Below are positions 1 through 39,893 of a stretch of DNA of 39,893 nucleotides, piece by piece. Under the pieces are notes generated by a model. It was not told the origin of the DNA. It saw only the letters and a list, made by a program, of their open reading frames with translations, and made no database searches. How positions within the stretch are numbered: position 1 is the first letter of the stretch; each line of letters opens with the position of its first letter. The stretch comes from a virus. The stretch lies in the UHGV virus genome UHGV-1364246; one strand, given 5' to 3'. The position numbers were made by a program, and so were the translations under genes.

Positions 1-1019
1 GCGCCAGCCGCTTCAGGACGCAGACCACCATGACCCATAGCGTATTTACCAACAATCAGGTCGCCCTGAGCATCGACGTCACGGTCACGTTCCAGCGCCA
101 AGTCACGCAGCTTCACAGTACCCACAGCAGAACGGTGAGAGAACAGACCCACAACGTTGTCCATAGCAACTTTAACGTCGCCAGTAGCAGTTGCCGGGAA
201 TGCGTGTTTCTGACCGGAAGCAATAGTGATACCATCTTCACCACGAGTCTCACCAGCGCCACCTTGTACCAGATGCGGAACTTCAACAACAACGAAGCCC
301 ATCACGTTACGGATGTTACCAGTCTCTGGGTCAATCAGCGCAGCATAGTTAGCAGCGTTAGGCATCAGAGCAGCAAGGATTGCAGAGTAGTTGTCCGGCG
401 TGGTGTAGAAGTAACGGTCGCCAGCAGGAACGTAGTTGGAGGTCAGCTTCGCACGAGCAATGGTCAGTTGACCAATGATTGCTTCACCCAGTTTAGCTGG
501 GGTGTCGAGGTCAGCTTTCTTACCTACTTCAAGTACGGACGCAGTGCCCAGACCAGCAATGTTCTCGTTGGATGCAGCCGGGAGGTTACACAGGATAGCC
601 ATTTCAGCCAGAACCGCACCATCGGCAGCGATAGCCAGAGCTTCACCCAACTGGTTGGAATACTCGCCAGCCACGTCATAGTGGTTCATCGCGTCTTCAA
701 TGTCGAAAATCATCACATCGGCAGTCAGCAGACCATCAATGGTAATCACTTTCTCGGTATGTTTGATACCTTTACGTTTATCGGACAGTCGCTCACCCGG
801 AGCCAGATACACACCAGAGGTGCGACCCATGACCGGGAACTGAGCAGACTTACCGTTCTGAATGGTACGGACAATATGCTTGTCAGCAGTTACAGAGCGG
901 CGAGTGAATGCGGTCAGGACTTCACCAGCAAATACCTTCAGGAACAACGCCAGAGCGTCGGAACTGGATTTGCCTTTACCTTGGTCTGTACCAATTTTCT
1001 GACCCGGAACGTTTGCCAT
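1..1019 (-). CDS. Major capsid protein (gene 10A), N-terminal 339 codons; ORF runs off the window start and continues at 39893
   Basis: Minus-strand ATG at 1017-1019 with AGGAGA 8 nt upstream; translation MANVPGQKIGTDQGKGKSS...LFLKVFAGEVLTAF...KYAMGHGGLRPEAAGA closely matches recalled T7 gp10. Absent from the ORF track because no stop lies in this segment. Confidence 0.9.
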   Translation of the reverse strand, partial: MANVPGQKIGTDQGKGKSSSDALALFLKVFAGEVLTAFTRRSVTADKHIVRTIQNGKSAQFPVMGRTSGVYLAPGERLSDKRKGIKHTEKVITIDGLLTADVMIFDIEDAMNHYDVAGEYSNQLGEALAIAADGAVLAEMAILCNLPAASNENIAGLGTASVLEVGKKADLDTPAKLGEAIIGQLTIARAKLTSNYVPAGDRYFYTTPDNYSAILAALMPNAANYAALIDPETGNIRNVMGFVVVEVPHLVQGGAGETRGEDGITIASGQKHAFPATATGDVKVAMDNVVGLFSHRSAVGTVKLRDLALERDRDVDAQGDLIVGKYAMGHGGLRPEAAG

Positions 1020-1121
1020 ATGATAATTCTCCTATTCAATTGAAAGATAAAGTTTATTACTTGCTGTACGCCCAATCCGTATGGACTGAAGTAATAGGGA
1101 AACCTTGAGTCTGTCTCTTGG

Positions 1122-1144
1122 TCTCCCTATAGTGATAGTTTAGT
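1122..1144 (-). promoter_or_regulatory. Phage RNAP promoter upstream of capsid gene (phi10-like, late class, GGGAGA start)
   Basis: Minus-sense CTAAACTATCACTATAGGGAGA; predicted +1 at 1127. Confidence 0.8.
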
Positions 1145-1145
1145 C

Positions 1146-2030
1146 CTACAGGCTCGATGCAGCTACCTTAGCGCGAACTTCCATCGTGTATTTAGCGTCA
1201 CGCAGGTATCGCGGGTCACTCATAGCCTTAATCATGTCAGACTTGGAGCTGAATGCTTCGGTCTGAGGAGCCTTAGGTGCTACCACAGGTTTAGCCTGAG
1301 TGGTGATGGTACGCTGAGGTTTAACACCTACAGCTTTACCCAGAGTCTTGCCAGCCAGATTCAGCAGAGCTTTGGTAGTCGCAATGTCCTTACGAACGAT
1401 AGCAGCTTCCAGTGCCTCACGAGTTGACGGGTCGGTTGACTCAAGGTGAGAAAGGATGCGGTTAAACTGTTCAGCTCCACCAGCGTAGCGAACCACTCCA
1501 GCAGCATACTGTTCAGCCAGTGCTTCCTGACCACGGACAAACGAATCTACGAAACGCTTGGTGTAACCTGCTTCCTGCAACTTAGCGTAGGATGCGTCAG
1601 ACAGCTTACCGTCCTTGGCGTATTCAGCCTTGATAGCGGTAATTTCATCAGCAGTGACCTTGCCAGCTTCCACAGCAGAAGACACCATGTCGTCGAATGC
1701 AGCTTCGTTTTCATCCAGAGCGGTGACACTTTCGGTCAGCTCTTTCGGTGCATCACCCAGTTCGATGAACTCAGGCTGCTCACCATCGTTCTCAGACTCT
1801 TCGTCATCGGACTCGTGGTCTTCTTCACCTTCAGCCTCTTCGACGTTCTCGTCTTCTTCGGTCGCCTCTTCGTTTTCGGCTTCCAGTTGCTTGAAGGTAA
1901 TAGCGTCGTCACCATCACGAACAGCTACGTCCTGTTCAAGCATAGACTTTTGGTGTTCGTTCAGGTCCTCAACGGAACCAGTGATTGCATTAGAGCTAAC
2001 GCCGAACTCGGCATAAACTGATTGAGACAT
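1146..2030 (-). CDS. Scaffolding protein (gp9-like), acidic
   Basis: ATG at 2028-2030 with AAGGAGA upstream; MSQSVYAEFGV... aligns with the T7 gp9 N-terminus; highly acidic; C-terminal MIKAMSDPRY motif conserved. The ORF-track start at 2069 is a GTG extension. Confidence 0.85.
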   Translation of the reverse strand: MSQSVYAEFGVSSNAITGSVEDLNEHQKSMLEQDVAVRDGDDAITFKQLEAENEEATEEDENVEEAEGEEDHESDDEESENDGEQPEFIELGDAPKELTESVTALDENEAAFDDMVSSAVEAGKVTADEITAIKAEYAKDGKLSDASYAKLQEAGYTKRFVDSFVRGQEALAEQYAAGVVRYAGGAEQFNRILSHLESTDPSTREALEAAIVRKDIATTKALLNLAGKTLGKAVGVKPQRTITTQAKPVVAPKAPQTEAFSSKSDMIKAMSDPRYLRDAKYTMEVRAKVAASSL

Positions 2031-2060
2031 TGAGTCGTTCTCCTTTAAGTCGTTAATAGG

Positions 2061-2157
2061 TAGAGCCACTCAAAGTGGGACTTACTGTAGGATGACTTAG
2101 GCTAAATACCCACGGTCATTGTGTGCGCTACAGTAAGTCCCACTTTGAGTGGCTCTA
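2061..2157. repeat. 30-bp perfect inverted repeat (arms 2061-2090 and 2128-2157, 37-nt loop) in the gene 9 leader
   Basis: tagagccactcaaagtgggacttactgtag is the exact reverse complement of ctacagtaagtcccactttgagtggctcta. Confidence 0.9.
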
Positions 2158-2159
2158 GT

Positions 2160-2182
2160 TGTTCCTATAGTGATAGTTTAGG
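2160..2182 (-). promoter_or_regulatory. Phage RNAP promoter (phi9-like), overlapping the portal stop codon
   Basis: Minus-sense CTAAACTATCACTATAGGAACA; the TAA of the portal gene is the first three bases of the TAAAC block. Confidence 0.75.
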
Positions 2183-3746
2183 CTTGAGCCATGTCCTCAC
2201 CAGCTACTTGTCCAACAGTAGCGCCCATGTTAGCACCAGCAGCAGACGCACCGTTGACCACAGCTCCTTGAGCGGATTGTTCTGCCATACGTTGCAACTT
2301 CTCGTCCTGAGTCAGCAGCAAACCGGCAGTGTCAATACCTAAGGCATTCAGCAGTCGCAGCTTCAGGGTAGGCAAGTTAATGTCTGGGTCCTGTTGCAGA
2401 GGCTGTAGCCCGGTCATCATGTTTACTGCCTGAGTCAGCTTCTCTAAGTCTTGACCACGACCTAACGCTTCCAGACCAGTGGATACCGTAGGCTCTACTG
2501 CTTCTTTCGGAAGGTCAGGAATCATGCCAGCAGACTGAAGCTGGTTCATCAGTACACGGACGATAGGTAACTGAAGCTCTTGTGACTGCACTGAGTACAC
2601 GCCACCTAAGGTCGCCTCCAGTTCGCCAGCAACATAACGAATCTCTTCAGCAGTGACTCGCTCGGCATTACGCTGAACAGCACTATTAAGAAGGAAGGCC
2701 CAACCTAAACGTTGCTCGATAGCGTCAGCCACCGACTTAGCAATCGTAAAGTCCTGACCTTTCGTCAGTTGCAGGAAGTTGATGTCCTCAACTCGACCAG
2801 CCACGAACTCACCTGTAGCCGCCTTGTTCAGACGTCTAGGTTGCGTGATACCGTTCGGGTTAACGAGGCCCACCACCTTGGAGGCTACCTTAGCCATTTT
2901 GGTGATAGCTTCTGTAATCGTCTCCAGCGAGTTCAGGTCTCCCAGATACTCCTCGCAGTAAGAACGACCGTAGTCTTCACCATCCAGTCGAACCATTCGT
3001 ACCGGGATGTATGGACATGCAGTCAGCGGGTAGGAACCATCGGTCCCTGCCACCTCAATACCTTCCACTTCCTCGTAGCGAAGATACTCGTCGTCCTGAC
3101 GGTAGATGTGCGTATACACTTCAAGCTCGGTGTCAGGCTCATAGTCGTCTGCGTTGAGTTGAGACTTCACGTCTTCCGGTAGAGCACTAAACGCTACCTT
3201 GTCGAGAGTCACAATCTGCAAGATGTTACCGAACGCATCACGTTGAACAACGTAAGACACTAAGCGGTACATTCGCATTGGACTGTAGGTTCCTTGTTCT
3301 GGAGGAGGGATGTAGAGCAGACAGTTACCTGAGACGATAAGCTGCTTCAAAGCCTCAAACAATGGGACACGGAAACTGTTAGTCTCCATGTAGGCCATCA
3401 ACACACGCTCGACCATAGCCAGCCCTTCGTCAACACGAGCAGCCGCCTCTGAGTCCTGACTCAAGGTCTTGGCCTCATATTCGGAGACTGTCAGTCGCAT
3501 CCACGGTGACTGAGGGAATAACGCCAACATCAGCTTTGCAGCCAAGTTGTTCAAGCAGCGAGCACCCACAGCTTGCCACGGCGTCACGTATTCCGTAGAC
3601 GAGTTGTCGGACTCCTTAGGAAACAGTGACGGGATAGTGACAGCCGCACAGTTCTGAGCGCGCGTCTCATATGGCTGTCTACCGTTCTTCAGTCTGTCAT
3701 AAACTGCCTTCGCGCCTTCAGCAGCAAATCCTTCACGTTCAGCCAT
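2178..3746 (-). CDS. Portal (head-to-tail connector) protein, gp8-like
   Basis: 522 aa; MAEREGFAAEGAKAVYDRLKNGRQPYETRAQNCA... closely matches recalled T7 gp8. Confidence 0.9.
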   Translation of the reverse strand: MAEREGFAAEGAKAVYDRLKNGRQPYETRAQNCAAVTIPSLFPKESDNSSTEYVTPWQAVGARCLNNLAAKLMLALFPQSPWMRLTVSEYEAKTLSQDSEAAARVDEGLAMVERVLMAYMETNSFRVPLFEALKQLIVSGNCLLYIPPPEQGTYSPMRMYRLVSYVVQRDAFGNILQIVTLDKVAFSALPEDVKSQLNADDYEPDTELEVYTHIYRQDDEYLRYEEVEGIEVAGTDGSYPLTACPYIPVRMVRLDGEDYGRSYCEEYLGDLNSLETITEAITKMAKVASKVVGLVNPNGITQPRRLNKAATGEFVAGRVEDINFLQLTKGQDFTIAKSVADAIEQRLGWAFLLNSAVQRNAERVTAEEIRYVAGELEATLGGVYSVQSQELQLPIVRVLMNQLQSAGMIPDLPKEAVEPTVSTGLEALGRGQDLEKLTQAVNMMTGLQPLQQDPDINLPTLKLRLLNALGIDTAGLLLTQDEKLQRMAEQSAQGAVVNGASAAGANMGATVGQVAGEDMAQA

Positions 3747-4149
3747 CTACGTGCCTCCATGTTTTACCTGTTAATACGTCAGACAGCGTTCTCCTGGCTA
3801 CTCCCGGATATGCAGAGGTAAGCTCTGTCGCTGTTAGCCCTGACTTTCGTATGGACTTAACATCTTCGGTTGTTAGCTTGGAGTTGTAATGGCTGTCACT
3901 ATGTGGAGCGTTCTTTCTACCTTTGGAAACACAGTCTACCATGTTATCGCTATAAGTACCAACGCTCAGGTGTTCGGGATTGACGCATAGTCTATTGTCG
4001 CAGGAGTGCATCACCACTAGACCTTCTGGTATGGGACCTTTGTGTTTTAGGTAGGACACTACATGCGCTCCACGTAGCTTACCTGCATACCACTTCAGTC
4101 CATATCCAGCATTATTTACGCAGCCCTTATGCAGTATGCAGTCTGTCAT
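3739..4149 (-). CDS. HNH endonuclease (T7 gene 7.7 position)
   Basis: 136 aa; HKGPIPEGLVVMHSCDNRLCVNPEHL HNH motif. Confidence 0.7.
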   Translation of the reverse strand: MTDCILHKGCVNNAGYGLKWYAGKLRGAHVVSYLKHKGPIPEGLVVMHSCDNRLCVNPEHLSVGTYSDNMVDCVSKGRKNAPHSDSHYNSKLTTEDVKSIRKSGLTATELTSAYPGVARRTLSDVLTGKTWRHVDG

Positions 4150-4394
4150 ATAGAAATACCGCCACCAGAGGTGCGAGAGACCTGAAGGCTACGCTTACCG
4201 GAACGCTTCACTTTCTTCTCGTCAGATGCGGTCGATTCAGTATCCACATCCTCCACTTTGTCGTTCGGTACTTCCACTGGTGCTGCTGGGGTCTGAGCCT
4301 CAACAACCTTAGGCGCATCGTCAGAGCCAAGACCAACGGTCCCTAGCGTACTTTTCACCACTTTCTTGAAGGCCTTACTGATTGATTTACCCAC
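4146..4394 (-). CDS. Tail assembly / virion protein gp7.3-like
   Basis: 82 aa; MGKSISKAFKK...KRSLQVSRTSGGGISI resembles T7 gp7.3 at both ends. Confidence 0.7.
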   Translation of the reverse strand: MGKSISKAFKKVVKSTLGTVGLGSDDAPKVVEAQTPAAPVEVPNDKVEDVDTESTASDEKKVKRSGKRSLQVSRTSGGGISI

Positions 4395-4791
4395 GGTTAA
4401 TCTCCTTAGTTGTTACGATGTCTACCGACCCTGAAACATGCTTGACACGAGAATACCAGCCAAGACCCCAACGCTTGCACTCTTCGTCTATGATGTGTCT
4501 GACAGTCTCAAGAACCTTGCGGGAGGACTGCGAGTCACGACGAATAGCGACGATTGAAAGGTCAAGACCGGGAGTCGGTCGGTGCCAAGATGCGGTAGCC
4601 AGCATGTAGAGATACGCTACTGGTTGACCTGAGACATCGTAGATTGTGTACTCTTCACCGCCGAACTCGTCAGCCATACGGTAAGTATGAGCCTTGAAGT
4701 CCTCGAATGACTTGAAGTTAGACTGCCCGTCTTCCCAGAGGCGACAGGCGCACATGTGGCGACCTTCGCGTGAGTTGAGATATGGTAGCAT
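4387..4791 (-). CDS. gp7-position protein (virion/host-range protein in T7), function uncertain
   Basis: 134 aa ORF in syntenic position between 6.7 and 7.3. Confidence 0.45.
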   Translation of the reverse strand: MLPYLNSREGRHMCACRLWEDGQSNFKSFEDFKAHTYRMADEFGGEEYTIYDVSGQPVAYLYMLATASWHRPTPGLDLSIVAIRRDSQSSRKVLETVRHIIDEECKRWGLGWYSRVKHVSGSVDIVTTKEINRG

Positions 4792-4795
4792 TGTC

Positions 4796-5020
4796 TTACC
4801 CCATGTTTACGCCAGAGGCTCGCATGGCGCGGCTCACTGACGATTTATCTTTTGGTGCAGACTCCTTCTTAACCTTAAGGTCTTTGATACCTTTGGTCTC
4901 GTTTGTGTCTACGTCTGACTCAGCCCCGATGTCAACTGACGCAACTTCCTCACTCAGAGGTGCTGGTTCAGGTGCTTGGACCGAAGGCTTCGGAGTGCTA
5001 ATCTTTGGACTGAAACACAT
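4796..5020 (-). CDS. gp6.7-like small virion protein
   Basis: 74 aa; starts MCFSPKI... like T7 gp6.7; Ser/Lys/acidic-rich. Confidence 0.65.
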   Translation of the reverse strand: MCFSPKISTPKPSVQAPEPAPLSEEVASVDIGAESDVDTNETKGIKDLKVKKESAPKDKSSVSRAMRASGVNMG

Positions 5021-5034
5021 AGTCCCTCCTACAG

Positions 5035-5307
5035 TTAATCGAACTGAACGGTATCTTTCAGCTCACGACGCATAGCGATTGCAGAGTCGAGAGTGTCAGA
5101 ACAATACTGGAGACCCTTGATGAACCCGGCGATGAACGCATCGCTGTAGCCTTGCTGCTTGAGGAGACTGATAGCTCCCATCTTCTCAGCGTAACTTGCG
5201 TTGAACAATACGTGCAGGAACTGGATGGCAGACTGGGAGATGTTAGGGACATCAAGTCTTTCTTCCTGTAACTGCTTAACAACGTTTTCAATAGCATTAA
5301 TCGCCAT
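5035..5307 (-). CDS. gp6.5-position protein
   Basis: 90 aa ORF immediately downstream of a late-type promoter; syntenic with T7 6.5. Confidence 0.5.
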   Translation of the reverse strand: MAINAIENVVKQLQEERLDVPNISQSAIQFLHVLFNASYAEKMGAISLLKQQGYSDAFIAGFIKGLQYCSDTLDSAIAMRRELKDTVQFD

Positions 5308-5368
5308 CTTGAATCTCCTCTTTAAGTTAAGACTAAAGTCTATCTTATAGTCATATCTTAGGTCCTAA

Positions 5369-5391
5369 AGTCCCTATAGTGATAGTTTAGT
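5369..5391 (-). promoter_or_regulatory. Phage RNAP promoter (phi6.5-like, GGGACT start)
   Basis: Minus-sense CTAAACTATCACTATAGGGACT. Confidence 0.8.
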
Positions 5392-5517
5392 GTTTCACCT
5401 ATGGATGACTATTGGATTGATAGGATATGACTATCGGTTAGACTCAGTGTTTAGGACGGTTGTTCGACCCGAACCACTTGTACATGCAGTAAAGGGCCAG
5501 AAGTCCGGCCCAGTATA

Positions 5518-6384
5518 TTACATGGATGGTGTCCACAGGATGACCTCCTTGGACTTAGGGTCGTAGTCGGAGGCTCGGCAAATACGAGCGACCTGAGCTT
5601 GGACCAGAAGTTCCTCCTCGGTCATCCCAGCTTTATCAGCCAGAGTCACCATGCAGTCCCACAGCGTCATGTCGTCACGCTTTGGATACTTCTTCCACTC
5701 AGTCTTAATTTTGCCTTTGTTCTTACCAGTCTTAAGCTCACGGCTCTCCTGCACGAAGTAGTACGGCTCGTCAAGGAACGCACGAGTGGTATCCTCACCC
5801 ATCCCCGGAATGCCACCGTAGCCATCTGTAGTGTCACCCTTGATGGTTTGCTCCATGTGCCAGTAGTCTGCCTCAGCAGTAGTATGACTCAGAATTTCAC
5901 CAGTGGTTAACCAGAAGAACTCACAGTTCGGGATGGTCTTGAAGTCCTTATCGCAGGATACCAGCACCGCATGGTCACAGCCAACAATCTGAGGTCTGGT
6001 CCCTATGATACCCATACAGTCATCACCCTCAAGCGTAGGACGTAGGAAGCTGTTGAACCGGGGGTCAGCCATCACTTCGGCTACGAACTTCTTGTAACCT
6101 ACAGGCTTGCGAGAACCTTTACGGTTAGCCTTATAGGTCGGTAATATTGACTTGCGCCAGTTCACGTCATCGGTGAAGCACATCACAATCTTAGCGTCTT
6201 TCCACGCCTTGCGTTTCTTAACGATTTCAGCGATGGTGTTCTCAAGGATACGACGCGCCTTGGCGTGGTCACAAATCAGAGTATAAATATCATCGCCCCA
6301 ATCGGTCTCATCCTCAGCCGCAGCCATAGAAGAGAATACCAGATAGTCACCATCCAGAACCAGAGCTATCTTCTTGTCAGACAT
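5518..6384 (-). CDS. 5'-3' exonuclease (gp6-like, FEN family)
   Basis: 288 aa; LDGDYLVF...NWRK...YKANRK...DGYGGIPGMGE matches recalled T7 gp6. Confidence 0.9.
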   Translation of the reverse strand: MSDKKIALVLDGDYLVFSSMAAAEDETDWGDDIYTLICDHAKARRILENTIAEIVKKRKAWKDAKIVMCFTDDVNWRKSILPTYKANRKGSRKPVGYKKFVAEVMADPRFNSFLRPTLEGDDCMGIIGTRPQIVGCDHAVLVSCDKDFKTIPNCEFFWLTTGEILSHTTAEADYWHMEQTIKGDTTDGYGGIPGMGEDTTRAFLDEPYYFVQESRELKTGKNKGKIKTEWKKYPKRDDMTLWDCMVTLADKAGMTEEELLVQAQVARICRASDYDPKSKEVILWTPSM

Positions 6385-6602
6385 TACGCCTCCTCAACGA
6401 TACACACTGAAGAGAATGCACGTACCGTCTCGACTTCCTCGGCAGCTCCTTTCCAGCGAATAAATGTCTTATGCTTGATGGCTACCGTCTTAGGCATTAC
6501 CCGGACGACTTCGCCTATACACATTGCGTATGATTTTCCAGCAAGACAGAAAGCAACCTTATGTCCTACCTTAAGTTCGCGTCCTGATACGTCTTGATTC
6601 AT
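6384..6602 (-). CDS. Hypothetical 72-aa basic protein at the gp5.9 locus (not homologous to T7 gp5.9)
   Basis: ATG at 6600-6602 overlaps the gp5.7 stop (ATGA); its stop overlaps the gp6 start (TAATG). MNQDVSGRELKVGHKVAFCLAGK... Confidence 0.5.
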   Translation of the reverse strand: MNQDVSGRELKVGHKVAFCLAGKSYAMCIGEVVRVMPKTVAIKHKTFIRWKGAAEEVETVRAFSSVCIVEEA

Positions 6603-6808
6603 AGACAGCCTCCGTGTTGGTTCAGGAACTTGGTGCCAGCAGCGGTAATCTCCCACGCACCGTTGTTACGCCCGTCCATAGACAGGCAGCTAAGATGTCC
6701 ACGACTCGCAGCCTCAGCCACAAGTGCAGCGTTGTTGCGCACATAGTTTGACTGAAAGGTCTTCGGGCAGGACTTAAGGGCCGCAAGGACCCGAAGGTAT
6801 TCACTCAT
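6599..6808 (-). CDS. gp5.7-like protein
   Basis: 69 aa; MSEYLRVLAALKSCPKTFQSNYVRNNAALVAEAASRGHLSCLSM... resembles T7 gp5.7. Confidence 0.7.
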   Translation of the reverse strand: MSEYLRVLAALKSCPKTFQSNYVRNNAALVAEAASRGHLSCLSMDGRNNGAWEITAAGTKFLNQHGGCL

Positions 6809-7104
6809 TGCTTGAACCTCACAGTAGCTGGTGAGACACTGAAGAACTCTGCGTCTGAATACTCCTGTACAGCCTCTTTAATCATTGACCGGAAGCTGTC
6901 ACGCAGAATAAACTCAATCACTGCGTCCATACCTTCCGTCAGCCACAGGGTCAGCATATGGCGCTGCTTAGCGTCTGGATTGATTTCACCTGAGTGAACG
7001 CCTTTAGCCAGATCTCGCAGACCCTTAATGATGAATTCCTCTTGGTCTGTAGGAAGTACAGCCTTAAGGTTGAAACTTACGATAGCGCGTTTGGTCATAG
7101 CCAT
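6805..7104 (-). CDS. gp5.5-like protein (H-NS-binding protein in T7)
   Basis: ATG at 7102-7104 (TAATG overlap with DNAP stop, AAGGAG upstream); MAMTKRAIVSFN...SPATV resembles T7 gp5.5. The ORF-track start at 7122 is an extension. Confidence 0.75.
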   Translation of the reverse strand: MAMTKRAIVSFNLKAVLPTDQEEFIIKGLRDLAKGVHSGEINPDAKQRHMLTLWLTEGMDAVIEFILRDSFRSMIKEAVQEYSDAEFFSVSPATVRFKQ

Positions 7105-9272
7105 TAGTGACACTCCTTCCACGTTGGTCCAATCTTACCTTCGGTATCAAGGACACATTTAAAGTTATAGAACTCACCCACCTTACGCATAGCAAGTTGA
7201 GCAATCCTGCGAATATCTTCGGCAATCTCCATGTTCCGAGCTGCAATCTGCAATTCGTCGTGGACCCATGCCATGTACGCAAAGTCTCCTTCCCAGCCGT
7301 GGACATACCCGGCCTCTTCGAGCATACGTTCAGTCTCTACAATCCAGTGCTTACAGACTACCGCACCATCGCCCTGAAGTAATGCGTTCAGTGCTGAGTG
7401 TGGAGACCGTATGTGGATACGTCGACCATCAAGTCCACGCAACCAACGGCGTTTCCACTTAACGATGTTCTCACCATCTACCCACTTAGAGTCTGATATT
7501 AACGTATTACTCACAGCTTCCCTGAGGTCCTTGATGGCTGGTGTACCCTCAATGAATTTCTTCATGAGAGCTGAACCTTCCTTCTTACCACCGCCGACTA
7601 TCAGTCCAATCTTAGCGGCCCCTGCACCATACAGGAACGCATAGATGAACGTCTTAGCGTTGTTGCGGAAAGCATCATGGTCGTGGCTCGACTTATCGCG
7701 TGGGACGTTAGGTGCTAACCCAGCGTTGACTGCGTTTGCCCAGTGGATGTCACCTTCGACTACAGTCTTCGCATATGCACCACCATCAAACGGAGCCGCT
7801 CGGTTCCCTAGACAACGAAGCTCAAGACCTGAAGCATCCACGCCTACTTGAATCCAAGGGTCTGGCTTGCCATCCTTCTTGTTCCACGCTGCACCGAAAG
7901 CACCACGGCAAGTCTCACCATATGGAGCACCGTTAGCCGGGACCTGAGCCATGTTTGGTGAGCTATGGGTCGCACGTCCTGTTACTGCACCACAAGGGTT
8001 GATTGAACCGTGCATACGTCCGTCTGGACCCACAAGTTTCAACCATGCGTTCTTACCTTCAGCAGCCTGACCGATGCGCTTCTGGACCACAAGATACTCA
8101 CGGACCAACTCTACACAAGCCTGAGCCTCTGCGTCTGGTAACTTAACGTGTTCTAACGTCTCGTCATCGACTACAGGTTTCCCAGTGTCAGTGAAGTCCA
8201 CAGGCTCCCAACCACGCTCCATCAGGACTTTCGCTAAGTGGTCTCCGCTTCCCGGATTAAATTCAACGTAAGTGATTGGCGTGAATGGTGCTCCCTCCAT
8301 CGTGTCTCGCGTATCGAGTTCACAAGGTTCGAGACCTAATCGTTGAGCTTTGTTCTTCGGCTTCTTAAAGATGCCACCGACCTTAGGATACACGACCCTC
8401 GGATACTTCGGAAGGTCCTTACCTGTCCGTGGATGCCTGAAGAACTCCTTGCCTCCCTTTGGTGCATACCAGCTACCGAAAGTAGAGCGCAGCTTGTCCA
8501 GTAACTCCGCACGTTTGACAGTGAGTTCACGATATAAGCCTTCGACCATCTCGGTGTTCATCGGATAGCCGTTACGCTCCATCTTCGCACAGGTCCACGC
8601 AGCATCATGTTCCAGACGCAACGCATAAATCTGTTCGAAAGCGAACTGTTCAGACTGGAAGTAATACTTGTCAGTCAGGAACTTCTTGAACAATGCCAGT
8701 GTGACCACAACGTCCTGAACGTTATAGTCCAGCATCTCCTGAGACGGGAACAACCATTCGTCCCCAGCCTTATATTCGATACCTTCGGCCTTGCACTTGG
8801 CAACGTAATCGTGTTTGTACTCACCCTTCATCTCACCGAGACGATAGCCCCAAGCCTCAAGAGACTGGCGTCCCATCATCTTAGGCGGCAGACGTCCAGC
8901 TTTCACCGCGCCTATGTCTGAGAACTTAATGTTGGGATACATCAAGCGGCCCAGCACCAAGGTATCAATCATCTTGTGTTTCGGGAAGTTAAATCGTTTC
9001 CCAAAGTACAGACGTTTCAGCTTGTCAATAGCCGGGACGTCATAGTTGATACCATTGTGGAATACCAGCATACCATCAGGTGATGCGGCAATCTCTTCCA
9101 CTTTATGAACATACTCTTTGAAGCCACCGACGATACCAACCATCGGAGCTACCCCATACTTAAGGGTCTCATTCGACTCGGCGTTAATCAGGACCCCGCA
9201 GTGGAACTGGGAGACTGTATCAAGGAGACCGTTGGTCTCGATGTCAGACCCATATACGTTACTTAAGTCCAT
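7104..9272 (-). CDS. DNA polymerase (gp5-like, family A with 3'-5' exonuclease)
   Basis: 722 aa; MDLSNVYGSDIETNGLL... exo motif; syntenic; size close to T7 gp5. Confidence 0.92.
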   Translation of the reverse strand: MDLSNVYGSDIETNGLLDTVSQFHCGVLINAESNETLKYGVAPMVGIVGGFKEYVHKVEEIAASPDGMLVFHNGINYDVPAIDKLKRLYFGKRFNFPKHKMIDTLVLGRLMYPNIKFSDIGAVKAGRLPPKMMGRQSLEAWGYRLGEMKGEYKHDYVAKCKAEGIEYKAGDEWLFPSQEMLDYNVQDVVVTLALFKKFLTDKYYFQSEQFAFEQIYALRLEHDAAWTCAKMERNGYPMNTEMVEGLYRELTVKRAELLDKLRSTFGSWYAPKGGKEFFRHPRTGKDLPKYPRVVYPKVGGIFKKPKNKAQRLGLEPCELDTRDTMEGAPFTPITYVEFNPGSGDHLAKVLMERGWEPVDFTDTGKPVVDDETLEHVKLPDAEAQACVELVREYLVVQKRIGQAAEGKNAWLKLVGPDGRMHGSINPCGAVTGRATHSSPNMAQVPANGAPYGETCRGAFGAAWNKKDGKPDPWIQVGVDASGLELRCLGNRAAPFDGGAYAKTVVEGDIHWANAVNAGLAPNVPRDKSSHDHDAFRNNAKTFIYAFLYGAGAAKIGLIVGGGKKEGSALMKKFIEGTPAIKDLREAVSNTLISDSKWVDGENIVKWKRRWLRGLDGRRIHIRSPHSALNALLQGDGAVVCKHWIVETERMLEEAGYVHGWEGDFAYMAWVHDELQIAARNMEIAEDIRRIAQLAMRKVGEFYNFKCVLDTEGKIGPTWKECH

Positions 9273-9664
9273 GTTTCTCCTCCAATTGCTCTAGCCAGTG
9301 TGCGGTGACCCACTCCATACTTCTTACCTAAGGAGCGGTGAGTCCAGCCACCTCCTGCGTAAAGCACCTTGGCCTCTTGTACTATTTCAGGTGTAAGCTT
9401 ATAGCTTCCATGTCGCACGCCTTTAGCGGTTCGACCTCTAACGTCTCTATCGTGATTGTTCTCAGCCCTTGTCCCCAGCTCCAAGTGTTCTGGATTGTAG
9501 CACGCTGGGTTGTCGCATTTGTGCCTCACGACCATTCCCTCTGGTATCGGACCATTCGCCTCCTCGAAGGCTATCAGATGCAGTCTACGGACCTTCCCGT
9601 TGACCTTTCGCATACCGTAGCCGAAACTATCTCGACACCCGGTCCACTCAATGCAATCAAACAT
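9263..9664 (-). CDS. HNH endonuclease
   Basis: ATG at 9662-9664 with GGAGGA upstream; GPIPEGMVVRHKCDNPACYNPEHLELGTRAENN HNH motif. The ORF-track start at 9700 is an extension. Confidence 0.7.
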   Translation of the reverse strand: MFDCIEWTGCRDSFGYGMRKVNGKVRRLHLIAFEEANGPIPEGMVVRHKCDNPACYNPEHLELGTRAENNHDRDVRGRTAKGVRHGSYKLTPEIVQEAKVLYAGGGWTHRSLGKKYGVGHRTLARAIGGETWT

Positions 9665-9680
9665 GGTTAATCCTCCGTTT

Positions 9681-9727
9681 AGTCTAATCATAAAGGCCAC
9701 TCGCTGTGAATGACCTTGAGTCTAGAC
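9681..9727 (-). ncRNA. RNase III processing element (R4.7-like)
   Basis: Conserved ~45-nt element ATCATAAAGGCCAC-N10-ATGACCTTGAGTCTA (plus sense), shared with 17041-17089 and 26086-26139; resembles recalled T7 R-site motif GACTCAAGGTC...GTGGCCTTTATG. Confidence 0.6.
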
Positions 9728-9910
9728 CTAGAAGTCTGTACGCAAGAAGTGGTACATGAACTTACGGTTAGCCTTCTTCCATGCCTTAGAGTCGAACCTC
9801 TGTTCTCCTAGAATGTTTGACAGGAAGGTTGCTTCATCGCTCCACCATTTGTACATGAACCGATGGTATCGAGCTTTAAGTTTCTTTAACACTAGAATGG
9901 AACCCTCCAT
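9728..9910 (-). CDS. Small hypothetical protein (gp4.3/4.5 position)
   Basis: 60 aa ORF with ATG start directly after the primase-helicase gene; weak SD. Confidence 0.35.
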   Translation of the reverse strand: MEGSILVLKKLKARYHRFMYKWWSDEATFLSNILGEQRFDSKAWKKANRKFMYHFLRTDF

Positions 9911-9925
9911 TTATACTTCTCGTAA

Positions 9926-11629
<1,704 letters not shown>

Positions 11630-11676
11630 TCACTCCTTAATCACAAATGCGAACAAAGGGACAGGACTCACGGTCC

Positions 11677-11699
11677 AATCCCTAAGGTGATAGTTTAGG
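11677..11699 (-). promoter_or_regulatory. Variant phage RNAP promoter (phi4-like), CCTTAGGG instead of CTATAGGG
   Basis: Minus-sense CTAAACTATCACCTTAGGGATT; overlaps the stop codon of the 71-aa gene. Confidence 0.55.
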
Positions 11700-11910
11700 C
11701 TTTAAAGAACTGAGACAACTGGTCAGCCTTGGTATCAGCCTGACGCGCCCTCATGCCAGCTTCCAGTGACGCGATGGTCAGCTTGTCAGCCAGAGCAGCA
11801 GCATCAGCCGCACCGTCAGCAGTCTTCTCTGCTACCTTTCGTTCCATAACCGCAGCACGACGATAACCCCGCACCACCAGACGACCAAGAAATTCGATAA
11901 GTTTAATCAT
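11695..11910 (-). CDS. Hypothetical 71-aa protein between lysozyme and primase-helicase
   Basis: ATG at 11908-11910 with AAGGAGA upstream; Ala/Lys/Arg-rich, probably helical. Confidence 0.5.
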   Translation of the reverse strand: MIKLIEFLGRLVVRGYRRAAVMERKVAEKTADGAADAAALADKLTIASLEAGMRARQADTKADQLSQFFKA

Positions 11911-11934
11911 TGAGTTGTTCTCCTTTAGAGTTTA

Positions 11935-12393
11935 TTAACCGTGGTCGGAAGTTACCAGTTCGTTGGTAGACAGCCAGCGTTGTAAGTCGAAACTTGGACA
12001 CGCCTTTGGTGCTACGTCATGGTGTGCTTTGATTTCTGCCTGAGGATACAGGACCTTCAGGTCGGCCAGCTTGTTGCGCAGGGAGTTCATCTGGGCCGGA
12101 GTGAAGTTAGCTTCAAACTTGCCCTTAGCGTCAATTCCACCTACAAGGCAGACGCCTACAGACCGTGAGTTCCAGTCCTTAACGTGCGACCCTACGACAT
12201 TGACCGGGCGGCCCTCTTCCACAGCACCATCTCGCTTGATGATAAAGTGGTAGCCTACGTCCAGCCAGCCTTGCTGTTTATGCCACATACGGATGGTCTC
12301 TACCCCGATGTCCATCTCTGGCTTGGTAGCCGAACAGTGAACGAAGATAGCGTCAGTCCGGGACCGTGGGTTGAACTGTACCTTACTTACCAT
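11935..12393 (-). CDS. Lysozyme / N-acetylmuramoyl-L-alanine amidase (gp3.5-like, RNAP inhibitor in T7)
   Basis: 152 aa; DAIFVHCSATKP...WLDVGYHFIIKRDG...GVCLVGGIDAKGKF...HHDVAPKACPSFDL...NELVTSD nearly collinear with recalled T7 lysozyme. Confidence 0.92.
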   Translation of the reverse strand: MVSKVQFNPRSRTDAIFVHCSATKPEMDIGVETIRMWHKQQGWLDVGYHFIIKRDGAVEEGRPVNVVGSHVKDWNSRSVGVCLVGGIDAKGKFEANFTPAQMNSLRNKLADLKVLYPQAEIKAHHDVAPKACPSFDLQRWLSTNELVTSDHG

Positions 12394-12874
12394 TGTACAC
12401 CACCAATTCTACGACCACCAGATTCAGGTGCTGGGTGAAGCGCTGTGCATCCGTGGTGTGCATCTGGAGGCGCTTATGGTTGAAGACGTGTGAGTTGCTA
12501 ATCTTCACGTAAACTTCGTCAGGCTTGCCGTGGACGATGAACGTCTGGCCTACACCAATCTTGTCGATTGTCAGGACCTCACGCTTCACAGTCACAGGCG
12601 GTACGCTCGAAGCTGGCAGGACTTGAGTGGTCTGTACACCAGTGAGTTTCTCTTCCGGCTTGATTTCCTCAAGTTCATGAGCATAGACCCATGCTCCCCA
12701 CATACCATCAGGCTGAGTATCATACCCGGCCGAACCATGCTTAAACGTACCGGGAGTTGTGGACTCTACGAGTACATAGTCCATGGATGGCCACTGGTCT
12801 TGCTCACACTTAGTAACGATAGTCCCACGAGGCCAGCCACACGTAGCTACTGACAGTTTAAACTTCTTGCTCAT
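12383..12874 (-). CDS. Hypothetical 163-aa protein inserted between endonuclease I and lysozyme (no T7 counterpart)
   Basis: ATG overlaps the gp3 stop (ATGA); its 3' end overlaps the gp3.5 start by 11 nt; SD AAAGGAG upstream. Confidence 0.6.
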   Translation of the reverse strand: MSKKFKLSVATCGWPRGTIVTKCEQDQWPSMDYVLVESTTPGTFKHGSAGYDTQPDGMWGAWVYAHELEEIKPEEKLTGVQTTQVLPASSVPPVTVKREVLTIDKIGVGQTFIVHGKPDEVYVKISNSHVFNHKRLQMHTTDAQRFTQHLNLVVVELVVYNGK

Positions 12875-13326
12875 TTCTTAACTCCTTTCTTCTTGGGGAT
12901 GAGTATACCTGAAGGCAGACGTACAGTCGACTCTCGAAGCCACTCAACCGGAATGAATTTATCGGCATACTTATAGCCGTTCTTTTCGCACCATGCGCCA
13001 TACGTGGTTGGAGACCCTTTGTATAACTTGGAGCGTGAACTTGAGAACACGAACCGGATGTCTAACTCTGGGTGCTGTTCTCGTACCAGAAGGTGCTTCT
13101 TACGGTCATCACTATCGAAGATACCTTTGGTCTCCACGATGATGCCGTTGGGAAGGATAAAGTCTGGTGTGTACTTGTGGTCGGAAGCCGGAATCACATA
13201 GTTGATATAATGGCTTTCGTACTCCGCTTTGACGCCGTTCTGTTCCAGCCACTGCTGGTTCTTGGCTTCAAGTCCAGAGCGGTAGGCACCCACAGAGTGC
13301 CCCCGTTTTGCAGACCATTGGGCCAT
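12871..13326 (-). CDS. Endonuclease I (gp3-like Holliday junction resolvase)
   Basis: 151 aa; syntenic between SSB and lysozyme; PDF...ETKG core typical of T7 endonuclease I. Confidence 0.85.
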   Translation of the reverse strand: MAQWSAKRGHSVGAYRSGLEAKNQQWLEQNGVKAEYESHYINYVIPASDHKYTPDFILPNGIIVETKGIFDSDDRKKHLLVREQHPELDIRFVFSSSRSKLYKGSPTTYGAWCEKNGYKYADKFIPVEWLRESTVRLPSGILIPKKKGVKK

Positions 13327-14024
13327 TAGAAGTCGTAATCGCCACCAGAGCCGGAGTCGTCACCACCTTCGGAACCATCGTCACCGAAGTCATCAGACCC
13401 GAAGTCACCATCGGTTGACGCTTTGTAGCCAGTACCAAGGTCTTCATCATCACCCCAGCCACCATCGCCACCAGCACCATCGCCCTTCCACTCCTTCAGT
13501 TCTACCAGAAGGCAGGACTCAAGCTGGAGCTTAACGCTTGCACCAGTCGCAGCGTTCCACTTGAACGGCAGGACTTTGAACTTGACCTTCAGCTTAGACC
13601 CAGCGCCAATATTCGGGACGTCACGGATGAGTTTAGCATCAGTGTCGTAGAACCGTAATACGATAGGCTCGGACTTGCCGTCTTTCAGGTAAGACGCAAA
13701 GCATTTAAACTTCAGGGTAACAGTACCGTCACCGTTCTCAATCCACGGCATATCGCCTTCACGCGGCTCGATAGGCTTCTTGCCACGCTGAACCTGAGGT
13801 GGGTTCTTCTCGTGGTCTGCGAGTGCTTTCGCATACGCATCGTCGTGAATCTTCTGTAAGACATCGATCATCTTACGGACCTTCGGGTCATCAAGACTGA
13901 AAGTCAGGTTAACCTTATGCTCACCACGCTCGTTAAACTTGGTGTCTGCTTTGTTCAGCCATGCGTAAGGCTCAACGATACCAGCTACCGGAGTGGTGAA
14001 AGTCTTCAGTTGCTCTTTAGCCAT
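13326..14024 (-). CDS. Single-stranded DNA-binding protein (gp2.5-like)
   Basis: 232 aa (same as T7 gp2.5); acidic C-terminal tail ending DYDF. Confidence 0.88.
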   Translation of the reverse strand: MAKEQLKTFTTPVAGIVEPYAWLNKADTKFNERGEHKVNLTFSLDDPKVRKMIDVLQKIHDDAYAKALADHEKNPPQVQRGKKPIEPREGDMPWIENGDGTVTLKFKCFASYLKDGKSEPIVLRFYDTDAKLIRDVPNIGAGSKLKVKFKVLPFKWNAATGASVKLQLESCLLVELKEWKGDGAGGDGGWGDDEDLGTGYKASTDGDFGSDDFGDDGSEGGDDSGSGGDYDF

Positions 14025-14063
14025 CGGTGTAAATCTCCTAATTTAAAGTTACGAACTGGACGT

Positions 14064-14086
14064 CTGTCCTACAGTGATAGTTTAGG
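14064..14086 (-). promoter_or_regulatory. Phage RNAP promoter (phi2.5-like), CTGTAGG variant
   Basis: Minus-sense CTAAACTATCACTGTAGGACAG; overlaps the gp2 stop codon. Confidence 0.65.
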
Positions 14087-14240
14087 TCTCAGGACGAATC
14101 CGTCCAACCACAAACCCAGCGTCCTCATACTCTTGGGACTTCAGGGTAGCCTCTTCAAGAGACTTTGCGTACACCGGAACATCGAAGGACTGAACGCGAC
14201 CCTCAAGCTCCACGATGTATTTCTTCTCAACCTCAGTCAT
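14082..14240 (-). CDS. Host RNA polymerase inhibitor (gp2-like), 52 aa
   Basis: Translated by hand (under the ORF-track size cutoff): [52 protein letters not shown]; resembles recalled T7 gp2 (SFEVPIYAETLDEA...AGFEVTRVRP). Confidence 0.7.
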
Positions 14241-14318
14241 AGACCGCGCTCCTTCCATTGGTTATATAACGTAATGTAGTCCGGGTTGAGAGTCTTCTCA
14301 TACATCTCCCGGCACCAC

Positions 14319-14762
14319 TCACTCGGCAGCATAGCACTTACCTTTATGCAAGTCGAACAGCTCCTGATAGAAGGCTGCTTTGTTCAGGTCCTTCTCCATA
14401 GTAGCCAGCTCTGACTTCTTGCCAGCCCGGAGTCGATATTTAAGAACGTTACCCATGCAGAACCCACGGAACTCGCTGACAGTCATGGACCGAGCGATAA
14501 TCTCAATGGACTCAATGCCATCAAAGACCTGATAGTGCGACGGTTTACGGACGCTGTCTTCCTGACCTATTGTTGTCTGCTCGGTCTGCTCCTGATTGGT
14601 AATTTTTAAGGCACTAGAGGAGTGAATGACTGGTTCAGATAAACCGGGCCACTTAACAACAACTATGTGCCCCTTTCTAACCATAATCACCTTGCCACAG
14701 GAGAGTCCCATGTAGGCTATAATTAGTCCAACATATTTAACTGTATCCCCCACCTTAATCAT
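14319..14762 (-). CDS. gp1.7-position protein (possible nucleotide kinase homolog), function uncertain
   Basis: 147 aa; syntenic only; no motif confidently recognised. Confidence 0.35.
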   Translation of the reverse strand: MIKVGDTVKYVGLIIAYMGLSCGKVIMVRKGHIVVVKWPGLSEPVIHSSSALKITNQEQTEQTTIGQEDSVRKPSHYQVFDGIESIEIIARSMTVSEFRGFCMGNVLKYRLRAGKKSELATMEKDLNKAAFYQELFDLHKGKCYAAE

Positions 14763-15015
14763 TGACCACCTCCTTTACGAACTCAACGAACAGACGAACT
14801 CTGGGCCACTTAGTGTAGACCACGGGCACATTGGTCTCACACTTCTGGCGGGCCTCTTCAGCTTTGCCAGGAGTAATCAGCGCGAAGACTGTAGGTGATA
14901 ACTTAACTGCCTTCCCGAAGTAGCCCAGCTTCTCGTTGCGCTTAATGCAAGCGAACGGGTTGTTGGACAGGTGTAAGGTATTGGAATAACGGTTGAACAT
15001 TAAGTTCTTAGACAT
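14755..15015 (-). CDS. gp1.6-position hypothetical protein
   Basis: 86 aa ORF downstream of a phage promoter; size matches T7 gp1.6. Confidence 0.4.
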   Translation of the reverse strand: MSKNLMFNRYSNTLHLSNNPFACIKRNEKLGYFGKAVKLSPTVFALITPGKAEEARQKCETNVPVVYTKWPRVRLFVEFVKEVVND

Positions 15016-15039
15016 AGAGTCTCCTTAGGTTGTTGATGG

Positions 15040-15062
15040 TTGTCCTATAGTGATAGCTTAGG
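15040..15062 (-). promoter_or_regulatory. Phage RNAP promoter (phi1.5/1.6-like), AAGC variant
   Basis: Minus-sense CTAAGCTATCACTATAGGACAA. Confidence 0.7.
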
Positions 15063-15082
15063 GTCTAGCTGGTGGCACAGAA

Positions 15083-15115
15083 GCAAAGAAACCCAGCAGT
15101 CCTAAGACCACTGGG
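15083..15115 (-). terminator. Putative early terminator (TE-like) for host RNAP
   Basis: Minus-sense CCCAGUGG-UCUUAGGA-CUGCUGGG hairpin followed by UUUCUUUGC; sits where T7 TE lies relative to the ligase. Confidence 0.5.
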
Positions 15116-15121
15116 TTGACG

Positions 15122-15583
15122 TTATAATGAATCTCTTAAGGCTACTGCCTCTGCTATGGTATCTAACGTACCGTATGACTTACGCTTTATCCGCAGTTGC
15201 CAGCGACCAGTCCTTGGCTCAAAGTTAACGTACTTCTCACCAGACTTGCAGTGGCTACGGACGGCGACGTTTGTCAGGTTCACTGCCTGAGTTACACACC
15301 TTAGGTTCTCAATTCGGTTATCAGAAGGGTCTCTGTTTATATGGTCAATAACCATTCCTTCCGGTATCTTACTGTGAGTTAGTTCCCAGACTACCCGGTG
15401 TGCAAGGATCTGACCTTTGGTTGTGTTTATAATCCAGTAGCCATCCTTGCGTCGATAGCCTAAGTGTTTACCCTTCAGGTTGGCGACTCCCGAAGGAGCC
15501 GTCCGGTCAACCTTAAATCTTGACTGTAGGATTGTCCTCAGTTCCTCGCCACTGGTCGAATGACGGATGTCGCAAACTTCCAT
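15122..15583 (-). CDS. HNH endonuclease with AP2-like DNA-binding region (free-standing homing-endonuclease-like)
   Basis: 153 aa; HRVVWELTHSKIPEGMVIDHINRDPSDNRIENLR; ATG at 15581-15583 with GGAGGAG upstream; 5' end overlaps the last 71 nt of the ligase gene. Confidence 0.75.
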   Translation of the reverse strand: MEVCDIRHSTSGEELRTILQSRFKVDRTAPSGVANLKGKHLGYRRKDGYWIINTTKGQILAHRVVWELTHSKIPEGMVIDHINRDPSDNRIENLRCVTQAVNLTNVAVRSHCKSGEKYVNFEPRTGRWQLRIKRKSYGTLDTIAEAVALRDSL

Positions 15584-16574
15584 CTGGTGTCTCCTCCATG
15601 TAGGTAATCTGACAGGCCCACCCTTTGTAGTAATCTGGGTCTGACTTTACGTTCTCTGTGAACTCGGACATAAGGGCGCGACTAATGTTAGTTGCGGAGA
15701 CCTCCATCCCGTTCTCAAGCATAACGTCGAAACCAATTACTAGACCTTCGTTGGCGAGACCTTCGGTTCCCCATACTGGTCTAACAACGTGACCATCCGC
15801 CTCTTCGCTTGGCTTCATTTTCCACATGCCTGACTTCTTGCCACGCTTGTATTTACCCAGTGGGTCCTTGACTACCAGACCCTCGTGTCCTTCCAGACGC
15901 TTCTGTTCGTACAGGGAGTTGAGCGACTCAAGGTCATAGACCGTGTGTGACTCAGACAGAACCCAGTCGATTTCCGGGAAGTATTTCTGGAGGAGAGGGA
16001 CGATAGCTTCGGCCTTCAGGCGTGTGACGCTATGGATAGGACCTTCAGCTTTCGGGTCGTTGATGACGTTAAGGTCAACGATACCGTAGACAACCACGCG
16101 GATGTGGTCGGTTGCCAGATGGAAAGGGACCTTATGCTTCTTCTTGGTGTCTATGTCAGCATCGGGGTTGCCATTCCAAGCGTAGTTCTTAGTGTCTGAC
16201 CACACGGTACGGACTAGACCTGAGGAAGTGTTGAAGTCGGTTGCAGGAACCATGACCTCACCATCTATCATCAGGCCAGTGCCTTCGTAGCCAGCTTGCT
16301 TCAGGAACCATAGCCAGTCAGACGCATTGAATGGGTGAGGGTCTGCTACCTTATAGTCTCCTGCTGAGGTTGACAACCAGCTCAACGCTGGAAGCTCTTT
16401 AGACTCACGGCTTAACCATTTGGTCTCACCAGTTGGGAAGACCGGTAGGTTCAACCGGACACCATCGTACTTCACTTCAGCTTCCAGAGACCCAGCAGCT
16501 TCCAAAGCCTTCTTAACGCCAGACTCAGAGTAATCTACAGCTCGGTGCGGGTTGGTTTTGATAGTCGTAGTCAT
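15513..16574 (-). CDS. ATP-dependent DNA ligase (gp1.3-like)
   Basis: 353 aa; adenylation motif EVKYDGVR; syntenic. Confidence 0.9.
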   Translation of the reverse strand: MTTTIKTNPHRAVDYSESGVKKALEAAGSLEAEVKYDGVRLNLPVFPTGETKWLSRESKELPALSWLSTSAGDYKVADPHPFNASDWLWFLKQAGYEGTGLMIDGEVMVPATDFNTSSGLVRTVWSDTKNYAWNGNPDADIDTKKKHKVPFHLATDHIRVVVYGIVDLNVINDPKAEGPIHSVTRLKAEAIVPLLQKYFPEIDWVLSESHTVYDLESLNSLYEQKRLEGHEGLVVKDPLGKYKRGKKSGMWKMKPSEEADGHVVRPVWGTEGLANEGLVIGFDVMLENGMEVSATNISRALMSEFTENVKSDPDYYKGWACQITYMEETPDGSLRHPSFDQWRGTEDNPTVKI

Positions 16575-16825
16575 TATTTCCAGCTCCTATAAGCATTCAG
16601 TTGCTGTAAGCACCATTGCTCACAGTTAAAGATTTCGTGTTCGGTAAACTCGCGGGAGACCAGAGGCTTCCCACCGTCTGCTTCAATGATGCGGACCAGC
16701 GTTGTGCGGGAGCATGGTAGGTCATCCATTCGGACCTCAAGTCCTGCCAAGCTCATCTCGCGGTGTGTCCGGCCCAACGATGACCACTGGCTCGTGGACG
16801 CATCAAATAACCAACGTCTGCTCAT
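16574..16825 (-). CDS. gp1.2-like protein (dGTPase inhibitor in T7)
   Basis: 83 aa; ends ...AYRSWK like T7 gp1.2 (...DWK); syntenic. Confidence 0.65.
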   Translation of the reverse strand: MSRRWLFDASTSQWSSLGRTHREMSLAGLEVRMDDLPCSRTTLVRIIEADGGKPLVSREFTEHEIFNCEQWCLQQLNAYRSWK

Positions 16826-16828
16826 GCC

Positions 16829-17008
16829 TTATGCTCCTACGAAGTATTTCTCTTGGTTTACCATAGAGTCTTTGCCTTCAGCGTTACGGAAAGCACCCTT
16901 GACACCACCGCCACGCTTGGTCTTGTTCAGCTTGCGGCCCTTCGGAATGTAACCTTCAGTCTTCTGACGTTCACGGATGCGCTCGAAGTTGATAGTGTTC
17001 TGATACAT
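16829..17008 (-). CDS. gp1.1-like small basic protein, 59 aa
   Basis: Translated by hand: MYQNTINFERIRERQKTEGYIPKGRKLNKTKRGGGVKGAF...; GRKLNKTKR motif as in T7 gp1.1. Confidence 0.65.
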   Translation of the reverse strand: MYQNTINFERIRERQKTEGYIPKGRKLNKTKRGGGVKGAFRNAEGKDSMVNQEKYFVGA

Positions 17009-17040
17009 GTGGTTAAATCTCCAGTAGTTTACGTTATGTT

Positions 17041-17089
17041 AGGGTTAATCATGAAGGCCACGACTCTGAGTCATGACCTTGAGTCTAAT
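17041..17089 (-). ncRNA. RNase III processing element (R1.1-like) between the promoter and gene 1.1
   Basis: Second copy of the ATCATGAAGGCCAC...ATGACCTTGAGTCTA element. Confidence 0.6.
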
Positions 17090-17108
17090 CCTATAGTGAT
17101 AGTTTAGG
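17086..17108 (-). promoter_or_regulatory. Phage RNAP promoter (phi1.1-like)
   Basis: Minus-sense CTAAACTATCACTATAGGATTAGA. Confidence 0.75.
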
Positions 17109-17183
17109 GTTAACCTCTTCTGCGTTGGATTAAAGTGAATACTGCGAGTGCTCCCAGCCACAGGGCCAGTAACTGTAGGTCTG

Positions 17184-17384
17184 TCATTTGGTTGCCGCCT
17201 CTTTAAGGGCTTGCTCGTGCATCAGCTCCACCTGCTTAACCAGCCACTTGAATTTGACGTTAAGCTGCTTTGACATCTCGGTAGGAATGACCGTGGTCTT
17301 CACCAGACCCTTGCTGTTGTGTTCTGTTACGGTCACAATTTGAGTCCCACCCTTAACGCCAGTCTGCTTGTGTGCAAATTTCAT
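17184..17384 (-). CDS. Hypothetical 66-aa Lys-rich protein immediately downstream of the RNAP gene
   Basis: ATG at 17382-17384 with AGGAGAGAGAG upstream; no T7 gene at this position. Confidence 0.5.
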   Translation of the reverse strand: MKFAHKQTGVKGGTQIVTVTEHNSKGLVKTTVIPTEMSKQLNVKFKWLVKQVELMHEQALKEAATK

Positions 17385-17398
17385 AACTCTCTCTCCTG

Positions 17399-20080
17399 TT
17401 AAGCGAATGCAAAGTCTGAAGACAAGATGTCTTCGATATTCAGTTTACCTTTCTTCGGAAGCTCAGGCAACTTGTCGCGCTGACTCTCGTGAAGCTGGTA
17501 TTCGAACTGCTCGTAGAAGTCAAGCAGTACATCGTTGTCGCGGTAGGTCTCGACCATTGTCTCACGGACGCCACGGAACAGATACTCAGCGTCAGCCGGG
17601 ATGGTCCCGAAGCTATCGTGAATCACTGCGAATGACATCACACCATACTTGCGGTGCGTGTGGACTACAGTCTTGCGGAGGTGGCTGCCATCTTGTGAGT
17701 GGACGAAGTTCGGGCTAATGCCTGACTCCTGCTTGTGCTTGTCTAGCTCTTTCTTCGTGCCTTTGTTGACTGTAGGCTGAAGGTTGAATGACCCTAAGAA
17801 CATCAGGTTCAGACGAGTGGTATCCTTCTTGCGGTATTCCTGCCAGACCGGGAAACCATCAGGTGTGACCCAGTGTACTGGAAGGCAAGGCTTCAGGATT
17901 TCACCAGTCTTCTTGTCCTTCACTTCAGCAGCCAGCAGCTTGGCAGCACCTTGAAGCCACTTCATCGCGTCAACCGCAGCAACTACGGTCACACTCACAG
18001 CTTCCCAAATCATCTTAGCCATGAAGCGAGACGCTTGTCTTGGTTCAGTGAACATAGAGCCAGACCCTGAGTCAATCGCTGGCATCACGATGTCCTCGTA
18101 CACTTGGTCTGCGAATCCGTACTCTTTCGACCCGTAGGCCAGAGTCATGACCGAACGCTTAGTTACCTTGCGTGACATGCCGTAAGTCAGCCACTGCCTG
18201 GCCAGCTCTCGTGTCCCCAGCTTGAGGCGCTCGGTAATCTCACCAGTTTTCTTATCCTCGTGAGTCACCATCTCGTTGTCCGTACCGTTAACCAGCAGGA
18301 CTTTAAGCTCCTCCTCAATGCGGTCAGACACGATGCGGTAGATGTCTTGGACCTTACCGGAAGGCGTCAGGTTTACTGCATGTCCACCTATGTGGTCTCG
18401 AAGCATCGCGCTGAAGTGCTGAATCCCAGAGCAGGACCCATCGAAAGCTATCGGCAGCGAGCAGGAGTAAGACAAACCGTGGTGCATTACGCCAGCATAC
18501 TCGAAGCAGAACGCTAGGAAGCAGAACGGAGAGTCTAACTTACCCCACCACTCAATGCTGTCCATCGGTGCCTTAGCGGTAGCCATGATGTTGTCGTGGT
18601 TGTCTTCCACCCACTTGATGCGCTCCTCGAAGGTGACTTTATCAATACCCGCACAGTTTGCACCGTGGACCTTCAGCCATTTGAAACCATCAGCACCAAT
18701 AGGCTTACCGACTGCCAGAGTTAGGAGACCCTTCTGCATGTCGTTACCCTGAGGGTTGAACATCGGCACAGCGTAGACGCGACCACGCCAGTCCATGTTG
18801 TACGGGAACCAGATGGCCTTGAACTGAGAGAACTTGTTCGCTTGGTTAACGATAAAGCTCAGCGACAATCTGCGTGACTGTCGGGCCTTCTCTCGGCGGT
18901 AGATACCAGCAGCAGCCTTCTTCCATTCCTTGAGTTCCTCTTCAGTCTCACCCGCATAGTCTTCAGGCTTCAGCGGCTCCATCTGAGGGATGTCATCAAT
19001 AGGCGTGTTGTTCAACTTCTCTACCATGTTCACCACGTCCAGAACCTTCTTGTTCACCTTCCAAGGCGTATTCTGGATGATATTCACAGCGTCATAGACT
19101 TCAGGCATGTACACGTCTTCATAACGTGCCACCGCAGACTTAGACCCTAAGCGAATCAGTGGTAGTGGTCTGCGACCTTTGGCCCAGTACCCACCTCCTA
19201 CGACACCAGTCCACGGCTTAGGTGGAACGACACAGGGCTGGTAGACTGGAGCGATACCCGCAAGGCTGAATCCTCGTTGTGCCATCTTCTTGACCCAGAA
19301 GTCTGACAGGTGGACCATCTCGACATCAGCCGCTGCATTGCCAGCACCGTAACGCTTAAGCTCGACCAGTTGTGTTGACTGGATGACAATCTCAAGCATC
19401 TTGATTCCAACGTGGACAGCCTCGGTCGGACTCCAAGTTCCCCACGCATCTTCAAGTTGGCCTTGCTCCAGCATGGAGGTCTCAACAGCTTGCATGTAGG
19501 CTTTTTTGTAGGATGCCCCGGCGCGCTTGTTCAGGTTCTCAGCTATCGCCTTCTTGAAGTGCTCCTTCTCCTTATCACGGATGCGACCGAAGCGGATTTC
19601 ATCCTCAAGTGTGCGACCTATCGCGGAGGCCATCGGTGTAATCGGTATCCCTTCAGGCTTGACCAGCTTGGAGAGGATGACCTTCAGTATGATGACCGCA
19701 GCAGACTCACAGGAGATGCGCAGAGAGCGGTCCTTGACGGCCTTCTCTTCAGTGCTCAACATGGTGAACGCTACGCTAGGACGAGAGGTTGACAGCTTAC
19801 CGTCTGGACCTTCGTGCCACTCCTTGACGGCTTGCGCAATCTTAGGGACCAGAGTCTGCATCAAAGGCTTGGCGACCTGATTGTCTGCCAGTTCCCCGCG
19901 CTCAGTCTGTCGCTCAAGGTTCTTGATGAAACGTCGCTCGCCTTCAGTGTATGCCTCATGCTCAAGCTGAAGCTGTTTGACTGCAAGGTCTTGCCCGTAG
20001 TGGTCAGCCAGCAGGTTAAACGGCTCAATGGCGTTCGACACATCAGAGAAGTCGTGTTTGTCAATAGAGATGACGCTCAT
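17399..20080 (-). CDS. DNA-directed RNA polymerase, single-subunit (T7 gene 1-like)
   Basis: 893 aa; collinear with recalled T7 RNAP (PYNMDWRGRVYA, DGSCSGIQHFSAMLRD, HDSFGT, C-terminal FAFA); specificity-loop region reads LMFLGSFNLQPTVN versus T7 LMFLGQFRLQPTIN. Confidence 0.97.
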   Translation of the reverse strand: MSVISIDKHDFSDVSNAIEPFNLLADHYGQDLAVKQLQLEHEAYTEGERRFIKNLERQTERGELADNQVAKPLMQTLVPKIAQAVKEWHEGPDGKLSTSRPSVAFTMLSTEEKAVKDRSLRISCESAAVIILKVILSKLVKPEGIPITPMASAIGRTLEDEIRFGRIRDKEKEHFKKAIAENLNKRAGASYKKAYMQAVETSMLEQGQLEDAWGTWSPTEAVHVGIKMLEIVIQSTQLVELKRYGAGNAAADVEMVHLSDFWVKKMAQRGFSLAGIAPVYQPCVVPPKPWTGVVGGGYWAKGRRPLPLIRLGSKSAVARYEDVYMPEVYDAVNIIQNTPWKVNKKVLDVVNMVEKLNNTPIDDIPQMEPLKPEDYAGETEEELKEWKKAAAGIYRREKARQSRRLSLSFIVNQANKFSQFKAIWFPYNMDWRGRVYAVPMFNPQGNDMQKGLLTLAVGKPIGADGFKWLKVHGANCAGIDKVTFEERIKWVEDNHDNIMATAKAPMDSIEWWGKLDSPFCFLAFCFEYAGVMHHGLSYSCSLPIAFDGSCSGIQHFSAMLRDHIGGHAVNLTPSGKVQDIYRIVSDRIEEELKVLLVNGTDNEMVTHEDKKTGEITERLKLGTRELARQWLTYGMSRKVTKRSVMTLAYGSKEYGFADQVYEDIVMPAIDSGSGSMFTEPRQASRFMAKMIWEAVSVTVVAAVDAMKWLQGAAKLLAAEVKDKKTGEILKPCLPVHWVTPDGFPVWQEYRKKDTTRLNLMFLGSFNLQPTVNKGTKKELDKHKQESGISPNFVHSQDGSHLRKTVVHTHRKYGVMSFAVIHDSFGTIPADAEYLFRGVRETMVETYRDNDVLLDFYEQFEYQLHESQRDKLPELPKKGKLNIEDILSSDFAFA

Positions 20081-20149
20081 ACTTAAAGTCCTTGTTATTA
20101 GTCTTTCACTTAAAGTCTCTTTGGTCTTTCACTTGGAGTCTTAGACCTT

Positions 20150-20172
20150 GAGTCCTATAGTGATAGTTAAGT
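20150..20172 (-). promoter_or_regulatory. Phage-type promoter about 75 bp upstream of the RNAP gene (TTAACTATCACTATAGGACTC)
   Basis: Matches the -17..+2 core; GGA start as in this phage's class-II promoters; followed by a half R-site motif GACTCAAGGTC. Confidence 0.5.
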
Positions 20173-20177
20173 AAGAA

Positions 20178-20504
20178 TCACTTGCATATCAGTGGGATAG
20201 CGTGAAGATGACTGAAGTCACCATGAGACGTGTGCTTGATGGTTGACCGTTGGTCTATCGCCTTCCAGCCTGAGACTAAAAGTTTGCCATCGTCGGTTGT
20301 TGGTCGTCCACCATACGCCAGACACATCAGTTCGGACTTATGGCCCTCAGCCCGTAGTCGTGCCTGTAGTACACGGTCACGCTCCCGCTGTTGACGTGCG
20401 GTATGACTCGACGTTCCGTGACGATACCCGGTAGCCAGTAGGCTTAACATTTGCATGTCTGCGTCCATAGAGTGTACCAGATTAATCCCGTATGACTTGT
20501 TCAT
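20178..20504 (-). CDS. Hypothetical 108-aa early protein immediately upstream of the RNAP gene
   Basis: ATG at 20502-20504 with AGGAGAA upstream; His-rich C-terminus; no recognised homolog. Confidence 0.5.
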   Translation of the reverse strand: MNKSYGINLVHSMDADMQMLSLLATGYRHGTSSHTARQQRERDRVLQARLRAEGHKSELMCLAYGGRPTTDDGKLLVSGWKAIDQRSTIKHTSHGDFSHLHAIPLICK

Positions 20505-20506
20505 TA

Positions 20507-20932
20507 TTAATTCTCCTGAAGATATTTGAGTGCGCTTGCCAGAAGCTCTGGCGAATCTTTAAATTTTCCTAGACCAATGTTACACGATGCACACAATAAA
20601 CCTCGCACCTTTCCAGACTTATGACAGTGGTCTACGGCTAACCTTCTACCTGTCTCACAAGCACTACCGCAGATTTTGCACCCACCGCCTTGACCTTCCA
20701 GCATGGTAGTATATTCACCCTCCGTTATTCCATACCTAGACCTCAGGTGATAGCCTCTCTCCGTGCTTCGTGCTCTTTTCAATGAGTCGCCATTCCTGTG
20801 TTGTGACGTAACGACCGATGACACTTGACAGGGCTTGCAATATGTCTGTAGTCCGTCCCGCCTAGCCTTGTTCCTGCCAAACATAGTAGCATCCTTAGTC
20901 TCTCCACATTTGGCGCAGGTCTTTTCCATCAC
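20507..20932 (-). CDS. Endonuclease VII-family (HNH-like) protein with N-terminal zinc ribbon
   Basis: 141 aa; CAKCG...CKPC zinc ribbon, then LAVDHCHKSGKVRGLLCASCNIGLG, typical of the Endonuclease_7 family. Confidence 0.65.
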   Translation of the reverse strand: MMEKTCAKCGETKDATMFGRNKARRDGLQTYCKPCQVSSVVTSQHRNGDSLKRARSTERGYHLRSRYGITEGEYTTMLEGQGGGCKICGSACETGRRLAVDHCHKSGKVRGLLCASCNIGLGKFKDSPELLASALKYLQEN

Positions 20933-21126
20933 AGTTTGCTCCCAAGAGTTGCTATATCCCAGACGTTCGCTAGGTTGCGCATGAATCGTCCGTTAGGTTG
21001 ACGTACAGTCCAGCGACCCAGACGTACATAGTTGAATTTGTAGACTTTACGTGCCTTGTTGACGTCTCTCACCAGCACGTAGGCGATAAGTCCATAGCCT
21101 ATGGCTATCAATAGTGTTATACTCAT
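20929..21126 (-). CDS. Small hydrophobic early protein (65 aa, probable single transmembrane helix)
   Basis: MSITLLIAIGYGLIAYVLV... hydrophobic N-terminus; overlaps the Endo VII start (ATGA). Confidence 0.4.
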   Translation of the reverse strand: MSITLLIAIGYGLIAYVLVRDVNKARKVYKFNYVRLGRWTVRQPNGRFMRNLANVWDIATLGSKL

Positions 21127-21560
21127 AGTGATTTCCGTTTAATACAGTCGTATATCCCATACCCTATCAGCCAGATAACTGGCGCTAGACATACCCAATA
21201 TCCCACACCCATAGTTACCTCCTATTAATGCAAGTGGTAATCTTTGAGGCCACCTATCAGTTAGATGACCTCTCGCCTATCACTCAGTACCCGCCTGTTA
21301 GCGTTATGGTCAGGCTATGGTGATTAGCCACGTAGCAAGCCCCGCGCTTCATCATCTCGTAGCAACCATCGTAGAACGCCTGTTCACTGCTATAAGTTAT
21401 CTGGTACATGTTTACTTGTCCTCAGCGTGTAAGCTGTCGTGTATGAGCTTGCGGCCCTCATAGACCGCCTTCAGGAGACGCATAGTCGCATCGTGGTTTA
21501 ATTGCCCGGTCTTGACCATAATCCGGGCGTTGATGATGTGGTGCTGGCAGAGACCATAAG

Positions 21561-22085
21561 TTACCATCTTGATGACCTCACCTCTTGCAGCTTGGACACA
21601 AGGAAGAAGCAGTCCACCAGTATTAACTTGCCGTTCACGGCCCGTACATTGCGTGGGCTTATCTCAAACTGAATGTCAGACCCAAAGTTAGCGCAAGCAT
21701 CCATCGCCATCATCACATCCATCAGACCATCCCGCACAGTCTCAGTCTCAGACCTGTCGTGTGCAGCTTGGAATATCTCGTACCACTTGTGATACAGTTC
21801 AGCAGGTCTAGAGAATACCGGAGACCGTGAGAAGCAGTCTCGCAACACCTGATAGAGTTGCCATTGGTCATCATCTAAATGCGCCTTGAGACCTCGTGTT
21901 GGTGGCATGTAGTCCATCTCATACGTGCCTAACTCAATCATTTTGACTTCAGGGAACAGTGGAGACTCAGGGAACCATCCCCACGCCATACACTCCTTGA
22001 TTGGGTCTGAAGAGACCAGAATTACACGCTTCCCGCAGTCCTTCAGGTAGCACTTAGTGAACGCGCCTTTGCCTATCAGTTTCAT
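21561..22085 (-). CDS. Putative protein kinase-like early protein (short gp0.7-like kinase domain)
   Basis: 174 aa; glycine-rich loop LIGKGAFTKCY; C-terminal NVRAVNGKLILVD resembles the T7 gp0.7 segment NIMFSNGDVPYITD; first gene after the sigma70 promoters. Confidence 0.4.
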   Translation of the reverse strand: MKLIGKGAFTKCYLKDCGKRVILVSSDPIKECMAWGWFPESPLFPEVKMIELGTYEMDYMPPTRGLKAHLDDDQWQLYQVLRDCFSRSPVFSRPAELYHKWYEIFQAAHDRSETETVRDGLMDVMMAMDACANFGSDIQFEISPRNVRAVNGKLILVDCFFLVSKLQEVRSSRW

Positions 22086-22270
22086 CTTGTTTATCCTATA
22101 GTTAGTGACTATCAGTCAGGGCCTTCAGATGTAGACTCAAAGACCCTGTAGTTAGTCGCTATCGGCGCACATTAAGAGTTTATCCAGATTGTTAAAGAGC
22201 ATTCGCGTTGGCTGTCGTCGCCGTGCTATCCCGTTTCAGTGTTGGGACTCACTAATCTTGCCTGCCGTGT

Positions 22271-22299
22271 AAGTTACTACAGTCAAACCAGCTTGTCAA
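22271..22299 (-). promoter_or_regulatory. Sigma70-type early promoter (A-series-like): TTGACA, 17-nt spacer, TAACTT
   Basis: Minus-sense TTGACAagctggtttgactgtagTAACTT. Confidence 0.45.
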
Positions 22300-22425
22300 C
22301 CACTTTCTTAGCTCGCTTGCTGTAGTAACCTACCATCTTACTTAGTAGACCAGATATTCGCGCTGGTCACTCCGCATAGCCGATGTAGTTTATCAGTTCC
22401 GGCTCGCTGTACTGCTTGGTGAATC

Positions 22426-22454
22426 ATACTACTTTAAGTCTTACATCTTGTCAA
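22426..22454 (-). promoter_or_regulatory. Sigma70-type strong early promoter (A1/A2-like): TTGACA, 17-nt spacer, TAGTAT
   Basis: Minus-sense TTGACAagatgtaagacttaaagTAGTAT; upstream block TAAGTAGACAGCCTGATAAGTCG resembles recalled T7 sequence near A2. Confidence 0.6.
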
Positions 22455-22584
22455 CTACTTTCTGTCATCTGCCTGTTGTTCTTACGACTTATCAGGCTGT
22501 CTACTTAACCGTGATGACCCGGCGTCTTCACTATCCGGTGGTTGCCGTGTCGTGTTGACGTAAGCTATTAAGCCATAGTCTAGA

Positions 22585-22607
22585 CCTATAGTCAATAGGT
22601 AATTTGA
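22585..22607 (-). promoter_or_regulatory. Degenerate phage-promoter-like sequence near the left end (phiOL-like)
   Basis: Minus-sense TTACCTATTGACTATAGGTCTAG; only the ACTATAGG core is conserved. Confidence 0.3.
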
Positions 22608-22719
22608 GATAATATTGATTGAGCTATCGTCGGCCCCATGGTGTAAGAGGATATAGTCTTTGACTAACATGTCTTAGACCGTAAGTCTATAGCCTTTGTG
22701 TCTATTAACTGTGGGTCTC

Positions 22720-23045
22720 TGACTGTAGGTGTTGGTGTCTTATGGTTGAGACTGTAGGTTAGTGACTTATGGTCTGATACAGATAGAGACTCAAAGAAGA
22801 CCCATAGTCCCAACCTATCGTCCTGACCATCAGCCATAGCCTAGACCTATCGTAGACCTAACGTCTTGACCATTGGTCCAACCTTATGATAGACTGGGGT
22901 AGGGCCTTTGGTCTGGACTGAAAGAGGGCCTATGGGGAGACTTGAGGTTCTTGAACTGTGAGATGTGGTCTCAAACTTTTGGTCCAAAACTCATCGTCAT
23001 TACTGTAGGTCACAGCCACTGTAGGTCAAGGACCGTAGGTCAGGC
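22720..23045. repeat. Genome-end region: collapsed terminal repeat flanked by arrays of the short direct repeat (C)YGTAGGT; inferred physical left end at about 22963
   Basis: Five copies of ctgtaggt/ccgtaggt (22723, 22752, 23003, 23019, 23033), analogous to T7 ACCTAAAG arrays; minus-sense TCTCACAGT...CCCCATAGG at 22963 downward resembles the first bases of T7. Confidence 0.5.
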
Positions 23046-23200
23046 GACACTAGGATAGACCAATAAGTAGGATGACCCTAAGTGAGCTTCTCTTAAGATG
23101 TTACCTAAAGTCCTTGACTACAGTAGCTAAGGTCAGTAGAGTAGCGTCAGCTATGAACTGACCTTAGGTCTTACTTTCGTTGATTGTTACCATTACGGCG

Positions 23201-23359
23201 TTAATGACACTCAGACACCAGAGAACATACGAGAGTCTCGACCCACCCGACCCACTGACTTCCAGCAGTAACGCCAGCAGCAAGTAGAACAGCAGCAAGA
23301 AACCTGTATGTAGCTCGATTGGTCGCCAGAGCTTTAAGTACAGCTTTGGTCTTTGCCAT
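23201..23359 (-). CDS. gp19.5-like small membrane protein, 52 aa
   Basis: Translated by hand: MAKTKAVLKALATNRATYRFLAAVLLAAGVTAGSQWVGWV...; AGGAGGT 9 nt upstream; lies after the phiOR-like promoter. Confidence 0.5.
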   Translation of the reverse strand: MAKTKAVLKALATNRATYRFLAAVLLAAGVTAGSQWVGWVETLVCSLVSECH

Positions 23360-23547
23360 ATGCTACATACCTCCTGTATCTATGGTCGGTGACTATCTGT
23401 ATTGGAGGGATTATGATTAATATCACCCTCCTTCCTTCCTTCCATCGGTGCAAGCCTTAGGTAAGAACTCGGAGTCTGCCTCCTAAGGTCTTGCATAAAG
23501 TCTGCATATGTATATTCACTACAGTAATACTATAAGTAACCGGGGGT

Positions 23548-23570
23548 CTTCCCTATAGTGATAGTTAAGT
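23548..23570 (-). promoter_or_regulatory. Phage RNAP promoter near the right end (phiOR-like, GGGAAG start)
   Basis: Minus-sense CTTAACTATCACTATAGGGAAGA. Confidence 0.75.
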
Positions 23571-23664
23571 CCAAACTACTTGTAAAACAGTAGGTTAGAC
23601 TGGTAGTAACTATAGGTTACTAACCGCGTATTCATGCAGCTTTCACCCATAGTTATTCATTCAG

Positions 23665-25428
23665 TTAGTGGAACGTAACGTAGGACCCTAGTCCTAGCTC
23701 GTCGTCCGTATCGTGCGTTACCCGGACCCCATTGTCCCAGAACTCAGTGTGGATGGACTCGAATCCTTTCCGTGGGTTCTCCATCTGTTCCTCCAGCCAC
23801 TCCTCAGTGACTTCACGTTCGCCTTTGTTGGCATCCTTAGCCATAGACTCAACGAAGAACTGTACACCGATAGCCAGCGCATCAAGTCGGTCATCGTGTG
23901 CCAAGGCGCCACGTTCACGAGATATACGTGTCATCTGGTAGAAGAGAGAGTAGATAGGGTTACGAACACCATCCTTATCAGAGGCTGACTGGTAGTCTTG
24001 GACGATAGCAGCAGCGTTTACGATAAGTCGGTGAGACCCCATGATAGGCTCCAGAACGTCACAGATGCGTAGTTCTTTCTGACCCTTACTCTTCACTTCA
24101 GTTACAGCCGCAGGATGAATACGGGCAGCTACAGGCTTGAATAGCTCAAGGTACATACCATCACCGAAGTTACCCTCAATGACGTATTCGTTAACCTTCC
24201 ACTTACGACCAATCTTAGCCAAGGCTTCCAGCGTAGAGTCTTCATAGCCACCACGCATACCACCAACTTCCATAGCGAAGATGTAGCCGTTGAGCTGGTA
24301 CAGTACCGCATAGCCAGTTTCATCCTTACCACGACCACTAGGGTCAATGACCAGAATCTTCTGGGTGTACGAACTGAAGGCAGAACCTACAGTCTGATAC
24401 GTGTGGTATGAGTCACCCATGAGTCCAACGTTAGGAACGTCCTCACGCTTGTTCTGAGGGTTAGGCAACCATTGGTAGACCATTGGGCTGGACGCTGGGT
24501 CCAAGTCTGCTACGATAAGGTCACGGAGCTTCAGAGGGTACTTCTCGGCATCACTCAGGTTCGGGTTAAGCATGAACTGTAGAGCGAAACCAGCTTTACC
24601 GTACGACAACTCGCGTTCCTTCAGGTCCGTATCATCGAAGCGTACTTCATCAGTCGGACGCCAGTAGAAGGACTCAGGGTCCTCTTCCAGCTCTGCCTGA
24701 AGCATAGGAGCCAGACGGTCGCCGTAAGACTGCCAGTCCTTCCTGTCGCGTGGATAACGAGCGGGCCAGATAGTAGTGGTGTACCCACGACCTTCCAGCT
24801 CACGATACAGGGTCATCTCGTTCTGAGGAGTACCCAGATAGATGATTGTACCTCCCGGCTTCAGGATAGCGTCGAATTCTTTCACAAGCTCTGACAGACG
24901 GTCACGCGCAGCCTGAGTCGCTGAGTTGTTCGGAACTTCCACGTCATCGGCAATCAGGATGTCAGCACGACTACCAGTCAACTGACCAGTGATACCAACG
25001 GACTTAACCGAAGGTGAGTGGTCCGGCTTGGCTGGCCCAACATCAAAGCTGATAACCGCATCTCGTTGTCCCTGCTTAGGTTTGAGTTCCTGAAGCTGAG
25101 GCATGAGGTCGATGATTCGCTTGATGAAGATGGAGTTCGCATCGGCTCGTTCCTTTGAGGCCGACACAATCATGAACTTCAAGTCTGGGTTGTTCCATAA
25201 CTTCCAGACAACGAAGGCACACGTAATGAAGGACTTCCCTATACCACGGAACGCCTGTAGAATGAAGCGCCTGTTGTCCCCAGCCGATAGTTTCTTCGCC
25301 ATGTCAATCTGACAGCGAGTCGGGACCGGGAGTGACAGAGCTTTCCACAGGACGAACAGGAAGAACACGAAGTCTGACTTCATACGTGCAGTCATTAGCG
25401 CCTGACGCGCCACTAAGTCTTTACTCAA
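23665..25428 (-). CDS. Terminase large subunit (gp19-like)
   Basis: 587 aa; [28 protein letters not shown]...[18 protein letters not shown] (Walker A) closely matches recalled T7 gp19; apparent TTG start with AAGGAGGT 8 nt upstream. Confidence 0.93.
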
Positions 25429-25430
25429 GG

Positions 25431-25595
25431 TTACACCTCCTTAGGTTCAAACCACTTAGATGGGAACATACCAATGTACCGTCCTCCCCTAATATGCACA
25501 TAGGAGTCAATGTCTTCAAGCGAGTCCACCCAGTAGACTGAACCCACCTCAAGAATCCCATTTGAGTCAGACTTTAAGCATTTAACTCTAATCAT
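25431..25595 (-). CDS. Hypothetical 54-aa protein between spanin and terminase (no T7 counterpart)
   Basis: Translated by hand: [54 protein letters not shown]; GAGGGAG upstream; its stop TAA lies inside the terminase SD. Confidence 0.5.
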
Positions 25596-26037
25596 TGCTC
25601 TCCCTCTCTTGCTGTAAGGATCTCACAGTGTCCTGAAGCGCCTTAATCCACTTGTCTCCTTTCAGTCCGATGGCGATAAGACGTTTAGCATCTCGTTCGT
25701 CAAGTTCGGCGTAACCATCAATGACGCATCGACCGTCACTTTGCGTGGTTCCACTCGTAGGTTTGACTCGGATGCGCAGCCGCTTATTGTCAGACTGAAG
25801 GTCAGCAATAATCCTGTCAGTGCTGCCTTCCAGCGAGGACATTTCGTCCTGAAACCGTTTGGACACCTTGTTGACTTCAGCTTGGACAGCAAGTCTTGTA
25901 TCCTCCGATGCCTTAAGATTCGAGGTGTATTCTGCATTGACCTTAGCCTCCCACTTATTGTTAGCGGTGTGATAGCCACCAGCAAACATCACTGCTGCAA
26001 GTAACCACGGAGCCGCTCTCTTTAAAAATTCGAGCAT
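25588..26037 (-). CDS. i-spanin (gp18.5 / Rz-like)
   Basis: 149 aa; N-terminal transmembrane segment AAPWLLAAVMFAGGY then coiled-coil-like region; syntenic; contains an embedded frame with a lipobox. Confidence 0.75.
   Translation of the reverse strand: MLEFLKRAAPWLLAAVMFAGGYHTANNKWEAKVNAEYTSNLKASEDTRLAVQAEVNKVSKRFQDEMSSLEGSTDRIIADLQSDNKRLRIRVKPTSGTTQSDGRCVIDGYAELDERDAKRLIAIGLKGDKWIKALQDTVRSLQQERESND
25662..25937 (-). CDS. o-spanin (gp18.7 / Rz1-like lipoprotein) embedded in the i-spanin gene; start uncertain
   Basis: +1 frame within the i-spanin gene encodes a basic n-region, hydrophobic AALTGLLLTFSLT and lipobox ISGC; first in-frame ATG is far upstream of the signal peptide. Confidence 0.45.
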   Translation of the reverse strand: MQNTPRILRHRRIQDLLSKLKSTRCPNGFRTKCPRWKAALTGLLLTFSLTISGCASESNLRVEPRKVTVDASLMVTPNLTNEMLNVLSPSD

Positions 26038-26085
26038 AGTCGCCCTCCCGGTTTATCAGATTTCACGTAGAGTATCCTCCACTAG

Positions 26086-26139
26086 TTAGTGTTAACCATA
26101 AAGGCCACTACATATAGTAATGACCTTGAGTCTAACACT
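26086..26139 (-). ncRNA. RNase III processing element (R18.5-like)
   Basis: Third copy of the CCATAAAGGCCAC...ATGACCTTGAGTCTA element, between genes 18 and 18.5. Confidence 0.6.
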
Positions 26140-26147
26140 TAAGATAT

Positions 26148-26411
26148 TTACTGTACTCCATATCCAGTGTCATTATCTTCCGTAGCGGAGAGCACCTTAT
26201 CGTACTCTGCGTTCAGGGCCTCCATATCAGCGAGCGTCTTCTCATCAACAGACACCTTGCTTAGCACGAAGTTGTGACGAGCCAGTAGCTTCTCAATGGC
26301 GTTGTAAAGCTGAGGTGAACGCTTAGAGTCATCCCGCAGGTCTTGCAGCATGAGTCGAGCACGTTCAGTATCTAGCATTAAGAGGAACTTCTCTAAGTCC
26401 ATCTGCGTCAT
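26148..26411 (-). CDS. Terminase small subunit (gp18-like)
   Basis: 87 aa; FLLMLDTERARLMLQDLRDDSKRSPQLYNAIEKLLARH matches recalled T7 gp18. Confidence 0.85.
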   Translation of the reverse strand: MTQMDLEKFLLMLDTERARLMLQDLRDDSKRSPQLYNAIEKLLARHNFVLSKVSVDEKTLADMEALNAEYDKVLSATEDNDTGYGVQ

Positions 26412-26602
26412 GTTTTACCACCTCCTTTAATCGTTTTGTAGACTAGCACACCAATCTGGACAACGGTGTACGCGATAGCTGCAACGTAGAACCATTCGTT
26501 CAGTGTAAGTCCGAAGAAGAACCGACTGGCACCATCAGCCGCAGCGGTCCCGACGATAGGAGAGGCTTTAAGGACCTCATTCTTGAAGTCTAACTCAATC
26601 AT
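26408..26602 (-). CDS. Holin (gp17.5-like, class II)
   Basis: 64 aa; ...LKASPIVGTAAADGASRFFFGLTLNEWFYVAAIAYTVVQIG matches recalled T7 gp17.5. Confidence 0.85.
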   Translation of the reverse strand: MIELDFKNEVLKASPIVGTAAADGASRFFFGLTLNEWFYVAAIAYTVVQIGVLVYKTIKGGGKT

Positions 26603-26924
26603 AAAACCTCCAGTTTAAAGCGGGTCGTCCGTGACCCAAAGTTGTACCATACGTTGGTCAGCGTGTAGTTAGCCTCTACCTCCACAACCTTCGATCCTCT
26701 ACCCAGTTCAGGAATCCAATGGTGCCAGAGGTAGCAGTAATGGTCGTAACCACGTTAACGTCTTTAACAGTTCCGTCATCAGTAGTCAGAGTAAAGAGAT
26801 TGGAACCATCAGAGCCATTGATATTTGATGGTTTTAGCAACAACATCAGCAACCAAAACAACAAATCCCACAAGGAGGAAATGAGCCTCCTATGAAATTC
26901 GACGATTCAATACCCTTCTAATGA

Positions 26925-26950
26925 TAAAAATAACCCGCCAAAGCGGGGTT
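26925..26950. terminator. GC hairpin with flanking A/T runs immediately 3' of the tail fiber gene (possible bidirectional terminator)
   Basis: aaaaataaCCCGCcaaaGCGGGgtttattatttt; embedded in an AT-rich 355-bp gap between fiber and holin. Confidence 0.5.
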
Positions 26951-26957
26951 TATTATT

Positions 26958-29144
26958 TTAAAAAGTAGCACCCCTCCATGAGCAATCAACAATCCCACCG
27001 CGCACCATCTTCCACCGCATGTTGTACGATGCCGATGGTACAAGGCGGAGTCCTATTCCCAGATTCGGTGTCAGCTCGACCGCATTTATCCAAGCAGTTG
27101 ATGAGGTTGAAAATGTAAAAGATAGCTGCTCCGTATTTGTGTAAAAATCATCAACGCAAGTTGTTATTGATGCTGTAGTATTTGCAGTATCCGCGCCGTT
27201 AAAATAATACAGCTCAACAGCCACGTACCCGTGGTTCTTCATCCTTGTAGCAAACACGCCTCCGGTGTTTCTTGCCGCGATACCACCCTGTTTGAATGTG
27301 GTGTTACGCTCTCCCTGTGCGCTCCCGGCATTGATAGTCTGGAATGGTGTGACATCGGCGGAACTGTACTTGTCATTGTACAACTGCATAGCCCCACCCA
27401 TTCTATCCGTGTAAAATGCGTACACATCTATGTCATAAGGTTTTTGTCTAGGTACAGAATTGAATTCTTTCCCTAAAGCGTACAAATCAGTATCGGTGGT
27501 CAATGTGTTGTGTGTGTTTACGATGAGCTGTGTTTCCCACGAGAACGCCGCATACTCACCATCGCCCATGTTAAAAAACTTCTTAGCGAAAGCTATCTGT
27601 TTTGCTTTGTTTTTGAAGTTGTCAGAACCACCATTTGCATCAGTTGTAAACAATCCAACGCAAGGTACAATTCTTGATGTAGGGCATTTATACTTTAGCT
27701 CGGCCCACCCAATAACAGCCTGTCGTTTATTCCTGGCATCATCCCAGTCATCATGATAATACGCGTCTGCAAATATAATATCGTATCCAGTACCATCATA
27801 ACCGCCCGGGTGTGTATTTGAATCAAATCCAAAAATACCATGTTCAGCTATGCATAATGATTTTTCTGTGAATGATTTAAATGCCGCGATGCGGGTTTCT
27901 TGCGCCGCCCTGCTAACTGAATTATTTTGTGGTTCATCAAACAAATAATAGCCGATAACACAATCTCTACTGTCTAAGTCGGTAGCCGGAGTGTTTGTCT
28001 GTCCATATATTGGCCCACCAAGTATAAGTTTAAGCCCAACAGCTTCGGCGGCGTTACAGGCTTTTTCCATATTCCCACCGCTTGTCCACGCTTGTCCGTA
28101 GTGTATTAGCGTATTAAACCCGGCAGTTTTTAGTTGTAACATATCACATATATCAAACACGCGATGGACATATACAGCCTTCATGAGCGAATGATTTACA
28201 GGGGTTTCACTGTCAAGCTCACAAGGAACGTTTGGTAGCCTTGTGTATGTGATGGCGGCCTTTCCTGTCAATCTGGCTCCTTCAGGCCAATCAAAACTCG
28301 ATAATGTCGTGGCACCGGATATGTGTGCGTACCCGTGGTCCGATATAGCTGATAGAACCGCGTCTTTACCATCAACACCACTACCATAAACATACCCGTA
28401 ATTAGAGATGTCTGCGCGGTCTAAATTTAATCGTTGTTGAACAGTTAATCCGTTATTAGTCCCAACTAAATTGGAACCATTATTTGTTTTAAGTGCGCTT
28501 CTTAATGAAGCATCACCAACACTAACCCACGCACCTAATCCAATCCCACCGGAAGTTTCAGGAGTTGAACCAGCAGGAACGTTCTTTGGAAGCGTACCAC
28601 CCCAGCGGTAATAATCACCATCCTCTTCCCATAGCAGGACCTCGTTCCATGTTGTAACGTTGAAGCCTTTCTCGAAGGAGCGACGGGTAATATAGCCAAA
28701 TAGACCAGCTGCCTTGATACTCTCAGCAATTCGTCGTGCTTCGTCCTCGCTATCCTTAGCGTTGCCAGCAGAGCTACCAGCAGCATCGGCATATTCCTTC
28801 GCTAAGTCAACCGTTTGGTCTCGACCTTCTTCTGCAATATGGATAGCCTGAAGCTCTGCATTGGTCAGGTCACTAGCTGTCAACACTGAGCCATTCCTGA
28901 AGTCTACCACTAAGTCAGTTCCAGTCTGACGGTGAATACGAACGATGTCGAAACCTGATTGGTCAACCAACATCTCAATCATCGTTGGATTAATGAATCG
29001 GTAATCTCGACCAACTTCCAGTACACGGTTCAGGGTAGGGTTAGAGCTATTCACCAGCGTAACAACAACAAACGTTCTGGCTAGGTAGTCGAACTCAATC
29101 CTGTACTGAGTGTTTCCTGAAGGGAATTGTGTAATCGTGGACAT
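26958..29144 (-). CDS. Tail fiber / tailspike: gp17-like N-terminal adaptor fused to a glycoside-hydrolase-like (putative polysaccharide depolymerase) C-terminal region
   Basis: 728 aa; the N-terminus (up to about LVDFRNGSVLTASDL...AIHIAEEGRD) matches the T7 gp17 anchor; the remainder is unrelated to T7, with a TIM-barrel-like YLFDEPQ motif; coding DNA from about 27000 to 28500 is visibly AT-richer than the rest of the genome. Confidence 0.8.
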   Translation of the reverse strand: MSTITQFPSGNTQYRIEFDYLARTFVVVTLVNSSNPTLNRVLEVGRDYRFINPTMIEMLVDQSGFDIVRIHRQTGTDLVVDFRNGSVLTASDLTNAELQAIHIAEEGRDQTVDLAKEYADAAGSSAGNAKDSEDEARRIAESIKAAGLFGYITRRSFEKGFNVTTWNEVLLWEEDGDYYRWGGTLPKNVPAGSTPETSGGIGLGAWVSVGDASLRSALKTNNGSNLVGTNNGLTVQQRLNLDRADISNYGYVYGSGVDGKDAVLSAISDHGYAHISGATTLSSFDWPEGARLTGKAAITYTRLPNVPCELDSETPVNHSLMKAVYVHRVFDICDMLQLKTAGFNTLIHYGQAWTSGGNMEKACNAAEAVGLKLILGGPIYGQTNTPATDLDSRDCVIGYYLFDEPQNNSVSRAAQETRIAAFKSFTEKSLCIAEHGIFGFDSNTHPGGYDGTGYDIIFADAYYHDDWDDARNKRQAVIGWAELKYKCPTSRIVPCVGLFTTDANGGSDNFKNKAKQIAFAKKFFNMGDGEYAAFSWETQLIVNTHNTLTTDTDLYALGKEFNSVPRQKPYDIDVYAFYTDRMGGAMQLYNDKYSSADVTPFQTINAGSAQGERNTTFKQGGIAARNTGGVFATRMKNHGYVAVELYYFNGADTANTTASITTCVDDFYTNTEQLSFTFSTSSTAWINAVELTPNLGIGLRLVPSASYNMRWKMVRGGIVDCSWRGATF

Positions 29145-29190
29145 TATGCCTCCTTTGTGATTTAAATGGAGACCTATGGTAGCGCCTCCC

Positions 29191-29213
29191 GTTTCCTATA
29201 GTGATAGTTTAGT
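29191..29213 (-). promoter_or_regulatory. Phage RNAP promoter (phi17-like), overlapping the gp16 stop codon
   Basis: Minus-sense CTAAACTATCACTATAGGAAAC. Confidence 0.75.
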
Positions 29214-32200
29214 CCTTGATGTGGATACCTTGCTCCTCAAACGTTCCAAGCAACAGCTTCTGGGTAATTGGGTCGTTCGGAACCAGTTCACGGAACGTAT
29301 TATACATCCCGGTCATGTAGTCACGCTCGTTGACACGAGTATCAGCCTTGAGGTAGCCAGCCAAGTTGTAAGCCGAAGCGCCAACGTTAGCAGCATATCC
29401 GAAAGCTGGAACCTGCTCCAAGAAGTTACCAACAACATTCATCACAGGGCCACTTGTAGCTGCACCATACGCGATGGCACGTTCAGGCTTCTCTGTAGGT
29501 GAACGAGGTAGGATAGACGAACGGAGCATCTTAGTGTCCTCATACCCAGCGATCCCACCCAGAATGTTGGCGACACCAAGTGGTCCACCAAGATGTGAAC
29601 TACGTGATAGAGCTGCATATCCAATCATCGTCGGGTCCAGAGCTTGCTTGAGGTAGTCACGGTCTCGACCCTCCTGCATAGCGTAAGCCTTGACATGCGC
29701 CTGAGCCATGTAGTAGATACCAGCAAGGCCCATAGAGATCACAGTGGACAGAGCAGCGTCCATCGCTCGGTTGTTCTTCGTGGCGTTATAGAAGGTTCGC
29801 ATGGTACGTCCATTGATGGACTTGATGACGAAGTTCTTAAACTGAAGGACAGTCTTAGCGAGAGGACCATAAGCCTTGGCGTCCATGTTTGATAGCTTAT
29901 GAGGTCGGAGTAACGTTTCGTCAGCGATAGTGTCACCCATACGCCACAGGTCCATAGCCCTTGGGTCCTGACTGAACGCCTTCTTATCCTTGATGGTGTA
30001 CTTCCCGTCTGGACCACGCGTCACTGACTCACGGATTAGGGACTTAATGCCCTTCCACTGCTCGTCAGAGATACCAGCGGTCTTCAGCCATCGGTCATCG
30101 AACTTACGCTTACTGCCCGTCAGGCTATGCTCCACTATGTCAGACAGGAAGCCTTGACGTCCAGCATCTAACAGGTAGTTGGTCGTACCGTTGAGGACTT
30201 TAGTGAACGGAGAGCGTACTGCAAGTTCACCAGTGTAATACTTGGCAGTCCCCAGAGCTGTAGCTGTACCACGACCAAGGTCGCTGTAAGACCGCAGACG
30301 GTCAATGACATCCTGTTTAGATGGGCGGATTGAGTCATCAAGTTCCTTACCAAAGATAACATTGTGCAGGTCCTTAATCTCTGAGGCCCCTACCTTCTTG
30401 TTACGGAAGGCTAGGTCACGGAAAATCGGGACTCCATGCAGCAGCGCACGAACGTTACCACGAGCCAGCATACCACCAATCTCCGTTAAGTTCTGAACAC
30501 CCATGTAGGCATTCTTAGCGAAGAACGATAGGTCTGTCATTGTGCGCATAACGGTAGCGAAAGCAGCATCGTCAGCACCATCACGTCGAGCACGACCAGT
30601 CAGAATCTTCAAGGTGTCACGTAAGGTCGAGACCTCACCTTTCAACTTACCGTCATCACCAGCCTTGTTCATCATGGTCTCAACCAAGTCCTTCATGTCC
30701 TTCGTGGTTCTGCCTGTACCAGCCATGATAGCAATATCGCCATTAACTCTACGGTTGTAGGCCGGGATAATCTTGTCCATGTCCCACTCACGCAGGTTAT
30801 TGACACTGAAGGTTTGACCGTTAGGCAGGACGATTGACATATCGCTATCGAACAGGTTACGAGCCTCAAGGAAGCTGTTGTTCTCCAGACCAACCAGACC
30901 GTTGATGTTCTCTTCCATTACGGATGAACGTTCGAACTGCTCGGTGTGAGAGATACCGTAAGCCTTATCGTTGGCGTACTTATCGACCGCAGCAGCAAGT
31001 CCCTCTGGAGTCAACGTAGGGTCAGCCTCTAAGAGTGCCTCGTCCACGCGTTTCTTGACTTCAGGTCGAGACGCATAGCTGGTCAACCATGACTTTTTGA
31101 TGGCCTCCTGCAACGCCTCTGGACTACCAAGCTCCTTGATGTACAAATCCTTCATCTGTTTGCTATACACATGAGGGACGTAGGTTCCCTTGAAGCGGCT
31201 ACCCGGAAAGATAGACTGAGCGTCTGGGCGACCAAACATAGCCGGGTTCTCCATCATCTCACGCTTGGCGTCGAACTGGTTCTTCAGCAGGTCATAGACT
31301 TTCAGTTCTCCCGGAGTTAGTTCAGCCTTCAGGTTTCCGCTACCATCTTCGATAGCCATAGACACACGCTGGTAGATGTCCTGACGGAATGCGCCAGAGT
31401 CTCGCCAGAATGCTGTCTGGAAGTACGGGTCCTTTAGTGCCTCAGTAACCGCATCGTCGATGTCGTTGTAGAACCGATGGTCCACAGCACGAAGTCTCTC
31501 GAACACGTCTGACGCAGTTGTCCCGATTTTACCTGAGGCCCCAGACTGCATACCAGTCGGTGAACGTACTAAGTCAGCAGCTACTCCACGAATCTCAGGG
31601 TTCTCAGATCGAAGCAGCTTCAGGCCAATCTCGGTAAGTCCACCAAGGTTCACACCAGCAGCGGCACGTTCCGGCTCAATCACTTCGTCAAAGACTTGAC
31701 GTGTCTTAGGGTTCAGAGGGTTCTCACCAATCAGGATTGAACCATCTTCCAGTCGTACACTACCCGGCTCGTTCGGAACGTCTGCGAACTTAACACCTTG
31801 ATGACTAAAGGTCTGCTCACCTTCCTGAATAGGGAGACGAGACAGGTCCTGACCATCAACGTTACGAGCGGTCTCACGAGCTTCCAGACGTGTAGCTGGC
31901 CCAGCAAACTCATTAGTGTTGCGACCTAAGGCTCTGCCTAGGCCATCAGCTATAGCAGTCATACCGCCACCGAAGAGAGCACCACCAAGGATAGCTTCAG
32001 CCACATGAGCATCACCACCAGCCACTGAGGTACGGGCCATCTCAGACACACCAGCTAGTGCTCCAGATTGAGCCGCCACTGTGAACATCTTGTTGACCAG
32101 TTTACCTCCTTTACCCACCTGTCCAGCGATAGGAACGTAGGTCAGAGGGTCCACACCAGCGCCAATCACACCAGCGGCTAACTGAGCACCAGTCCCAGCC

Positions 32201-33096
32201 TTGGCCTTCTCTTGGTCCAACTTCTGGTTCTCAAGCGCCAAGTTAATAAGCTCGGTCAGGTTCTGAGGAGAGCCTCCAGTAATGACTCCGTAATACTGAG
32301 GCAGAACCCCAGCGTTACGAATCTGGTCAAGCTCCTCACGGGTCCATTTATGGTTGTTCCATCTTGTCGGGTTGAACACATCTCCAATGACATCAAGTGA
32401 GTCCTCGGTCTGACCAGCGCGGATAGCCACGCCGACCATAGAGTTCTTCACTTCAGCTTCTGTAGCCGCACCGAACCCGAACCACGTAGAGCGTCCCTCT
32501 CGTTCCTGCATGGTCTCGCCAGTAGCCTTATAGAACATCTCACCAAACGATTCGTTGGGAGCTTCAGGTGCTTGACCCTCAATGTTCAGACCAGCAGCGG
32601 TCGGAAGGTTCTCACCCAGAGCTACTTTAGGTTTAGACTTGAGTCCTTCCGTGAGTGCGTCAAATACGTTAGCGCTTACTGGTGGCGTCTTTGGGCTGAT
32701 ACCGTTGAGTGCTCTTGCGACTCCCTGCTGATAGACTTCAGGGTCGTACCGGGAGCCTGTCTCATGGAAGCTGATAGCTTGCGCCAGAGAAGACAGGGTG
32801 TCCGGATTCGAGAGGTCGAGACTCTGGGTAGCTGGGATACCAGTCGCAGCCACCACTGAGTCAATATAAGCCTGAGTGTCGTTCTCATTAGGAGGTGCCC
32901 ATCGGTTGATAATCTTCTCGATGGAGTCATAACCTTGGCGACCGTAGGACAGCAGGTTTTTACCTAAAGCTCGGACGCCAGACTCTGGACTATCGAATGT
33001 GACAAATGCGCCATCATCTCCAGTCATTCCTTCCCATTGGTCCTTACTTACCCGGATGTTCCCAGGATTGTTATTGCGAATACCACGAGTCGCCAT
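29209..33096 (-). CDS. Internal virion core protein gp16-like, with a non-T7 N-terminal domain
   Basis: 1295 aa; from about residue 200 onward collinear with recalled T7 gp16; the first ~190 aa (MATRGIRNNNPGNIRVSKDQWEGM...) do not resemble the T7 lytic transglycosylase domain. Confidence 0.9.
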   Translation of the reverse strand: MATRGIRNNNPGNIRVSKDQWEGMTGDDGAFVTFDSPESGVRALGKNLLSYGRQGYDSIEKIINRWAPPNENDTQAYIDSVVAATGIPATQSLDLSNPDTLSSLAQAISFHETGSRYDPEVYQQGVARALNGISPKTPPVSANVFDALTEGLKSKPKVALGENLPTAAGLNIEGQAPEAPNESFGEMFYKATGETMQEREGRSTWFGFGAATEAEVKNSMVGVAIRAGQTEDSLDVIGDVFNPTRWNNHKWTREELDQIRNAGVLPQYYGVITGGSPQNLTELINLALENQKLDQEKAKAGTGAQLAAGVIGAGVDPLTYVPIAGQVGKGGKLVNKMFTVAAQSGALAGVSEMARTSVAGGDAHVAEAILGGALFGGGMTAIADGLGRALGRNTNEFAGPATRLEARETARNVDGQDLSRLPIQEGEQTFSHQGVKFADVPNEPGSVRLEDGSILIGENPLNPKTRQVFDEVIEPERAAAGVNLGGLTEIGLKLLRSENPEIRGVAADLVRSPTGMQSGASGKIGTTASDVFERLRAVDHRFYNDIDDAVTEALKDPYFQTAFWRDSGAFRQDIYQRVSMAIEDGSGNLKAELTPGELKVYDLLKNQFDAKREMMENPAMFGRPDAQSIFPGSRFKGTYVPHVYSKQMKDLYIKELGSPEALQEAIKKSWLTSYASRPEVKKRVDEALLEADPTLTPEGLAAAVDKYANDKAYGISHTEQFERSSVMEENINGLVGLENNSFLEARNLFDSDMSIVLPNGQTFSVNNLREWDMDKIIPAYNRRVNGDIAIMAGTGRTTKDMKDLVETMMNKAGDDGKLKGEVSTLRDTLKILTGRARRDGADDAAFATVMRTMTDLSFFAKNAYMGVQNLTEIGGMLARGNVRALLHGVPIFRDLAFRNKKVGASEIKDLHNVIFGKELDDSIRPSKQDVIDRLRSYSDLGRGTATALGTAKYYTGELAVRSPFTKVLNGTTNYLLDAGRQGFLSDIVEHSLTGSKRKFDDRWLKTAGISDEQWKGIKSLIRESVTRGPDGKYTIKDKKAFSQDPRAMDLWRMGDTIADETLLRPHKLSNMDAKAYGPLAKTVLQFKNFVIKSINGRTMRTFYNATKNNRAMDAALSTVISMGLAGIYYMAQAHVKAYAMQEGRDRDYLKQALDPTMIGYAALSRSSHLGGPLGVANILGGIAGYEDTKMLRSSILPRSPTEKPERAIAYGAATSGPVMNVVGNFLEQVPAFGYAANVGASAYNLAGYLKADTRVNERDYMTGMYNTFRELVPNDPITQKLLLGTFEEQGIHIKD

Positions 33097-33100
33097 TATG

Positions 33101-35383
33101 TTACTCCTTACCGATTAGTACGTTTGCGATACCCTCCAGTGAGACGTCATTGTACATCCCACCGCGCTTCTCGATGTTGGCCTCTCGGTCAGCTCGACGT
33201 TTGTCACCAGCAGCTTTAGTCCCGACGATACGCGCTCGCTTGTTAGCGTCACGTTCTGCCTGAGCATATGCGGCATCTTGTGCCTTCTGCTGTTGTTCGC
33301 GATAGAGTTTACCTACAAGTTCTTTATCGTACCGAATACGAATAGTCCCCGTAGCGTCTTGGAGGAAGATAGAGCCGTTCTGTTCAACAACGGACAACTG
33401 AGAGTTAACTACCCAAGGGTTAGCCTTAATGAGCTGCTTACGAGCGGTGTCTATAATGTCTCGACCCACCTGCCACGACTCTGGGTTATCCCCGACCATA
33501 AGCTGGTGCTTAGATACCATGCCGATTGACTTACCGTCAGAACCTTCAGACTGGAACGTTACGGTGTTCTCGTTAAGCCAGCGTTGAGTCTGCTGAGTCG
33601 CAGCGTCAGCGTTACCTGTACGATAGTACCATGAGTCCCAGACCTTACGAGCACTTGCATCCAGAGACGTTGGGAGGCGAGACAACTGGGCGTTCTTGGA
33701 GTCGTTCTTCAACTCCTGCCACGCCTTGTCTGACTCCATGCGCATCTCACGGCTTTGACTTGCAGCTTGCTTATCAGCTTCAATCATCGTCTGAGGGTCC
33801 AGACCCATCTTGTCCATCTGGTCGAACGTAGAGAACAACTGAGCTTGGTCAGGATACAGAGCAGCAAAACTTGAAGGGTCCTGAGTATAGGCACGACGAA
33901 GAGATTCGAAGCGTTTCATCTTGTCTGGGTCGTACTGTCCACGGATGACCGCAGCTTGCCACTCACCAGCAGCGTCCTGAGTCAGCGTCTGGAAGGCATT
34001 ACGGAACGGACCGTTGTTAGTGTCAGCTCTTAACAATGCCACCTTCTGAGCGTCCTTAGCGGCTTCAGGGATGTCCATCTGGTCAATCTGCTGTAACTTG
34101 GCAGACGCATAGTTGTTCATATCTGAACGCTTGAACTCACCTGTAGCGTCAGAGACCGGAAGGTCCTCATAGTTGGTGGACACATTGTCCCCAGCCAGAC
34201 GTCGCTGATACACTTGGTCGATGACCAGTTGCTTGTTCTGAGTCTGGATTAACTTAGTGTTCTCCTTCGCCTGTTCAGCGGACTTACGCTTGACCGCTTC
34301 CAGTAAGCTCGCTTCGGCATTAATAAGCATCTGACGCTGAGGCGTGAGTTCTTCACCCGGCTGAAGCAGGTTGTTCTGCTCCTTGAGTTTCTGAATCTGG
34401 GCAAGACCGATGGTTGGGTCGTCCTGAAGAATAGCAGACTGAACGCCTAACGCTAAGTCCTCCTGATACTTAGCCACCAGCTTGTACTCAGTACCTTGAG
34501 CCTCAACCACAGCAGCATTGAAGACGTCAGGGCCTACAATCTCTTCGATGGTAGCATCAATACCGTTAAGGGTGATACGCTCGCCCCGGACTTGCTGTAG
34601 GAAGTTTGAGCCTCCTGACTTCTGGATTGCGTCACGGACAGTCTGGGTGATGACCTCTCGTGCTCGCTGGTCCGAAGGGATAGCAGCAGTCGTCAGCCCA
34701 TCCCGAAGGTAGGCCATGAATGTCTTTCCAGACTCAGGCGAACGCATCAGGTCCCCATCGTTAAGGAACGAGTTCATCTCAATACGAGTGTTCAACATTG
34801 CTGTCTCTTCAGACTGCTTGCTGAAATACTTATTGAAAGACCCATAGATAGCGATGTTGCGGTCTGTGATGTTATCGTTGAACCCGCGCTGAAAGAACTC
34901 GTCGGTAGGGTTAATACCCGCCTCTTCAGCATAGGACTTAGCGGCGTCCTGAAGTCGCTGGTGGCGATACTCTTCCATGTCCTGACGTGTGCGGAACTCA
35001 CCGTTCTGAATCTTAACGTTAATCTCATCATCCACCGCAAAGGCAGCGTTGCGACCTGTCTTGACGCGAAGTGCTTCCATAGCGTAAGGGTCGTCCTGAT
35101 ACAGCAGTGTGCCGTTCTGGATAGCCTCACGTCTTTGCTGAGGTGTCAGCTTACGGATAATCTCGTTAGACCGCTCGTCGGCCCGTGTCTTCTCCTCGTC
35201 TTTGAACTGCTTGTATAATCCAGTACCAGACTCAACGAAGTTGGTTAACGCCCGAGCCAGACCTGAGTCACCAGTTGGAGCCTGAACGCTGGCTGCTTGA
35301 TAGTTGACGGCGATAGTTTTACCCGGCGCTCTGCCACGACCCATAGTCCGATTAGCCAGAGCTGATTCAATATTACTAGCCAT
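33101..35383 (-). CDS. Internal virion core protein gp15-like
   Basis: 760 aa; syntenic, size close to T7 gp15. Confidence 0.8.
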   Translation of the reverse strand: MASNIESALANRTMGRGRAPGKTIAVNYQAASVQAPTGDSGLARALTNFVESGTGLYKQFKDEEKTRADERSNEIIRKLTPQQRREAIQNGTLLYQDDPYAMEALRVKTGRNAAFAVDDEINVKIQNGEFRTRQDMEEYRHQRLQDAAKSYAEEAGINPTDEFFQRGFNDNITDRNIAIYGSFNKYFSKQSEETAMLNTRIEMNSFLNDGDLMRSPESGKTFMAYLRDGLTTAAIPSDQRAREVITQTVRDAIQKSGGSNFLQQVRGERITLNGIDATIEEIVGPDVFNAAVVEAQGTEYKLVAKYQEDLALGVQSAILQDDPTIGLAQIQKLKEQNNLLQPGEELTPQRQMLINAEASLLEAVKRKSAEQAKENTKLIQTQNKQLVIDQVYQRRLAGDNVSTNYEDLPVSDATGEFKRSDMNNYASAKLQQIDQMDIPEAAKDAQKVALLRADTNNGPFRNAFQTLTQDAAGEWQAAVIRGQYDPDKMKRFESLRRAYTQDPSSFAALYPDQAQLFSTFDQMDKMGLDPQTMIEADKQAASQSREMRMESDKAWQELKNDSKNAQLSRLPTSLDASARKVWDSWYYRTGNADAATQQTQRWLNENTVTFQSEGSDGKSIGMVSKHQLMVGDNPESWQVGRDIIDTARKQLIKANPWVVNSQLSVVEQNGSIFLQDATGTIRIRYDKELVGKLYREQQQKAQDAAYAQAERDANKRARIVGTKAAGDKRRADREANIEKRGGMYNDVSLEGIANVLIGKE

Positions 35384-35394
35384 TAGTCCTCCTC

Positions 35395-35982
35395 TTAGCT
35401 ATGACCTGTAGGTGTGCCTTTGGCAGCACCAATCGGCGCAGCACCACCAGAGTTTGAAGGTCCGGCGATAGATTTACCAGCAGCGTACCCTTGCATCCCG
35501 GCGTTAGCAACATTAAGCGCATGAGCTAGTGGGCTGGTCTTGATGATTTTACCTTGACCACGGATAGCAGACTTGGTGTTCTCAATGTTGGCGATACGGT
35601 TCCCGAAGATAGCCGCATAGTCACGGTTGTAGCTTTCGGTAATCCCGGCTCTCTCCTTGACTGTGTCTCCCTCGACCTGACGTTCAATCCTGTCCATAGA
35701 GTTACCTTCCAGACCGGACTCAGCTACCGCAGCTCGGACCATGCCCTGATTGCGGATACCATTTAACGTGGTCTCTGTCAGTTCAGCCATCTGCTGCTCC
35801 TTCAGGTCTCGCTCCTGCATCTTCAGGTTGGCGTCAGAGTAGTTCATCTGCTTAACCATCTCCTGAGCCTGACGGTTCTGAGCGTCGATAGCAGCACCCT
35901 CAGCTTTGGCCTGACTAGAAGCGGACATAGCGGCACCAGCTACAGCCATAATACCCATGCCGATACTTACTGGCTCGCACAT
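35395..35982 (-). CDS. Internal virion protein gp14-like
   Basis: 195 aa; begins MC...; MDRIERQVEGD...NRDYAAIFG resembles recalled T7 gp14. Confidence 0.8.
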   Translation of the reverse strand: MCEPVSIGMGIMAVAGAAMSASSQAKAEGAAIDAQNRQAQEMVKQMNYSDANLKMQERDLKEQQMAELTETTLNGIRNQGMVRAAVAESGLEGNSMDRIERQVEGDTVKERAGITESYNRDYAAIFGNRIANIENTKSAIRGQGKIIKTSPLAHALNVANAGMQGYAAGKSIAGPSNSGGAAPIGAAKGTPTGHS

Positions 35983-36437
35983 ACGTCCTCCTTAGAGATA
36001 GTGAATAGTTGAAAACGCTCACCAGTTACCGGGCTTACAGTCCAATCATCATGGAATTTAGCGCCAAGCAACTTCAAGAATTTAATGTGAGACTTATTGC
36101 CTGACCACACGTAGTTCCAGATGGTCCCGTATTGGTCTAACATTAAGTCCCTGTACTCAGAGATACGCTTTATGAACTCTCGCTTCTCTTTAGGTCTCAG
36201 CTTATAGACCAGACCGGAAGTCAAGAACCATACGTTATCCCCTTGGTTTCCACCATAGGCAAACACTTCGCCTACACCGTTCGTTAAAACCACAGATGAC
36301 GGAGATAGGTGCTTAAGCAGTCTTTCAGAGAGACCCACGGTTGACCCATAGTTTGCTTTGCACTCATTAACATCATCTGCTGAAAGATGCCACAGAAAGT
36401 AGTGGACATCTGGTTCCGTAGCCTTGCGAATATACAT
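35967..36437 (-). CDS. Internal virion protein gp13-like
   Basis: 156 aa; syntenic, directly downstream of a late promoter; overlaps the gp14 start. Confidence 0.6.
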   Translation of the reverse strand: MYIRKATEPDVHYFLWHLSADDVNECKANYGSTVGLSERLLKHLSPSSVVLTNGVGEVFAYGGNQGDNVWFLTSGLVYKLRPKEKREFIKRISEYRDLMLDQYGTIWNYVWSGNKSHIKFLKLLGAKFHDDWTVSPVTGERFQLFTISKEDVCASQ

Positions 36438-36466
36438 AAAGTCTCCTTATAACCTTAAGGGCCTAT

Positions 36467-36489
36467 AGTCCCTATAGTGATAGTTAAGG
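36467..36489 (-). promoter_or_regulatory. Phage RNAP promoter (phi13-like, GGGACT start)
   Basis: Minus-sense CTTAACTATCACTATAGGGACTATAGG; a partial duplicate of the core (CTATAGG) follows. Confidence 0.75.
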
Positions 36490-36513
36490 TAAATCTACAG
36501 GCCCTTCAATAAG

Positions 36514-38871
36514 TTAGACGGAACGAGCTTTCTTAGCGTATGACGCCTCCCAGCCACAGCCAACGATGGACACTGGGGTAGGATAATCTGACTCTAAGGT
36601 TAGACTCGTGGTTAATGCGTTGCCATTCATAGCGAATCGATACTGACCATCCCCAATGTTGGTAGTCCCGATGGTTTGCTGACCTAGGGTGTACCCATTA
36701 AAGGTGTTCACGAACTCCCGCTCACCGTTTCTGACAATGAGTCTAAGAGCGCCAGTGTCCTTGTAGTTGACCCAAGCCCGACGAAGTTGTAGTCGTCCAG
36801 TGTCTTCAGACTGAGTGCCACTCTCGTCTTCAATCTTAATCAGGAACCGTGAGAACTTGTAGGACATCAGATAAGACCTTCCGATGAACACTGTGCGTCC
36901 TGACCAATCGCCGTTGAGAATAACCACAGTGGATATACTTGTTAAGTCACCAAGGTCCAAATAAGAACCCTGACTGTCAATCAAATAGTACCGGCCGGGA
37001 GACGGAGCGTTACCGCCATAAGCAGTACCGATGTCAACCGTAGTCTTATTGGTGTCAATATTAAACGAGCCAATTGGAATGACCATAGACACCTTGGAGT
37101 CAACGTGTAGTCTATACGGCTCTGACGGGAAGTCAGTGGCCTCCTTGATGAACTTAAGGTGCTCAATGTCCACACCTCCTTGGTGCTGACGGACGATGAA
37201 CATGGTAGAGCCAATGGAAGCAGATGCCAGAATCTTATCAGCTTTAGGGAACTCCCAGTGTGACCAAGAGGCTTGAAGCTGTACGCCGTCCTTAAACAAG
37301 AACTTGTAGATGTAGATACGGTTGTATGCACCTGTAGAGTTGACGCAGATGTAGTTCTCAGTCCCTGTACCTTGAATATCAAACACCCCGTTAGGGATGT
37401 AGGACAGTACGTGGCCAGTTGTATCATCGGCATCCTTCACATCAGACACATCAGCTACAGCGAAGTATCGCTTAATGCTGGTAAATGACCCACGAGGAGC
37501 TGAGAAGAAGACTGAGCGTCCTACAGCGAACGGTCTGGCATTGTCACCTAGGGCAAACTCTGAGCCAACATCAAGCTGGATAGACTTCGATGTAAGGACC
37601 CCAGAACTTGTCATCACGAACTGAACCTCATCCGACCAAAGTAGTAGCTGCTCGCTAAACGGAACGGCATACTTAAGGATTGAGATTCGAGGGTGACTTA
37701 CAGCTACATCAATAGGGTCATCATCACTCAGTGTCGCCACACTCTTAGGGAAGAACGAAAAGTAGCTGGCTGAACGGCTCATGATTACGTTCTCACCCGA
37801 CAAGAACCCGAGTCTGTTCCTGTAGAAGAACACATCATTAATCGTAGCATCCACGAAGCTAGGCATAGGGTTTGTGTCATCGTTACCAGCACCGCGCTTG
37901 GACCAATCCAGAGTCTTGAACTCAAAGGATCCATCAAACTTCCTGACCAGAGCATGTGGCATTGTGGTGACATCGAACCCAGTGACCACTCCCGGCTCTA
38001 CTGTCTCCTTCCACGTCTTAGTATTGGAGTCATACATCACGTAATATTCATCGGCGCTACTGTTGGTCTCACCTTGAATCTTAATGATGTACCCATTTGG
38101 AGCCGCAAGAGGCAACTTAGAGATTGTTTGCACCGTGTCGAGGACTGGGCTGATTAGCTGGTTAGCGTAGCCATCCTCCGTCTCCACTGAGTTAATGTCA
38201 GTCCCTGAAGGGGCAGTGATTAACAGGAATCCAGACCCAAGGTCGAACGTGAAGGTAGGGTAAGCAGCAACAAGAAGGTCTCTCAGAGCTGCACCGATAG
38301 CCTGAGCATCAACCTTAGGAGGGTCATTCTCGGCATCATTACCTGCTGGCAACTTATGCGAAACCTTAACGCCTCCATTGATTCCTACCTTAAGGGTGCG
38401 ACCATACTGTCCACCACGCAGGTTAATTAAAGCACGAGCTTTACGATTATAACCAGAGTGTGACTTCTCGCTTCCGCCTTTAACGACAACCTTACGGTTC
38501 ACGATGAACGTATAGTCTGCAACGGTAACGACACGGATGTCATCTCGCGGGTTGGACGACTTAACGTAATCTACCGCACCGGAAACTGAGTATTGATTAC
38601 CACTCAAGTCAACTACCTGAATGTTGGACCCGTTGAACACGATGTAATACTGCTCCTGCTCATCACGGTTAATCAGGTGGAACTTAGGGTTGCTCCCAAC
38701 GTCGATGTTAAGACGTCGCTTGAAGACTGTAGGCGGGCGCTTCTGGAGTCCATCACTCTCTGAGGACCAGCAGTTAACTTGCTCCTCGCCTTGGTCTGAG
38801 AACCTCAGTATGTCTGGCTGCTGGCTAATACCACCTTTAAGGTTCTTGATTGATTGAGTAATTAGTGGCAT
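36514..38871 (-). CDS. Tail tubular protein B (gp12-like)
   Basis: 785 aa; syntenic; size close to T7 gp12. Confidence 0.85.
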   Translation of the reverse strand: MPLITQSIKNLKGGISQQPDILRFSDQGEEQVNCWSSESDGLQKRPPTVFKRRLNIDVGSNPKFHLINRDEQEQYYIVFNGSNIQVVDLSGNQYSVSGAVDYVKSSNPRDDIRVVTVADYTFIVNRKVVVKGGSEKSHSGYNRKARALINLRGGQYGRTLKVGINGGVKVSHKLPAGNDAENDPPKVDAQAIGAALRDLLVAAYPTFTFDLGSGFLLITAPSGTDINSVETEDGYANQLISPVLDTVQTISKLPLAAPNGYIIKIQGETNSSADEYYVMYDSNTKTWKETVEPGVVTGFDVTTMPHALVRKFDGSFEFKTLDWSKRGAGNDDTNPMPSFVDATINDVFFYRNRLGFLSGENVIMSRSASYFSFFPKSVATLSDDDPIDVAVSHPRISILKYAVPFSEQLLLWSDEVQFVMTSSGVLTSKSIQLDVGSEFALGDNARPFAVGRSVFFSAPRGSFTSIKRYFAVADVSDVKDADDTTGHVLSYIPNGVFDIQGTGTENYICVNSTGAYNRIYIYKFLFKDGVQLQASWSHWEFPKADKILASASIGSTMFIVRQHQGGVDIEHLKFIKEATDFPSEPYRLHVDSKVSMVIPIGSFNIDTNKTTVDIGTAYGGNAPSPGRYYLIDSQGSYLDLGDLTSISTVVILNGDWSGRTVFIGRSYLMSYKFSRFLIKIEDESGTQSEDTGRLQLRRAWVNYKDTGALRLIVRNGEREFVNTFNGYTLGQQTIGTTNIGDGQYRFAMNGNALTTSLTLESDYPTPVSIVGCGWEASYAKKARSV

Positions 38872-38880
38872 AGGCCCTCC

Positions 38881-39108
38881 TTAAATCATACTCATTAGGA
38901 CATATCCCTCAGCGATGTCACCAACGTCAGCAATGTGGACAACCTTACGTGCTACCTGTTGTCCAGTATACCCGTTGTCCCACTCATTCAGGATAAGCCA
39001 GTCGCCAACCTTAAAGTCCCGGTCGTTAAGTCTCAGCTCTGCTGTCTTTAGACCTAGTTGTACCGGACCAAAGTGCTGGCGGTGAATCTTCAGGTTGTGA
39101 CTAGCCAT
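38881..39108 (-). CDS. Small PUA/ASCH-like protein (DUF3850-like) inserted between tail tube A and B genes
   Basis: 75 aa; HNLKIHRQHFGPVQLGLKTAELRLNDRDFKVGDWLILNEW resembles the DUF3850 pattern; ATG overlaps the gp11 stop (TAATG) with GGGAGGGA upstream. Confidence 0.55.
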   Translation of the reverse strand: MASHNLKIHRQHFGPVQLGLKTAELRLNDRDFKVGDWLILNEWDNGYTGQQVARKVVHIADVGDIAEGYVLMSMI

Positions 39109-39674
39109 TAGTCCCTCCCGATGTCGGACATCATGTTGTAGCGACCAGTGTCCATCTCGTATTCCATGACCTGCTGATAGAGTTCTGCTTCCTGCTCACG
39201 AAGGTATAGCTCTGACTCTGGGCTACCGAAGAACTTAGCGTTGAACTCACGGCTTGCCTTGGTAACGATGTAGTCCCTGAATACCACAGGCATCTCAGAG
39301 AACGGTTTCATCTCAACAAGCTCTACCGTTATAGGGTCGGTGAAAGTGGTTGACTGAGTGGACAGGTCGTACAGGTATCCACCCATGTTGCTGTAGTAGC
39401 TGGTGGCCCCGGCAGTCATTACACGAAGGTATGACGGCAGGAATCGAATCCTGTTGTCTTGGACATCAGGTGTCAGGACAGCAGCTTCATTAATGTTAAA
39501 GTTCCATCCTTTAGCTTGGACCTGACGATTGACACGATGCAGGATACGTTGAGCGTTCGAGACATCAGCGTTGCCCTCATCAAGCTGTAGGACTGCTGGT
39601 TCACCGATAGCAGCTAACATATCGTTGATGGCATCTAAGTCATCGTTAGCATTCAGTGGAATGTATTGAGCCAT
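39108..39674 (-). CDS. Tail tubular protein A (gp11-like)
   Basis: 188 aa; LAAIGEPAV...NAQRILHRVNRQVQAKGWNFNI...FRDYIVTKASREFNAKFFGSPE...MEYEMDTGRYNM matches recalled T7 gp11. Confidence 0.9.
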   Translation of the reverse strand: MAQYIPLNANDDLDAINDMLAAIGEPAVLQLDEGNADVSNAQRILHRVNRQVQAKGWNFNINEAAVLTPDVQDNRIRFLPSYLRVMTAGATSYYSNMGGYLYDLSTQSTTFTDPITVELVEMKPFSEMPVVFRDYIVTKASREFNAKFFGSPESELYLREQEAELYQQVMEYEMDTGRYNMMSDIGRD

Positions 39675-39692
39675 AAGTCTCCTCTCACTTTA

Positions 39693-39735
39693 AGCAAAAA
39701 ACCCCTCAAGCACCCGAAGGCACCCAAGGGGTTTC
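39693..39735 (-). terminator. Tphi-like late terminator between capsid and tail tube A genes
   Basis: Minus-sense CCCCUUGGGUGCC-UUCG-GGUGCUUGAGGGG hairpin followed by UUUUUUG; same position and form as T7 Tphi. Confidence 0.8.
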
Positions 39736-39737
39736 AA

Positions 39738-39890
39738 TTAGTTGTTGGACTCAGCCAGTTTAGCGGCCCTGTTCGCAGCACGAGTACGCGCAGCTTTCTG
39801 TTGAGGAGTTAGAGTCTCCTCTTCAGGTGCAGCCGCTACTGTAGCGACGTTAGGTTGGCTAAAGGTGCTTACGCCGCTGGGCTGAAAACC
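39738..39890 (-). CDS. Minor capsid protein 10B C-terminal extension, reached by -1 ribosomal frameshift at GGTTTTC
   Basis: Slippery heptamer G GTT TTC at 39884-39890 (minus sense). The -1 frame reads FQPSGVSTFSQPNVATVAAAPEEETLTPQQKAARTRAANRAAKLAESNN-stop (stop 39738-39740), resembling the recalled T7 10B tail. Confidence 0.6.
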   Translation of the reverse strand, partial: GFQPSGVSTFSQPNVATVAAAPEEETLTPQQKAARTRAANRAAKLAESNN

Positions 39891-39893
39891 AGT
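39869..39893 (-). CDS. Major capsid protein 10A, C-terminal 8 codons plus stop (continuation of 1..1019 across the circular junction)
   Basis: Joining position 1 to 39893 keeps the frame: ...EAAGA-A-LVFSPAA-TAA, stop at 39869-39871; total about 347 aa, close to T7 10A. Confidence 0.6.

Follow-up and report, generated by a model that had tools for sequence, protein, structure and literature searches.

The first early gene of the T7-like phage genome analysed here (39,893 nt, hereafter the window) encodes a 174-aa protein of the minimal protein-kinase-like type according to its predicted structure. The gene (21561..22085; phrog_11084) lies in the position of T7 gene 0.3, here called slot 1, and its product, the mini-kinase, stands in place of the Ocr protein or the SAM lyase found in close relatives. 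We estimate a probability of roughly 55% that the mini-kinase is an enzyme hitting restriction-type or other DNA-targeting defence proteins of the host. The original prediction regarded the uncharacterised early proteins of this region together as counter-defence candidates. This idea is kept for the 174-aa protein, for which the evidence comes from its slot and the role itself is an extrapolation, and it is given up for the Endonuclease VII-family protein; the 65-aa and 108-aa proteins turned out to be core early proteins of the genus. By analogy with the other occupants of slot 1, a new counter-defence function is a strong candidate role for the 174-aa kinase-like protein.

The window represents a Kayfunavirus genome in circularly permuted form. 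Its early genes are on the minus strand, as are all the features located below. Host RNA polymerase would transcribe the early region on this strand. The strongest sigma70-like promoter site (TTGACA-17-TAGTAT, 22426..22454), recognised by consensus match only with 10 of 12 matches, is the presumed counterpart of the T7 A promoters, and a weaker site (TTGACA-17-TAACTT, 22271-22299) was read directly from the sequence. A host-type promoter is annotated at the equivalent region of phage GA2A. The 174-aa ORF was confirmed as the first gene after the sigma70-like promoters, both sites being upstream of it. Just 5' of this gene there is a conserved leader hairpin (22098..22163; -22.9 kcal/mol, z = -3.83), and none of 200 shuffled sequences folded equally well. 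The hairpin can be likened to T7 R0.3 and is probably an RNase III-type processing site. At the other end of the early region, a phage-RNA-polymerase-type promoter core (TAACTATCACTATAGG, 20154..20169) is located directly upstream of the T7-type single-subunit RNA polymerase gene (gene 1, 17399..20080), the downstream anchor. The core has 11 minus-strand matches against 0.24 expected by chance, and six of the seven relatives in the comparison have a 47-bp element ahead of gene 1.

Between these ends we propose a conserved early backbone that would take interchangeable cassettes. In order, it would comprise the host-type promoters and the leader hairpin, slot 1, the genes of the gp0.4 homologue and of the 41-aa protein, a middle slot that is empty here, the 29-aa, 65-aa and 108-aa genes, the phage promoter and gene 1. 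The middle slot is marked by an intergenic element containing a hairpin (21231..21287; hairpin z = -2.3), which aligns twice in two relatives, once on each side of an extra gene: a T7 0.7-type kinase gene in locus L003 and an 87-aa gene in locus L001. The early region is of the ordinary modular type for a T7-like Kayfunavirus. It had been called remodelled, which is right relative to T7; otherwise, the backbone is common to about 213 GenBank phage records that have the 108-aa gene. The 174-aa gene was found at an identity of at least 80% in 38 of the GenBank phage records searched, and these roughly 38 phages have the same layout, with the 174-aa protein annotated as hypothetical.

Slot 1 holds Ocr in 12, a T3-type SAM lyase (assigned by PF23780, E 1e-39) in three and the mini-kinase in six of 21 Kayfunavirus early regions. 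Two of these cassettes were never found together in the 21 regions, but the exclusion between Ocr and the mini-kinase rests on phylogenetically related loci and fails outside the genus, where the two can be neighbours. The mini-kinase cassette extends from 22100 to 21569, which are exact gene boundaries, and the leader hairpin is the upstream limit of the swap. The flank at 22101-22204 is 98% identical to that of the Ocr-carrying phage L003; homology to Ocr phages stops 16 bp before the mini-kinase ATG and restarts at the start of the next gene. The backbones of Ocr phages and mini-kinase phages are equally near the window, with 97-100% identity in the RNA polymerase N-terminus. Lack of Ocr, already pointed out in the original prediction, was borne out by tblastn with T7 and Kayfunavirus Ocr, which gave no match across the 39.9-kb window, and by the absence of a strongly acidic early ORF. 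The early ORFs have pI values of 5.9-11.0, and values below 5 occur only in short unannotated ORFs of the non-coding left-end region. The mini-kinase is not a highly acidic gp0.3 homologue of the Ocr family (PF08684). SAM lyase and T7 0.7-type kinase were not found in the window by tblastn either. In T7-like phages, the classic example of a gene that enters first and disarms restriction is gene 0.3. Both Ocr and SAM lyase protect against type I restriction-modification as well as BREX (PMC7261183, bioRxiv 10.1101/2023.02.27.530186). The slot shared with these anti-restriction genes is circumstantial support for a counter-defence function, and from position only we infer that the mini-kinase may be functionally equivalent to them. 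Since Ocr, SAM lyase and the mini-kinase alternate in one slot between the same flanks, the last of these is a sharply defined and easily testable anti-restriction or anti-defence candidate.

The 174-aa protein is without a match in Pfam or NCBIfam and without a meaningful one in PADLOC. Its AlphaFold2 model (pLDDT 95.9, pTM 0.90) has a two-lobed kinase fold composed of an N-lobe with a beta-sheet and a short alphaC and a helical C-lobe with the catalytic loop, which agrees with the fold that defines the protein-kinase-like (PKL) superfamily. The kinase-like assignment made earlier thus holds for the AlphaFold fold and the motifs; no sequence-profile library identifies the protein as a kinase. 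In Foldseek searches of the PDB the top matches of the model were small-molecule kinases, namely aminoglycoside and corramycin phosphotransferases, including APH(2'') at E 7e-4. The viral fold search, which was run against BFVD, gave two phage entries named 'protein kinase' (E 4e-5 and 6e-5) and also choline/ethanolamine kinases.

The motifs were compared among 265 homologues. The glycine-rich loop I-G5-K-G7-A-F9, in which G7 is kept in 262 and F9 in 256 sequences, conforms to the GxGxF/Y pattern of the PKL superfamily and aligns with the LGRGKYS loop of CK2alpha. In the catalytic loop F-E141-I-S-P-R-N146 (Glu in 264, Asn in 262), the Asn of the PKL motif D-x-x-x-x-N is kept and Glu substitutes for the Asp base; E141 pairs with the HRD Asp in the alignment to CK2alpha and with the FD in that to the T7 0.7 kinase (T7K). 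The metal-binding motif D158-C-F160 (D in 263, F in 259) retains the DFG Asp of the superfamily. The beta3 strand (VILVSS) is without the conserved Lys, and K30 and E31 in the short alphaC are conserved in 261 and 243 sequences. A profile-to-PDB alignment that was not significant (E 0.36) placed FEISPRN onto the HRDVKPRN loop of CK2alpha and an LLD motif onto DWG. Judging from residue conservation, the glycine-rich loop, K30, the E141/N146 loop and D158-C-F indicate that the protein would be an active ATP-dependent phosphotransferase. With Glu in the position of the catalytic Asp and no conserved Lys in beta3, it may have a chemistry other than protein phosphorylation. The lack of the HRD Asp and the VAIK Lys of canonical kinases could also be explained if the protein were a non-catalytic nucleotide-binding protein or pseudokinase that serves as a scaffold or decoy. 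However, G7, K30, E141, N146 and D158 are each kept in 261-264 of the 265 diverged sequences (>98%), as expected for a catalytic site, and such a protein is highly improbable.

It is also conceivable, albeit rather unlikely, that the 174-aa protein phosphorylates small molecules and not proteins, its substrate being a metabolite, a cofactor of restriction or BREX, or an immune signalling nucleotide. This is consistent with the phosphotransferases that head the PDB matches and with the choline/ethanolamine kinases in BFVD. In addition, the model has neither an activation segment nor substrate-binding helices past the DFG-like motif. SAM lyase, an alternative cassette of the same slot, acts on a small molecule as well.

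The phrog_11084-type family to which the mini-kinase belongs contains 758 clusters at 50% identity, mostly from phage records and phage-sized contigs, and is distributed over unrelated phage groups. It is a large, uncharacterised family labelled hypothetical almost everywhere. Podophages of Dickeya and Klebsiella also have members of it 5' of the RNA polymerase gene, and in GA2A the mini-kinase gene begins 1,138 bp from the physical left genome end. Comparison of 144 neighbour proteins from 25 non-Kayfunavirus loci with PHROGs and Pfam gave mostly unknowns and no recurrent partner. Ocr was near the mini-kinase in only one lineage among these 25 loci, a group of unrelated large phages with the Ocr gene 0.9 kb upstream. 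The extra parts of longer family members, including a 1078-aa fusion (L057), contain no Pfam domain. Our literature search found nothing specific on the family, on a kinase in the Ocr slot or on Kayfunavirus early genes. We tentatively suggest, with less confidence than for the mini-kinase of the window, that phrog_11084 is an unrecognised class of counter-defence proteins: a minimal kinase with a Glu catalytic loop that would be the first product on entry, would phosphorylate restriction- or BREX-type defences or a cofactor of theirs, and in T7-like phages would so provide a third exchangeable solution beside Ocr and SAM lyase. Under this reading, host systems such as PARIS, which sense Ocr, are a possible selective pressure.

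If slot 1 reflects timing only, the 174-aa protein might be a general host-takeover kinase that retunes transcription, translation or RNA processing. According to its database annotation, T7 0.7 was initially assigned such a role, the neighbours of the mini-kinase, including the gp0.4 homologue, are host-takeover genes, and the mini-kinase and a T7-type kinase occur together in none of the 21 Kayfunavirus loci. However, the mini-kinase precisely replaces two dedicated anti-restriction genes. The two kinases are not simply redundant, because both occur in Dickeya phages. The patchy spread of the family over unrelated phage families also seems typical of accessory counter-defence genes. A host-takeover kinase is unlikely for these reasons.

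Downstream of slot 1, the roughly 430-bp stretch (21127-21560) that was thought to be poor in ORFs is densely coding: three small genes, for proteins of 51, 41 and 29 aa, are conserved there. The 51-aa gene (21412..21567), whose start overlaps the stop codon of the 174-aa gene, encodes a distant homologue of T7 gp0.4 (phrog_5058, E 4e-26). In a blastp search against a database of five T7 early proteins, it showed 37% identity to gp0.4 over 41 aa (E 1.4e-4). PHROG matches were reciprocal: the 51-aa protein matched phrog_5058 and phrog_7202, and T7 gp0.4 matched phrog_7202 and phrog_5058, with E values of 9e-5 and 3e-3 for the reciprocal matches. The two proteins are equal in length, and both genes directly follow slot 1, with start and stop codons that overlap. 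Although weak, the similarity is consistent, and these comparisons place the 51-aa protein in the gp0.4 family. In T7, gp0.4 is an FtsZ inhibitor.

The 41-aa gene (21284..21409; phrog_33188) encodes a conserved early protein with 83-100% identity in 13 of 20 related loci, and most of these 20 loci have both the 51-aa and the 41-aa genes at 75-100% amino-acid identity. The 29-aa gene (21123..21212) encodes a hydrophobic peptide without a PHROG match; it is preceded by an AGGAGG ribosome-binding site and its stop overlaps the start of the 65-aa gene. All three small genes are annotated in phage Bas105, where the counterpart of the 29-aa gene is a 90-bp CDS, and the 51-aa and 41-aa genes are annotated in GA2A. 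The 65-aa hydrophobic protein was confirmed as an ORF (20929..21126; phrog_2385, E 2.9e-32) with a single hydrophobic helix at the N-terminus and a tail that is basic. It has a pI of 11.0, is present in 19 of the 20 related loci and is a core early gene product of the genus. The 65-aa, 51-aa and 41-aa proteins have no meaningful match in Pfam, NCBIfam or PADLOC.

The 108-aa protein (20178..20504; phrog_7066) is basic and moderately His-rich, with 8 His (7.4%), and its gene is indeed next to the RNA polymerase gene. It is found in 213 phage records and is the product of a core early gene restricted to Kayfunavirus. The N-terminus is variable, and the C-terminal ~83 aa, ending in GDFSHLHAxPLICK, are highly conserved. 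A PDB profile search, Pfam, NCBIfam and PADLOC gave no match, and the AlphaFold2 model (pLDDT 52) was unusable. Weak local similarity to the shut-off domain of T7 0.7 (ARQ..DR..AR..EG and GDF..L) was observed. The idea behind which it stood, that the 108-aa protein is the detached shut-off domain, was rejected, as hhalign probability was 0.2% against both T7 0.7 and an alignment of shut-off domains. Both the 65-aa protein and the 108-aa protein belong to the conserved early core of the genus and are not novelties of this phage.

The gene between them (20507..20932) encodes a 141-aa nuclease with an N-terminal CxxC...CxxC zinc ribbon, as originally recognised, and its place in the Endonuclease VII family is supported by PF02945 (Endonuclease_7; E 2.8e-26, 91.6 bits against a curated cut-off of 23.6) and phrog_2633. 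Its relatives in the PDB are Hpy99I (E 2.5e-8) and T4 endonuclease VII, and the DHxH...CxxCN motif of these beta-beta-alpha-Me nucleases is kept as DHCH...CASCN, including the Cys ligands. The gene is present in two of 21 loci, the window and L015, and absent from the other 19. Homology to relatives breaks at 20921 and 20506, that is, the insert is the CDS. This pattern of presence in some loci and absence from others, with exact limits between conserved neighbours, as expected of a homing gene, points to a free-standing mobile insertion of the homing-endonuclease type with putative cleavage of the empty site. The best relative in phage databases is 52% identical (range 44-52%), and related genes are scattered over different positions in T7-like phages. 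The insertion site between the 65-aa and 108-aa genes is common only to L015 among the 21 loci; in phages of the IMM-002 type, compared by distance only, the homologue with 52% identity lies about as far into the record. A known free-standing homing endonuclease of T7-like phages is gene 13.5 of phiYeO3-12. Nothing in the pattern of this rare, precise insertion suggests counter-defence.

Taken as an enzyme directed against host defence, the mini-kinase may work as follows. Slot 1, as the gene 0.3 position, would be transcribed first as the DNA enters the cell, and the mini-kinase would be made before most of the genome has entered. It would then phosphorylate host proteins, most likely restriction-type or other DNA-targeting defence proteins, and would be an enzymatic counterpart of mimicry by Ocr and of cofactor removal by SAM lyase. 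The other small proteins would be products of genus-core early or host-takeover genes, and the Endonuclease VII gene would be a separate mobile insertion. The mini-kinase would rank among the smallest kinase-like enzymes known and would be unusual in its catalytic Glu. The slot-1 cassette of a therapeutic Kayfunavirus may contribute to host range.

T7K and JSS1_004 of Kayfunavirus JSS1 are anti-defence kinases (PMC13645617, PMC12345140), and the disarming of defences by these unrelated kinases would be a parallel to the mini-kinase. All three are early phage proteins with a protein-kinase-like fold and are nearly phage-only, and the viral proteins structurally nearest to the mini-kinase include some of the T7K type. 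In the T7K family, DFG is replaced by DPV and the C-terminus carries a shut-off domain (PMC13645617). The mini-kinase has neither of these; it ends 16 residues past DCF, in line with the earlier statement that a T7-style shut-off domain is missing. It is smaller (174 aa versus ~244-359 aa), lacks the N-terminal extension, has FEISPRN and DCF where T7K-type kinases have FDxHxxN and DPV, and is encoded in slot 1, not before gene 1. Alignment by hhalign was collinear over 150 columns, starting at the glycine-rich loop and ending at the DFG-like Asp, but gave no significant homology, with probabilities of 14.7% against the single T7K sequence and 7.7% against a five-sequence profile. The mini-kinase belongs to phrog_11084, not to phrog_15752 or phrog_2828. 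We rejected the possibility that it is a shortened T7 0.7 kinase from the gene 0.3 slot, the hhalign probabilities of 8-15% and the coexistence of both proteins in Dickeya phages. Depletion of Ser/Thr/Tyr, a signature of T7K phages, was not evident in the early proteins of the window, whose number and size are too small for a firm comparison.

Minimal kinases are also known as bacterial effectors against eukaryotic hosts, unlike the phage mini-kinase. OspG of Shigella and NleH1 of E. coli have 13-15% sequence identity to it and retain the catalytic Asp and the beta3 Lys, which the mini-kinase does not. Ocr and T3-type SAM lyase have no sequence or fold kinship with the mini-kinase, and Ocr is an acidic DNA mimic whereas the mini-kinase has a pI of 5.9 and a kinase-like fold. 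Nevertheless, these three are alternative cassettes of close relatives, with the same slot and the same flanks, and each is the first gene expressed.

The original prediction described the early region as remodelled and lacking Ocr. Tblastn of the whole window with T7 and Kayfunavirus Ocr gave zero matches, so the absence of Ocr was confirmed; zero matches were also obtained with one T3-type S-adenosylmethionine (SAM) lyase and two T7 0.7-type kinases. Yet this early region is typical of its genus, and dozens of phages with the same layout have already been sequenced. Twenty related early regions, 17 of them from IMG/VR and 3 from GenBank, were set beside that of the window. The conserved backbone of these 21 regions consists of the genes for 51-aa, 41-aa, 65-aa and 108-aa proteins and the RNA polymerase gene (gene 1). 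Slot 1, the position of T7 gene 0.3, adjoins the 51-aa gene on its upstream side. It is occupied by Ocr in 12 of the 21 regions, by a 150-aa protein of the T3 gene 0.3 type (Pfam SAM lyase, PF23780, E 1e-39) in three, and by the 174-aa protein in six (the window, L001, L005, L006, L007 and L018). No region among the 21 had two of these cassettes together. In the window the 174-aa gene lies at 21561-22085 (minus strand). Nucleotide homology with an Ocr phage ends at 22101, 16 bp before the ATG, and returns at 21568, the start of the next gene; therefore the swapped unit is exactly the 174-aa gene and its ribosome-binding site. Since the RNA polymerase N-terminus is 97-100% identical to that of the window in phages with different slot-1 cassettes, the swaps happened recently compared with the divergence of the backbone. 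Upstream of the first early gene there are, as had been proposed, two sigma70-like sites, one strong and one weaker. Immediately 5' of this gene is a stable and conserved hairpin (22098-22163, z = -3.8), which resembles the T7 R0.3 RNase III site.

In sequence-profile libraries, the 174-aa protein matched nothing besides phrog_11084, a family of unknown function, here called the mini-kinase family. A word-index search found 154 homologues, and 758 clusters at 50% identity (447 at E <= 1e-10) were recovered by exhaustive profile searching; the best 150 of these are nearly all stand-alone proteins of ~160-190 aa. In the metagenomic phage contig L057, the mini-kinase domain forms residues 871-1055 of a 1078-aa ORF (2394-5630, plus strand), the rest of which had no match in Pfam. 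The family is present in 84 GenBank phage records (38 at at least 80% identity, nearly all Kayfunavirus-type); other carriers are Dickeya Aarhusvirus, Klebsiella podophages, Seurat-type siphoviruses, Cellulophaga phi19:3 and Pseudomonas phiPsa374-type myoviruses. Its members are annotated as 'hypothetical' nearly everywhere and as 'serine/threonine kinase' in some Dickeya records.

G7, K30, E141, N146 and D158 are each kept in 261-264 of 265 homologues. These homologues do not conserve the canonical beta3 Lys, and Glu universally takes the place of the catalytic Asp. A profile-to-PDB alignment, which was not significant (E 0.36), placed FEISPRN on HRDVKPRN of CK2alpha and the next LLD on DWG. 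We conclude that the 174-aa protein is predicted to be an active-looking, minimal, atypical kinase-like enzyme. Given that these five residues are so widely kept, a pseudokinase is very improbable. A small-molecule kinase is unlikely. The kinase-like call was thus retained in an atypical form, and the shut-off domain is absent as described. Membership in the T7 0.7 family was rejected, because hhalign to T7-type kinases aligned the FEISPRN-to-LLD stretch with FDxHxxN...DPV at a probability of only 8-15%, the motifs and the slot differ, and there is no shut-off domain. Dickeya phages have both a mini-kinase and a T7 0.7-type kinase.

T7-like DNA enters the cell slowly, and gene 0.3 is switched on while most restriction targets are still outside. 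Type I restriction-modification and BREX are countered by Ocr and by SAM lyase (PMC7261183, bioRxiv 10.1101/2023.02.27.530186), and T7-type phage kinases disable defences that target DNA (PMC13645617, PMC12345140). The PARIS system is triggered by Ocr itself (PMC11455837). The 174-aa gene is at the first-gene position, where as an alternative allele it exactly replaces two established anti-restriction genes, and its product combines a predicted kinase-like fold with a conserved constellation that looks like an active site. We infer that the mini-kinase would be a third means of filling the first-in counter-defence role, and that it would act by phosphorylating defence proteins or other host proteins. 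A general host-takeover kinase in a slot otherwise occupied by anti-restriction genes is unlikely. Large phages of an unrelated lineage, in which a mini-kinase gene follows Ocr at a distance of 0.9 kb, lend circumstantial support to the counter-defence role. Unknown early proteins had been proposed as counter-defence candidates, and the 174-aa protein is kept as the one worthwhile lead: it represents a widespread, uncharacterised family of minimal kinase-like proteins interchangeable with Ocr and SAM lyase.

In four loci of the large-phage lineage (L041, L043, L044 and L045), Ocr at ~3750-4095 is two genes upstream of the mini-kinase at 5001-5500 and is 60-65% identical to Kayfunavirus Ocr; some contigs of this lineage are 77-141 kb. 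Outside Kayfunavirus, therefore, the two genes can occur together. No recurrent partner family was found among 144 mini-kinase neighbours in the non-Kayfunavirus loci L024-L058. One neighbour is a protein with pentapeptide repeats, whose fold is known for mimicking DNA, and others are methyltransferases.

The genes of interest are on the minus strand of the window, where the order is terminase large subunit gene (23665-25428), right and left genome ends, early region and T7-type gene 1 (17399-20080). Alignment with the related phage GA2A, which has an annotated 165-bp terminal repeat and a first early gene starting 1,138 bp from the physical left end, placed the left end at ~22964. Because this end is inside the window, the window is a circularly permuted, near-complete phage genome. 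The non-coding left-end region (22600-23100, minus strand) is rich in short dispersed words of the 'CCTACAGT' and 'CTATAGGT' types, and such words are typical of T7-like genome ends. Megablast with 20081-23664 matched 230 phage records, mostly Kayfunavirus (Autographiviridae, Studiervirinae), with early-region identity of 88-94% among the matches listed. Since the best query coverage by any record was 81%, the early region is a mosaic.

The four early ORFs named in the original prediction are all present where it placed them, but the ~430-bp stretch regarded as ORF-poor codes for the 51-aa protein (21412-21567; phrog_5058), the 41-aa protein (21284-21409; phrog_33188) and a 29-aa hydrophobic peptide (21123-21212), all on the minus strand. 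The 51-aa and 41-aa genes are kept in most relatives and are annotated in GA2A; all three are annotated in the related phage Bas105. The 29-aa ORF has a strong ribosome-binding site (AGGAGG) and a stop codon that overlaps the start of the 65-aa gene; its product had no match in PHROG. The 41-aa and 29-aa genes flank a middle slot, which is empty in the window; in some relatives it contains either a T7 0.7-type kinase or a different gene, with one copy of a duplicated 57-bp hairpin element on each side. The element is single in the window (21231-21287, minus strand) and double in L001 (~3760-3816 and 4202-4258) and L003 (~2050-2104 and 2856-2912). This duplication suggests that middle-slot cassettes are gained or lost by recombination between the repeats. 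A third early-region version, found in L009 (2622-3823), L010 and L015, has the 150-aa T3-type SAM lyase and a 78-aa DUF7300 protein before the 41-aa gene, which is followed by a 115-aa helix-turn-helix protein and then a T7 0.7-type kinase.

The Endo VII call for the 141-aa protein (20507-20932, minus strand) holds (Pfam Endonuclease_7, E 2.8e-26). Among solved structures it is most closely related to Hpy99I and T4 Endo VII, and it has an intact DHxH...CxxCN motif. The gene is inserted precisely at the junction of the 65-aa and 108-aa genes and was found in only two of the 21 regions, the window and L015, whose proteins share 61% identity; the best phage-database relative shows 52%. Endo VII-like genes occur at other positions in T3-like phages. 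Exact insertion, rarity and scattered positions of relatives are, as judged from sequence, the signature of a putative free-standing homing endonuclease gene. Residues 2-44 (20801-20929, minus strand), a CxxC...CxxC zinc ribbon, matched phrog_5558 'Lar-like restriction alleviation protein' (E 2.9e-10), which is probably generic zinc-ribbon similarity.

The 108-aa protein (20178-20504, minus strand) is His-rich as described (8 His, pI 9.6). Its gene is present in all 21 regions, and 213 GenBank phage records, every one of them Kayfunavirus-like, carry it as well. The C-terminal ~83 residues are highly conserved and the N-terminus is variable; the AF2 model was unusable (pLDDT 52). Its identity as a detached 0.7 shut-off domain was rejected (hhalign probability 0.2%). 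The 65-aa (20929-21126, minus strand) and 29-aa proteins are small membrane-type peptides, similar in kind to T7 gp0.5 without homology to it. Because the 65-aa, 29-aa and 108-aa proteins are encoded by genus-core genes, host-takeover functions are more likely for them than variable counter-defence cargo.

The promoter core for the phage RNA polymerase, (A/T)AACTATCACTATAGG, has 11 minus-strand copies in the window (20154-20169, 23552-23567, 36471-36486 and eight others) versus 0.24 expected by chance. The exact copy at 20154-20169 is directly upstream of gene 1, and 6 of 7 relatives compared have it in the same place. This would imply positive autoregulation of gene 1 by its own RNA polymerase, whereas T7 has no such promoter at this position. 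The 51-aa protein is a predicted distant homologue of T7 gp0.4, with 37% identity over 41 residues and reciprocal PHROG cross-hits. T7 gp0.4, which targets FtsZ (PMC4944311, PMC13423816), has the same length and the same place directly after slot 1.

Follow-up and report, generated by a model that had tools for sequence, protein, structure and literature searches.

A densely packed early region with a candidate R0.5-type RNase III site in a T7-like Kayfunavirus genome

The DNA analysed here, hereafter referred to as the window, is a stretch of 39,893 nucleotides of viral origin (UHGV-1364246), and the region of interest comprises positions 21127–21560 of this window. Together with its flanks, this region matched Kayfunavirus genomes at 87–94% identity (183 phage records), and GA2A, SH4 and the Salmonella ST-series phages were among the best matches. 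The window is therefore a Kayfunavirus, a K1F-like relative of T7. All recognisable genes in the vicinity of 21127–21560 are carried by the minus strand. A T7-type RNA polymerase gene is located at 20080..17399 and the large terminase gene at 25428..23665, both on the minus strand, and between them runs a chain of small early genes on that same strand. Since the neighbouring genes all lie on the minus strand, the stretch 21127–21560 is to be read on this strand as well. Read in this direction, approximately 361 of the 434 nt (~83%) are coding, the small genes being joined by overlaps or by a gap of 2 nt, and the sole non-coding piece is a spacer of 71 nt (21283..21213). An earlier note had described the stretch as poor in ORFs, with none exceeding 35 codons. 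Neither description holds, since the minus strand is largely coding and carries ORFs of 51 and 41 aa, and the ORF list for the plus strand includes an antisense ORF of 48 aa (21317..21463). IMG/VR was scanned with the 174-aa protein encoded immediately upstream and with a pattern derived from the spacer, which returned 4 and 7 loci, respectively. Because these loci were few and mostly duplicates of GenBank phages, the sequence diversity for our comparisons was drawn from 17 individual GenBank records.

The most upstream of the small genes is a 51-aa ORF (21567..21412, minus strand), the ATG of which overlaps the end of the 174-aa gene. This ORF matched phrog_5058 with an E-value of 4e-26 and, in a BLASTP comparison, was 37% identical to T7 gp0.4 over 41 residues (E 3e-6). 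T7 gp0.4 is assigned to a different PHROG family, phrog_7202, and the two families cross-hit reciprocally. The T7 protein likewise consists of 51 aa and is likewise encoded after a gene in the 0.3 slot. By sequence, size and position, the 51-aa ORF is thus a homologue of T7 gene 0.4, the product of which is reportedly an inhibitor of FtsZ (Kiro et al. 2013). The 51-aa protein was conserved over 12 distinct relatives, and its ORF is annotated as a CDS in GA2A, SH4, EPr2, Peacock and CLB_P1, bearing the name gp0.35 in K1F and CLB_P1. The next gene in the chain is a 41-aa accessory early gene (21409..21284, minus strand), known as 'gp0.351' in CLB_P1, which matched phrog_33188 (E 1.8e-6). Some Kayfunavirus genomes carry this gene, whereas K1F itself lacks it, and the annotators of CLB_P1 considered it an insertion relative to K1F. 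The gene is annotated in GA2A, EPr2, Peacock and CLB_P1, and the ORF was intact in all 13 distinct full-length homologous sequences. Its variable columns were distributed over the first, second and third codon positions as 9/8/21, and the codon differences comprised 426 synonymous versus 193 non-synonymous changes.

Downstream of the spacer, the ORF list and comparative codon statistics revealed a gene for a predicted single-pass membrane peptide of 29 aa (21212..21123, minus strand), with the sequence MGVGYWVCLAPVIWLIGYGIYDCIKRKSL. Its TGA overlaps the ATG of the following 65-aa gene (ATGA), and a Shine-Dalgarno sequence, AGGAGG (21223..21218, minus strand), is positioned 5 nt upstream of its ATG. 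The Shine-Dalgarno sequence was kept as GGAG, GAGG or AGG in all relatives, and the Peacock record annotates a ribosome-binding site at this position. In all 18 distinct sequences (17 relatives and the window) the ORF was exactly 29 codons long. The variable columns were distributed over the three codon positions as 13/9/26, and both other reading frames across the ORF contained stops in most or all sequences. The peptide has a hydrophobic core (residues 6–20) and a basic tail; PHROG and Pfam searches with it gave no match. The records of EPr2, Peacock and P762 list the ORF as a CDS. In the window, the 29-aa ORF would accordingly be translated into a membrane peptide. Altogether, the 51-, 41- and 29-aa genes were all intact in the relatives, with variation mainly at third codon positions. 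The 65-aa protein encoded further downstream was also compared with T7 gp0.6A, and no similarity between the two was found.

On the gene strand, the 71-nt spacer has the sequence GAGUGAUAGGCGAGAGGUCAUCUAACUGAUAGGUGGCCUCAAAGAUUACCACUUG, continued by CAUUAAUAGGAGGUAACUAUG, and it was predicted to fold into a bipartite RNA hairpin of 55 nt (21285..21231, minus strand). This hairpin comprises a lower stem of 9 positions, an internal loop of 4x5 nt, an upper stem of 11 bp and an apical loop of 5 nt, and the lower stem contains one A.C mismatch in the window's genome. The hairpin begins with the last two bases of the TGA that ends the 41-aa gene, and it precedes the AGGAGG and the ATG of the 29-aa gene. 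It is therefore intercistronic on the transcribed strand, with the stop codon of the 41-aa gene on one side and the ribosome-binding site of the 29-aa gene on the other. The minimum free energy of the fold was -20.7 kcal/mol (z = -3.83), and none of 200 shuffled sequences was as stable. By BLAST, the spacer was present in 32 of the 32 loci retrieved, K1F included, and it was encountered in about 170 phage records. The same fold was predicted for all 18 distinct spacer variants, and RNAalifold independently gave the same structure. In an alignment of 19 sequences, 96.2% of the cells contained standard pairs, versus 32–51% when the 3′ partners were slid by 1–3 columns. Changes on both sides were observed at three pairs. 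In the upper stem, the closing pair was altered from G-C to C-G or A-U, and the ninth pair, adjoining the apical loop, from C-G to U-A; in the lower stem, the A.C mismatch was repaired independently to A-U or G-C. Eight further pairs varied on one side only, with pairing kept. The 19 aligned sequences are closely related, so that the covariation stems from few independent events; these all point in the same direction, and the compensatory changes support the predicted hairpin. An Rfam match was not found for positions 20000–23700 at E <= 1. The possibility that the hairpin serves as an intrinsic terminator was rejected, since a terminator scan of both strands detected no terminator-like site in 20900–22300, and the hairpin is followed by GCAUUAAUAGGAGG rather than by a U run.

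In T7, the gap between genes 0.4 and 0.5 measures 62 nt and reads GAGUGAUAGACUCAAGGUCGCUCCUAGCGAGUGGCCUUUAUGAUUAUCACUU; it contains the RNase III site R0.5, known since 1983 and reportedly cut after nt 1468 (Dunn & Studier 1983). The hairpin of the window aligns to positions 1428–1480 of T7. The 5′ arm of the lower stem, GAGUGAUAG, is identical in both, and the 3′ arm differs by a single base (UUAUCACUU in T7 versus UUACCACUU in the window). The two hairpins have the same geometry with a 4x5 internal loop, and both have an upper stem of the RGGUC...GGCCUY type. Furthermore, both are located after a gene 0.4 homologue block and before a gene for a small hydrophobic peptide, with a strong ribosome-binding site within ~20 nt downstream. 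In contrast to T7 R0.5, the hairpin of the window combines an 11-bp upper stem with a 5-nt loop and has one A.C mismatch in the lower stem, and the extra 41-aa gene is inserted between the gene 0.4 homologue and the site. The internal loop also differs, being GCGA/AAAGA in the window and ACUC/UAUGA in T7 R0.5, so that only the 4x5 size is kept. Judged by homology and gene context, the hairpin at 21285..21231 is the counterpart of T7 R0.5. R0.5 is an early RNase III site of T7 that has been used as a part (PMC3643576).

A covariance model (model R1) was built from the 19 hairpin sequences, T7 R0.5 among them, and applied to the first 7 kb of T7. The five best plus-strand hits were at 853–902, 1428–1480, 3101–3150, 5848–5899 and 6421–6446, which are the locations of R0.3, R0.5, R1, R1.1 and R1.3. 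The R0.5 hit was obtained by construction, as this site was in the training set, while the other four were not part of it. The cut positions reported for the four full-length hits, R0.3, R0.5, R1 and R1.1, are 890, 1468, 3138 and 5887, respectively (Dunn & Studier 1983), and they are consistent with the hairpin geometry: each is found 5 nt beyond the GCC(C) with which the 3′ arm of the upper stem closes. The R1.3 hit covers the upper stem only, its reported cut at 6448 being 2 nt past the end of the hit. The T7 early sites R0.3, R1, R1.1 and R1.3 and the late sites R4.7 and R18.5 share the two-helix architecture of the window's hairpin, and the latter, with its two helical segments of ~20 bp in total and its asymmetric internal loop, has the architecture of a T7-type site.

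Within the window, the model found five hairpins, all on the gene strand. The highest score (75 bits) was that of the hairpin at 21285..21231 in the spacer between the 41-aa and 29-aa genes, matched with T7 R0.5. The others were located at 26140..26086, immediately before the 149-aa gene, which itself precedes the terminase gene (44.9 bits; T7 R18.5), at 17093..17039, just after the RNA polymerase gene and abutting a phage promoter (37.3 bits; T7 R1.1), at 9730..9679, between the replication genes for proteins of 566 and 722 aa (34.9 bits; T7 R4.7), and at 22161..22102, just upstream of the first early gene (19 bits; T7 R0.3), all four on the minus strand. R4.7 and R18.5 are late RNase III sites of T7. 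At the position of R1, upstream of the RNA polymerase gene, no hit of the model was found in the window. The four other hairpins carry the canonical T7 GACUCAAGGUCAU...GUGGCCUUUAUGAUUA or a close form of it, whereas the one at 21285..21231 is divergent. The ACUC/UAUGA internal loop is common to T7 R0.3, R0.5 and R1.1 and to the window's three best other hits; the hairpin at 21285..21231 does not conform to it, and T7 R1 departs from it too. This loop is therefore typical of T7-type sites rather than strictly defining for them. An RNase III site was not annotated in any of the GenBank records of 20 relatives, and a literature search retrieved no mention of RNase III together with Kayfunavirus.

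On the gene strand, sigma-70-like promoters were identified upstream of the region, at 22454..22426 and 23029..23002 (minus strand). A sigma-70 scan detected no promoter-like site on the gene strand inside the stretch, the single match being on the plus strand. In view of these upstream promoters, and with neither a terminator nor a gene-strand promoter inside the region, the early genes are most likely transcribed into one RNA, by analogy with T7. Host RNA polymerase would thus produce a single polycistronic early RNA, in which the 174-aa gene at the gene-0.3 position would be followed by the 51-aa gene, the 41-aa gene, the 55-nt hairpin, the 29-aa gene and the 65-aa '0.6' gene. Host RNase III would recognise the two stacked helices, ~20 bp in all, and, within the asymmetric internal loop, would make a single cut on the 3′ side. 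The alignment with T7 R0.5 (CCUUUAU/GAU) predicts this cut at CCUCAAA/GAUUACC, that is, between positions 21243 and 21242 on the minus strand. The upstream message would then keep the hairpin as a protective 3′ end, while the downstream message would begin ~20 nt ahead of the AGGAGG that serves the 29-aa gene. That RNase III cleaves here, where precisely it cuts and how this affects RNA stability and translation are proposed by analogy with T7.

Taken together, we consider the stretch 21127–21560 to be a normal, densely packed part of a T7-like early (class I) operon with an R0.5-type RNase III site, and we put the probability of this reading at roughly 0.82. The ORFs and their conservation, the hairpin fold, its covariation, and the homology and gene context that it has in common with T7 R0.5 are direct observations. 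The earlier note had listed a processing site among the possible contents of the stretch, and this suggestion gained support in that the spacer holds a homologue of T7 R0.5, at which RNase III would cut. Conceivably, the hairpin could be conserved as a structure only and remain uncut, acting as a barrier to 3′-exonucleases or as a modulator of the translation of the 29-aa gene, with the divergent loop having abolished processing. The departure of the internal-loop sequence from the T7 consensus would fit this idea, and so would a weak second hairpin, in which the ribosome-binding site of the 29-aa gene might be occluded. However, in its 4x5 loop geometry, its stem lengths and the sequence of its lower stem, the hairpin agrees with a known and highly processive RNase III site, and T7 R1 has a non-consensus loop as well and is still a site (Dunn & Studier 1983). 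Moreover, the hairpin was kept at its gene junction in each of the 32 loci retrieved, and we therefore regard an uncut hairpin as unlikely. The earlier note had also mentioned a small RNA, and a stable and conserved hairpin in a non-coding gap is what an independent small RNA encoded by the spacer could look like. Yet the scans gave neither a promoter-like site on the gene strand nor a terminator-like site, Rfam yielded no match, and the hairpin extends from inside the upstream stop codon to ~20 nt before the next ribosome-binding site, as is typical of an intercistronic processing signal. That the spacer encodes a small RNA of its own is accordingly extremely improbable.

Two further readings of the stretch concern a different protein product and the repeated motifs. 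A GTG-initiated ORF in another frame, running across the spacer, is annotated in two RefSeq records, namely GA2A (gp05) and EcoDS1 (AS9_0003), and this frame was open for 44–100 codons in 10 of 17 sequences. On these grounds, a protein of ~44–47 aa that is frameshifted in the window might be encoded by the spacer together with the 29-aa region. In the remaining 7 of the 17 sequences, the window included, the ORF was, however, cut to 8–19 codons by indels in the hairpin loop. It is also devoid of a Shine-Dalgarno sequence, and where it overlaps the 29-aa frame the variation falls at the third positions of the 29-aa frame and not at those of the GTG frame. In genomes with the 55-aa downstream allele, the GTG frame runs through unrelated sequence. 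The idea that a conserved gene is disrupted only in this genome, which the earlier note had named as an observation that would refute its reading, was rejected, as the frame was shortened in 6 of the 16 relatives in which it could be followed too. Given this truncation in relatives, it is not a real conserved gene; a frameshifted protein gene is very unlikely, and we regard the GTG-frame CDS in GA2A and EcoDS1 as a mis-annotation. As for the motifs, the repeats reported earlier do exist. CCTATCA(G/C) occurs as CCTATCAG at 21163 and 21253 and as CCTATCAC at 21276; position 22072 carries a fourth copy, and ATATCCCAYACCC occurs at 21152 and 21198. The presence of one 7-mer three times within 125 nt, and of two copies of the 13-mer where 0.09 are expected, might suggest binding sites on the DNA for a protein of the phage or the host. 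In the whole window, the 4 copies of CCTATCA(G/C) compare with 2.5 expected from shuffles. Dinucleotide-shuffled windows contained on average 1.3 clusters of one 7-mer three times within 125 nt, and the real window contained 14, so that the CCTATCA cluster is not exceptional for this genome. Nor do its copies represent equivalent sites, since they lie in three unrelated functional contexts and at irregular spacings of 90 and 23 nt. The copy at 21276..21283 (plus strand) reads GTGATAGG on the minus strand and forms the 5′ arm of the hairpin's lower stem, of which GAGUGAUAG is conserved as far as T7. The copy at 21253..21260 (plus strand) reads CTGATAGG on the minus strand, covering the apical loop and the first bases of the 3′ arm of the upper stem, and it is not kept in Ro45lw, L024 or T7. 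The copy at 21163..21170 (plus strand) reads CTG ATA GG(G) on the minus strand, which represents codons Leu15-Ile16-Gly17 of the 29-aa gene, and the versions of this site in relatives are ATGATAGG, CTGATAGC, ATGGTAGG or CTAATAGC; motif copies in the coding region thus change freely at synonymous positions, and the relatives showed no preservation of the motif in the DNA where the amino acids differ. Both copies of the 13-mer (21152–21164 and 21198–21210, plus strand) are inside the 29-aa gene, where they read GGGTGTGGGATAT, starting from the third base of the ATG, and GGGTATGGGATAT, in frame as G-Y-G-I, on the minus strand. A peptide repeat could be ruled out, as the copies do not share a reading frame. 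Between them there is a 1-base difference in the window, against differences at 3–9 of 13 positions in the 17 relatives, so that the motif comparison in related phages, as proposed in the earlier note, disclosed no conservation of the pair. The 13-mer pair is a coincidence of Gly and Tyr codons rather than a conserved repeat, and the repeated motifs in general arise as by-products of the stem sequence and of the codons for Leu-Ile-Gly and Gly-Tyr-Gly. Protein-binding sites, which the earlier note had considered, are therefore highly improbable.

The hairpin is the Kayfunavirus counterpart of a known T7 element, and the small genes are already annotated in several GenBank records. The finding does not open a new biological question. 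Its main value lies in annotation, as an apparent gap is replaced by three micro-genes and a candidate processing signal. In addition, five likely RNase III sites were located in one Kayfunavirus, a recurrent mis-annotation was recognised in the GTG-frame CDS across the hairpin in GA2A and EcoDS1, and a recurrently missed gene, that for the 29-aa membrane peptide, was found. Phage therapy and engineering make use of Kayfunaviruses such as K1F and LM33_P1, and knowledge of the processing sites and micro-genes of the early region should therefore be useful for genome refactoring or payload insertion.

Finally, the genes on either side of the spacer proved to be variable. Downstream of the spacer, the slot held one or another of at least three alleles (29, 55 and 34 aa) that are unrelated to each other, and the same spacer was preceded by at least three different upstream genes. 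K1F gp0.36 (55 aa, hydrophobic) occupies exactly the same slot behind the same spacer as the 29-aa gene, and the product of T7 gene 0.5 (47 aa, hydrophobic) is, like the 29-aa peptide, a small membrane-type peptide encoded directly downstream of an R0.5-type hairpin. Similarity of the 29-aa peptide to either of these proteins was undetectable, and they belong to different PHROG families or to none. Because variable genes flank an invariant spacer on both sides, it is tempting to speculate that the RNase III hairpin doubles as a fixed recombination joint for the swapping of early accessory genes, although we consider this idea rather doubtful. If true, the early region of Kayfunavirus would contain portable gene cassettes, each stabilised individually and delimited by processing sites, and the 29-aa peptide would be one of several interchangeable effectors of host takeover or exclusion. 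In some relatives, an extra gene of 115 aa was present with a second hairpin of its own.

The covariance model built from the 19 aligned spacer sequences matched four further sites in the window, all on the minus strand. These putative RNase III hairpins occupy positions equivalent to those of T7 R0.3 (22102-22161), R1.1 (17039-17093), R4.7 (9679-9730) and R18.5 (26086-26140). At the first of them, a short direct repeat (22095-22113 and 22145-22163) corresponds to both lower-stem arms of the hairpin. Upstream of the gene for RNA polymerase, where an R1 counterpart would lie, the model gave no match in the window. A phage-promoter-like consensus, AACTATCACTATAGGR, was found in 11 copies, where 0.24 would be expected, and all of these lie on the gene (minus) strand (for example at 20153-20168, 17089-17104, 23551-23566 and 2163-2178). 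One copy is located upstream of the RNA polymerase gene, while another leads directly into the R1.1-type hairpin, much as phi1.1A of T7 runs into its own R1.1 hairpin.

In some relatives, a second copy of the hairpin immediately follows the 41-aa gene. This copy was located at 262-342 in the retrieved locus of Mt1B1_P3, at 711-791 in that of ESh23 and at 1737-1817 in a third locus (L011). In Mt1B1_P3 an additional 115-aa gene is annotated after it, with the usual hairpin coming next. The upper stem of the second copy (CAGGUCAUC...GGUGGCCUG) resembles that of T7 R1. The arrangement suggests that accessory genes are acquired along with their own processing site.

The RefSeq annotations of GA2A and EcoDS1 each place a GTG-initiated coding sequence (1940-2080 and 1493-1636 of the respective loci) across the RNase III-type hairpin and the 29-aa gene. 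By comparison among relatives, this frame lacks conservation, and the evidence points to the unannotated 29-aa ORF as the real gene. In the window, the 29-aa gene (21123-21212, minus strand) adjoins the gene for the 65-aa protein (20929-21126, minus strand). Both the 29-aa peptide and the membrane segment at the N terminus of the 65-aa protein contain an (L/A)IGYG(I/L) core, after which come an acidic residue and a basic cluster, and the two could be old tandem paralogues. The common core also accounts for the local recurrence of TGATAG- and CTATGG-like strings.

In GA2A, SH4 and EPr2 the 65-aa '0.6' gene directly adjoins the 108-aa gene; in the window the two are separated by an inserted 141-aa endonuclease VII/HNH-type gene (20507-20932, minus strand; PF02945, E 2.8e-26). 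Its product is probably a free-standing homing endonuclease.

The slot taken in the window by the 174-aa protein (21561-22085, minus strand) is held by Ocr (gene 0.3) in K1F, EcoDS1 and numerous relatives. The 174-aa protein is a member of phrog_11084, and its homologues number more than 150. The earlier note had called its gene kinase-like. At the sequence level, neither a match in Pfam or PDB nor any similarity to T7 gp0.7 was detected. At the level of fold, nearly all PDB matches obtained by Foldseek with the confident AlphaFold model (pLDDT 96) were protein-kinase-like folds, such as APH(2''), CK2 and RIO2, albeit weak ones (best E 8e-4, TM about 0.4). Invariant residues include G5, G7, K30, E141, S143, P144, R145, N146 and D158. 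The 174-aa protein may be a minimal kinase-fold protein sitting in an anti-defence slot.

Follow-up and report, generated by a model that had tools for sequence, protein, structure and literature searches.

The terminal repeat of a K1F-like phage, held in single copy at the concatemer junction of a very probably complete genome written as a rotated circle

The DNA analysed here, UHGV virus genome UHGV-1364246 (39,893 nucleotides, hereafter the window), is very probably the complete genome of a K1F-like phage (Kayfunavirus, T7 group), reverse-complemented and written out as a rotated circle in which the terminal repeat is kept once. The same high confidence extends, jointly with this reading, to the point at which the window opens, which appears to be arbitrary and lies inside capsid gene 10. 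The permuted layout is a product of assembly and writing and not a biological circular permutation. It is an artefact of how a well-understood type of genome is represented, is already known as such and adds nothing new on phage biology. An earlier, sequence-only reading of this DNA had proposed a complete, circularly permuted genome with a collapsed terminal repeat, and its proposal is borne out by the colinearity with phage K1F and by the finding that both K1F ends fall on one and the same stretch of the window.

The open reading frame map of the whole window places the long ORFs on the minus strand (one plus-strand antisense shadow set aside, see below), in the order of T7-type phages and with a single-subunit RNA polymerase and the gp18/gp19 terminase among their products. 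When the whole genome of Escherichia phage K1F (NC_007456, the type species of Kayfunavirus) is compared with the window by blastn, the matches form an unbroken colinear series on the minus strand, which includes the following blocks:

window 22963-22441, minus strand: K1F 1-581
window 3746-1, minus strand: K1F 18434-22154
window 39893-39106, minus strand: K1F 22155-22941
window 23172-22786, minus strand: K1F 39318-39704

Most of the matched blocks have 84-97% DNA identity and two are lower, at 71-77%; in layout the window differs from the K1F record in being rotated, reverse-complemented and provided with a single copy of the repeat. A megablast search with the region around the junction matched 228 phage records, mostly from Escherichia and Salmonella phages of the genus Kayfunavirus, and the best match per record had 80-99% identity, mostly 90-95%. 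No identical record was found in the phage collection, where the best relatives reach about 92-95% identity over 66-73% of a 10-kb query. Several parts of the window depart from K1F. Tail fibre gene 17 (window 26704-28498) is unrelated to its K1F counterpart in the distal part, and the 728-aa protein it encodes matches tail fibre families in the N-terminal part only, so that the window does not hold the K1F endosialidase. The HNH endonuclease insert of K1F gene 5 is missing (window 7205-7261), and the first early gene (21568-22079), which encodes a 174-aa protein of phrog_11084 (unknown function), has no DNA match to the ocr-like gene 0.3 of K1F.

The two ends of the window meet within the capsid gene, which lies on it in two parts:

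1..1019, minus strand: first 1019 nt of capsid gene 10, running off the low end of the window
39869..39893, minus strand: last 25 nt of capsid gene 10 including the stop codon (39871-39869), in frame from position 1

The protein encoded by the joined parts, 347 aa in length, matches the major head protein family phrog_267 over residues 1-346, and window positions 1 and 39893 correspond to the adjacent K1F bases 22154 and 22155, with neither gap nor overlap. A search for an overlap of 8 nt or more between the two window ends found none. Since the K1F bases are adjacent and both the frame and the family match of gene 10 run across the boundary, the window boundaries are not real ends; the capsid gene had indeed been described beforehand as split by them. 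A true linear molecule that ends at the window boundaries is given next to no probability: what speaks for it is the presentation of the window as a linear string, and against it stand a boundary that splits gene 10 shortly before its stop (25 nt), the abutting K1F bases with the frame and family match that cross it, and the position of the conserved end motif of the family, which is internal, at 22963. Two further features were seen at the end of gene 10. A GGTTTTC slip site lies 4 nt past the window boundary (39884-39890, minus strand), after which the -1 frame stays open for 48 further codons (39744-39883, minus strand; QPSGVSTF...AESNN), as would be expected for a capsid frameshift product of the T7-like 10A/10B kind, and a terminator consisting of a hairpin and a T run follows the gene 10 extension at about 39735-39700. 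The only long ORF on the plus strand (30-1043, 337 aa) was rejected as a gene, being the antisense shadow of gene 10.

The genome ends themselves are found on the other side of the map, where the left end (K1F 1-581) and the right end (K1F 39318-39704) fall on the same stretch of the window, which means that the repeat is present once:

22785..22963, minus strand: single collapsed direct terminal repeat, 179 bp (K1F base 1 falls on 22963 and base 39704 on 22786)

Read on the minus strand from 22963, the window agrees with K1F at every one of the first 43 nt. The repeat opens with the 18-mer TCTCACAGTTCAAGAACC, which occurs once (22963-22946, minus strand), and no second copy of the repeat start was found in the whole window with up to 3 mismatches allowed. 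Both boundary motifs, CCACA followed by TCTCACAGT on the left and GAGTCTCT followed by ATCTGT on the right, are intact, and the 179 bp from one to the other align to K1F without an indel, which places the single copy at 22963-22785. The deposited boundaries of relatives differ by 1-5 nt, and the right edge is for that reason uncertain by a few nucleotides. From homology to the experimentally defined termini of members of the group, the mature left end would lie at 22963 (beginning TCTCACAGT) and the mature right end at about 22785 (ending GAGTCTCT), and the virion DNA would be about 40,072 bp long. The sequence-only reading had pointed to a motif at 22963 on the minus strand that resembles the start of T7, and had predicted an end near that position and a repeat of 160-250 bp. 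The motif proved to be there, with TCTCACAGT and CCCCATAGG at their T7 offsets, and homology puts the end at 22963 and the repeat length at about 179 bp, within the predicted range.

The ends of relatives allow this placement to be compared with many records. A scan of IMG/VR for the 18-mer TCTCACAGTTCAAGAACC returned 30 stretches, among which seven linear contigs have the end motif at base 1, 2 or 3 and again near the right end. Six of the seven repeat their left end without a mismatch at the right, over 179, 181, 184, 189, 190 and 191 bp, and four of these six stop precisely at GAGTCYCT, the next bases at the left end being ATCTGT; the left and right copies of the seventh record (L013/L037) differ at 29 positions over 196 nt. 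The linear records with exact repeats appear to include the Citrobacter phages SH3 (39,444 bp) and SH4 (39,274 bp). Run-off sequencing on virion DNA has fixed the ends of SH3, SH4 and SH5, with reported repeats of 183 bp (SH3) and 190 bp (SH4), and K1F is cited in that study at 179 bp (PMC4925675). The deposited K1F record has a repeat of 178 bp vs. the published 179 bp, and the repeat of SH3 extends to ...CTATCT. A repeat that has the proposed ends and is substantially longer or shorter than 179 bp, for example by reaching into the flanking arrays of variable length, would fit the range of 166-231 bp that separates the two boundary motifs among relatives, as well as the few nucleotides by which published and deposited boundaries disagree. 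Such a length is improbable for the window, where both motifs are intact, 179 bp apart and free of indels relative to K1F.

Providencia phage EPr2 (OM256482) carries an annotated 179-bp 'DTR (short)' with the same boundaries as the repeat of the window. The annotation appears four times in that record, including matching annotations at the right end, and bases 1-679 run from the repeat through 321 bp of gene 19.5 and right-end DNA into the repeat again (L001 1-679; L002 884-1562). Either the record was built wrongly or the junction region is truly duplicated in this phage; because the layout is odd, the annotation of EPr2 is not relied on alone. Two IMG/VR stretches stop close to the same place. 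One (L023, 3300045988_000088) ends exactly 179 nt past the repeat start, the motif not being found at its other end, and the physical terminus is the apparent point at which its assembly broke off; another (L019, 3300045988_000061) ends 223 nt past the repeat start.

The majority of relatives are likewise deposited with the junction in an internal position. This was seen in at least 128 of 234 matching GenBank records, counted as one contiguous match over at least 80% of a 361-bp query that spans the junction. Phages with exact terminal repeats are known to yield artificial circles on assembly, in which the repeat has doubled read depth, and in their replication concatemers successive genome lengths are separated by a single repeat copy (PMC5000459). 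In K1F-like phages the virion DNA is a linear molecule with the same short direct repeat at its two ends; an assembler merges the two copies into a circle with one, and this one-copy arrangement is also that of the concatemer junction formed in replication. Headful packaging offers another route to such assemblies, since phages of that type also give circle-closing contigs (PMC5000459); their virion DNA is circularly permuted and terminally redundant, and it would have no fixed end at 22963. We consider this very improbable here, given the T7-type terminase of the window, the grouping of K1F-like terminases with packagers of short direct repeats (PMC5582158), the fixed ends measured on virion DNA of close relatives at the same motif, and the conservation of the end-flanking sequences as far as T7.

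With the preferred reading, a single copy of a short terminal repeat at a concatemer junction, the DNA around 22963 can be read from the right-end genes into the left end. On the right-end side lie the following features:

23665..25428, minus strand: gene 19, terminase large subunit of the T7 type (phrog_38, E 1.4e-131)
23549..23575, minus strand: predicted phage RNA polymerase promoter cttaactatcACTATAGGgaaga, between genes 19 and 19.5 and pointing towards the junction
23201..23359, minus strand: gene 19.5, 52 aa (phrog_2193, E 1.5e-24, full length)
23003..23040, minus strand: three ACCTACRG repeats (CYGTAGGT on the plus strand), in right-end unique DNA before the repeat
22964..22993, minus strand: pre-terminus block TGAGTTTTGGACCAAAAGTTTGAGACCACA, 30 nt, directly before the terminus

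The gene 19 region has about 96% DNA identity to K1F. The predicted promoter matches the consensus of the window itself, CTAAACTATCACTATAGG, which is present at about 10 intergenic sites, and ACTATAGG occurs 13 times vs. 1.1 expected. By its place and sequence this promoter is the likely counterpart of T7 phiOR, which is annotated in T7 between genes 19 and 19.5, and it would presumably serve the same function. The product of gene 19.5 has a weak match to T7 gp19.5 (33% identity, E 2e-5), and phage PE3-1 carries this 159-nt gene too, under the label gp19.5. The matches agree with the expectation that gene 19.5 lies on one side of the junction and early-promoter-like sites on the other; the single repeat copy between them is the arrangement of a concatemer junction. 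The non-coding stretch that was said to join them is real, but longer than the roughly 500 bp first given, measuring about 605 bp from the stop of gene 19.5 to the first early promoter box; from the same stop to the first early ORF the distance is about 1.1 kb. An alignment of 25 loci, together with the bases that precede the right-end copies in linear records, shows the block TGAGTTTTGGACCAAAAGTTTGAGACCACA to be kept by almost every Kayfunavirus relative in the comparison, its first 22 nt being the most constant. A few loci differ from it at up to 7 positions, mostly in the last ten bases, with TTCGAGAGTCCA in place of TTTGAGACCACA.

Short direct repeat arrays flank the terminal repeat on both sides, as is expected of a concatemer junction. 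The (C)YGTAGGT arrays noticed at the junction in the sequence-only reading stand out in the counts as well: CYGTAGGT (ACCTACRG on the other strand) has 13 copies in the window vs. 2.8 expected, a number reached in 0 of 100 shuffles, and five copies in one orientation fall within the 318 bp of 22723-23040. These copies flank the terminal repeat, with three at 23003-23040, two at 22723-22759 and none inside it, and they are interleaved with related CCATAAG units. The array at 23003..23040 is conserved in relatives.

After the repeat, the left-end side begins with these features:

22779..22784, minus strand: ATCTGT, putative pause signal directly after the repeat, counterpart of T7 class II ATCTGTT
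22709..22773, minus strand: ACCATAAG, ACCTACAG and ACCCACAG units in an array that follows the terminal repeat, within left-end unique DNA
22567..22595, minus strand: first early host-RNA-polymerase promoter-like site, with a TTGACT -35 box, counterpart of T7 A1
22426..22454, minus strand: second early promoter-like site, TTGACA-17-TAGTAT, 10 of 12 consensus matches
22271..22299, minus strand: third early promoter-like site, with a TTGACA -35 box and a weak -10 box, called by position and homology only

The distance from the end of the repeat to the first early promoter box is 189 bp in the window (22596-22784), the shortest among the relatives measured, and 205-368 bp in the others; the array after the repeat was compared in eight loci (L003, L004, L012, L013, L021, L028, L031, L034). 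In PE3-1 this array contains a run of AACAACCATAGGTCTC units. The first early site was assigned by its position and its similarity to T7 A1 (TTGACT...CTATAGG) and to K1F, and was missed by the consensus scan because of its weak -10 box. The -35 boxes of the three sites are spaced by about 141 and 155 bp, which resembles the spacing of T7 A1-A3 (498, 626, 750). The stretch from the repeat to the first early promoter showed no phage promoter of the phiOL type, a difference from T7. An occurrence of ACTATAGG at 22592 was rejected as a phage promoter, being without the upstream consensus.

At the right boundary of the repeat, T7 reads CCCT followed by ATCTGTTACAG and the window CTCT followed by ATCTGTATCAG. 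The ATCTGT after the repeat is kept in all relatives examined; in the window the motif is ATCTGTA (22784-22778), its seventh base differing from T7 ATCTGTT, and in the PE3-1 record CTATCTGT is annotated as 'concatemeric junction'. In T7, ATCTGTT is the strictly conserved class II pause and termination signal of the concatemer junction (bioRxiv 10.64898/2026.02.12.705533), where the complex of T7/T3 polymerase and lysozyme is described as pausing, engaging gp18/gp19 and starting maturation and packaging (PMC3276506). If the analogy with T7 holds, transcription from the promoter upstream of gene 19.5 would cross the junction, the polymerase would pause at the ATCTGT signal, and the terminase gp18/gp19 would be recruited there. 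The sequence elements of the junction are present in the window and conserved among its relatives; pausing, terminase recruitment and repeat duplication in this phage may be expected from what happens in T7.

Between gene 19.5 and the three ACCTACRG repeats lies one further element of the junction, whose function is less readily assigned:

23127..23167, no strand assigned: perfect 11-bp inverted repeat from a repeat search (CTAAGGTCAGT, 19 nt, ACTGACCTTAG), a candidate hairpin

Its centre is 184 bp ahead of the start of the terminal repeat, and folded as DNA it reaches -11.3 kcal/mol (z -2.8). The arms are invariant in 25 related Kayfunavirus loci while the sequence upstream varies, and the loop consists of one of three unrelated modules among these loci, the inner stem being kept in each. 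Among relatives the centre lies 154-194 bp before the repeat start, mostly 182-186 bp. The inverted repeat of T7 at the homologous spot is weaker, about 189 bp before the right repeat, and its fold is not significant (z -1.4). Chung, Nardone and Hinkle are said to have reported in 1990 a hairpin end that arises on T7 concatemers close to this place, a site to which the inverted repeat of the window may be linked. By this analogy it might be the K1F-group counterpart of the T7 hairpin-end site in concatemer processing, which we hold to be a possible but rather doubtful assignment; a role at the RNA level, for example as a 3' stabiliser of the gene 19.5 transcript, is equally possible. A reading as a class I terminator was dropped because no T run follows the inverted repeat. 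A consensus scan found no intrinsic terminators in 22000-23700, and a search for Rfam families in 21900-23800 found none at E up to 1. Should the hairpin reading be true, the element would offer a comparative handle on the duplication of the terminal repeat, a step that to our knowledge has never been fully resolved.

These results are of use mainly for bookkeeping. The record needs to be turned to the minus strand, opened at 22963 and extended at its right end by the 179-bp repeat, which would give a record of about 40,072 bp with gene 10 unsplit and comparable with those of K1F and T7. The packaging and processing signals are also located by this, for use in engineering or rebooting of the phage.

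Set against known systems, the junction of the window is closest to those of the K1F group. K1F has the same 43 nt at the start of its left end, and the repeat is 179 bp in the window and in the published K1F; the boundary motifs, the pre-terminus block, the inverted repeat and the ACCTACRG arrays of the window are likewise found in K1F, SH3, SH4 and SH5. Not common to the window and K1F are the distal part of gene 17, gene 0.3 and the HNH insert of K1F gene 5. The junction of T7, which has a 160-bp repeat, differs in several respects: most of the interior of the repeat has diverged, the flanking arrays are built of ACCTACRG or CCATAAG units in the window and of CCTAAAG in T7 (CCTAAAG/CCTAAGG arrays in the same place before the repeat), and the seventh base of the pause motif is changed (ATCTGTA vs. 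ATCTGTT). Both have an inverted repeat some 185-190 bp ahead of the terminal repeat, of a different sequence and, in the window, of a far more perfect form. What T7 and the window share is the framework of the junction, namely TCTCACAGT at 1-9 and CCCCATAGG at 27-35 of the repeat, a right boundary of CTCTG.GTC.CT followed by ATCTGT, short-repeat arrays on both sides, a phage promoter upstream that points across the junction, and three host-polymerase promoters (promoter-like sites in the window) that follow it.

Follow-up and report, generated by a model that had tools for sequence, protein, structure and literature searches.

A conserved 54-codon reading frame between gene 18.5 and the large terminase gene of a K1F-like phage

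Introduction

In a T7-like phage genome that carries a short open reading frame (ORF) between the Rz-like gene 18.5 and the large terminase gene, is that frame a gene, and, if it is, does it serve the terminase that follows it or some other purpose? The question arises from an earlier note on the sequence, which described such a frame as an extra gene translationally coupled to the terminase. The stretch of DNA analysed, here called the window, is ~39.9 kb long (1..39893) and is apparently the whole genome of a K1F-like relative of T7 (Kayfunavirus), permuted and reverse-complemented. Megablast of the region returns 170 phage records, mainly Escherichia and Salmonella Kayfunavirus, at 90–97% identity. 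The 10-kb segment from tail to terminase is covered to at most 73% by any record of the phage collection, largely because the tailspike differs. The genes around the 54-amino-acid (aa) ORF are all on the minus strand, and the features needed in what follows are these:

From ~39674 down to 23665, minus strand: late genes
29144..26958, minus strand: tailspike, gene 17 (728 aa)
26602..26408, minus strand: holin, gene 17.5 (64 aa)
26411..26148, minus strand: small terminase, gene 18 (87 aa)
25588..26037, minus strand: Rz-like i-spanin, gene 18.5, with 18.7 embedded (149 aa)
25600..25606, minus strand: Shine-Dalgarno element (SD) of the small gene, GAGGGAG, within the final codons of Rz/18.5
25443..25605, minus strand: insert or cassette of 163 nt, missing in K1F and most Kayfunavirus genomes
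25431..25595, minus strand: 54-aa candidate accessory ORF, stop codon included (6.25 kDa, pI ~5.6)
25434..25442, minus strand: terminase SD AAGGAGGTG, ancestral, which also supplies the three closing codons (K-E-V) of the small gene
23665..25428, minus strand: large terminase, gene 19 (terL), 587 aa, TTG start
20080..17399, minus strand: RNA polymerase-sized ORF

The 54-aa ORF is present where it had been reported, between 18.5 and the terminase on the minus strand (25595..25431) and behind an SD of its own. The distance from the Rz stop to the terL start measures 159 nt, in agreement with the gap of 160 bp first given; the corresponding figure of ~20 bp for T7 is likewise close, as 21 nt separate the end of T7 gene 18.5 (37348) from the start of gene 19 (37370). 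The ORF is absent from both T7 and K1F and is extra in that sense. It has no paralog in the window, where tblastn returns only the ORF itself. Homologous products of the downstream gene match the Pfam family Terminase-T7_RNaseH-like.

The small reading frame is under purifying selection

Frame length is weak evidence for coding here, and conservation is the deciding evidence; the chance that one frame stays open for 54 codons can be put at roughly (61/64)^54, or ~0.08. Against nine copies from the same site, the window ORF has dN/dS values of 0.04–0.14; the median for all pairs is 0.10, and the variable sites number 10, 11 and 29 at codon positions 1, 2 and 3. Across ~15 homologous copies dN/dS is near 0.1 and the variation is mostly third-position. 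The conservation of the frame in related phages, on which the earlier note had staked its proposal, is thus borne out: the frame is kept under purifying selection. As far as sequence comparison can tell, the 54-aa ORF is a real protein-coding gene.

That the frame should instead be spurious, or the segment a non-coding spacer (an RNA element or promoter region, for example), is hardly credible. The ORF is short, it has no family annotation and two further ORFs overlap it in other frames. The codon-position pattern and dN/dS nevertheless fit the 54-codon frame, which effectively refutes the idea and marks the two overlapping ORFs as by-products. An Rfam scan of the region gives no family, and a scan for sigma-70-like promoters and intrinsic terminators in and beside the insert finds none. 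Homologs recognizable at the protein level in distant phages also argue against a spacer.

Start and stop signals

The ATG of the small ORF (25595–25593) overlaps the stop of Rz/18.5 (25588) by 8 nt (ATGATTAG), and the sequence immediately 5' of the start reads AGAGGGAGAGCA-ATG. The SD, GAGGGAG, ends 4 nt before the ATG, with a predicted anti-SD duplex of -8.5 kcal/mol. Random positions average -2.9 on this scale, 4% of them reaching -8, and the median for long ORFs in the genome is -8.7. In relatives the SD is stronger (AAGGAGGT, -11 to -13.4 kcal/mol). The translation signal that had been held essential to the proposal is therefore in place, before a start, M(I/V)(R/K)V, that is conserved in all copies.

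At the other end the ORF reads CCT AAG GAG GTG TAA cc TTG AGT AAA. The TAA follows directly on the terminase SD and leaves 2 nt to the TTG at 25428, much as the earlier note had placed it. This second SD has an anti-SD duplex of -13.3 kcal/mol. The TAA-CC-TTG arrangement of the window recurs in the metagenome contig L029; in most other carriers stop and start overlap as ATTGA. The reading of TTG as the terminase start also stands, since it is conserved in K1F, EcoDS1, Bas105, CLB_P1 and others and the N-terminus translated from it aligns with T7 gp19.

Neither lineage starts the large terminase at ATG: the T7 RefSeq record (L024 1071) has GTG and the K1F-like genomes examined have TTG, each behind a very strong SD. 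In the record of Baskent_phicoli_1 (L014 1857) the terL start is annotated at a downstream ATG. The conserved SD and TTG are present ~33 nt upstream of it, and the annotated start is probably mis-called.

The insert and the ancestral junction

Comparison with K1F, in which the ORF is missing, defines the insert. There, gene 18.5 ends ...CAGCAAGAG|AAGGAGGTGACGCATTGA, the TTG of gene 19 overlaps the TGA, and the Rz gene ends on AAGGAGGTGAnnCATTGA, as at the terL start of the window. The window junction reads ...CAGCAAGAG | AGGGAGAGCAATG...GAACCT | AAGGAGGTGTAACCTTGA, and what it has beyond K1F is the 163-nt segment 25443..25605. Most relatives align by megablast in two pieces that span 288 nt against a 451-nt query, consistent with a segment of this size. 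Its 5' boundary is AGGGAG (other carriers have AAGGAGGT) and its 3' boundary AAGGAGGTG; the latter sequence recurs where K1F gene 18.5 and a 53-aa ORF in EcoDS1 end. Direct repeats of the form A(A/C)GGAGGT flank the segment. They are near-identical in locus L009, a cleaner carrier, where the junctions read AAGGAGGT|AAAATG...GCGACGGAGGT|GACGCATTGA.

The terminase SD and TTG pre-exist in relatives that do not have the ORF; judged by this comparison they are ancestral, and the ORF did not bring them. Translational coupling, the central claim of the earlier note, accordingly survives in part. Termination and reinitiation are physically plausible with a stop that abuts the SD and TTG, but the architecture is already there in K1F and is not a property of the ORF. 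The ribosome-binding site of the terminase (window 25434..25442; L002, L003, L001) fixes the five final codons of any ORF that comes before terL. Thus the tail is KEVTH in K1F Rz and KEVKH in both the EcoDS1 53-aa ORF and the Bas105 small ORF. Most carriers of the small ORF end in KEV(K/T/P)H, the window and L029 in KEV* and SP7 in KEENH. The insertion has also rewritten the C-terminus of Rz, which is ...QQERESND in the window versus ...QQEKEVTH in K1F.

Homologs of the small ORF in Drulisvirus phages (see below) lose their similarity right after the W-F-E codons, where the SD of the next gene (GAGGAGG) begins. Taken with the flanks of L009, this means that the breakpoints coincide with SD sequences on both sides. 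Recombination within SD repeats would account for such breakpoints, a reading to be weighed against the fact that SD-like sequences flank almost every gene. The GC content of the ORF, 43.0% against 50.0% for the genome, lies at the 5th percentile of 165-nt windows, a weak signal.

Distribution of homologs

The gene is not newly found: GenBank relatives already list a hypothetical protein at this place. The small ORF is carried by 3 of the 170 matching GenBank records, as Bas105_0005 (XPK40853.1) in Bas105, XCD08730.1 in Baskent_phicoli_1 and SP7_0049 (QLF80658.1) in vB_EcoP_SP7. The three copies occupy the same site and share 98–100% aa identity over 53–54 residues. Each is 56 aa long, and in each the ancestral ...KEV(K/T)H-TGA ending (KEENH in SP7) still overlaps the TTG; the TAA of the window comes two codons earlier. 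A literature search returned nothing on the small ORF or on the 18.5/19 junction.

Larger collections add few members. A search of 5.8 billion proteins yielded six more clusters (at 90% identity) of 56–57 aa, all directly upstream of terL, on five contigs of ~27–41 kb and one fragment of 1.3 kb. One further T7-like metagenome contig carries the ORF at 94% identity. By tblastn, three Drulisvirus-type phages have copies with 54–72% identity over residues 1–50, namely AV102 (WPK32994.1), KX1_25 and Kpph9, where the copy is unannotated. IMG/VR contributed two Drulisvirus-like contigs, and the metagenome scan three more, besides that one T7-like contig. A profile search of 1.84 billion representatives gave only four small-protein clusters at 50% identity, and a scan of 185,579 bacterial and archaeal genomes no homolog.

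Four other matches from the 1.84-billion search were discarded. P0009 and P0013 are beta-propeller repeat proteins whose match is confined to a short DSNG-like stretch, and hence spurious; P0011, with a similar short-stretch match and no beta-propeller domain, was set aside, as was the tandem-repeat protein P0012. A fifth, P0015 (251 aa), has no Pfam domain. Two repeats within it, V-x-C-V-R-x-D-G-N-G-L-L-x-x-G-x-x-Y-x-V, resemble the small protein in its N-terminal half, and P0015 may be distantly related, with the domain in tandem.

The neighbourhoods of the homologs differ. The Drulisvirus copies sit between an exonuclease gene and an endonuclease (endonuclease VII) gene in the DNA-metabolism block. 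Of the other homologs, one is immediately upstream of the phage RNA polymerase, one is beside NT5C/NrdD/HNH and one is among small ORFs. In phages where no terminase comes next the protein is still 42–67% identical.

A variable slot at the 18.5/19 junction

The junction holds different contents in different genomes:

K1F and most relatives: empty
Window, SP7, Baskent, L008, L009, L012, L013 and L029: small ORF alone
EcoDS1: unrelated 53-aa ORF
L010: EcoDS1-like ORF and small ORF in tandem
Bas105: 140-aa ORF and small ORF
L006: 263-aa ORF and small ORF
CLB_P1 (gene 18.8, 'putative protease'), P762 and EPr2: 263-aa ORF alone

The EcoDS1 ORF (L002 1657..1818; L010 2846..3004) encodes 52–53 aa beginning MMWKTTYMFLDGSEMLGWRY... 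and is unrelated to the small ORF. In the phage collection tblastn finds it in EcoDS1 only, and it has no family match. The larger gene (L025 701..1492 for CLB_P1 gene 18.8; L006 2200..2991) matches PHROG 17779 and has distant relatives in Salmonella and Aeromonas phages of ~50–70 kb. The 140-aa version in Bas105 (L001 1002..1424) matches it in two pieces spanning ~790 nt and therefore looks internally deleted. In CLB_P1 and EPr2 the upstream TAA precedes the SD, ~13 nt from the TTG; with the 21-nt gap of T7, this makes the tight overlap of stop and start common but not obligatory.

Synonymous divergence bears on how the small ORF came to be here. In L006, L009, L010 and L012 the dS of the ORF from the window is 0.65–0.99 versus 0.16–0.22 for terL, a three- to fivefold excess that, with ~33 synonymous sites, is indicative rather than precise; in Bas105, Baskent and SP7 the two values agree. 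The contrast in the four loci suggests that the history of the ORF is partly independent of the backbone. A different history, in which the gene was present in the Kayfunavirus ancestor and was repeatedly lost by deletion between the SD repeats, is unlikely and would alter the origin of the gene, not its function. Precise deletion between the A(A/C)GGAGGT direct repeats does yield the exact K1F junction, and same-site alleles are deeply diverged, with dS up to ~1.2. The dS excess in the four loci nevertheless favours exchange over vertical descent; the GC content of the ORF below that of the genome, the homologs at a different genomic position in a different subfamily and the unrelated cargo in the same slot weigh in the same direction.

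Predicted fold of the protein

From an alignment of 7 sequences AlphaFold2 gave a pLDDT of 89.6, for a single model. When 11 sequences were used, the five models all scored 90–93 (best 93.1) and shared one five-strand topology. The 54-aa protein is accordingly predicted, with high model confidence, to be a stand-alone SH3-like five-strand beta-barrel. The resemblance to SH3 is at the level of fold only, and no profile supports membership of an SH3 sequence family. Neither the protein nor 11 family members had a significant match when scanned against Pfam and PHROG (best PHROG 'MazF-like', E = 0.17), and for none of the 11 did Pfam return any hit, SH3 or other, up to E = 10. Among PDB sequences a profile search found E >= 0.42, with the best SH3-domain sequence at E = 1.3. 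Foldseek against BFVD recovered the SP7 ortholog and weak SH3-like matches only. Set beside the SH3 domains of Nbp2, Src and Sho1, the small protein has 10–25% identity and no evident ALYDY or WW ligand-binding motifs; unlike them, it is stand-alone and phage-encoded. Since Pfam, PHROG and PDB sequences offer no match, a generic fold and the gene context are the basis for any proposed function. Pfam and PHROG show no nuclease, integrase or transposase domain in the 54 aa, so the gene does not qualify as self-mobile or homing. A kinship with a neighbouring DUF551 protein was also considered and rejected (hhalign probability 1%).

These results speak to a reading in which the peptide is irrelevant and translation through the insert merely delivers ribosomes to the terL TTG. 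Although the stop/start geometry is retained in nearly all copies, as such a relay would require, the strong purifying selection on amino acids, the persistence of the protein where no terminase follows and the confident compact fold make it very improbable.

Relation to the terminase

More weight attaches to the idea, implied by the earlier note, that the small protein or its translation is dedicated to the terminase, tuning TerL expression or assisting packaging. In every T7-like copy the ORF is directly upstream of terL, including three of the three loci with extra cargo, and its stop lies 2 nt before, or overlaps, a weak TTG start. The three-of-three terL-proximal position among cargo-bearing loci is not significant, and the same position is expected if cargo inserts at the Rz-side SD.

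Other observations point away from such a role. The SD/TTG arrangement exists without the ORF in K1F, with Rz as the upstream gene. CLB_P1 and EPr2, where the preceding stop falls before the SD, and T7 with its wider gap do without close contact, and the terL SD is strong on its own; both points speak indirectly against a strict dependence of terL translation on that of the gene before it. Drulisvirus and other homologs are not near a terminase. Nor does the ORF co-vary with the terminase: 167 of the 170 relatives lack it, and TerL is near-identical in non-carriers, with aa identities of 99.6% in K1F, 99.2% in EcoDS1 and 99.1% in CLB_P1, all without the ORF. Among carriers TerL is at least 99% identical in those of K1F type and 94% identical in the divergent L008. 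The evidence is against a dedicated terminase link, and a terminase factor is an improbable reading.

A model for the small gene

The explanation that we consider probable, with room for doubt, takes the ORF for a genuine accessory gene, small and translated, of a K1F-like Kayfunavirus ('gene 18.9'), whose product is an accessory or host-interaction binder and not a packaging component. Homologs in early or middle DNA-metabolism regions, and a TerL that does not co-vary with the ORF, are the grounds for setting packaging aside; the product is most likely a portable accessory module for protein binding rather than a terminase factor. The following steps are envisaged. (i) The small gene would be read from the late transcript. 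(ii) Translation would begin at its own SD and ATG, the latter overlapping the stop of Rz, and would end 2 nt short of the terL TTG. (iii) The insert would thereby keep the hand-over of ribosomes from an upstream ORF to terL, the role of Rz in K1F, with little disturbance of terL expression; tolerance of cargo in the slot would follow from this preserved hand-over. (iv) The cassette would be gained, and its alleles exchanged, by recombination at short SD homologies, and the same repeats would permit its precise loss. (v) The small protein may act alone and bind, stoichiometrically, a partner protein of the host or the phage; this is the weakest step and is put forward with low confidence. (vi) As an accessory factor it would be of use to the phage on some hosts, a role that fits the patchy distribution and the differing functional neighbourhoods.

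A bolder version is doubtful but would reach further. Here the Rz/TerL junction is a dedicated exchange slot operated by recombination at ~8-nt SD sequences, and the SH3-like cargo is host-directed and founds a family of stand-alone effectors. If this were true, small genes would be swapped, stacked and removed within SDs, as a counterpart at the level of translation to the T4 PeSL cassettes, and the protein might, for example, bind a linear motif and so neutralize a protein of host defence or housekeeping.

For the accessory-gene reading itself, nothing in the analysis points to a new mechanism, and its consequences are more practical. For annotation, a real gene falls below common ORF-size cut-offs, and the terL start is a conserved TTG. 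The 18.5/19 junction of Kayfunavirus appears as a tolerated insertion slot in which the downstream ribosome-binding site is preserved whatever precedes it; such a slot would be a natural site for payload genes in K1F-type therapeutic phages, with terminase expression little disturbed. The protein belongs to a tiny family confined to a few Autographiviridae and, if it is a host-interaction factor, adds to the small phage effectors.

Comparison with known systems

The closest parallels are in the same slot. CLB_P1 gene 18.8 (263 aa) and EcoDS1 AS9_0052 (53 aa, 'unknown product') lie between Rz and TerL within the same SD bounds and before the same TTG. Their proteins are unrelated to the small protein, with no cross-match, and gene 18.8 stops before the SD, not after it. 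The Drulisvirus homologs, for their part, are also tightly packed against their neighbours, but in DNA metabolism and not in the late block for lysis and packaging. They overlap another downstream ribosome-binding site, and for that reason their C-terminal tails differ.

Two broader concepts apply in part. A moron, in the sense of Hendrix and Juhala, is reportedly an autonomous extra gene in a phage genome, with its own promoter and terminator and a deviating base composition. Like a moron, the small gene separates two neighbours that K1F and most of the 170 relatives have side by side; the resemblance extends, weakly, to its GC content. It is unlike a moron in that no sigma-70-like promoter or terminator of its own was found and in being embedded in an operon, translation-linked on both sides. 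With the PeSL mobile regulatory cassettes of T4-type phages, small ORFs annotated without function are shuffled at hyperplastic sites, with breakpoints in short repeated expression signals (PMC2839356, PMC4122927). The PeSL signal is a promoter with a stem-loop, whereas the flanks of the small gene have only the ~8-nt SD repeats A(A/C)GGAGGT, with neither promoter nor stem-loop.

The site directly after terL is another variable site. In L012 a gene for a 186-aa HNH_3 endonuclease (4945..5505) directly follows terL; the other relatives of the window have an ORF of ~52 aa there.

Follow-up and report, generated by a model that had tools for sequence, protein, structure and literature searches.

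The Phage_T7_tail domain (PF03906) docks on the adaptor-nozzle of the tail, and clan GH-A of the glycoside hydrolases (GH5, GH2, GH42, GH35, GH164) is defined by a nucleophilic Glu on barrel strand 7. TIM-barrel tailspikes have been described for APK26, Aci07, Bestia and AB3P2, whose phages show depolymerase activity (PMC11823257), and for APK26 gp48 a review cites an enzymatic mechanism on the K26 capsule as established. Conserved DNA motifs flanking receptor-binding domains are shared by Kayfunavirus and other lytic genera and are proposed as recombination hotspots (Pas, Latka, Fieseler, Briers 2023, PMC10408124). The closest relative of the tailspike analysed here is the tail protein of PE3-1 and JSS1 (Kayfunavirus PE31; YP_009044291), phages recorded on E. 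coli O153. In the literature we found no biochemical study of the PE3-1 tail protein and no paper on PE3-1 or O153; a paper on the O153-specific TSP3 of the Agtrevirus AV101 makes no connection to PE3-1, JSS1 or the barrel fold, and there was no Agtrevirus record among the tblastn matches of the tailspike.

In this study we analysed a 39,893-nt stretch of viral DNA (UHGV-1364246; the whole stretch is called the window). We consider it likely that it encodes the tailspike of a T7-like Kayfunavirus phage whose receptor-destroying module was transferred from a siphovirus. The original prediction, a gp17 anchor joined to a horizontally acquired, glycosidase-like region, is confirmed as an observation and supported as an interpretation, since predicted fold and colinearity agree with it.

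Results

Domain architecture of the tailspike

The tailspike gene and its parts are as follows.

29194..29216, minus strand: phage RNA-polymerase promoter copy (TAAACTATCACTATAGGA core), equivalent of the gene-17 promoter, ~50 nt upstream of the tailspike start
26958..29144, minus strand: tailspike (gene 17 equivalent), 728 aa plus stop, from the ORF list; 92-93% identical to the PE3-1 tail protein over the whole gene
28695..29144, minus strand: aa 1-150, T7 gp17-type N-terminal tail-attachment domain and linker (PF03906, PDB matches)
28512..28682, minus strand: aa 155-211, Tail_spike_N of CBA120 TSP1 / G7C gp66 type (PF18668)
28215..28511, minus strand: aa 212-310, neck and small alpha/beta domain ahead of the barrel (AF2 secondary structure, model residues 1-90)
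27450..28214, minus strand: aa 311-565, predicted (beta/alpha)8 TIM barrel, putative endoglycosidase domain
27927..27947, minus strand: YLFDEPQ, aa 400-406, at the C-terminal end of barrel strand 4 (AF2 model and family alignment)
26961..27449, minus strand: aa 566-728, C-terminal beta-sandwich, CBM6- or jelly-roll-like (AF2 all-beta, model residues 352-501; Foldseek)

The features first described for the fibre are all present, but on the minus strand, and the proposed span, 26680-28560, covers only part of the unit, the true gene being 26958..29144. The core of its promoter occurs in 11 copies in the window with zero mismatches, against a chance expectation of 0.01, and the downstream order of holin, small terminase, Rz and large terminase is identical to that of T7. 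The predicted likeness of the first ~150 residues to T7 gp17 is roughly right: aa 10-115 match PF03906 (E 2.2e-16; 60.4 bits against a cut-off of 25.2), and aa 6-116 match the T7 gp17 structures 7boz and 8dsp and are homologous to the T7 tail-attachment domain. PDB entry 9vvr_A is near-identical to aa 1-215. The PDB match to T7 gp17 ends at aa 116, no T7-like shaft or C-terminal tip was found in the tailspike, and everything past ~aa 150 is unrelated to T7 gp17. This too had been predicted, but a second conserved adaptor was overlooked, the Tail_spike_N domain of aa 155-211 (E 2.7e-19; 69.5 bits against a cut-off of 25), and the CBA120 TSP3 and TSP4 structures match aa 151-235. By this architecture aa 1-150 would dock the tailspike on the tail in the manner of T7 gp17, aa 155-211 would be the adaptor common to tailspikes of many phage genera, and aa 216-728 (neck domain, barrel and beta-sandwich) would form the receptor-binding and receptor-destroying module. 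The protein is presumably a trimer, the structure model being that of a monomer.

The module is also found fused to N-termini of the P22 head-binding, Tail_spike_N, T7-tail, PF27114 and tail-collar types, and copies at >80% nucleotide identity are present in 8 of 5,426 complete E. coli genomes. One module copy lies in a P22-like prophage, adjoining gtrABC O-antigen modification genes.

Siphovirus origin of the module and remnants in the spacer

The following features mark the transferred block and the spacer between tailspike and holin gene.

26838..28642, minus strand: block colinear with the tailspike locus of DS8/Akira-type siphoviruses (single 1808-nt blastn alignment to L006 and L007, 88.3% identity)
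26934..26947, minus strand: intrinsic-terminator-like hairpin with U tract (five G-C pairs, tetraloop, U-rich tail)
26838..26921, plus strand: SSB remnant, last 27 codons and stop (QQHQQPKQQIPQGGNEPPMKFDDSIPF*) of a siphovirus single-stranded-DNA-binding protein gene (tblastn, DNA alignment)
26645..26814, minus strand: frameshifted remnant of an older Kayfunavirus tail-fibre gene, Penshu1-type, of which it keeps the last ~56 codons (88% nucleotide identity to Penshu1)
26603..26644, minus strand: native intergenic sequence of Kayfunavirus; it carries the ribosome-binding site of the holin gene (26408-26602) and is conserved in relatives

The colinear block starts within Tail_spike_N, takes in the receptor-binding module and the terminator, and reaches into the 3' end of the SSB gene. 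The flanks of L006 have 84-93% identity with DS8 and 79-93% with Akira. Homology to L006 begins at 28642, with 77% identity as far as 28500, and homology to Kayfunaviruses carrying other receptor-binding modules stops at 28500-28504. Judged from these alignments, the junction is inside or after Tail_spike_N (aa 155-215) and not directly behind the gp17 anchor. Colinearity with the siphovirus locus, together with the terminator and SSB end that were dragged along, directly shows the horizontal acquisition that had been predicted.

The spacer (26603-26957) has the 355 nt and the low GC content (43.7%) originally described, but it is no plain spacer, consisting instead of two gene remnants and a native intergenic region. 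By tblastn, 23 of the 27 residues of the SSB remnant are identical in DS8 (E 2e-15) and 22 in Akira (E 1e-14), and intact SSB genes stand at the equivalent position in DS8, Akira, L006 and L007. The old-fibre remnant aligns to positions 2500-2756 of the Penshu1 locus, where the fibre gene ends at 2671, and its protein match is divided over two frames. The native intergenic region is conserved in PE3-1, Penshu1, K1F and many Kayfunaviruses, and no phage promoter was found in the spacer even at 3 mismatches. We do not count a minus-strand ORF at 26676-26873 (65 aa) among the genes: in its 5' portion it runs antisense to the SSB remnant, and what follows is the old-fibre C-terminus out of context and frameshifted near its end. 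In some relatives this ORF is annotated as a hypothetical protein.

The hairpin, with its tail TTATTTTTAT, lies 11 nt past the tailspike stop codon and scores as a terminator on the plus strand too. What had been called a stable terminator does show hairpin and U tract, but its stability is moderate only (centroid -9.7 kcal/mol, z -1.97). It is inherited donor sequence: DS8/Akira-type siphoviruses carry a homologous terminator where their tailspike and SSB genes converge, and the region 26919-26960 shares 93% identity with L006. Its sequence suggests that it may act as a terminator, and termination cannot be complete: there is no phage promoter between 29194 and 23568, and since the holin and terminase genes have none between them and the hairpin, the terminator must be leaky. 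It might be asked whether the hairpin is more than donor baggage, namely an adaptive terminator specific to this gene, by which transcription of holin and terminase would be insulated or attenuated. A GC hairpin with U tract would suit this role, termination in the promoterless stretch 29194-23568 would lower holin, terminase and Rz expression, and Pas et al. 2023 (PMC10408124) report, for several genera, a conserved motif behind receptor-binding protein genes that is predicted to be a terminator. Yet its modest stability and its homology to the siphovirus intergenic terminator point the other way, IMEP24 carries another hairpin in the same place, and the viable isolates PE3-1 and JSS1 are without the hairpin, together with 287 nt of the mosaic. 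We therefore regard an adaptive terminator as rather unlikely. With so short a hairpin, lost in PE3-1, the inherited donor sequence may have no role in this genome.

A predicted TIM barrel with a conserved Asp-Glu-Pro motif

The original prediction had likened YLFDEPQ to the NEP motif of GH5-type barrels and named a non-enzymatic fibre fold as the alternative outcome. Structure prediction instead gave a glycosidase-type TIM barrel, and in the AF2 model D403-E404-P405 come straight after strand 4, at the acid/base position. Among 117 diverse family representatives (13-30% identity), D403 is conserved in 116, E404 in all and P405 in 113, and Q415, D455 and Y462 are likewise invariant or nearly so. 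E404 is the predicted general acid/base. The best structural matches to the predicted fold are all glycoside hydrolases, and Foldseek matches the beta-sandwich locally to CBM6 modules and GH5-CBM6 enzymes.

There was no Pfam or PDB sequence match for aa 216-728, no match to GH Pfam families at E<=1 for the tailspike or its 41 close homologues, and, for aa 221-728, no glycosidase in PDB profile searches with the whole-module alignment or with the barrel-only alignment, the latter at E<=10. The sole sequence bridge to glycosidases is a weak match of one distant family member, P0185, to the Pfam GH2 TIM barrel (GH2_C; 21.9 bits, cut-off 21), which spans the DEP of P0185 itself. Strand 7 of the barrel ends I-V-P-C-V-G-L-F, and the nucleophilic Glu is absent there: across the 117 representatives the three positions hold mainly G, L/A and F/Y, with Glu in at most 5 at any one. 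The only universally conserved second carboxylate is D455, at the N-terminal, non-catalytic end of strand 6. Without the strand-7 Glu no complete catalytic pair can be named, and for the same reason the barrel is neither GH5 nor canonical GH-A. The likeness of the motif to NEP thus holds for its position, but membership in GH5 (Pfam Cellulase PF00150), which also gave no profile match, was rejected. Candidates for the second catalytic group would be D460 (strand 6), E537 (strand 8) and E434 (strand 5), or substrate-assisted catalysis with D403 might take the place of a second carboxylate.

The barrel family is small, with 165 representatives among 1.84 billion proteins and neither a Pfam model nor a solved structure. 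We offer as a tentative idea, possible at best, that it is an uncatalogued and almost phage-only glycoside hydrolase family which kept the GH-A scaffold and the strand-4 acid/base, lost the strand-7 nucleophile and works by non-canonical catalysis. The route could be a nucleophile or base relocated to strand 5, 6 or 8, or substrate-assisted catalysis by the invariant Asp-Glu pair, as in GH20, GH84 and GH123. If true, this would be the first example from an E. coli phage.

The family-wide loss of the GH-A nucleophile, and the absence of a sequence match between the tailspike and any curated glycoside hydrolase family, would also fit a catalytically dead barrel that binds polysaccharide like a lectin and recognizes it without depolymerization. 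We think this improbable: near-invariance of D403, E404 and P405 at such low overall identity is typical of catalytic and not of binding residues, and APK26 gp48, with its reported activity on the K26 capsule, belongs to the same family. Even less probable, indeed hardly credible, is a polysaccharide lyase, the function given to the 92%-identical PE3-1 homologue in GenBank (KJ748011) and UniRef; the RefSeq re-annotation says 'tail protein' only. Structure prediction gives a (beta/alpha)8 barrel, and neither a beta-helix nor another lyase fold was among the top matches. Beta-elimination requires uronic acid, and the O153 repeat unit is not known to contain any, which we count against a lyase. 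A hydrolytic barrel is the reading followed below.

Base composition of the module

The module (aa 216-728) had been described as visibly richer in AT than the genome, and a windowed calculation bears this out. It has a GC content of 44.2%, where the window as a whole has 50.0% (z = -3.6), and it sits within the lowest-GC stretch: no more than 1.4% of all 1539-nt windows reach so low a value, and none of these is free of overlap with the module (minimum without overlap 44.8%). GC3 is 0.40 in the module and 0.45-0.64 in other genes. The siphovirus genomes, at 44-46% GC, are close to the module, the Kayfunavirus backbone has ~50% and the native Penshu1 fibre 51%. That the low GC reflects no more than amino-acid and codon composition, in a receptor-binding domain that evolved fast where it stands and without horizontal transfer, finds some echo in the GC3 of the conserved N-terminal 215 aa (likewise low, 0.43) and in tailspike genes of several phages that lie slightly below their own genome GC, but this reading has practically no probability left and, barring chimeric assembly of the contigs, is already refuted by colinearity and remnants: 88% nucleotide identity to the siphovirus locus runs contiguously past the stop codon into terminator and SSB gene, the 3' end of the older fibre gene is stranded downstream, and sister Kayfunaviruses match at 95-96% identity as far as 28500 and are unrelated from there on.

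Discussion

Transfer from a siphovirus, the reading that we prefer, would have started with recombination of a DS8/Akira-type tailspike into gene 17 of an ancestral Kayfunavirus. The insert would have brought the donor terminator and the last 27 codons of the convergent SSB gene, and would have left the 3' end of the old fibre stranded downstream. The locus now shares two homology arms with siphoviruses: upstream of the receptor-binding module lies Tail_spike_N, and downstream of it the terminator together with the SSB remnant. Later swaps of receptor-binding modules could occur through both. A cross-genus swap of a sugar-cutting tailspike module is a kind of event already well documented. This locus is an unusually legible case of siphovirus-to-podovirus transfer, as leftovers of donor and recipient can both be read; they give its direction and lend the 'conserved downstream motif' a concrete identity. 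Its natural junctions, at ~aa 215 and at the terminator, might be used for engineering host range in T7-like phages.

With regard to function, the structure model suggests that the barrel most likely binds and hydrolyses a host surface polysaccharide, probably the E. coli O-antigen of O153 type, judged by the host of the relatives; the receptor-binding module is 7-8% diverged from that of PE3-1. Hydrolysis would let the virion reach the outer membrane and would fix the host range; we infer activity, substrate and host-range role alike. We see in the module a candidate depolymerase for the O-antigen of an E. coli serogroup that is rarely targeted, and a tailspike enzyme that is not a beta-helix, from a small, structurally unsolved family whose catalytic machinery departs from that of the clan it resembles. 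The predicted fold also corrects the 'lyase' annotation, which has spread to UniRef.

How does the tailspike compare with known systems? With clan GH-A it shares the predicted (beta/alpha)8 barrel fold and a predicted acid/base Glu at the end of strand 4 (E404), with Asp in place of Asn before it, whereas the strand-7 nucleophile is missing in every family member examined. The Acinetobacter group that tblastn matched to the tailspike (APK26 gp48, Aci07, Bestia gp53, AB3P2 gp17) is only 18-28% identical to it, has other N-terminal anchors (Friunavirus and myovirus types) and acts on the A. baumannii K26 capsule rather than on an E. coli polysaccharide. APK26 gp48 nevertheless reaches 74 bits with the family profile and retains the VDEP, strand-6 D-x-Y and strand-7 IP-x-x-G motifs, and Aci07 shares the architecture of barrel and beta-sandwich (TM 0.79). 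The tail protein of PE3-1 and JSS1 has the same 728-aa architecture at 92-93% identity including the TIM-barrel module, and in PE3-1 the gene sits at the matching genome position, between internal virion protein and holin. PE3-1 differs in the last three residues (EEI instead of ATF) and in the loss of what corresponds to 26684-26970 of the window; terminator and SSB remnant are gone, as is the larger part of the old-fibre remnant, and the PE3-1 spacer measures 71 nt instead of 355 nt. Compared with the available part of Pas et al. 2023 (PMC10408124), the conserved downstream stretch is here identified as donor terminator and SSB 3' end, and the stranded 3' end of an older fibre gene is seen in addition.

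Structure and origin of the tailspike gene

The window corresponds to an entire T7-like genome in reverse orientation. The original prediction covered 26680-28560, that is, the C-terminal two thirds of gene 17 and most of the spacer downstream, and described a T7 gp17 anchor joined to a glycosidase-like module acquired horizontally. The features described for gene 17 were confirmed overall, and we found the reading to be supported with corrections. The features that we refer to are as follows.

1125-36492, minus strand: 11 copies of the phage RNA-polymerase promoter, for example at 29194-29216 and 23551-23573; core TAAACTATCACTATAGGA, all leftward
29209-33096: internal virion protein gene, preceding gene 17
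29194-29216, minus strand: promoter copy just upstream of the gene 17 start
26958-29144, minus strand: gene 17 (tailspike, 728 aa)
11 nt after the tailspike stop codon: hairpin with five G-C pairs and a U-rich tail
26838-26921, plus strand: SSB remnant, last 27 residues and stop, QQHQQPKQQIPQGGNEPPMKFDDSIPF
26814 to ~26645, minus strand: old-fibre remnant, matching the final ~56 codons of the tail-fibre gene in Penshu1, another Kayfunavirus, at 88% identity
26408-26602: holin gene, after gene 17 and followed by the small terminase, Rz and large terminase genes

The gp17-like N-terminus is borne out by a T7 tail-fibre N-terminal domain at aa 10-115 (Pfam) and by a match of T7 gp17 to aa 6-116 in a PDB sequence search, while a Tail_spike_N domain at aa 155-211 (Pfam, PF18668) had been overlooked. 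Also among the hits of that PDB search was 9vvr, the solved structure of an 843-aa tail spike protein, near-identical over aa 1-215 and unrelated beyond. The DNA encoding the module (aa 216-728) is AT-richer, as predicted: its GC is 44.2% versus 50.0% for the window (z = -3.6), it lies in the part of the genome poorest in GC, with no non-overlapping 1539-nt window as low, and its GC3 is 0.40 versus 0.45-0.64 in the rest of the genes.

Up to 28500-28504 (aa 215), the window shares 95-96% identity with its sister Kayfunaviruses IMEP24 and PH1061; across the module they are unrelated to it, and similarity resumes from 26905 or 26864. In a 43-kb metagenomic contig (L006), whose flanks are 84-93% identical to siphovirus DS8 and 79-93% to siphovirus Akira, window positions 28642-26838 align in one piece at 88% identity. 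Rather than stopping at the end of the tailspike gene, this alignment takes in the hairpin and the adjoining 81 nt of the siphovirus gene that comes next, direct evidence that the module was acquired horizontally. The GC contents of the siphovirus loci (44-46%), the Kayfunavirus backbone (~50%) and the native Penshu1 fibre (51%) agree with a siphovirus origin of the module and with a mosaic spacer. We found the module behind at least five N-terminal anchors: P22 head-binding, Tail_spike_N alone, T7 tail, PF27114 and tail-collar.

A mosaic spacer behind the tailspike

The spacer before the holin has the predicted length of 355 nt and is AT-rich (43.7% GC), but it is not a plain spacer, since it is a mosaic of donor and old-fibre remnants. 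In DS8, Akira, L006 and a second contig of this type (L007) a convergent SSB gene comes next after the tailspike, and the SSB remnant matches the DS8 SSB in 23 of 27 residues (E 2e-15). Because the window has kept this SSB end, the hairpin, which is scored as a terminator on either strand of the window, is the putative terminator of the donor from between the two convergent genes. The predicted hairpin is present, but it is only moderately stable (-9.7 kcal/mol, z -1.97). The stretch from 26814 to ~26645, where a frameshift splits the protein match to the Penshu1 fibre over two frames, is the stranded 3' terminus of the fibre gene that the cassette displaced; only the last ~40 nt of the spacer are native intergenic sequence. 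A 65-aa ORF at 26676-26873 (minus strand), a 'hypothetical protein' in related genomes, is a chance frame and not a gene: it begins antisense to the SSB remnant and continues into the C-terminus of the displaced fibre, read out of context.

The mosaic is dispensable, as PE3-1 has since deleted most of it. Both PE3-1 and JSS1 have lost 287 nt (window 26684-26970; L001, the PE3-1 sequence, 3731-3744), a deletion that removed the terminator and the SSB remnant along with the greater part of the old-fibre remnant, and that gave the tailspike the last three residues EEI where the window has ATF. In the window, this segment is bordered on either side by short GTGGAGG-like repeats.

None of the 11 promoter copies mapped across the window lies between 29194 and 23568, so that the holin, terminase and Rz genes would depend on read-through of the hairpin; hence this putative terminator cannot be an efficient one here. 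A ~51-nt element occurs three times (17038-17088, 21230-21280 and 26085-26135); as minus-strand RNA, its copies fold into long stems interrupted by an internal loop (-20 to -23 kcal/mol, z -3.2 to -3.9) that resemble T7-type RNase III processing sites. One copy separates the small terminase gene from Rz, and at this place IMEP24 (L002 4625-4900) carries an extra 91-aa hypothetical gene; the window at 26038-26147 has the RNase III-like hairpin only.

Predicted fold, putative active site and likely substrate

For aa 221-728, AlphaFold2 gave a confident model from 41 homologues (mean pLDDT 90.8, pTM 0.88), in which a small neck domain is followed by eight strand-helix units (aa 311-565) and an all-beta domain (aa 566-728). 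The module is an orphan at the sequence level: neither it nor its close homologues matched any Pfam family, the module matched no PDB chain even in profile searches, and a barrel profile search of 1.84 billion clustered proteins returned only 165 representatives, nearly all of tailspike length. The 92% identical PE3-1 homologue is named 'lyase' in GenBank KJ748011 and UniRef, a label unsupported by the predicted glycoside-hydrolase-type TIM-barrel fold; the name is probably wrong and has spread between databases.

The YLFDEPQ motif is present (aa 400-406), and its DEP comes directly after strand 4, the position held by the N-E-P acid/base motif in clan GH-A. In an alignment of 117 of the 165 representatives to the profile, D403 is conserved in 116, E404 in 117 and P405 in 113, and Q415, D455 and Y462 are likewise invariant or nearly so. 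D-x-Y after strand 6 and a Trp after strand 8 are further GH-A-like signatures, and in P0185, a distant family member, the region spanning its DEP scores above the cut-off of the Pfam GH2 TIM-barrel model, a thin sequence bridge to the clan. The analogy to NEP therefore stands for the acid/base, but GH5 membership does not: the strand-7 nucleophile Glu that defines clan GH-A is absent. Strand 7 of the module ends in V-G-L-F; family-wide the end is mainly G, L/A, F/Y, and no single position has Glu in more than 5 of 117. Because this Glu is missing, the protein is neither a GH5 nor a canonical GH-A member. Candidates for the second catalytic group are E434, D460 and E537, or substrate assistance via D403.

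The closest relatives are the PE3-1 and JSS1 tail proteins (92-93% identity), from phages both recorded as isolated on E. coli O153. A module copy with 85% nucleotide identity sits behind a P22 head-binding domain in a P22-like E. coli prophage (L008 6001-10492); O-antigen modification genes in convergent orientation (gtrA, gtrB and a serotype-specific gtr) come directly after it, and then an integrase. Given these hosts and these neighbouring genes, the substrate is likely O-antigen, probably of O153 type. Only 8 of 5,426 complete E. coli genomes (H104-H111) carry the module at >80% nucleotide identity, five of them bovine or cattle isolates with identical matches.

Comparison with known systems

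The tailspikes of the Acinetobacter phages APK26, Aci07, Bestia and AB3P2 fall in the barrel family (tblastn and family profile), and that of Aci07 shares the barrel-plus-sandwich architecture (TM 0.79, BFVD). All four are described as TIM-barrel tailspikes of phages that show depolymerase activity (PMC11823257); depolymerases of this type are already on record for Acinetobacter phages. Receptor-binding-domain exchange between Kayfunavirus and other lytic genera has also been reported (2023, PMC10408124), and a 92% identical protein is already in GenBank. A limited literature search found no paper describing the SSB and old-fibre remnants. New from the window are the assignment of the downstream motif to the donor (its terminator plus the end of its SSB gene), the stranded end of the old fibre gene, and the missing nucleophile in a barrel enzyme family. 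The most interesting possibility remaining for the module is that a structurally unsolved, phage-restricted glycosidase family might use a non-canonical catalytic mechanism.

Follow-up and report, generated by a model that had tools for sequence, protein, structure and literature searches.

DUF3850 proteins are described as PUA-like, and no functional assay of any member was found in the literature searched. A structure obtained by structural genomics, 3IUW, represents an 83-aa protein of Enterococcus faecalis V583 (NP_814290, 'activating signal cointegrator') that differs from the protein considered here in its bacterial, probably prophage, origin and in its genomic setting. In prophages, the same phage-enriched domain is often part of ParB-CTPase-DUF3850 fusions, which are multidomain, CTP-binding and ParA-linked (PMC12704722). 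Enzymatic activities have been described for ASCH proteins. In Escherichia coli YqfB (9KYF/9KYH), an N4-acetylcytidine amidohydrolase, Lys21, Thr24 and Arg26 together with Glu74 catalyse the hydrolysis of N4-acetylcytidine (PMC9599836). Nineteen ASCH proteins of the Thr and Glu types were reported to remove ac4C from tRNA, the Lys and Glu of the conserved octapeptide being essential for removal; the set tested comprised neither phage nor DUF3850 proteins (bioRxiv 10.64898/2026.02.27.708502). An earlier study, as cited in that preprint (bioRxiv 10.64898/2026.02.27.708502), had found ASCH proteins of the Glu type to be inactive on free ac4C. TthASCH (2DP9), EOLA1 and the ASCH domain of TRIP4 are Glu-type ('GKER') proteins reported as tRNA ac4C erasers; with 120-160 residues and extra helices, as opposed to the 75 residues of the DUF3850 core, Glu-type proteins resemble the latter at the profile level only.

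The gene that concerns us here is already known: the same protein at the same junction is annotated in many GenBank records of Kayfunavirus, the first being EcoDS1. The EcoDS1 protein (YP_002003774, 'RNA-binding protein') is 100% identical to ours and its gene occupies the same junction, with the same overlap (TAATG) between its start codon and the stop codon of gene 11. ORF40 of Enterobacter phage B1 is again the same gene at the same 11/12 junction with the same TAATG overlap, while gene 11.05 of Citrobacter phage CR44b shares the junction and the TAATG but is only 45% identical and lacks the family-conserved residues K7, D29 and R30. Apart from the name 11.05 in CR44b, existing annotations read hypothetical, 'RNA-binding protein', 'DUF3850 domain-containing protein' or 'activating signal cointegrator'. 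The present locus therefore holds no new sequence feature, as the identical protein and the identical junction are found in deposited genomes. What is added here is that the gene, as judged from comparative data, is dispensable yet under purifying selection, that it is lineage-specific, that its ribosome site is embedded in gene 11 and that the K1F clade has precisely lost 237 bp.

The window, that is, the whole 39,893-nt stretch of DNA analysed (UHGV-1364246), is a complete Kayfunavirus genome (a K1F/EcoDS1-like coliphage, Studiervirinae), circularly permuted and reverse-complemented. In an 801-nt region, it shares 97.9% identity with Kayfunavirus BDX03P1 and 96.8% with EcoDS1. Gene 10, which encodes the 347-aa major capsid protein on the minus strand, is continuous across the ends of the sequence (1-1043 and 39740-39893); a plus-strand ORF antisense to it (30..1043, 337 aa) is probably spurious. 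The features referred to below are:

39108..39674, minus strand: gene 11, tail tubular protein A, 188 aa (PHROG 446 tail protein, E=8e-68)
39113..39119, minus strand: ribosome site of the ORF, GGGAGGG, in the last Gly-Arg codons of gene 11 (GGG AGG)
38881..39108, minus strand: DUF3850/ASCH-superfamily ORF, 75 aa, ATG start, stop codon included
38876..38882, minus strand: ribosome site of gene 12, AAGGAGG, overlapping the TAA of the ORF
38872..39108, minus strand: 237-bp cassette (ORF plus gene 12 ribosome site), precisely missing in K1F-type genomes
36514..38871, minus strand: gene 12, tail tubular protein B / nozzle, 785 aa (PHROG 457, E=2e-281)
39703-39720, minus strand: Tphi-like intrinsic terminator between gene 10 and gene 11, same position as in the EcoDS1 annotation
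36469-36487, minus strand: phi13-type phage RNA polymerase promoter, the next promoter downstream (EcoDS1 phi13 sequence match)
1124-1142, minus strand: phi10 promoter (phage-promoter match)
14319-14762, minus strand: gp1.7-like nucleotide kinase, 147 aa (PHROG 4943/2585)

A previous sequence-only reading had proposed that a 75-aa ORF at 38881-39108 is translationally coupled to both of its neighbours. The ORF was confirmed on the minus strand with an ATG start, and its overlap with the gene 11 stop codon is real, the gene 11 TAA (39110-39108) and the ORF ATG (39108-39106) having one base in common. This one-base overlap, together with the presence of a ribosome site inside the end of gene 11, 5 nt away from the ATG, fits translational coupling. 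At its other end, the ORF terminates with a TAA (38883-38881), followed by the 9-nt spacer GGAGGGCCT and by the gene 12 ATG at 38871. The gene 12 ribosome site had been located in the last codons of the ORF; it does overlap the ORF, but at the stop codon rather than at the last sense codons. As that reading also stated, gene 12 directly follows gene 11 in T7; the gap between the two measures 23 nt and contains no ORF. All 16 DUF3850-bearing loci preserve the TAATG overlap. The final Gly-Arg of gene 11 is encoded by GGG AGG/AGA in all 16 of these loci and in the two K1F-type loci, and by GGT CGA in nine loci where gene 12 has a spacer and a ribosome site of its own. Synonymous codon choice at the end of gene 11 (39111-39119) tracks whether an ATG overlaps the gene 11 stop, a pattern that selection for translation of the downstream ORF would be expected to produce.

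Searching the genome with the EcoDS1 phi13 sequence (pattern T[T/A]AACTATCAC-TATAGG[G/A]) yielded nine phage-polymerase promoter matches versus none expected by chance, all on the minus strand (at 1124, 2162, 5371, 11679, 17088, 20152, 23550, 29193 and 36469). No match was found between phi10 and phi13 and no sigma-70-like site was seen near the ORF, which led us to reject a promoter of its own. Being located downstream of the Tphi-like terminator and having no such promoter, the ORF would share the read-through transcript of genes 11 and 12. The expectation that it is expressed at late-gene levels thus holds as far as co-transcription with late genes 11 and 12 is concerned, but not at the level of the capsid gene, the RNA being the one that reads through Tphi.

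The resemblance of the protein to the DUF3850 family proved far above chance. In an HMM search, residues 4-73 matched positions 2-76 of the 77 in Pfam PF12961 (DUF3850; E=1.9e-19, 70.1 bits versus a cut-off of 22.9). The ASCH profile PF04266, which belongs to the PUA-like clan, also scored above threshold (26.2 bits, cut-off 21.2), and PHROG 986 ('RNA-binding protein') matched with E=3e-35. DUF3850 and ASCH were the only domains found, with no nuclease domain (HNH, GIY-YIG, Endonuclease VII or similar), and a search of NCBIfam profiles gave no match. Among solved structures, 3IUW alone shows significant sequence similarity, with E=1e-10 in a single-sequence search and E=3e-25 in a profile search. 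An AlphaFold model of the protein, built with 31 homologues (pLDDT 94), matches this solved DUF3850 member and predicts a PUA-like beta-barrel, so that the PUA/ASCH fold suggested earlier is borne out by both profile and model. The matches obtained in a BFVD fold search are uncharacterised viral DUF3850/ASCH proteins only.

Alignment with 39 homologues, mostly 40-58% identical to the ORF protein, revealed four invariant residues (H4, K21, R26 and E42) and nine that are at least 90% conserved (K7, E24, D29, R30, G35, D36, L40, G49 and S73), and the ORF protein retains all 13. Residues H4, K7, K21, E24, R26, D29, R30, G35, D36, E42, G49 and S73 are conserved also in 80 multidomain members of the family. 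That so many positions, mostly charged, are conserved in a 75-residue barrel would indicate a ligand pocket or an active site. The ASCH octapeptide G-x-K-x-x-[E/T/S]-x-R is present as G19-L-K21-T-A-E24-L-R26 and aligns to GRKTITIR of YqfB and to GKKRIEVR of PF0469. Domain partners were uninformative as a functional clue: DUF551 is present in nine of the 80 multidomain homologues and a dATP/dGTP pyrophosphohydrolase domain in one, the others having no Pfam partner. Unlike the ParB-CTPase-DUF3850 fusions, the ORF protein is a bare domain with no partner.

A homology search returned 5,324 cluster representatives. In other phages, DUF3850 genes lie among small early or accessory ORFs and not among structural genes: between the lysis genes and terminase in Kagunavirus, near polynucleotide kinase in T1-like phages, just after replication gene A in a P2-like phage and near the single-stranded DNA-binding protein gene in a Listeria phage. 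The gene itself was found by protein search in 561 phage records, about 155 of them at at least 80% identity; in the records that were inspected, it adjoins the gene for tail tubular protein A. There are 218 records with a gp11 at least 80% identical to that of the studied genome, and of 209 nucleotide matches 156 cover the junction in full, from which we infer that about three quarters of the Kayfunavirus genomes in GenBank carry the gene. Two records bear unexpected host names: Enterococcus phage EFA-1 (MT350292.1) encodes a 100% identical DUF3850 protein, and Acinetobacter phage vB_Aba_01KA (PV615262.1) matches the junction at 96.5% nucleotide identity. Because both carry Kayfunavirus tail genes, mislabelled hosts or contaminated samples are the probable explanation.

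Twenty-seven loci were surveyed along with the studied genome, and several states of the junction were distinguished. The studied genome exemplifies the first, in which the cassette accompanies a type-I gp12. The second comprises cassette alleles at 85% (GA2A-like) or 68-69% identity, found beside a gp12 that is 70-75% identical while gp11 is 92-100% identical. The third is the 45% allele of CR44b. In the fourth, represented by K1F and a ZG49-like genome, the cassette is precisely absent; in the fifth (SH3, SH4, GW1, IMM-002, CR8 and relatives) it is absent and an 11-13-nt spacer is found. Metagenomic homologues at 68-69% identity show the same junction and the same overlap. No ORF separates gp11 from gp12 in 41 T7-like loci outside Kayfunavirus, where the gap ranges from -4 to 53 nt; the view that the gene is inserted where T7 has nothing thus extends to these 41 loci as well. 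Conservation in related phages, on which the sequence-only reading had made its proposal depend, was found at the junction, identity falling as low as 45%. In a neighbour-joining tree, the core Kayfunavirus alleles are monophyletic (bootstrap 0.945), and the CR44b type joins them weakly (0.33); independent insertions of unrelated DUF3850 genes at the junction are not favoured on this basis. A recent foreign acquisition was rejected, the GC content (0.489) and GC3 being equal to those of the flanks. The simplest history, which we favour as the likely but unproven one, would be that the lineage acquired the gene once, long ago, and that the gene then diverged along with the gp12 module and was lost repeatedly. 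The CR44b allele (positions 4067-4291 of locus L028) stands apart: E24 is replaced by D, the score against DUF3850 falls to 26.6 bits and dN/dS is 0.29, denoting faster evolution, while its database model keeps the fold (TM 0.93). This allele may be decaying or changing function.

The K1F junction is of particular use in this context. In K1F and the ZG49-like contig, gp11 is 100% and gp12 97% identical to those of the studied genome and exactly 237 bp are absent, from the ORF ATG to the gene 12 ATG, so that K1F gene 11 runs through TAATG directly into gene 12. An imperfect direct repeat, GGAGGGaCTaATG / GGAGGGcCT-ATG, flanks the cassette. K1F retains the codons GGG AGG, elsewhere found together with the cassette, suggesting not an ancestral absence but a secondary loss in which the two copies of ribosome site plus ATG recombined. 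Since K1F lacks the gene, as do 11 other Kayfunavirus loci, the genome comparison argues that it is dispensable within Kayfunavirus.

Dispensability does not imply lack of selection. Pairwise dN/dS values (Nei-Gojobori) between the ORF and the 85%, 69% and 68% alleles are 0.10-0.17, synonymous sites being near saturation in this comparison, and those of gp12 are 0.12-0.14. By this measure the ORF is a real gene under purifying selection comparable to that on gp12. In 12 loci of the same type as the studied genome, the cassette has a third-position diversity of 0.069, as against 0.153 for gene 11 and about 0.16 for gene 12. The flanks contain 825 contiguous 75-codon windows, of which none is as low as the cassette, and 19 of its 75 third positions segregate versus 455 of 973 in the flanks (Fisher p=3e-4). 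The low diversity is what a cassette of more recent common ancestry would show and suggests that it may have spread by recombination within the genus. A conserved RNA structure was considered and rejected: there was no Rfam match and the RNAalifold covariation term (+0.33 for nine alleles) gave no support; the single-sequence fold of the cassette has z=-2.48. In Hafnia phage vB_HpaA_yong1, a 146-aa Endonuclease_7 gene (Pfam E=3e-20; positions 1748-2188 of locus L036) lies between the DUF3850 gene and gene 12, overlapping the start of the latter, and a 158-aa hypothetical ORF, ORF41, is found at the same position in Enterobacter phage B1 (PMC12785254). Within the genus, the junction of genes 11 and 12 is a hotspot for insertions.

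Taken together, these comparative data show that the ORF is a real gene of the DUF3850 family with the corresponding fold, under selection, dispensable and restricted to this lineage. We consider it rather probable that it is translated, that its role is accessory and non-structural, and that its product, a minimal single-domain DUF3850/ASCH protein, acts through a nucleobase pocket. The ORF would be transcribed, with genes 11 and 12, on RNA that reads through Tphi and would be translated by coupling, from an ATG placed on the gene 11 stop and a ribosome site made of synonymous positions in gene 11; the cassette would also provide the ribosome site for gene 12. Pocket residues K21, E24 and R26, along with H4, K7, D29, R30 and E42, would bind a nucleobase, either free or flipped out and probably modified. 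By analogy with ASCH proteins, the octapeptide in its G-x-K-x-x-E-x-R form suggests that a modified nucleobase is bound or N4-deacylated; the likeness to the Glu-type ('GKER') proteins in particular raises the possibility of N4-acyl hydrolysis, for example of ac4C on tRNA or nucleotides. As 19 ASCH proteins of the Thr and Glu types were reported as ac4C erasers, N4-deacylation, or at least recognition of a modified cytosine, would be the most concrete hypothesis. The term 'nucleic-acid-binding', for its part, is inherited from annotation and is best regarded as putative. Any benefit would be conditional and concern the manipulation of host RNA or nucleotides rather than the building of virions. 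Against this explanation, it must be said that a late-expressed tRNA or nucleotide deacylase offers no obvious benefit to a T7-like phage. Comparing the gene content of 24 Kayfunavirus genomes, 13 with the gene and 11 without, disclosed no clean partner. A gp1.7-like nucleotide kinase allele is present in 12 of the 13 and in 3 of the 11 (uncorrected p=0.002, confounded by phylogeny), and an HNH ORF in 9 of the 13 and 1 of the 11 (likewise uncorrected and confounded by phylogeny). The co-occurrence with the kinase allele fits a nucleotide-salvage theme.

The position of the gene between two tail-tube genes, and its coupling to both, could be explained if the protein were a tail assembly factor or a minor virion component, the more so as gene order in T7-like phages usually follows function. 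A structural protein would be present wherever the same gp11 and gp12 tail is built. It is missing from the K1F-type phages, whose gp11 is identical and whose gp12 is 97% identical, and from ten further Kayfunavirus loci, and none of the 41 other T7-like loci has any ORF at the junction. As functional phages assemble this tail in its absence, the protein can be neither an essential structural component nor an essential assembly factor; given that K1F dispenses with the gene, packaging of the protein in the virion is not expected either. Family members elsewhere reside in non-structural regions of phage genomes and the fold is that of a nucleobase-binding PUA-like barrel. The ORF40 homologue is not among the proteins that band-based mass spectrometry reported from B1 virions, a weak point as eight bands only were analysed (PMC12785254). 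On these comparative grounds, a structural role appears already hard to hold and we regard it as highly improbable. The hotspot, the low synonymous diversity of the cassette and its repeated loss within the genus would also be accounted for by a selfish or hitch-hiking element of no benefit to the phage, tolerated at the junction and spread by recombination, possibly with the help of neighbouring homing endonucleases. Such an element would hardly be expected to show purifying selection at the protein level (dN/dS 0.10-0.17) across alleles saturated at synonymous sites, nor to keep the charged residues conserved throughout the family; the cassette has no nuclease or mobility domain of its own and its GC content equals that of its flanks. 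Hitch-hiking is thus an unlikely explanation.

The two remaining alternatives assign the protein a specific target. It could be a YqfB-type nucleoside amidohydrolase that salvages pyrimidines while phage DNA and RNA are synthesised, by turning free N4-acetylcytidine into cytidine. K21 and R26 of the octapeptide do align with those of YqfB, and the co-occurrence with the gp1.7-like kinase allele (12/13 versus 3/11, uncorrected p=0.002) lends this idea some weak encouragement. Yet Thr24, which forms part of the GKTR motif, is replaced by Glu24, the protein is shorter by some 30 residues and shows no significant sequence similarity (E=0.4-0.6), and no residue matching the general acid Glu74 was identified in it. 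Furthermore, the free ac4C pool in E. coli is small. The change from Thr to Glu and the want of a counterpart to the Glu74 region argue that the protein is not a YqfB-type enzyme, an identification that we find decidedly unlikely. Alternatively, the free-standing PUA/ASCH-like pocket might bind or destroy a modified nucleotide or base that host immunity reads as a danger signal, or keep modified nucleic acid from being recognised by a PUA-type sensor. The degradation of host DNA by T7-like phages (T7 genes 3 and 6) fits the release of m6dAMP, one example of such a signal. [quoted passage not shown] In keeping with a countermeasure of this kind, the DUF3850 gene is small, is widespread in unrelated phage families and usually sits among accessory ORFs; its presence/absence polymorphism and its several deep alleles within one genus are typical of anti-defence genes, and a synonymous diversity less than half that of the flanks is consistent with recent recombinational spread. 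On the other hand, no sequence or experimental link between DUF3850 and the Metis or PUA-Cal-HAD sensors is known, neither of the two sensor preprints reports a phage-encoded inhibitor (bioRxiv 10.1101/2025.11.05.686725; 10.64898/2026.01.15.699771), PADLOC returned no meaningful match (best E=0.007, 14 bits) and the gene is co-transcribed with late tail genes, most anti-defence genes being early. A role as a countermeasure is accordingly given a small chance. In its fullest form, held to be no likelier and resting on analogy, a bare DUF3850 protein might sequester or destroy methylated or acylated mononucleotides such as m6dAMP, or else erase ac4C from host tRNA-Met late in infection; it can be speculated that the latter activity would retune translation at that stage.

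Whichever target the putative nucleobase pocket may have, the locus lends itself to experiment. With its 75 residues and a homologue of solved structure, the protein provides a tractable handle on DUF3850, and concrete assays can be taken from studies of ASCH ac4C erasers and of PUA-type sensors that detect methylated mononucleotides. Natural near-isogenic pairs, equivalent to knock-outs, are available in phages whose flanking gp11 and gp12 are 97-100% identical and which differ by the presence or absence of the 237 bp. The junction is also a clean example of a ribosome site that occupies synonymous positions of an upstream structural gene and serves an inserted ORF. Should the countermeasure reading turn out to be true, it would assign a first function to a domain that is spread over more than 5,000 protein clusters (50% identity), many of which are from phages.

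Follow-up and report, generated by a model that had tools for sequence, protein, structure and literature searches.

The -1 frameshift in gene 10 of bacteriophage T7, described by Condron, Atkins and Gesteland in 1991 (as cited in PMC5009743 and PMC1635266), is the obvious point of comparison for capsid genes of T7-like phages that end in two alternative C-termini. About 10% of translations yield the extended product 10B (PMC1635266), and the 10B tail is located on the capsid surface (PMC8811829). The G_GU of the T7 slip site is treated in a recoding review as an accepted variant of the X_XX of canonical heptamers, and the same review mentions that a CCCC within the transcription terminator, over 200 nt downstream of the site, stimulates the shift from a distance in an unexplained way (PMC5009743). 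The protein gp10B has been reported dispensable for growth of T7 and T3 (PMC3276506). Closer to the genome studied here, the -1 frameshift of K1F, the type species of Kayfunavirus, adds 44 triplets, and GFP fused to the end of g10b results in stable fluorescent virions (PMC6277420); the g10b site of K1F has been used again for display (PMC13370021). The 2008 GenBank record of phage EcoDS1 (EU734172) carries the note 'may be translated via slippery sequence to obtain the longer C-terminal tail of gp10', together with a misc_feature 'region of similarity to gp10B'. For the Kluyvera phage Kvp1 (Berlinvirus), mass spectrometry found peptides of the -1 frame in a 43.6-kDa band, with the shift placed at TTTTCA (PMC2579914). 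The records of T7, T3 and Kvp1 give 10B as a joined CDS.

We analysed the complete 39,893-nt stretch of the virus genome UHGV-1364246 (the window), and hold with high confidence that gene 10 of this K1F-like (Kayfunavirus) coliphage has a programmed -1 ribosomal frameshift of the T7 10A/10B type. Our own analysis contributes the anatomy of the site, the homology of the extension, the selection on the tail in its -1 frame and the lack of a start codon of its own. That the shift occurs and its product enters virions is expected by analogy with K1F, Kvp1 and T7; an efficiency of roughly 10% would follow the T7 example, and the tail would be exposed on the surface if T7 and the K1F display work are a guide. 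The T7-type capsid frameshift in this genome is genuine but already known: the EcoDS1 record annotates it, published work on K1F has made use of it, and T7 and Kvp1 provide proof from the protein itself.

The arbitrary start of the window cuts gene 10, a minus-strand gene that reaches position 1 and continues at 39893. The 5' part of this major capsid protein gene occupies 1..1019 (ATG at 1019..1017) and holds codons 1-339 plus two bases of codon 340, while the 3' end at 39869..39893 supplies the last base of codon 340 and then L341 V342 F343 S344 P345 A346 A347 and the stop TAA (39871..39869); translation of the joined ends shows that codon 340 (GCA) straddles positions 2, 1 and 39893. When the reverse complements of the last 494 nt and the first 1,100 nt are joined, 10A reads as a protein of 347 aa with the C-terminus ...RPEAAGALVFSPAA, its gene finishing CTG GTT TTC AGC CCA GCG GCG TAA. 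The protein belongs to the 10A-type family (Pfam Gp10A-like PF21703, E 3e-105), and matches T7 10A (2xvr, E 1.7e-146) and a kayfunavirus capsid (9vvq) in the PDB. Capsid proteins 100% identical to the 10A of the window occur among the IMG/VR loci, and EcoDS1, TM1, ASO2B and others share the C-terminus ...GALVFSPAA*. Upstream of the gene, a phi10 promoter at 1121-1143 on the minus strand (CTAAACTATCACTATAGGGAGAC) closely resembles the promoter consensus that the ASO2B record gives for the RNA polymerase of K1F-type phages. Downstream, gene 11 (Pfam Tube) starts at 39674, and between the tail genes 11 and 12 a 75-aa ORF (38881-39108, minus strand) encodes a DUF3850/ASCH-domain protein (Pfam E 1.9e-19), which is called unknown or hypothetical in the records of EcoDS1, TM1, PRF-SP2 and ASO2B. 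K1F apparently is without this ORF, gene 12 following directly after gene 11; it is a small variable insert in the structural module.

The continuity of the capsid gene depends on the two ends of the window being joined in the real genome, and the first-pass annotation had named a failure of this kind as one finding that would overturn its reading. A 693-nt query spanning the junction matched no fewer than 158 phage records, as a single unbroken piece and with 96-98% identity. All of them are Kayfunavirus-like (K1F, EcoDS1, ST31, TM1, SH3 and others), and the window is accordingly a rotated and reverse-complemented kayfunavirus assembly. The terminal direct repeat is found in a sole copy at about 22,785-22,963 of the window, as recognised by homology to the 178-bp repeat of EcoDS1, and both EcoDS1 genome ends map there as well. 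This placement of the repeat and both genome ends at one site indicates a circularised assembly whose physical ends lie near 22.9 kb and not at the window edges. By these comparisons the window is a K1F/EcoDS1-like kayfunavirus genome in reverse complement, circularised with a collapsed repeat and cut open within gene 10. The central 20 kb are only about 94% identical to the nearest record over about 80% of their length, and the genome is therefore a different isolate or species carrying the same frameshift element. The ends are thus contiguous, as the earlier reading had supposed, but its statement that the arrangement becomes visible only in a circular window needs a small correction: the heptamer, the whole extension and the last codons of 10A all lie inside the last 156 nt, so that circularity is needed only for the link to the capsid body at 1-1019.

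The shift site G GUU UUC lies at 39884..39890 on the minus strand and equals the heptamer of T7 gene 10, with the codon of Val-342 in the P site and that of Phe-343 in the A site. GTT and TTC are codons of the zero frame, and 12 nt separate the heptamer from the stop codon of 10A. K1F, Kvp1 and others, like T7, have this heptamer in the homologous place. The site departs from a strict X XXY YYZ heptamer, as only two of three bases match on re-pairing in the P site (G_GU stands in place of X_XX), and a regular expression for the strict form X_XXY_YYZ found no match in the last 200 nt of 10A. Direct reading of the 20 nt upstream of the heptamer (CCTGAAGCGGCTGGCGCACT) likewise revealed no GGAG, GAGG or AGGA that could act as a Shine-Dalgarno-like stimulator. 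The -1 extension QPSGVSTFSQPNVATVAAAPEEETLTPQQKAARTRAANRAAKLAESNN spans 39738..39884 on the minus strand, with 48 sense codons from CAG (39884..39882) to the stop TAA (39740..39738), and belongs to a -1 ORF of 55 codons that reaches 131 nt past the 10A stop. Predicted 10B has 391 aa, 44 more than 10A, and its predicted tryptic peptide across the junction of 10A and tail is YAMGHGGLRPEAAGALVFQPSGVSTFSQPNVATVAAAPEEETLTPQQK. The first-pass annotation, made from the sequence alone, had placed both the end of 10A (...ALVFSPAA-stop at 39869) and the heptamer (G GTT TTC at 39884-39890) correctly to the base on the minus strand; its -1 frame of about 47 codons ends at 39738 exactly as it stated, although the actual count is 48. 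It had also proposed that the T7 10A/10B arrangement is kept, and this holds, with the same heptamer at the homologous Val-Phe position and a tail homologous to that of T7 10B. The alignment with T7 10B that it recommended as a check (BLASTP with the tail) gives 23/36 identities (64%, E 2e-11).

Most ribosomes would read ...CUG GUU UUC AGC CCA GCG GCG UAA and release the 347-aa 10A. A minority would slip back by one base at the heptamer: the P-site tRNA-Val would re-pair from GUU to GGU and the A-site tRNA-Phe from UUC to UUU, and 48 codons of the -1 frame (CAG CCC AGC ...) would then be decoded. The predicted product is the 391-aa minor capsid protein 10B, in which SPAA, the last four residues of 10A, are swapped for a 48-aa tail. 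10B would co-assemble with 10A in the capsid shell and carry its tail on the outer surface.

The openness of the -1 frame by itself is not significant, as 18% of mononucleotide shuffles of the 144-nt extension are stop-free by chance, and in the +1 frame of gene 10 runs of as many as 62 codons are free of stops. The significance of the -1 ORF therefore rests on homology and on comparative evidence. The 48-aa tail alone gave no matches in a tblastn search of the phage collection, for which a short and compositionally biased query combined with the low-complexity filter is the likely cause. In a panel of 19 sequences from seven genera (18 GenBank loci and the window) the -1 frame continues without a stop for 119-263 nt beyond the end of 10A, against 7-52 nt for the +1 frame. 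A whole-tail alignment that was not anchored on any motif has 19, 18 and 33 variable columns at codon positions 1, 2 and 3, respectively, of 35 ungapped, with mean pairwise differences of 0.28, 0.31 and 0.51. The distances from slip site to stop range from 140 to 185 nt and always differ by multiples of three. Together, the third-position bias and the in-frame indels read, in this alignment, as the signature of translation in the -1 frame.

The association between slip site and extension was assessed in a sample of 78 IMG/VR loci, fetched with the 10A protein alone, plus the GenBank panel, which together comprise 75 distinct 3' ends. We defined a slip-prone site as GTT TTY or the T3-style ..A AAG; T7 (with EAARTRA) and the N GTT TTC variants of PPWS4, L038 and L039 were scored manually ahead of the Fisher test. 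Among the 3' ends with a slip-prone site, 48 possess the extension and three do not; among those lacking such a site, none possesses the extension and 24 are without it, the latter class including three cases in which the -1 frame merely enters gene 11. The co-occurrence is strong (Fisher p 1e-16), with counts that are not phylogenetically independent. Tail-less relatives encode the same Val-Phe in a non-slippery spelling (GTC, GTA or GTG TTC). As judged from these sequences, the -1 extension appears only with a slip-prone site, a pattern that is unambiguous in spite of the phylogenetic dependence of the counts.

These observations bear on the possibility that the -1 ORF is an untranslated relic, in other words a 3' UTR between 10A and T-phi that is open by chance, with no 10B made. 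Such a reading draws on the shuffling result, on the dispensability of 10B in T7 and T3, and on at least one close relative in which the tail is out of frame. In vB_EcoP_F (NC_047808; IMG/VR locus L022) a 1-nt deletion changes TAAG to TAG at the 10A stop, at position 21 counted from the start of the heptamer; it puts the conserved tail in the +1 frame, and a -1 shift would add just 16 unrelated residues. Either the sequence contains an error here or 10B has been lost naturally. The extension of another locus, L025, also appears disrupted. On the other hand, variation biased to third positions and in-frame indels across genera, together with the strict co-occurrence of slip site and extension, are at odds with a relic, and the near-identical g10b of K1F is in experimental use (PMC6277420, PMC13370021). 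We consider it very improbable that the extension of the window is untranslated.

Alternatively, the fusion could be made at the level of transcription, if the phage RNA polymerase inserted an extra U in the run of four U and thus produced the same V-F-Q... fusion in a subset of mRNAs. The resulting protein would be indistinguishable from the product of a -1 ribosomal shift, our computations fit both origins alike, and the conserved element is essentially just the GTTTTC run. However, a run of four U is far below the homopolymer length that gives appreciable polymerase slippage. Work on recoding moreover treats the T7 event as a ribosomal one at a tandem-slippage heptamer (PMC5009743), and relatives of the T3 type slip at ..A AAG, a classic codon for ribosomal slippage in the A site. 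Polymerase slippage is, in our judgement, less probable still than an untranslated extension.

Some records annotate the tail as a separate small protein translated from its own start: it has its own CDS in Dev2, 101120B2, PPWS4, phiCFP-1, YpP-R and fPS-26, under names such as 'gp10.1', 'head protein gp10B' or 'hypothetical protein'. In Dev2 and 101120B2 it is the alternative kayfunavirus module discussed below that is listed as a separate hypothetical protein. Yet the 55-codon -1 ORF of the window contains no in-frame ATG, GTG or TTG and is therefore reachable only from the 10A frame. Mass spectrometry of Kvp1 shows the tail joined to the capsid body in the 43.6-kDa band (PMC2579914), and the GFP fusion of K1F labels virions (PMC6277420), so that independent translation has next to no probability. 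Three further mechanisms are rejected: readthrough of the stop codon (the zero frame after TAA yields APLANLTSLQ-stop and not the conserved peptide), a +1 shift (that frame is shut 10 nt after the 10A stop), and a T3-type 10B with a lysine-codon shift and a Big_2 domain (no A AAG stands in frame close to the end of 10A, and the tail has no Pfam domain).

Two RNA structures follow the shift site, the more conspicuous being the T-phi terminator at 39694..39735 on the minus strand. Folding and a terminator scan revealed a 17-bp G+C-rich hairpin (39735..39698) followed by a U-run, which begins 3 nt after the 10B stop and includes a CCCC at 39731..39728. The hairpin (AACCCCTTGGG...GAGGGGTTTTT) is conserved in 14 sequences from six genera, always 3-13 nt after the 10B stop. 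Following the T7 precedent, the CCCC of T-phi is a candidate stimulator in the window by its presence only. In ASO2B (L003, about 1405-1514), vB_EcoP_F and MT1B1P3 some 95 nt extra are inserted between T-phi and gene 11, which are absent from the window.

The second structure is a candidate stem-loop of 10 bp at 39843..39878 on the minus strand, with the arms AGCGGCGU.AG (39878..39868) and CU.ACGUCGCU (39853..39843). It starts 5 nt after the heptamer and overlaps the 10A stop. The stem appears in the minimum free energy (MFE) structure of 204 nt, a fold whose z-score of -3.7 is due largely to the terminator, and is absent from the MFE structure of 84 nt (z -1.2). Eight sequences of the clade contain no compensatory pairs in the stem; the changes are one-sided only (G-U to A-U, C-G to U-G, and one break in K1F). 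Other genera do not conserve it and fold different hairpins, and Rfam has no family for the region.

The most conserved block of the tail, LTPQQKAARTRAANRA (39765..39812, minus strand; consensus LTPxQKAARTRAAN[KR]A), is common to Kayfunavirus, Teseptimavirus, Berlinvirus, Pektosvirus, Helsettvirus, Przondovirus and one Teetrevirus. Within this block 15/16 third, 5/16 first and 4/16 second codon positions vary, a partly circular test, given that the motif itself served to anchor the block. Pfam recognises no domain in the tail, and no chain in the PDB contains it. The dispensability of gp10B in T7 and T3, together with the out-of-frame tail of vB_EcoP_F, implies that 10B is not indispensable; nevertheless, the core motif is maintained across genera despite the laboratory dispensability of 10B. 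The sequence comparison suggests that the basic 16-residue core is under purifying selection in at least seven T7-like genera and may have a specific ligand or role, for which assembly, surface binding or the countering of a host exclusion system may be candidates. As for the efficiency of the shift, the stem overlapping the 10A stop might set it instead of, or besides, a distant T-phi element of the T7 type. The combined proposal that the short tail is not a passive appendage and that shift efficiency in kayfunaviruses is possibly set by the clade-specific stem (39878..39843) is speculative, and we regard it as rather unlikely.

The same slip site does not always lead to the same tail. Other kayfunaviruses (L006, L017, L018, L024-L035, L082, L086 and L087) possess an identical GGTTTTC with a different -1 extension of about 87-90 aa, ending ...SYSRRTNSLYFKA...VRSFNVSFTN and without a Pfam match, and other T7-like clades that shift at ..A AAG bear Big_2 Ig-like domains. 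The slip site thus works as a socket for interchangeable C-terminal modules. Two IMG/VR metagenome contigs (L054 and L070) have the site GGTTTTT A and a -1 frame without a stop for at least 1,199 nt beyond that of 10A, up to the edge of the locus retrieved, which could represent a very large frameshift-fused capsid decoration or a downstream gene that is in frame by chance.

With respect to annotation, 10A and, as a joined CDS with ribosomal slippage, 10B should both be listed as products of gene 10 in this genome, which should itself be re-linearised at the terminal repeat to keep the capsid gene whole. Many public kayfunavirus records omit 10B, label a CDS of 10A length 'minor capsid protein', or list the tail as a separate hypothetical protein. 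In PRF-SP2 (L002) and in PDB entry 9vvq the label 'minor capsid protein' is given to the 347-aa product of 10A length, and a note in the PRF-SP2 record says 'minor capsid protein 10B', while no frameshifted CDS is annotated there; the label is also found on many Salmonella PRF-SP, STP-SP and CRW-SP records. Its use for the 10A-length product looks like a propagated naming error. In K1F-type phages, moreover, the site is the established position for surface display at low copy number. Scientifically, the frameshift described here is nothing new, and the questions of its stimulator and of the role of the tail are old ones.

Compared with canonical bacterial -1 frameshift cassettes, such as those of dnaX and of IS911/IS3, the locus shares tandem -1 slippage on a heptamer and two proteins in a fixed ratio. 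It differs in the absence of a strict X XXY YYZ and of a Shine-Dalgarno-like element in the 20 nt upstream, and the 3' element in the window is a candidate stem, T7 being described as relying on a distant terminator element (PMC5009743). The T3/phiYeO3-12-type 10B likewise arises by a -1 shift near the end of gene 10 and is a C-terminally extended minor capsid protein; however, the shift takes place at a lysine codon (C CCA AAG) and not at Phe, and instead of a short KAARTRA tail the protein gains 86 aa that form a Big_2 Ig-like domain (Pfam E 6.5e-08). Kvp1 stands nearer, with a GGTTTTCA shift site, a 48-aa tail, an identical LTPQQKAARTRAANKA core and T-phi right after the tail, although its tail linker is unrelated in sequence and a strong nested hairpin, absent in the window, follows its slip site.

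The element of K1F and EcoDS1 shows no substantive difference from that of the window. From the heptamer through T-phi, 3 of 194 nt differ in K1F, a member of the same genus, and 2 of 194 in EcoDS1, and TM1 is identical; the tail peptide is the same in EcoDS1 and departs by one residue (A to D) in K1F, and the net extension of 44 triplets reported for K1F equals the difference between 391 and 347 in the window. T7 itself has G GUU UUC at the equivalent Val-Phe pair, likewise a few codons short of the end of 10A, and shifts in the -1 direction too; it also shares the tail core ETLTPxQ[KE]AARTRAAN[KR]A and a T-phi hairpin with CCCC directly after the 10B stop. In contrast to the window, its tail has 56 aa (versus 48 aa) and its slip site lies 176 nt (versus 152 nt) from the 10B stop, the N-terminal linker of the tail has diverged with a 7-residue gap, 10A ends in KVE and not SPAA, and the capsid DNA is about 75% identical in the 3' part. 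The features of the T7 type, namely a capsid gene, the heptamer, an overlapping -1 ORF without a start codon, a homologous tail and the CCCC of T-phi, are all present in the window.
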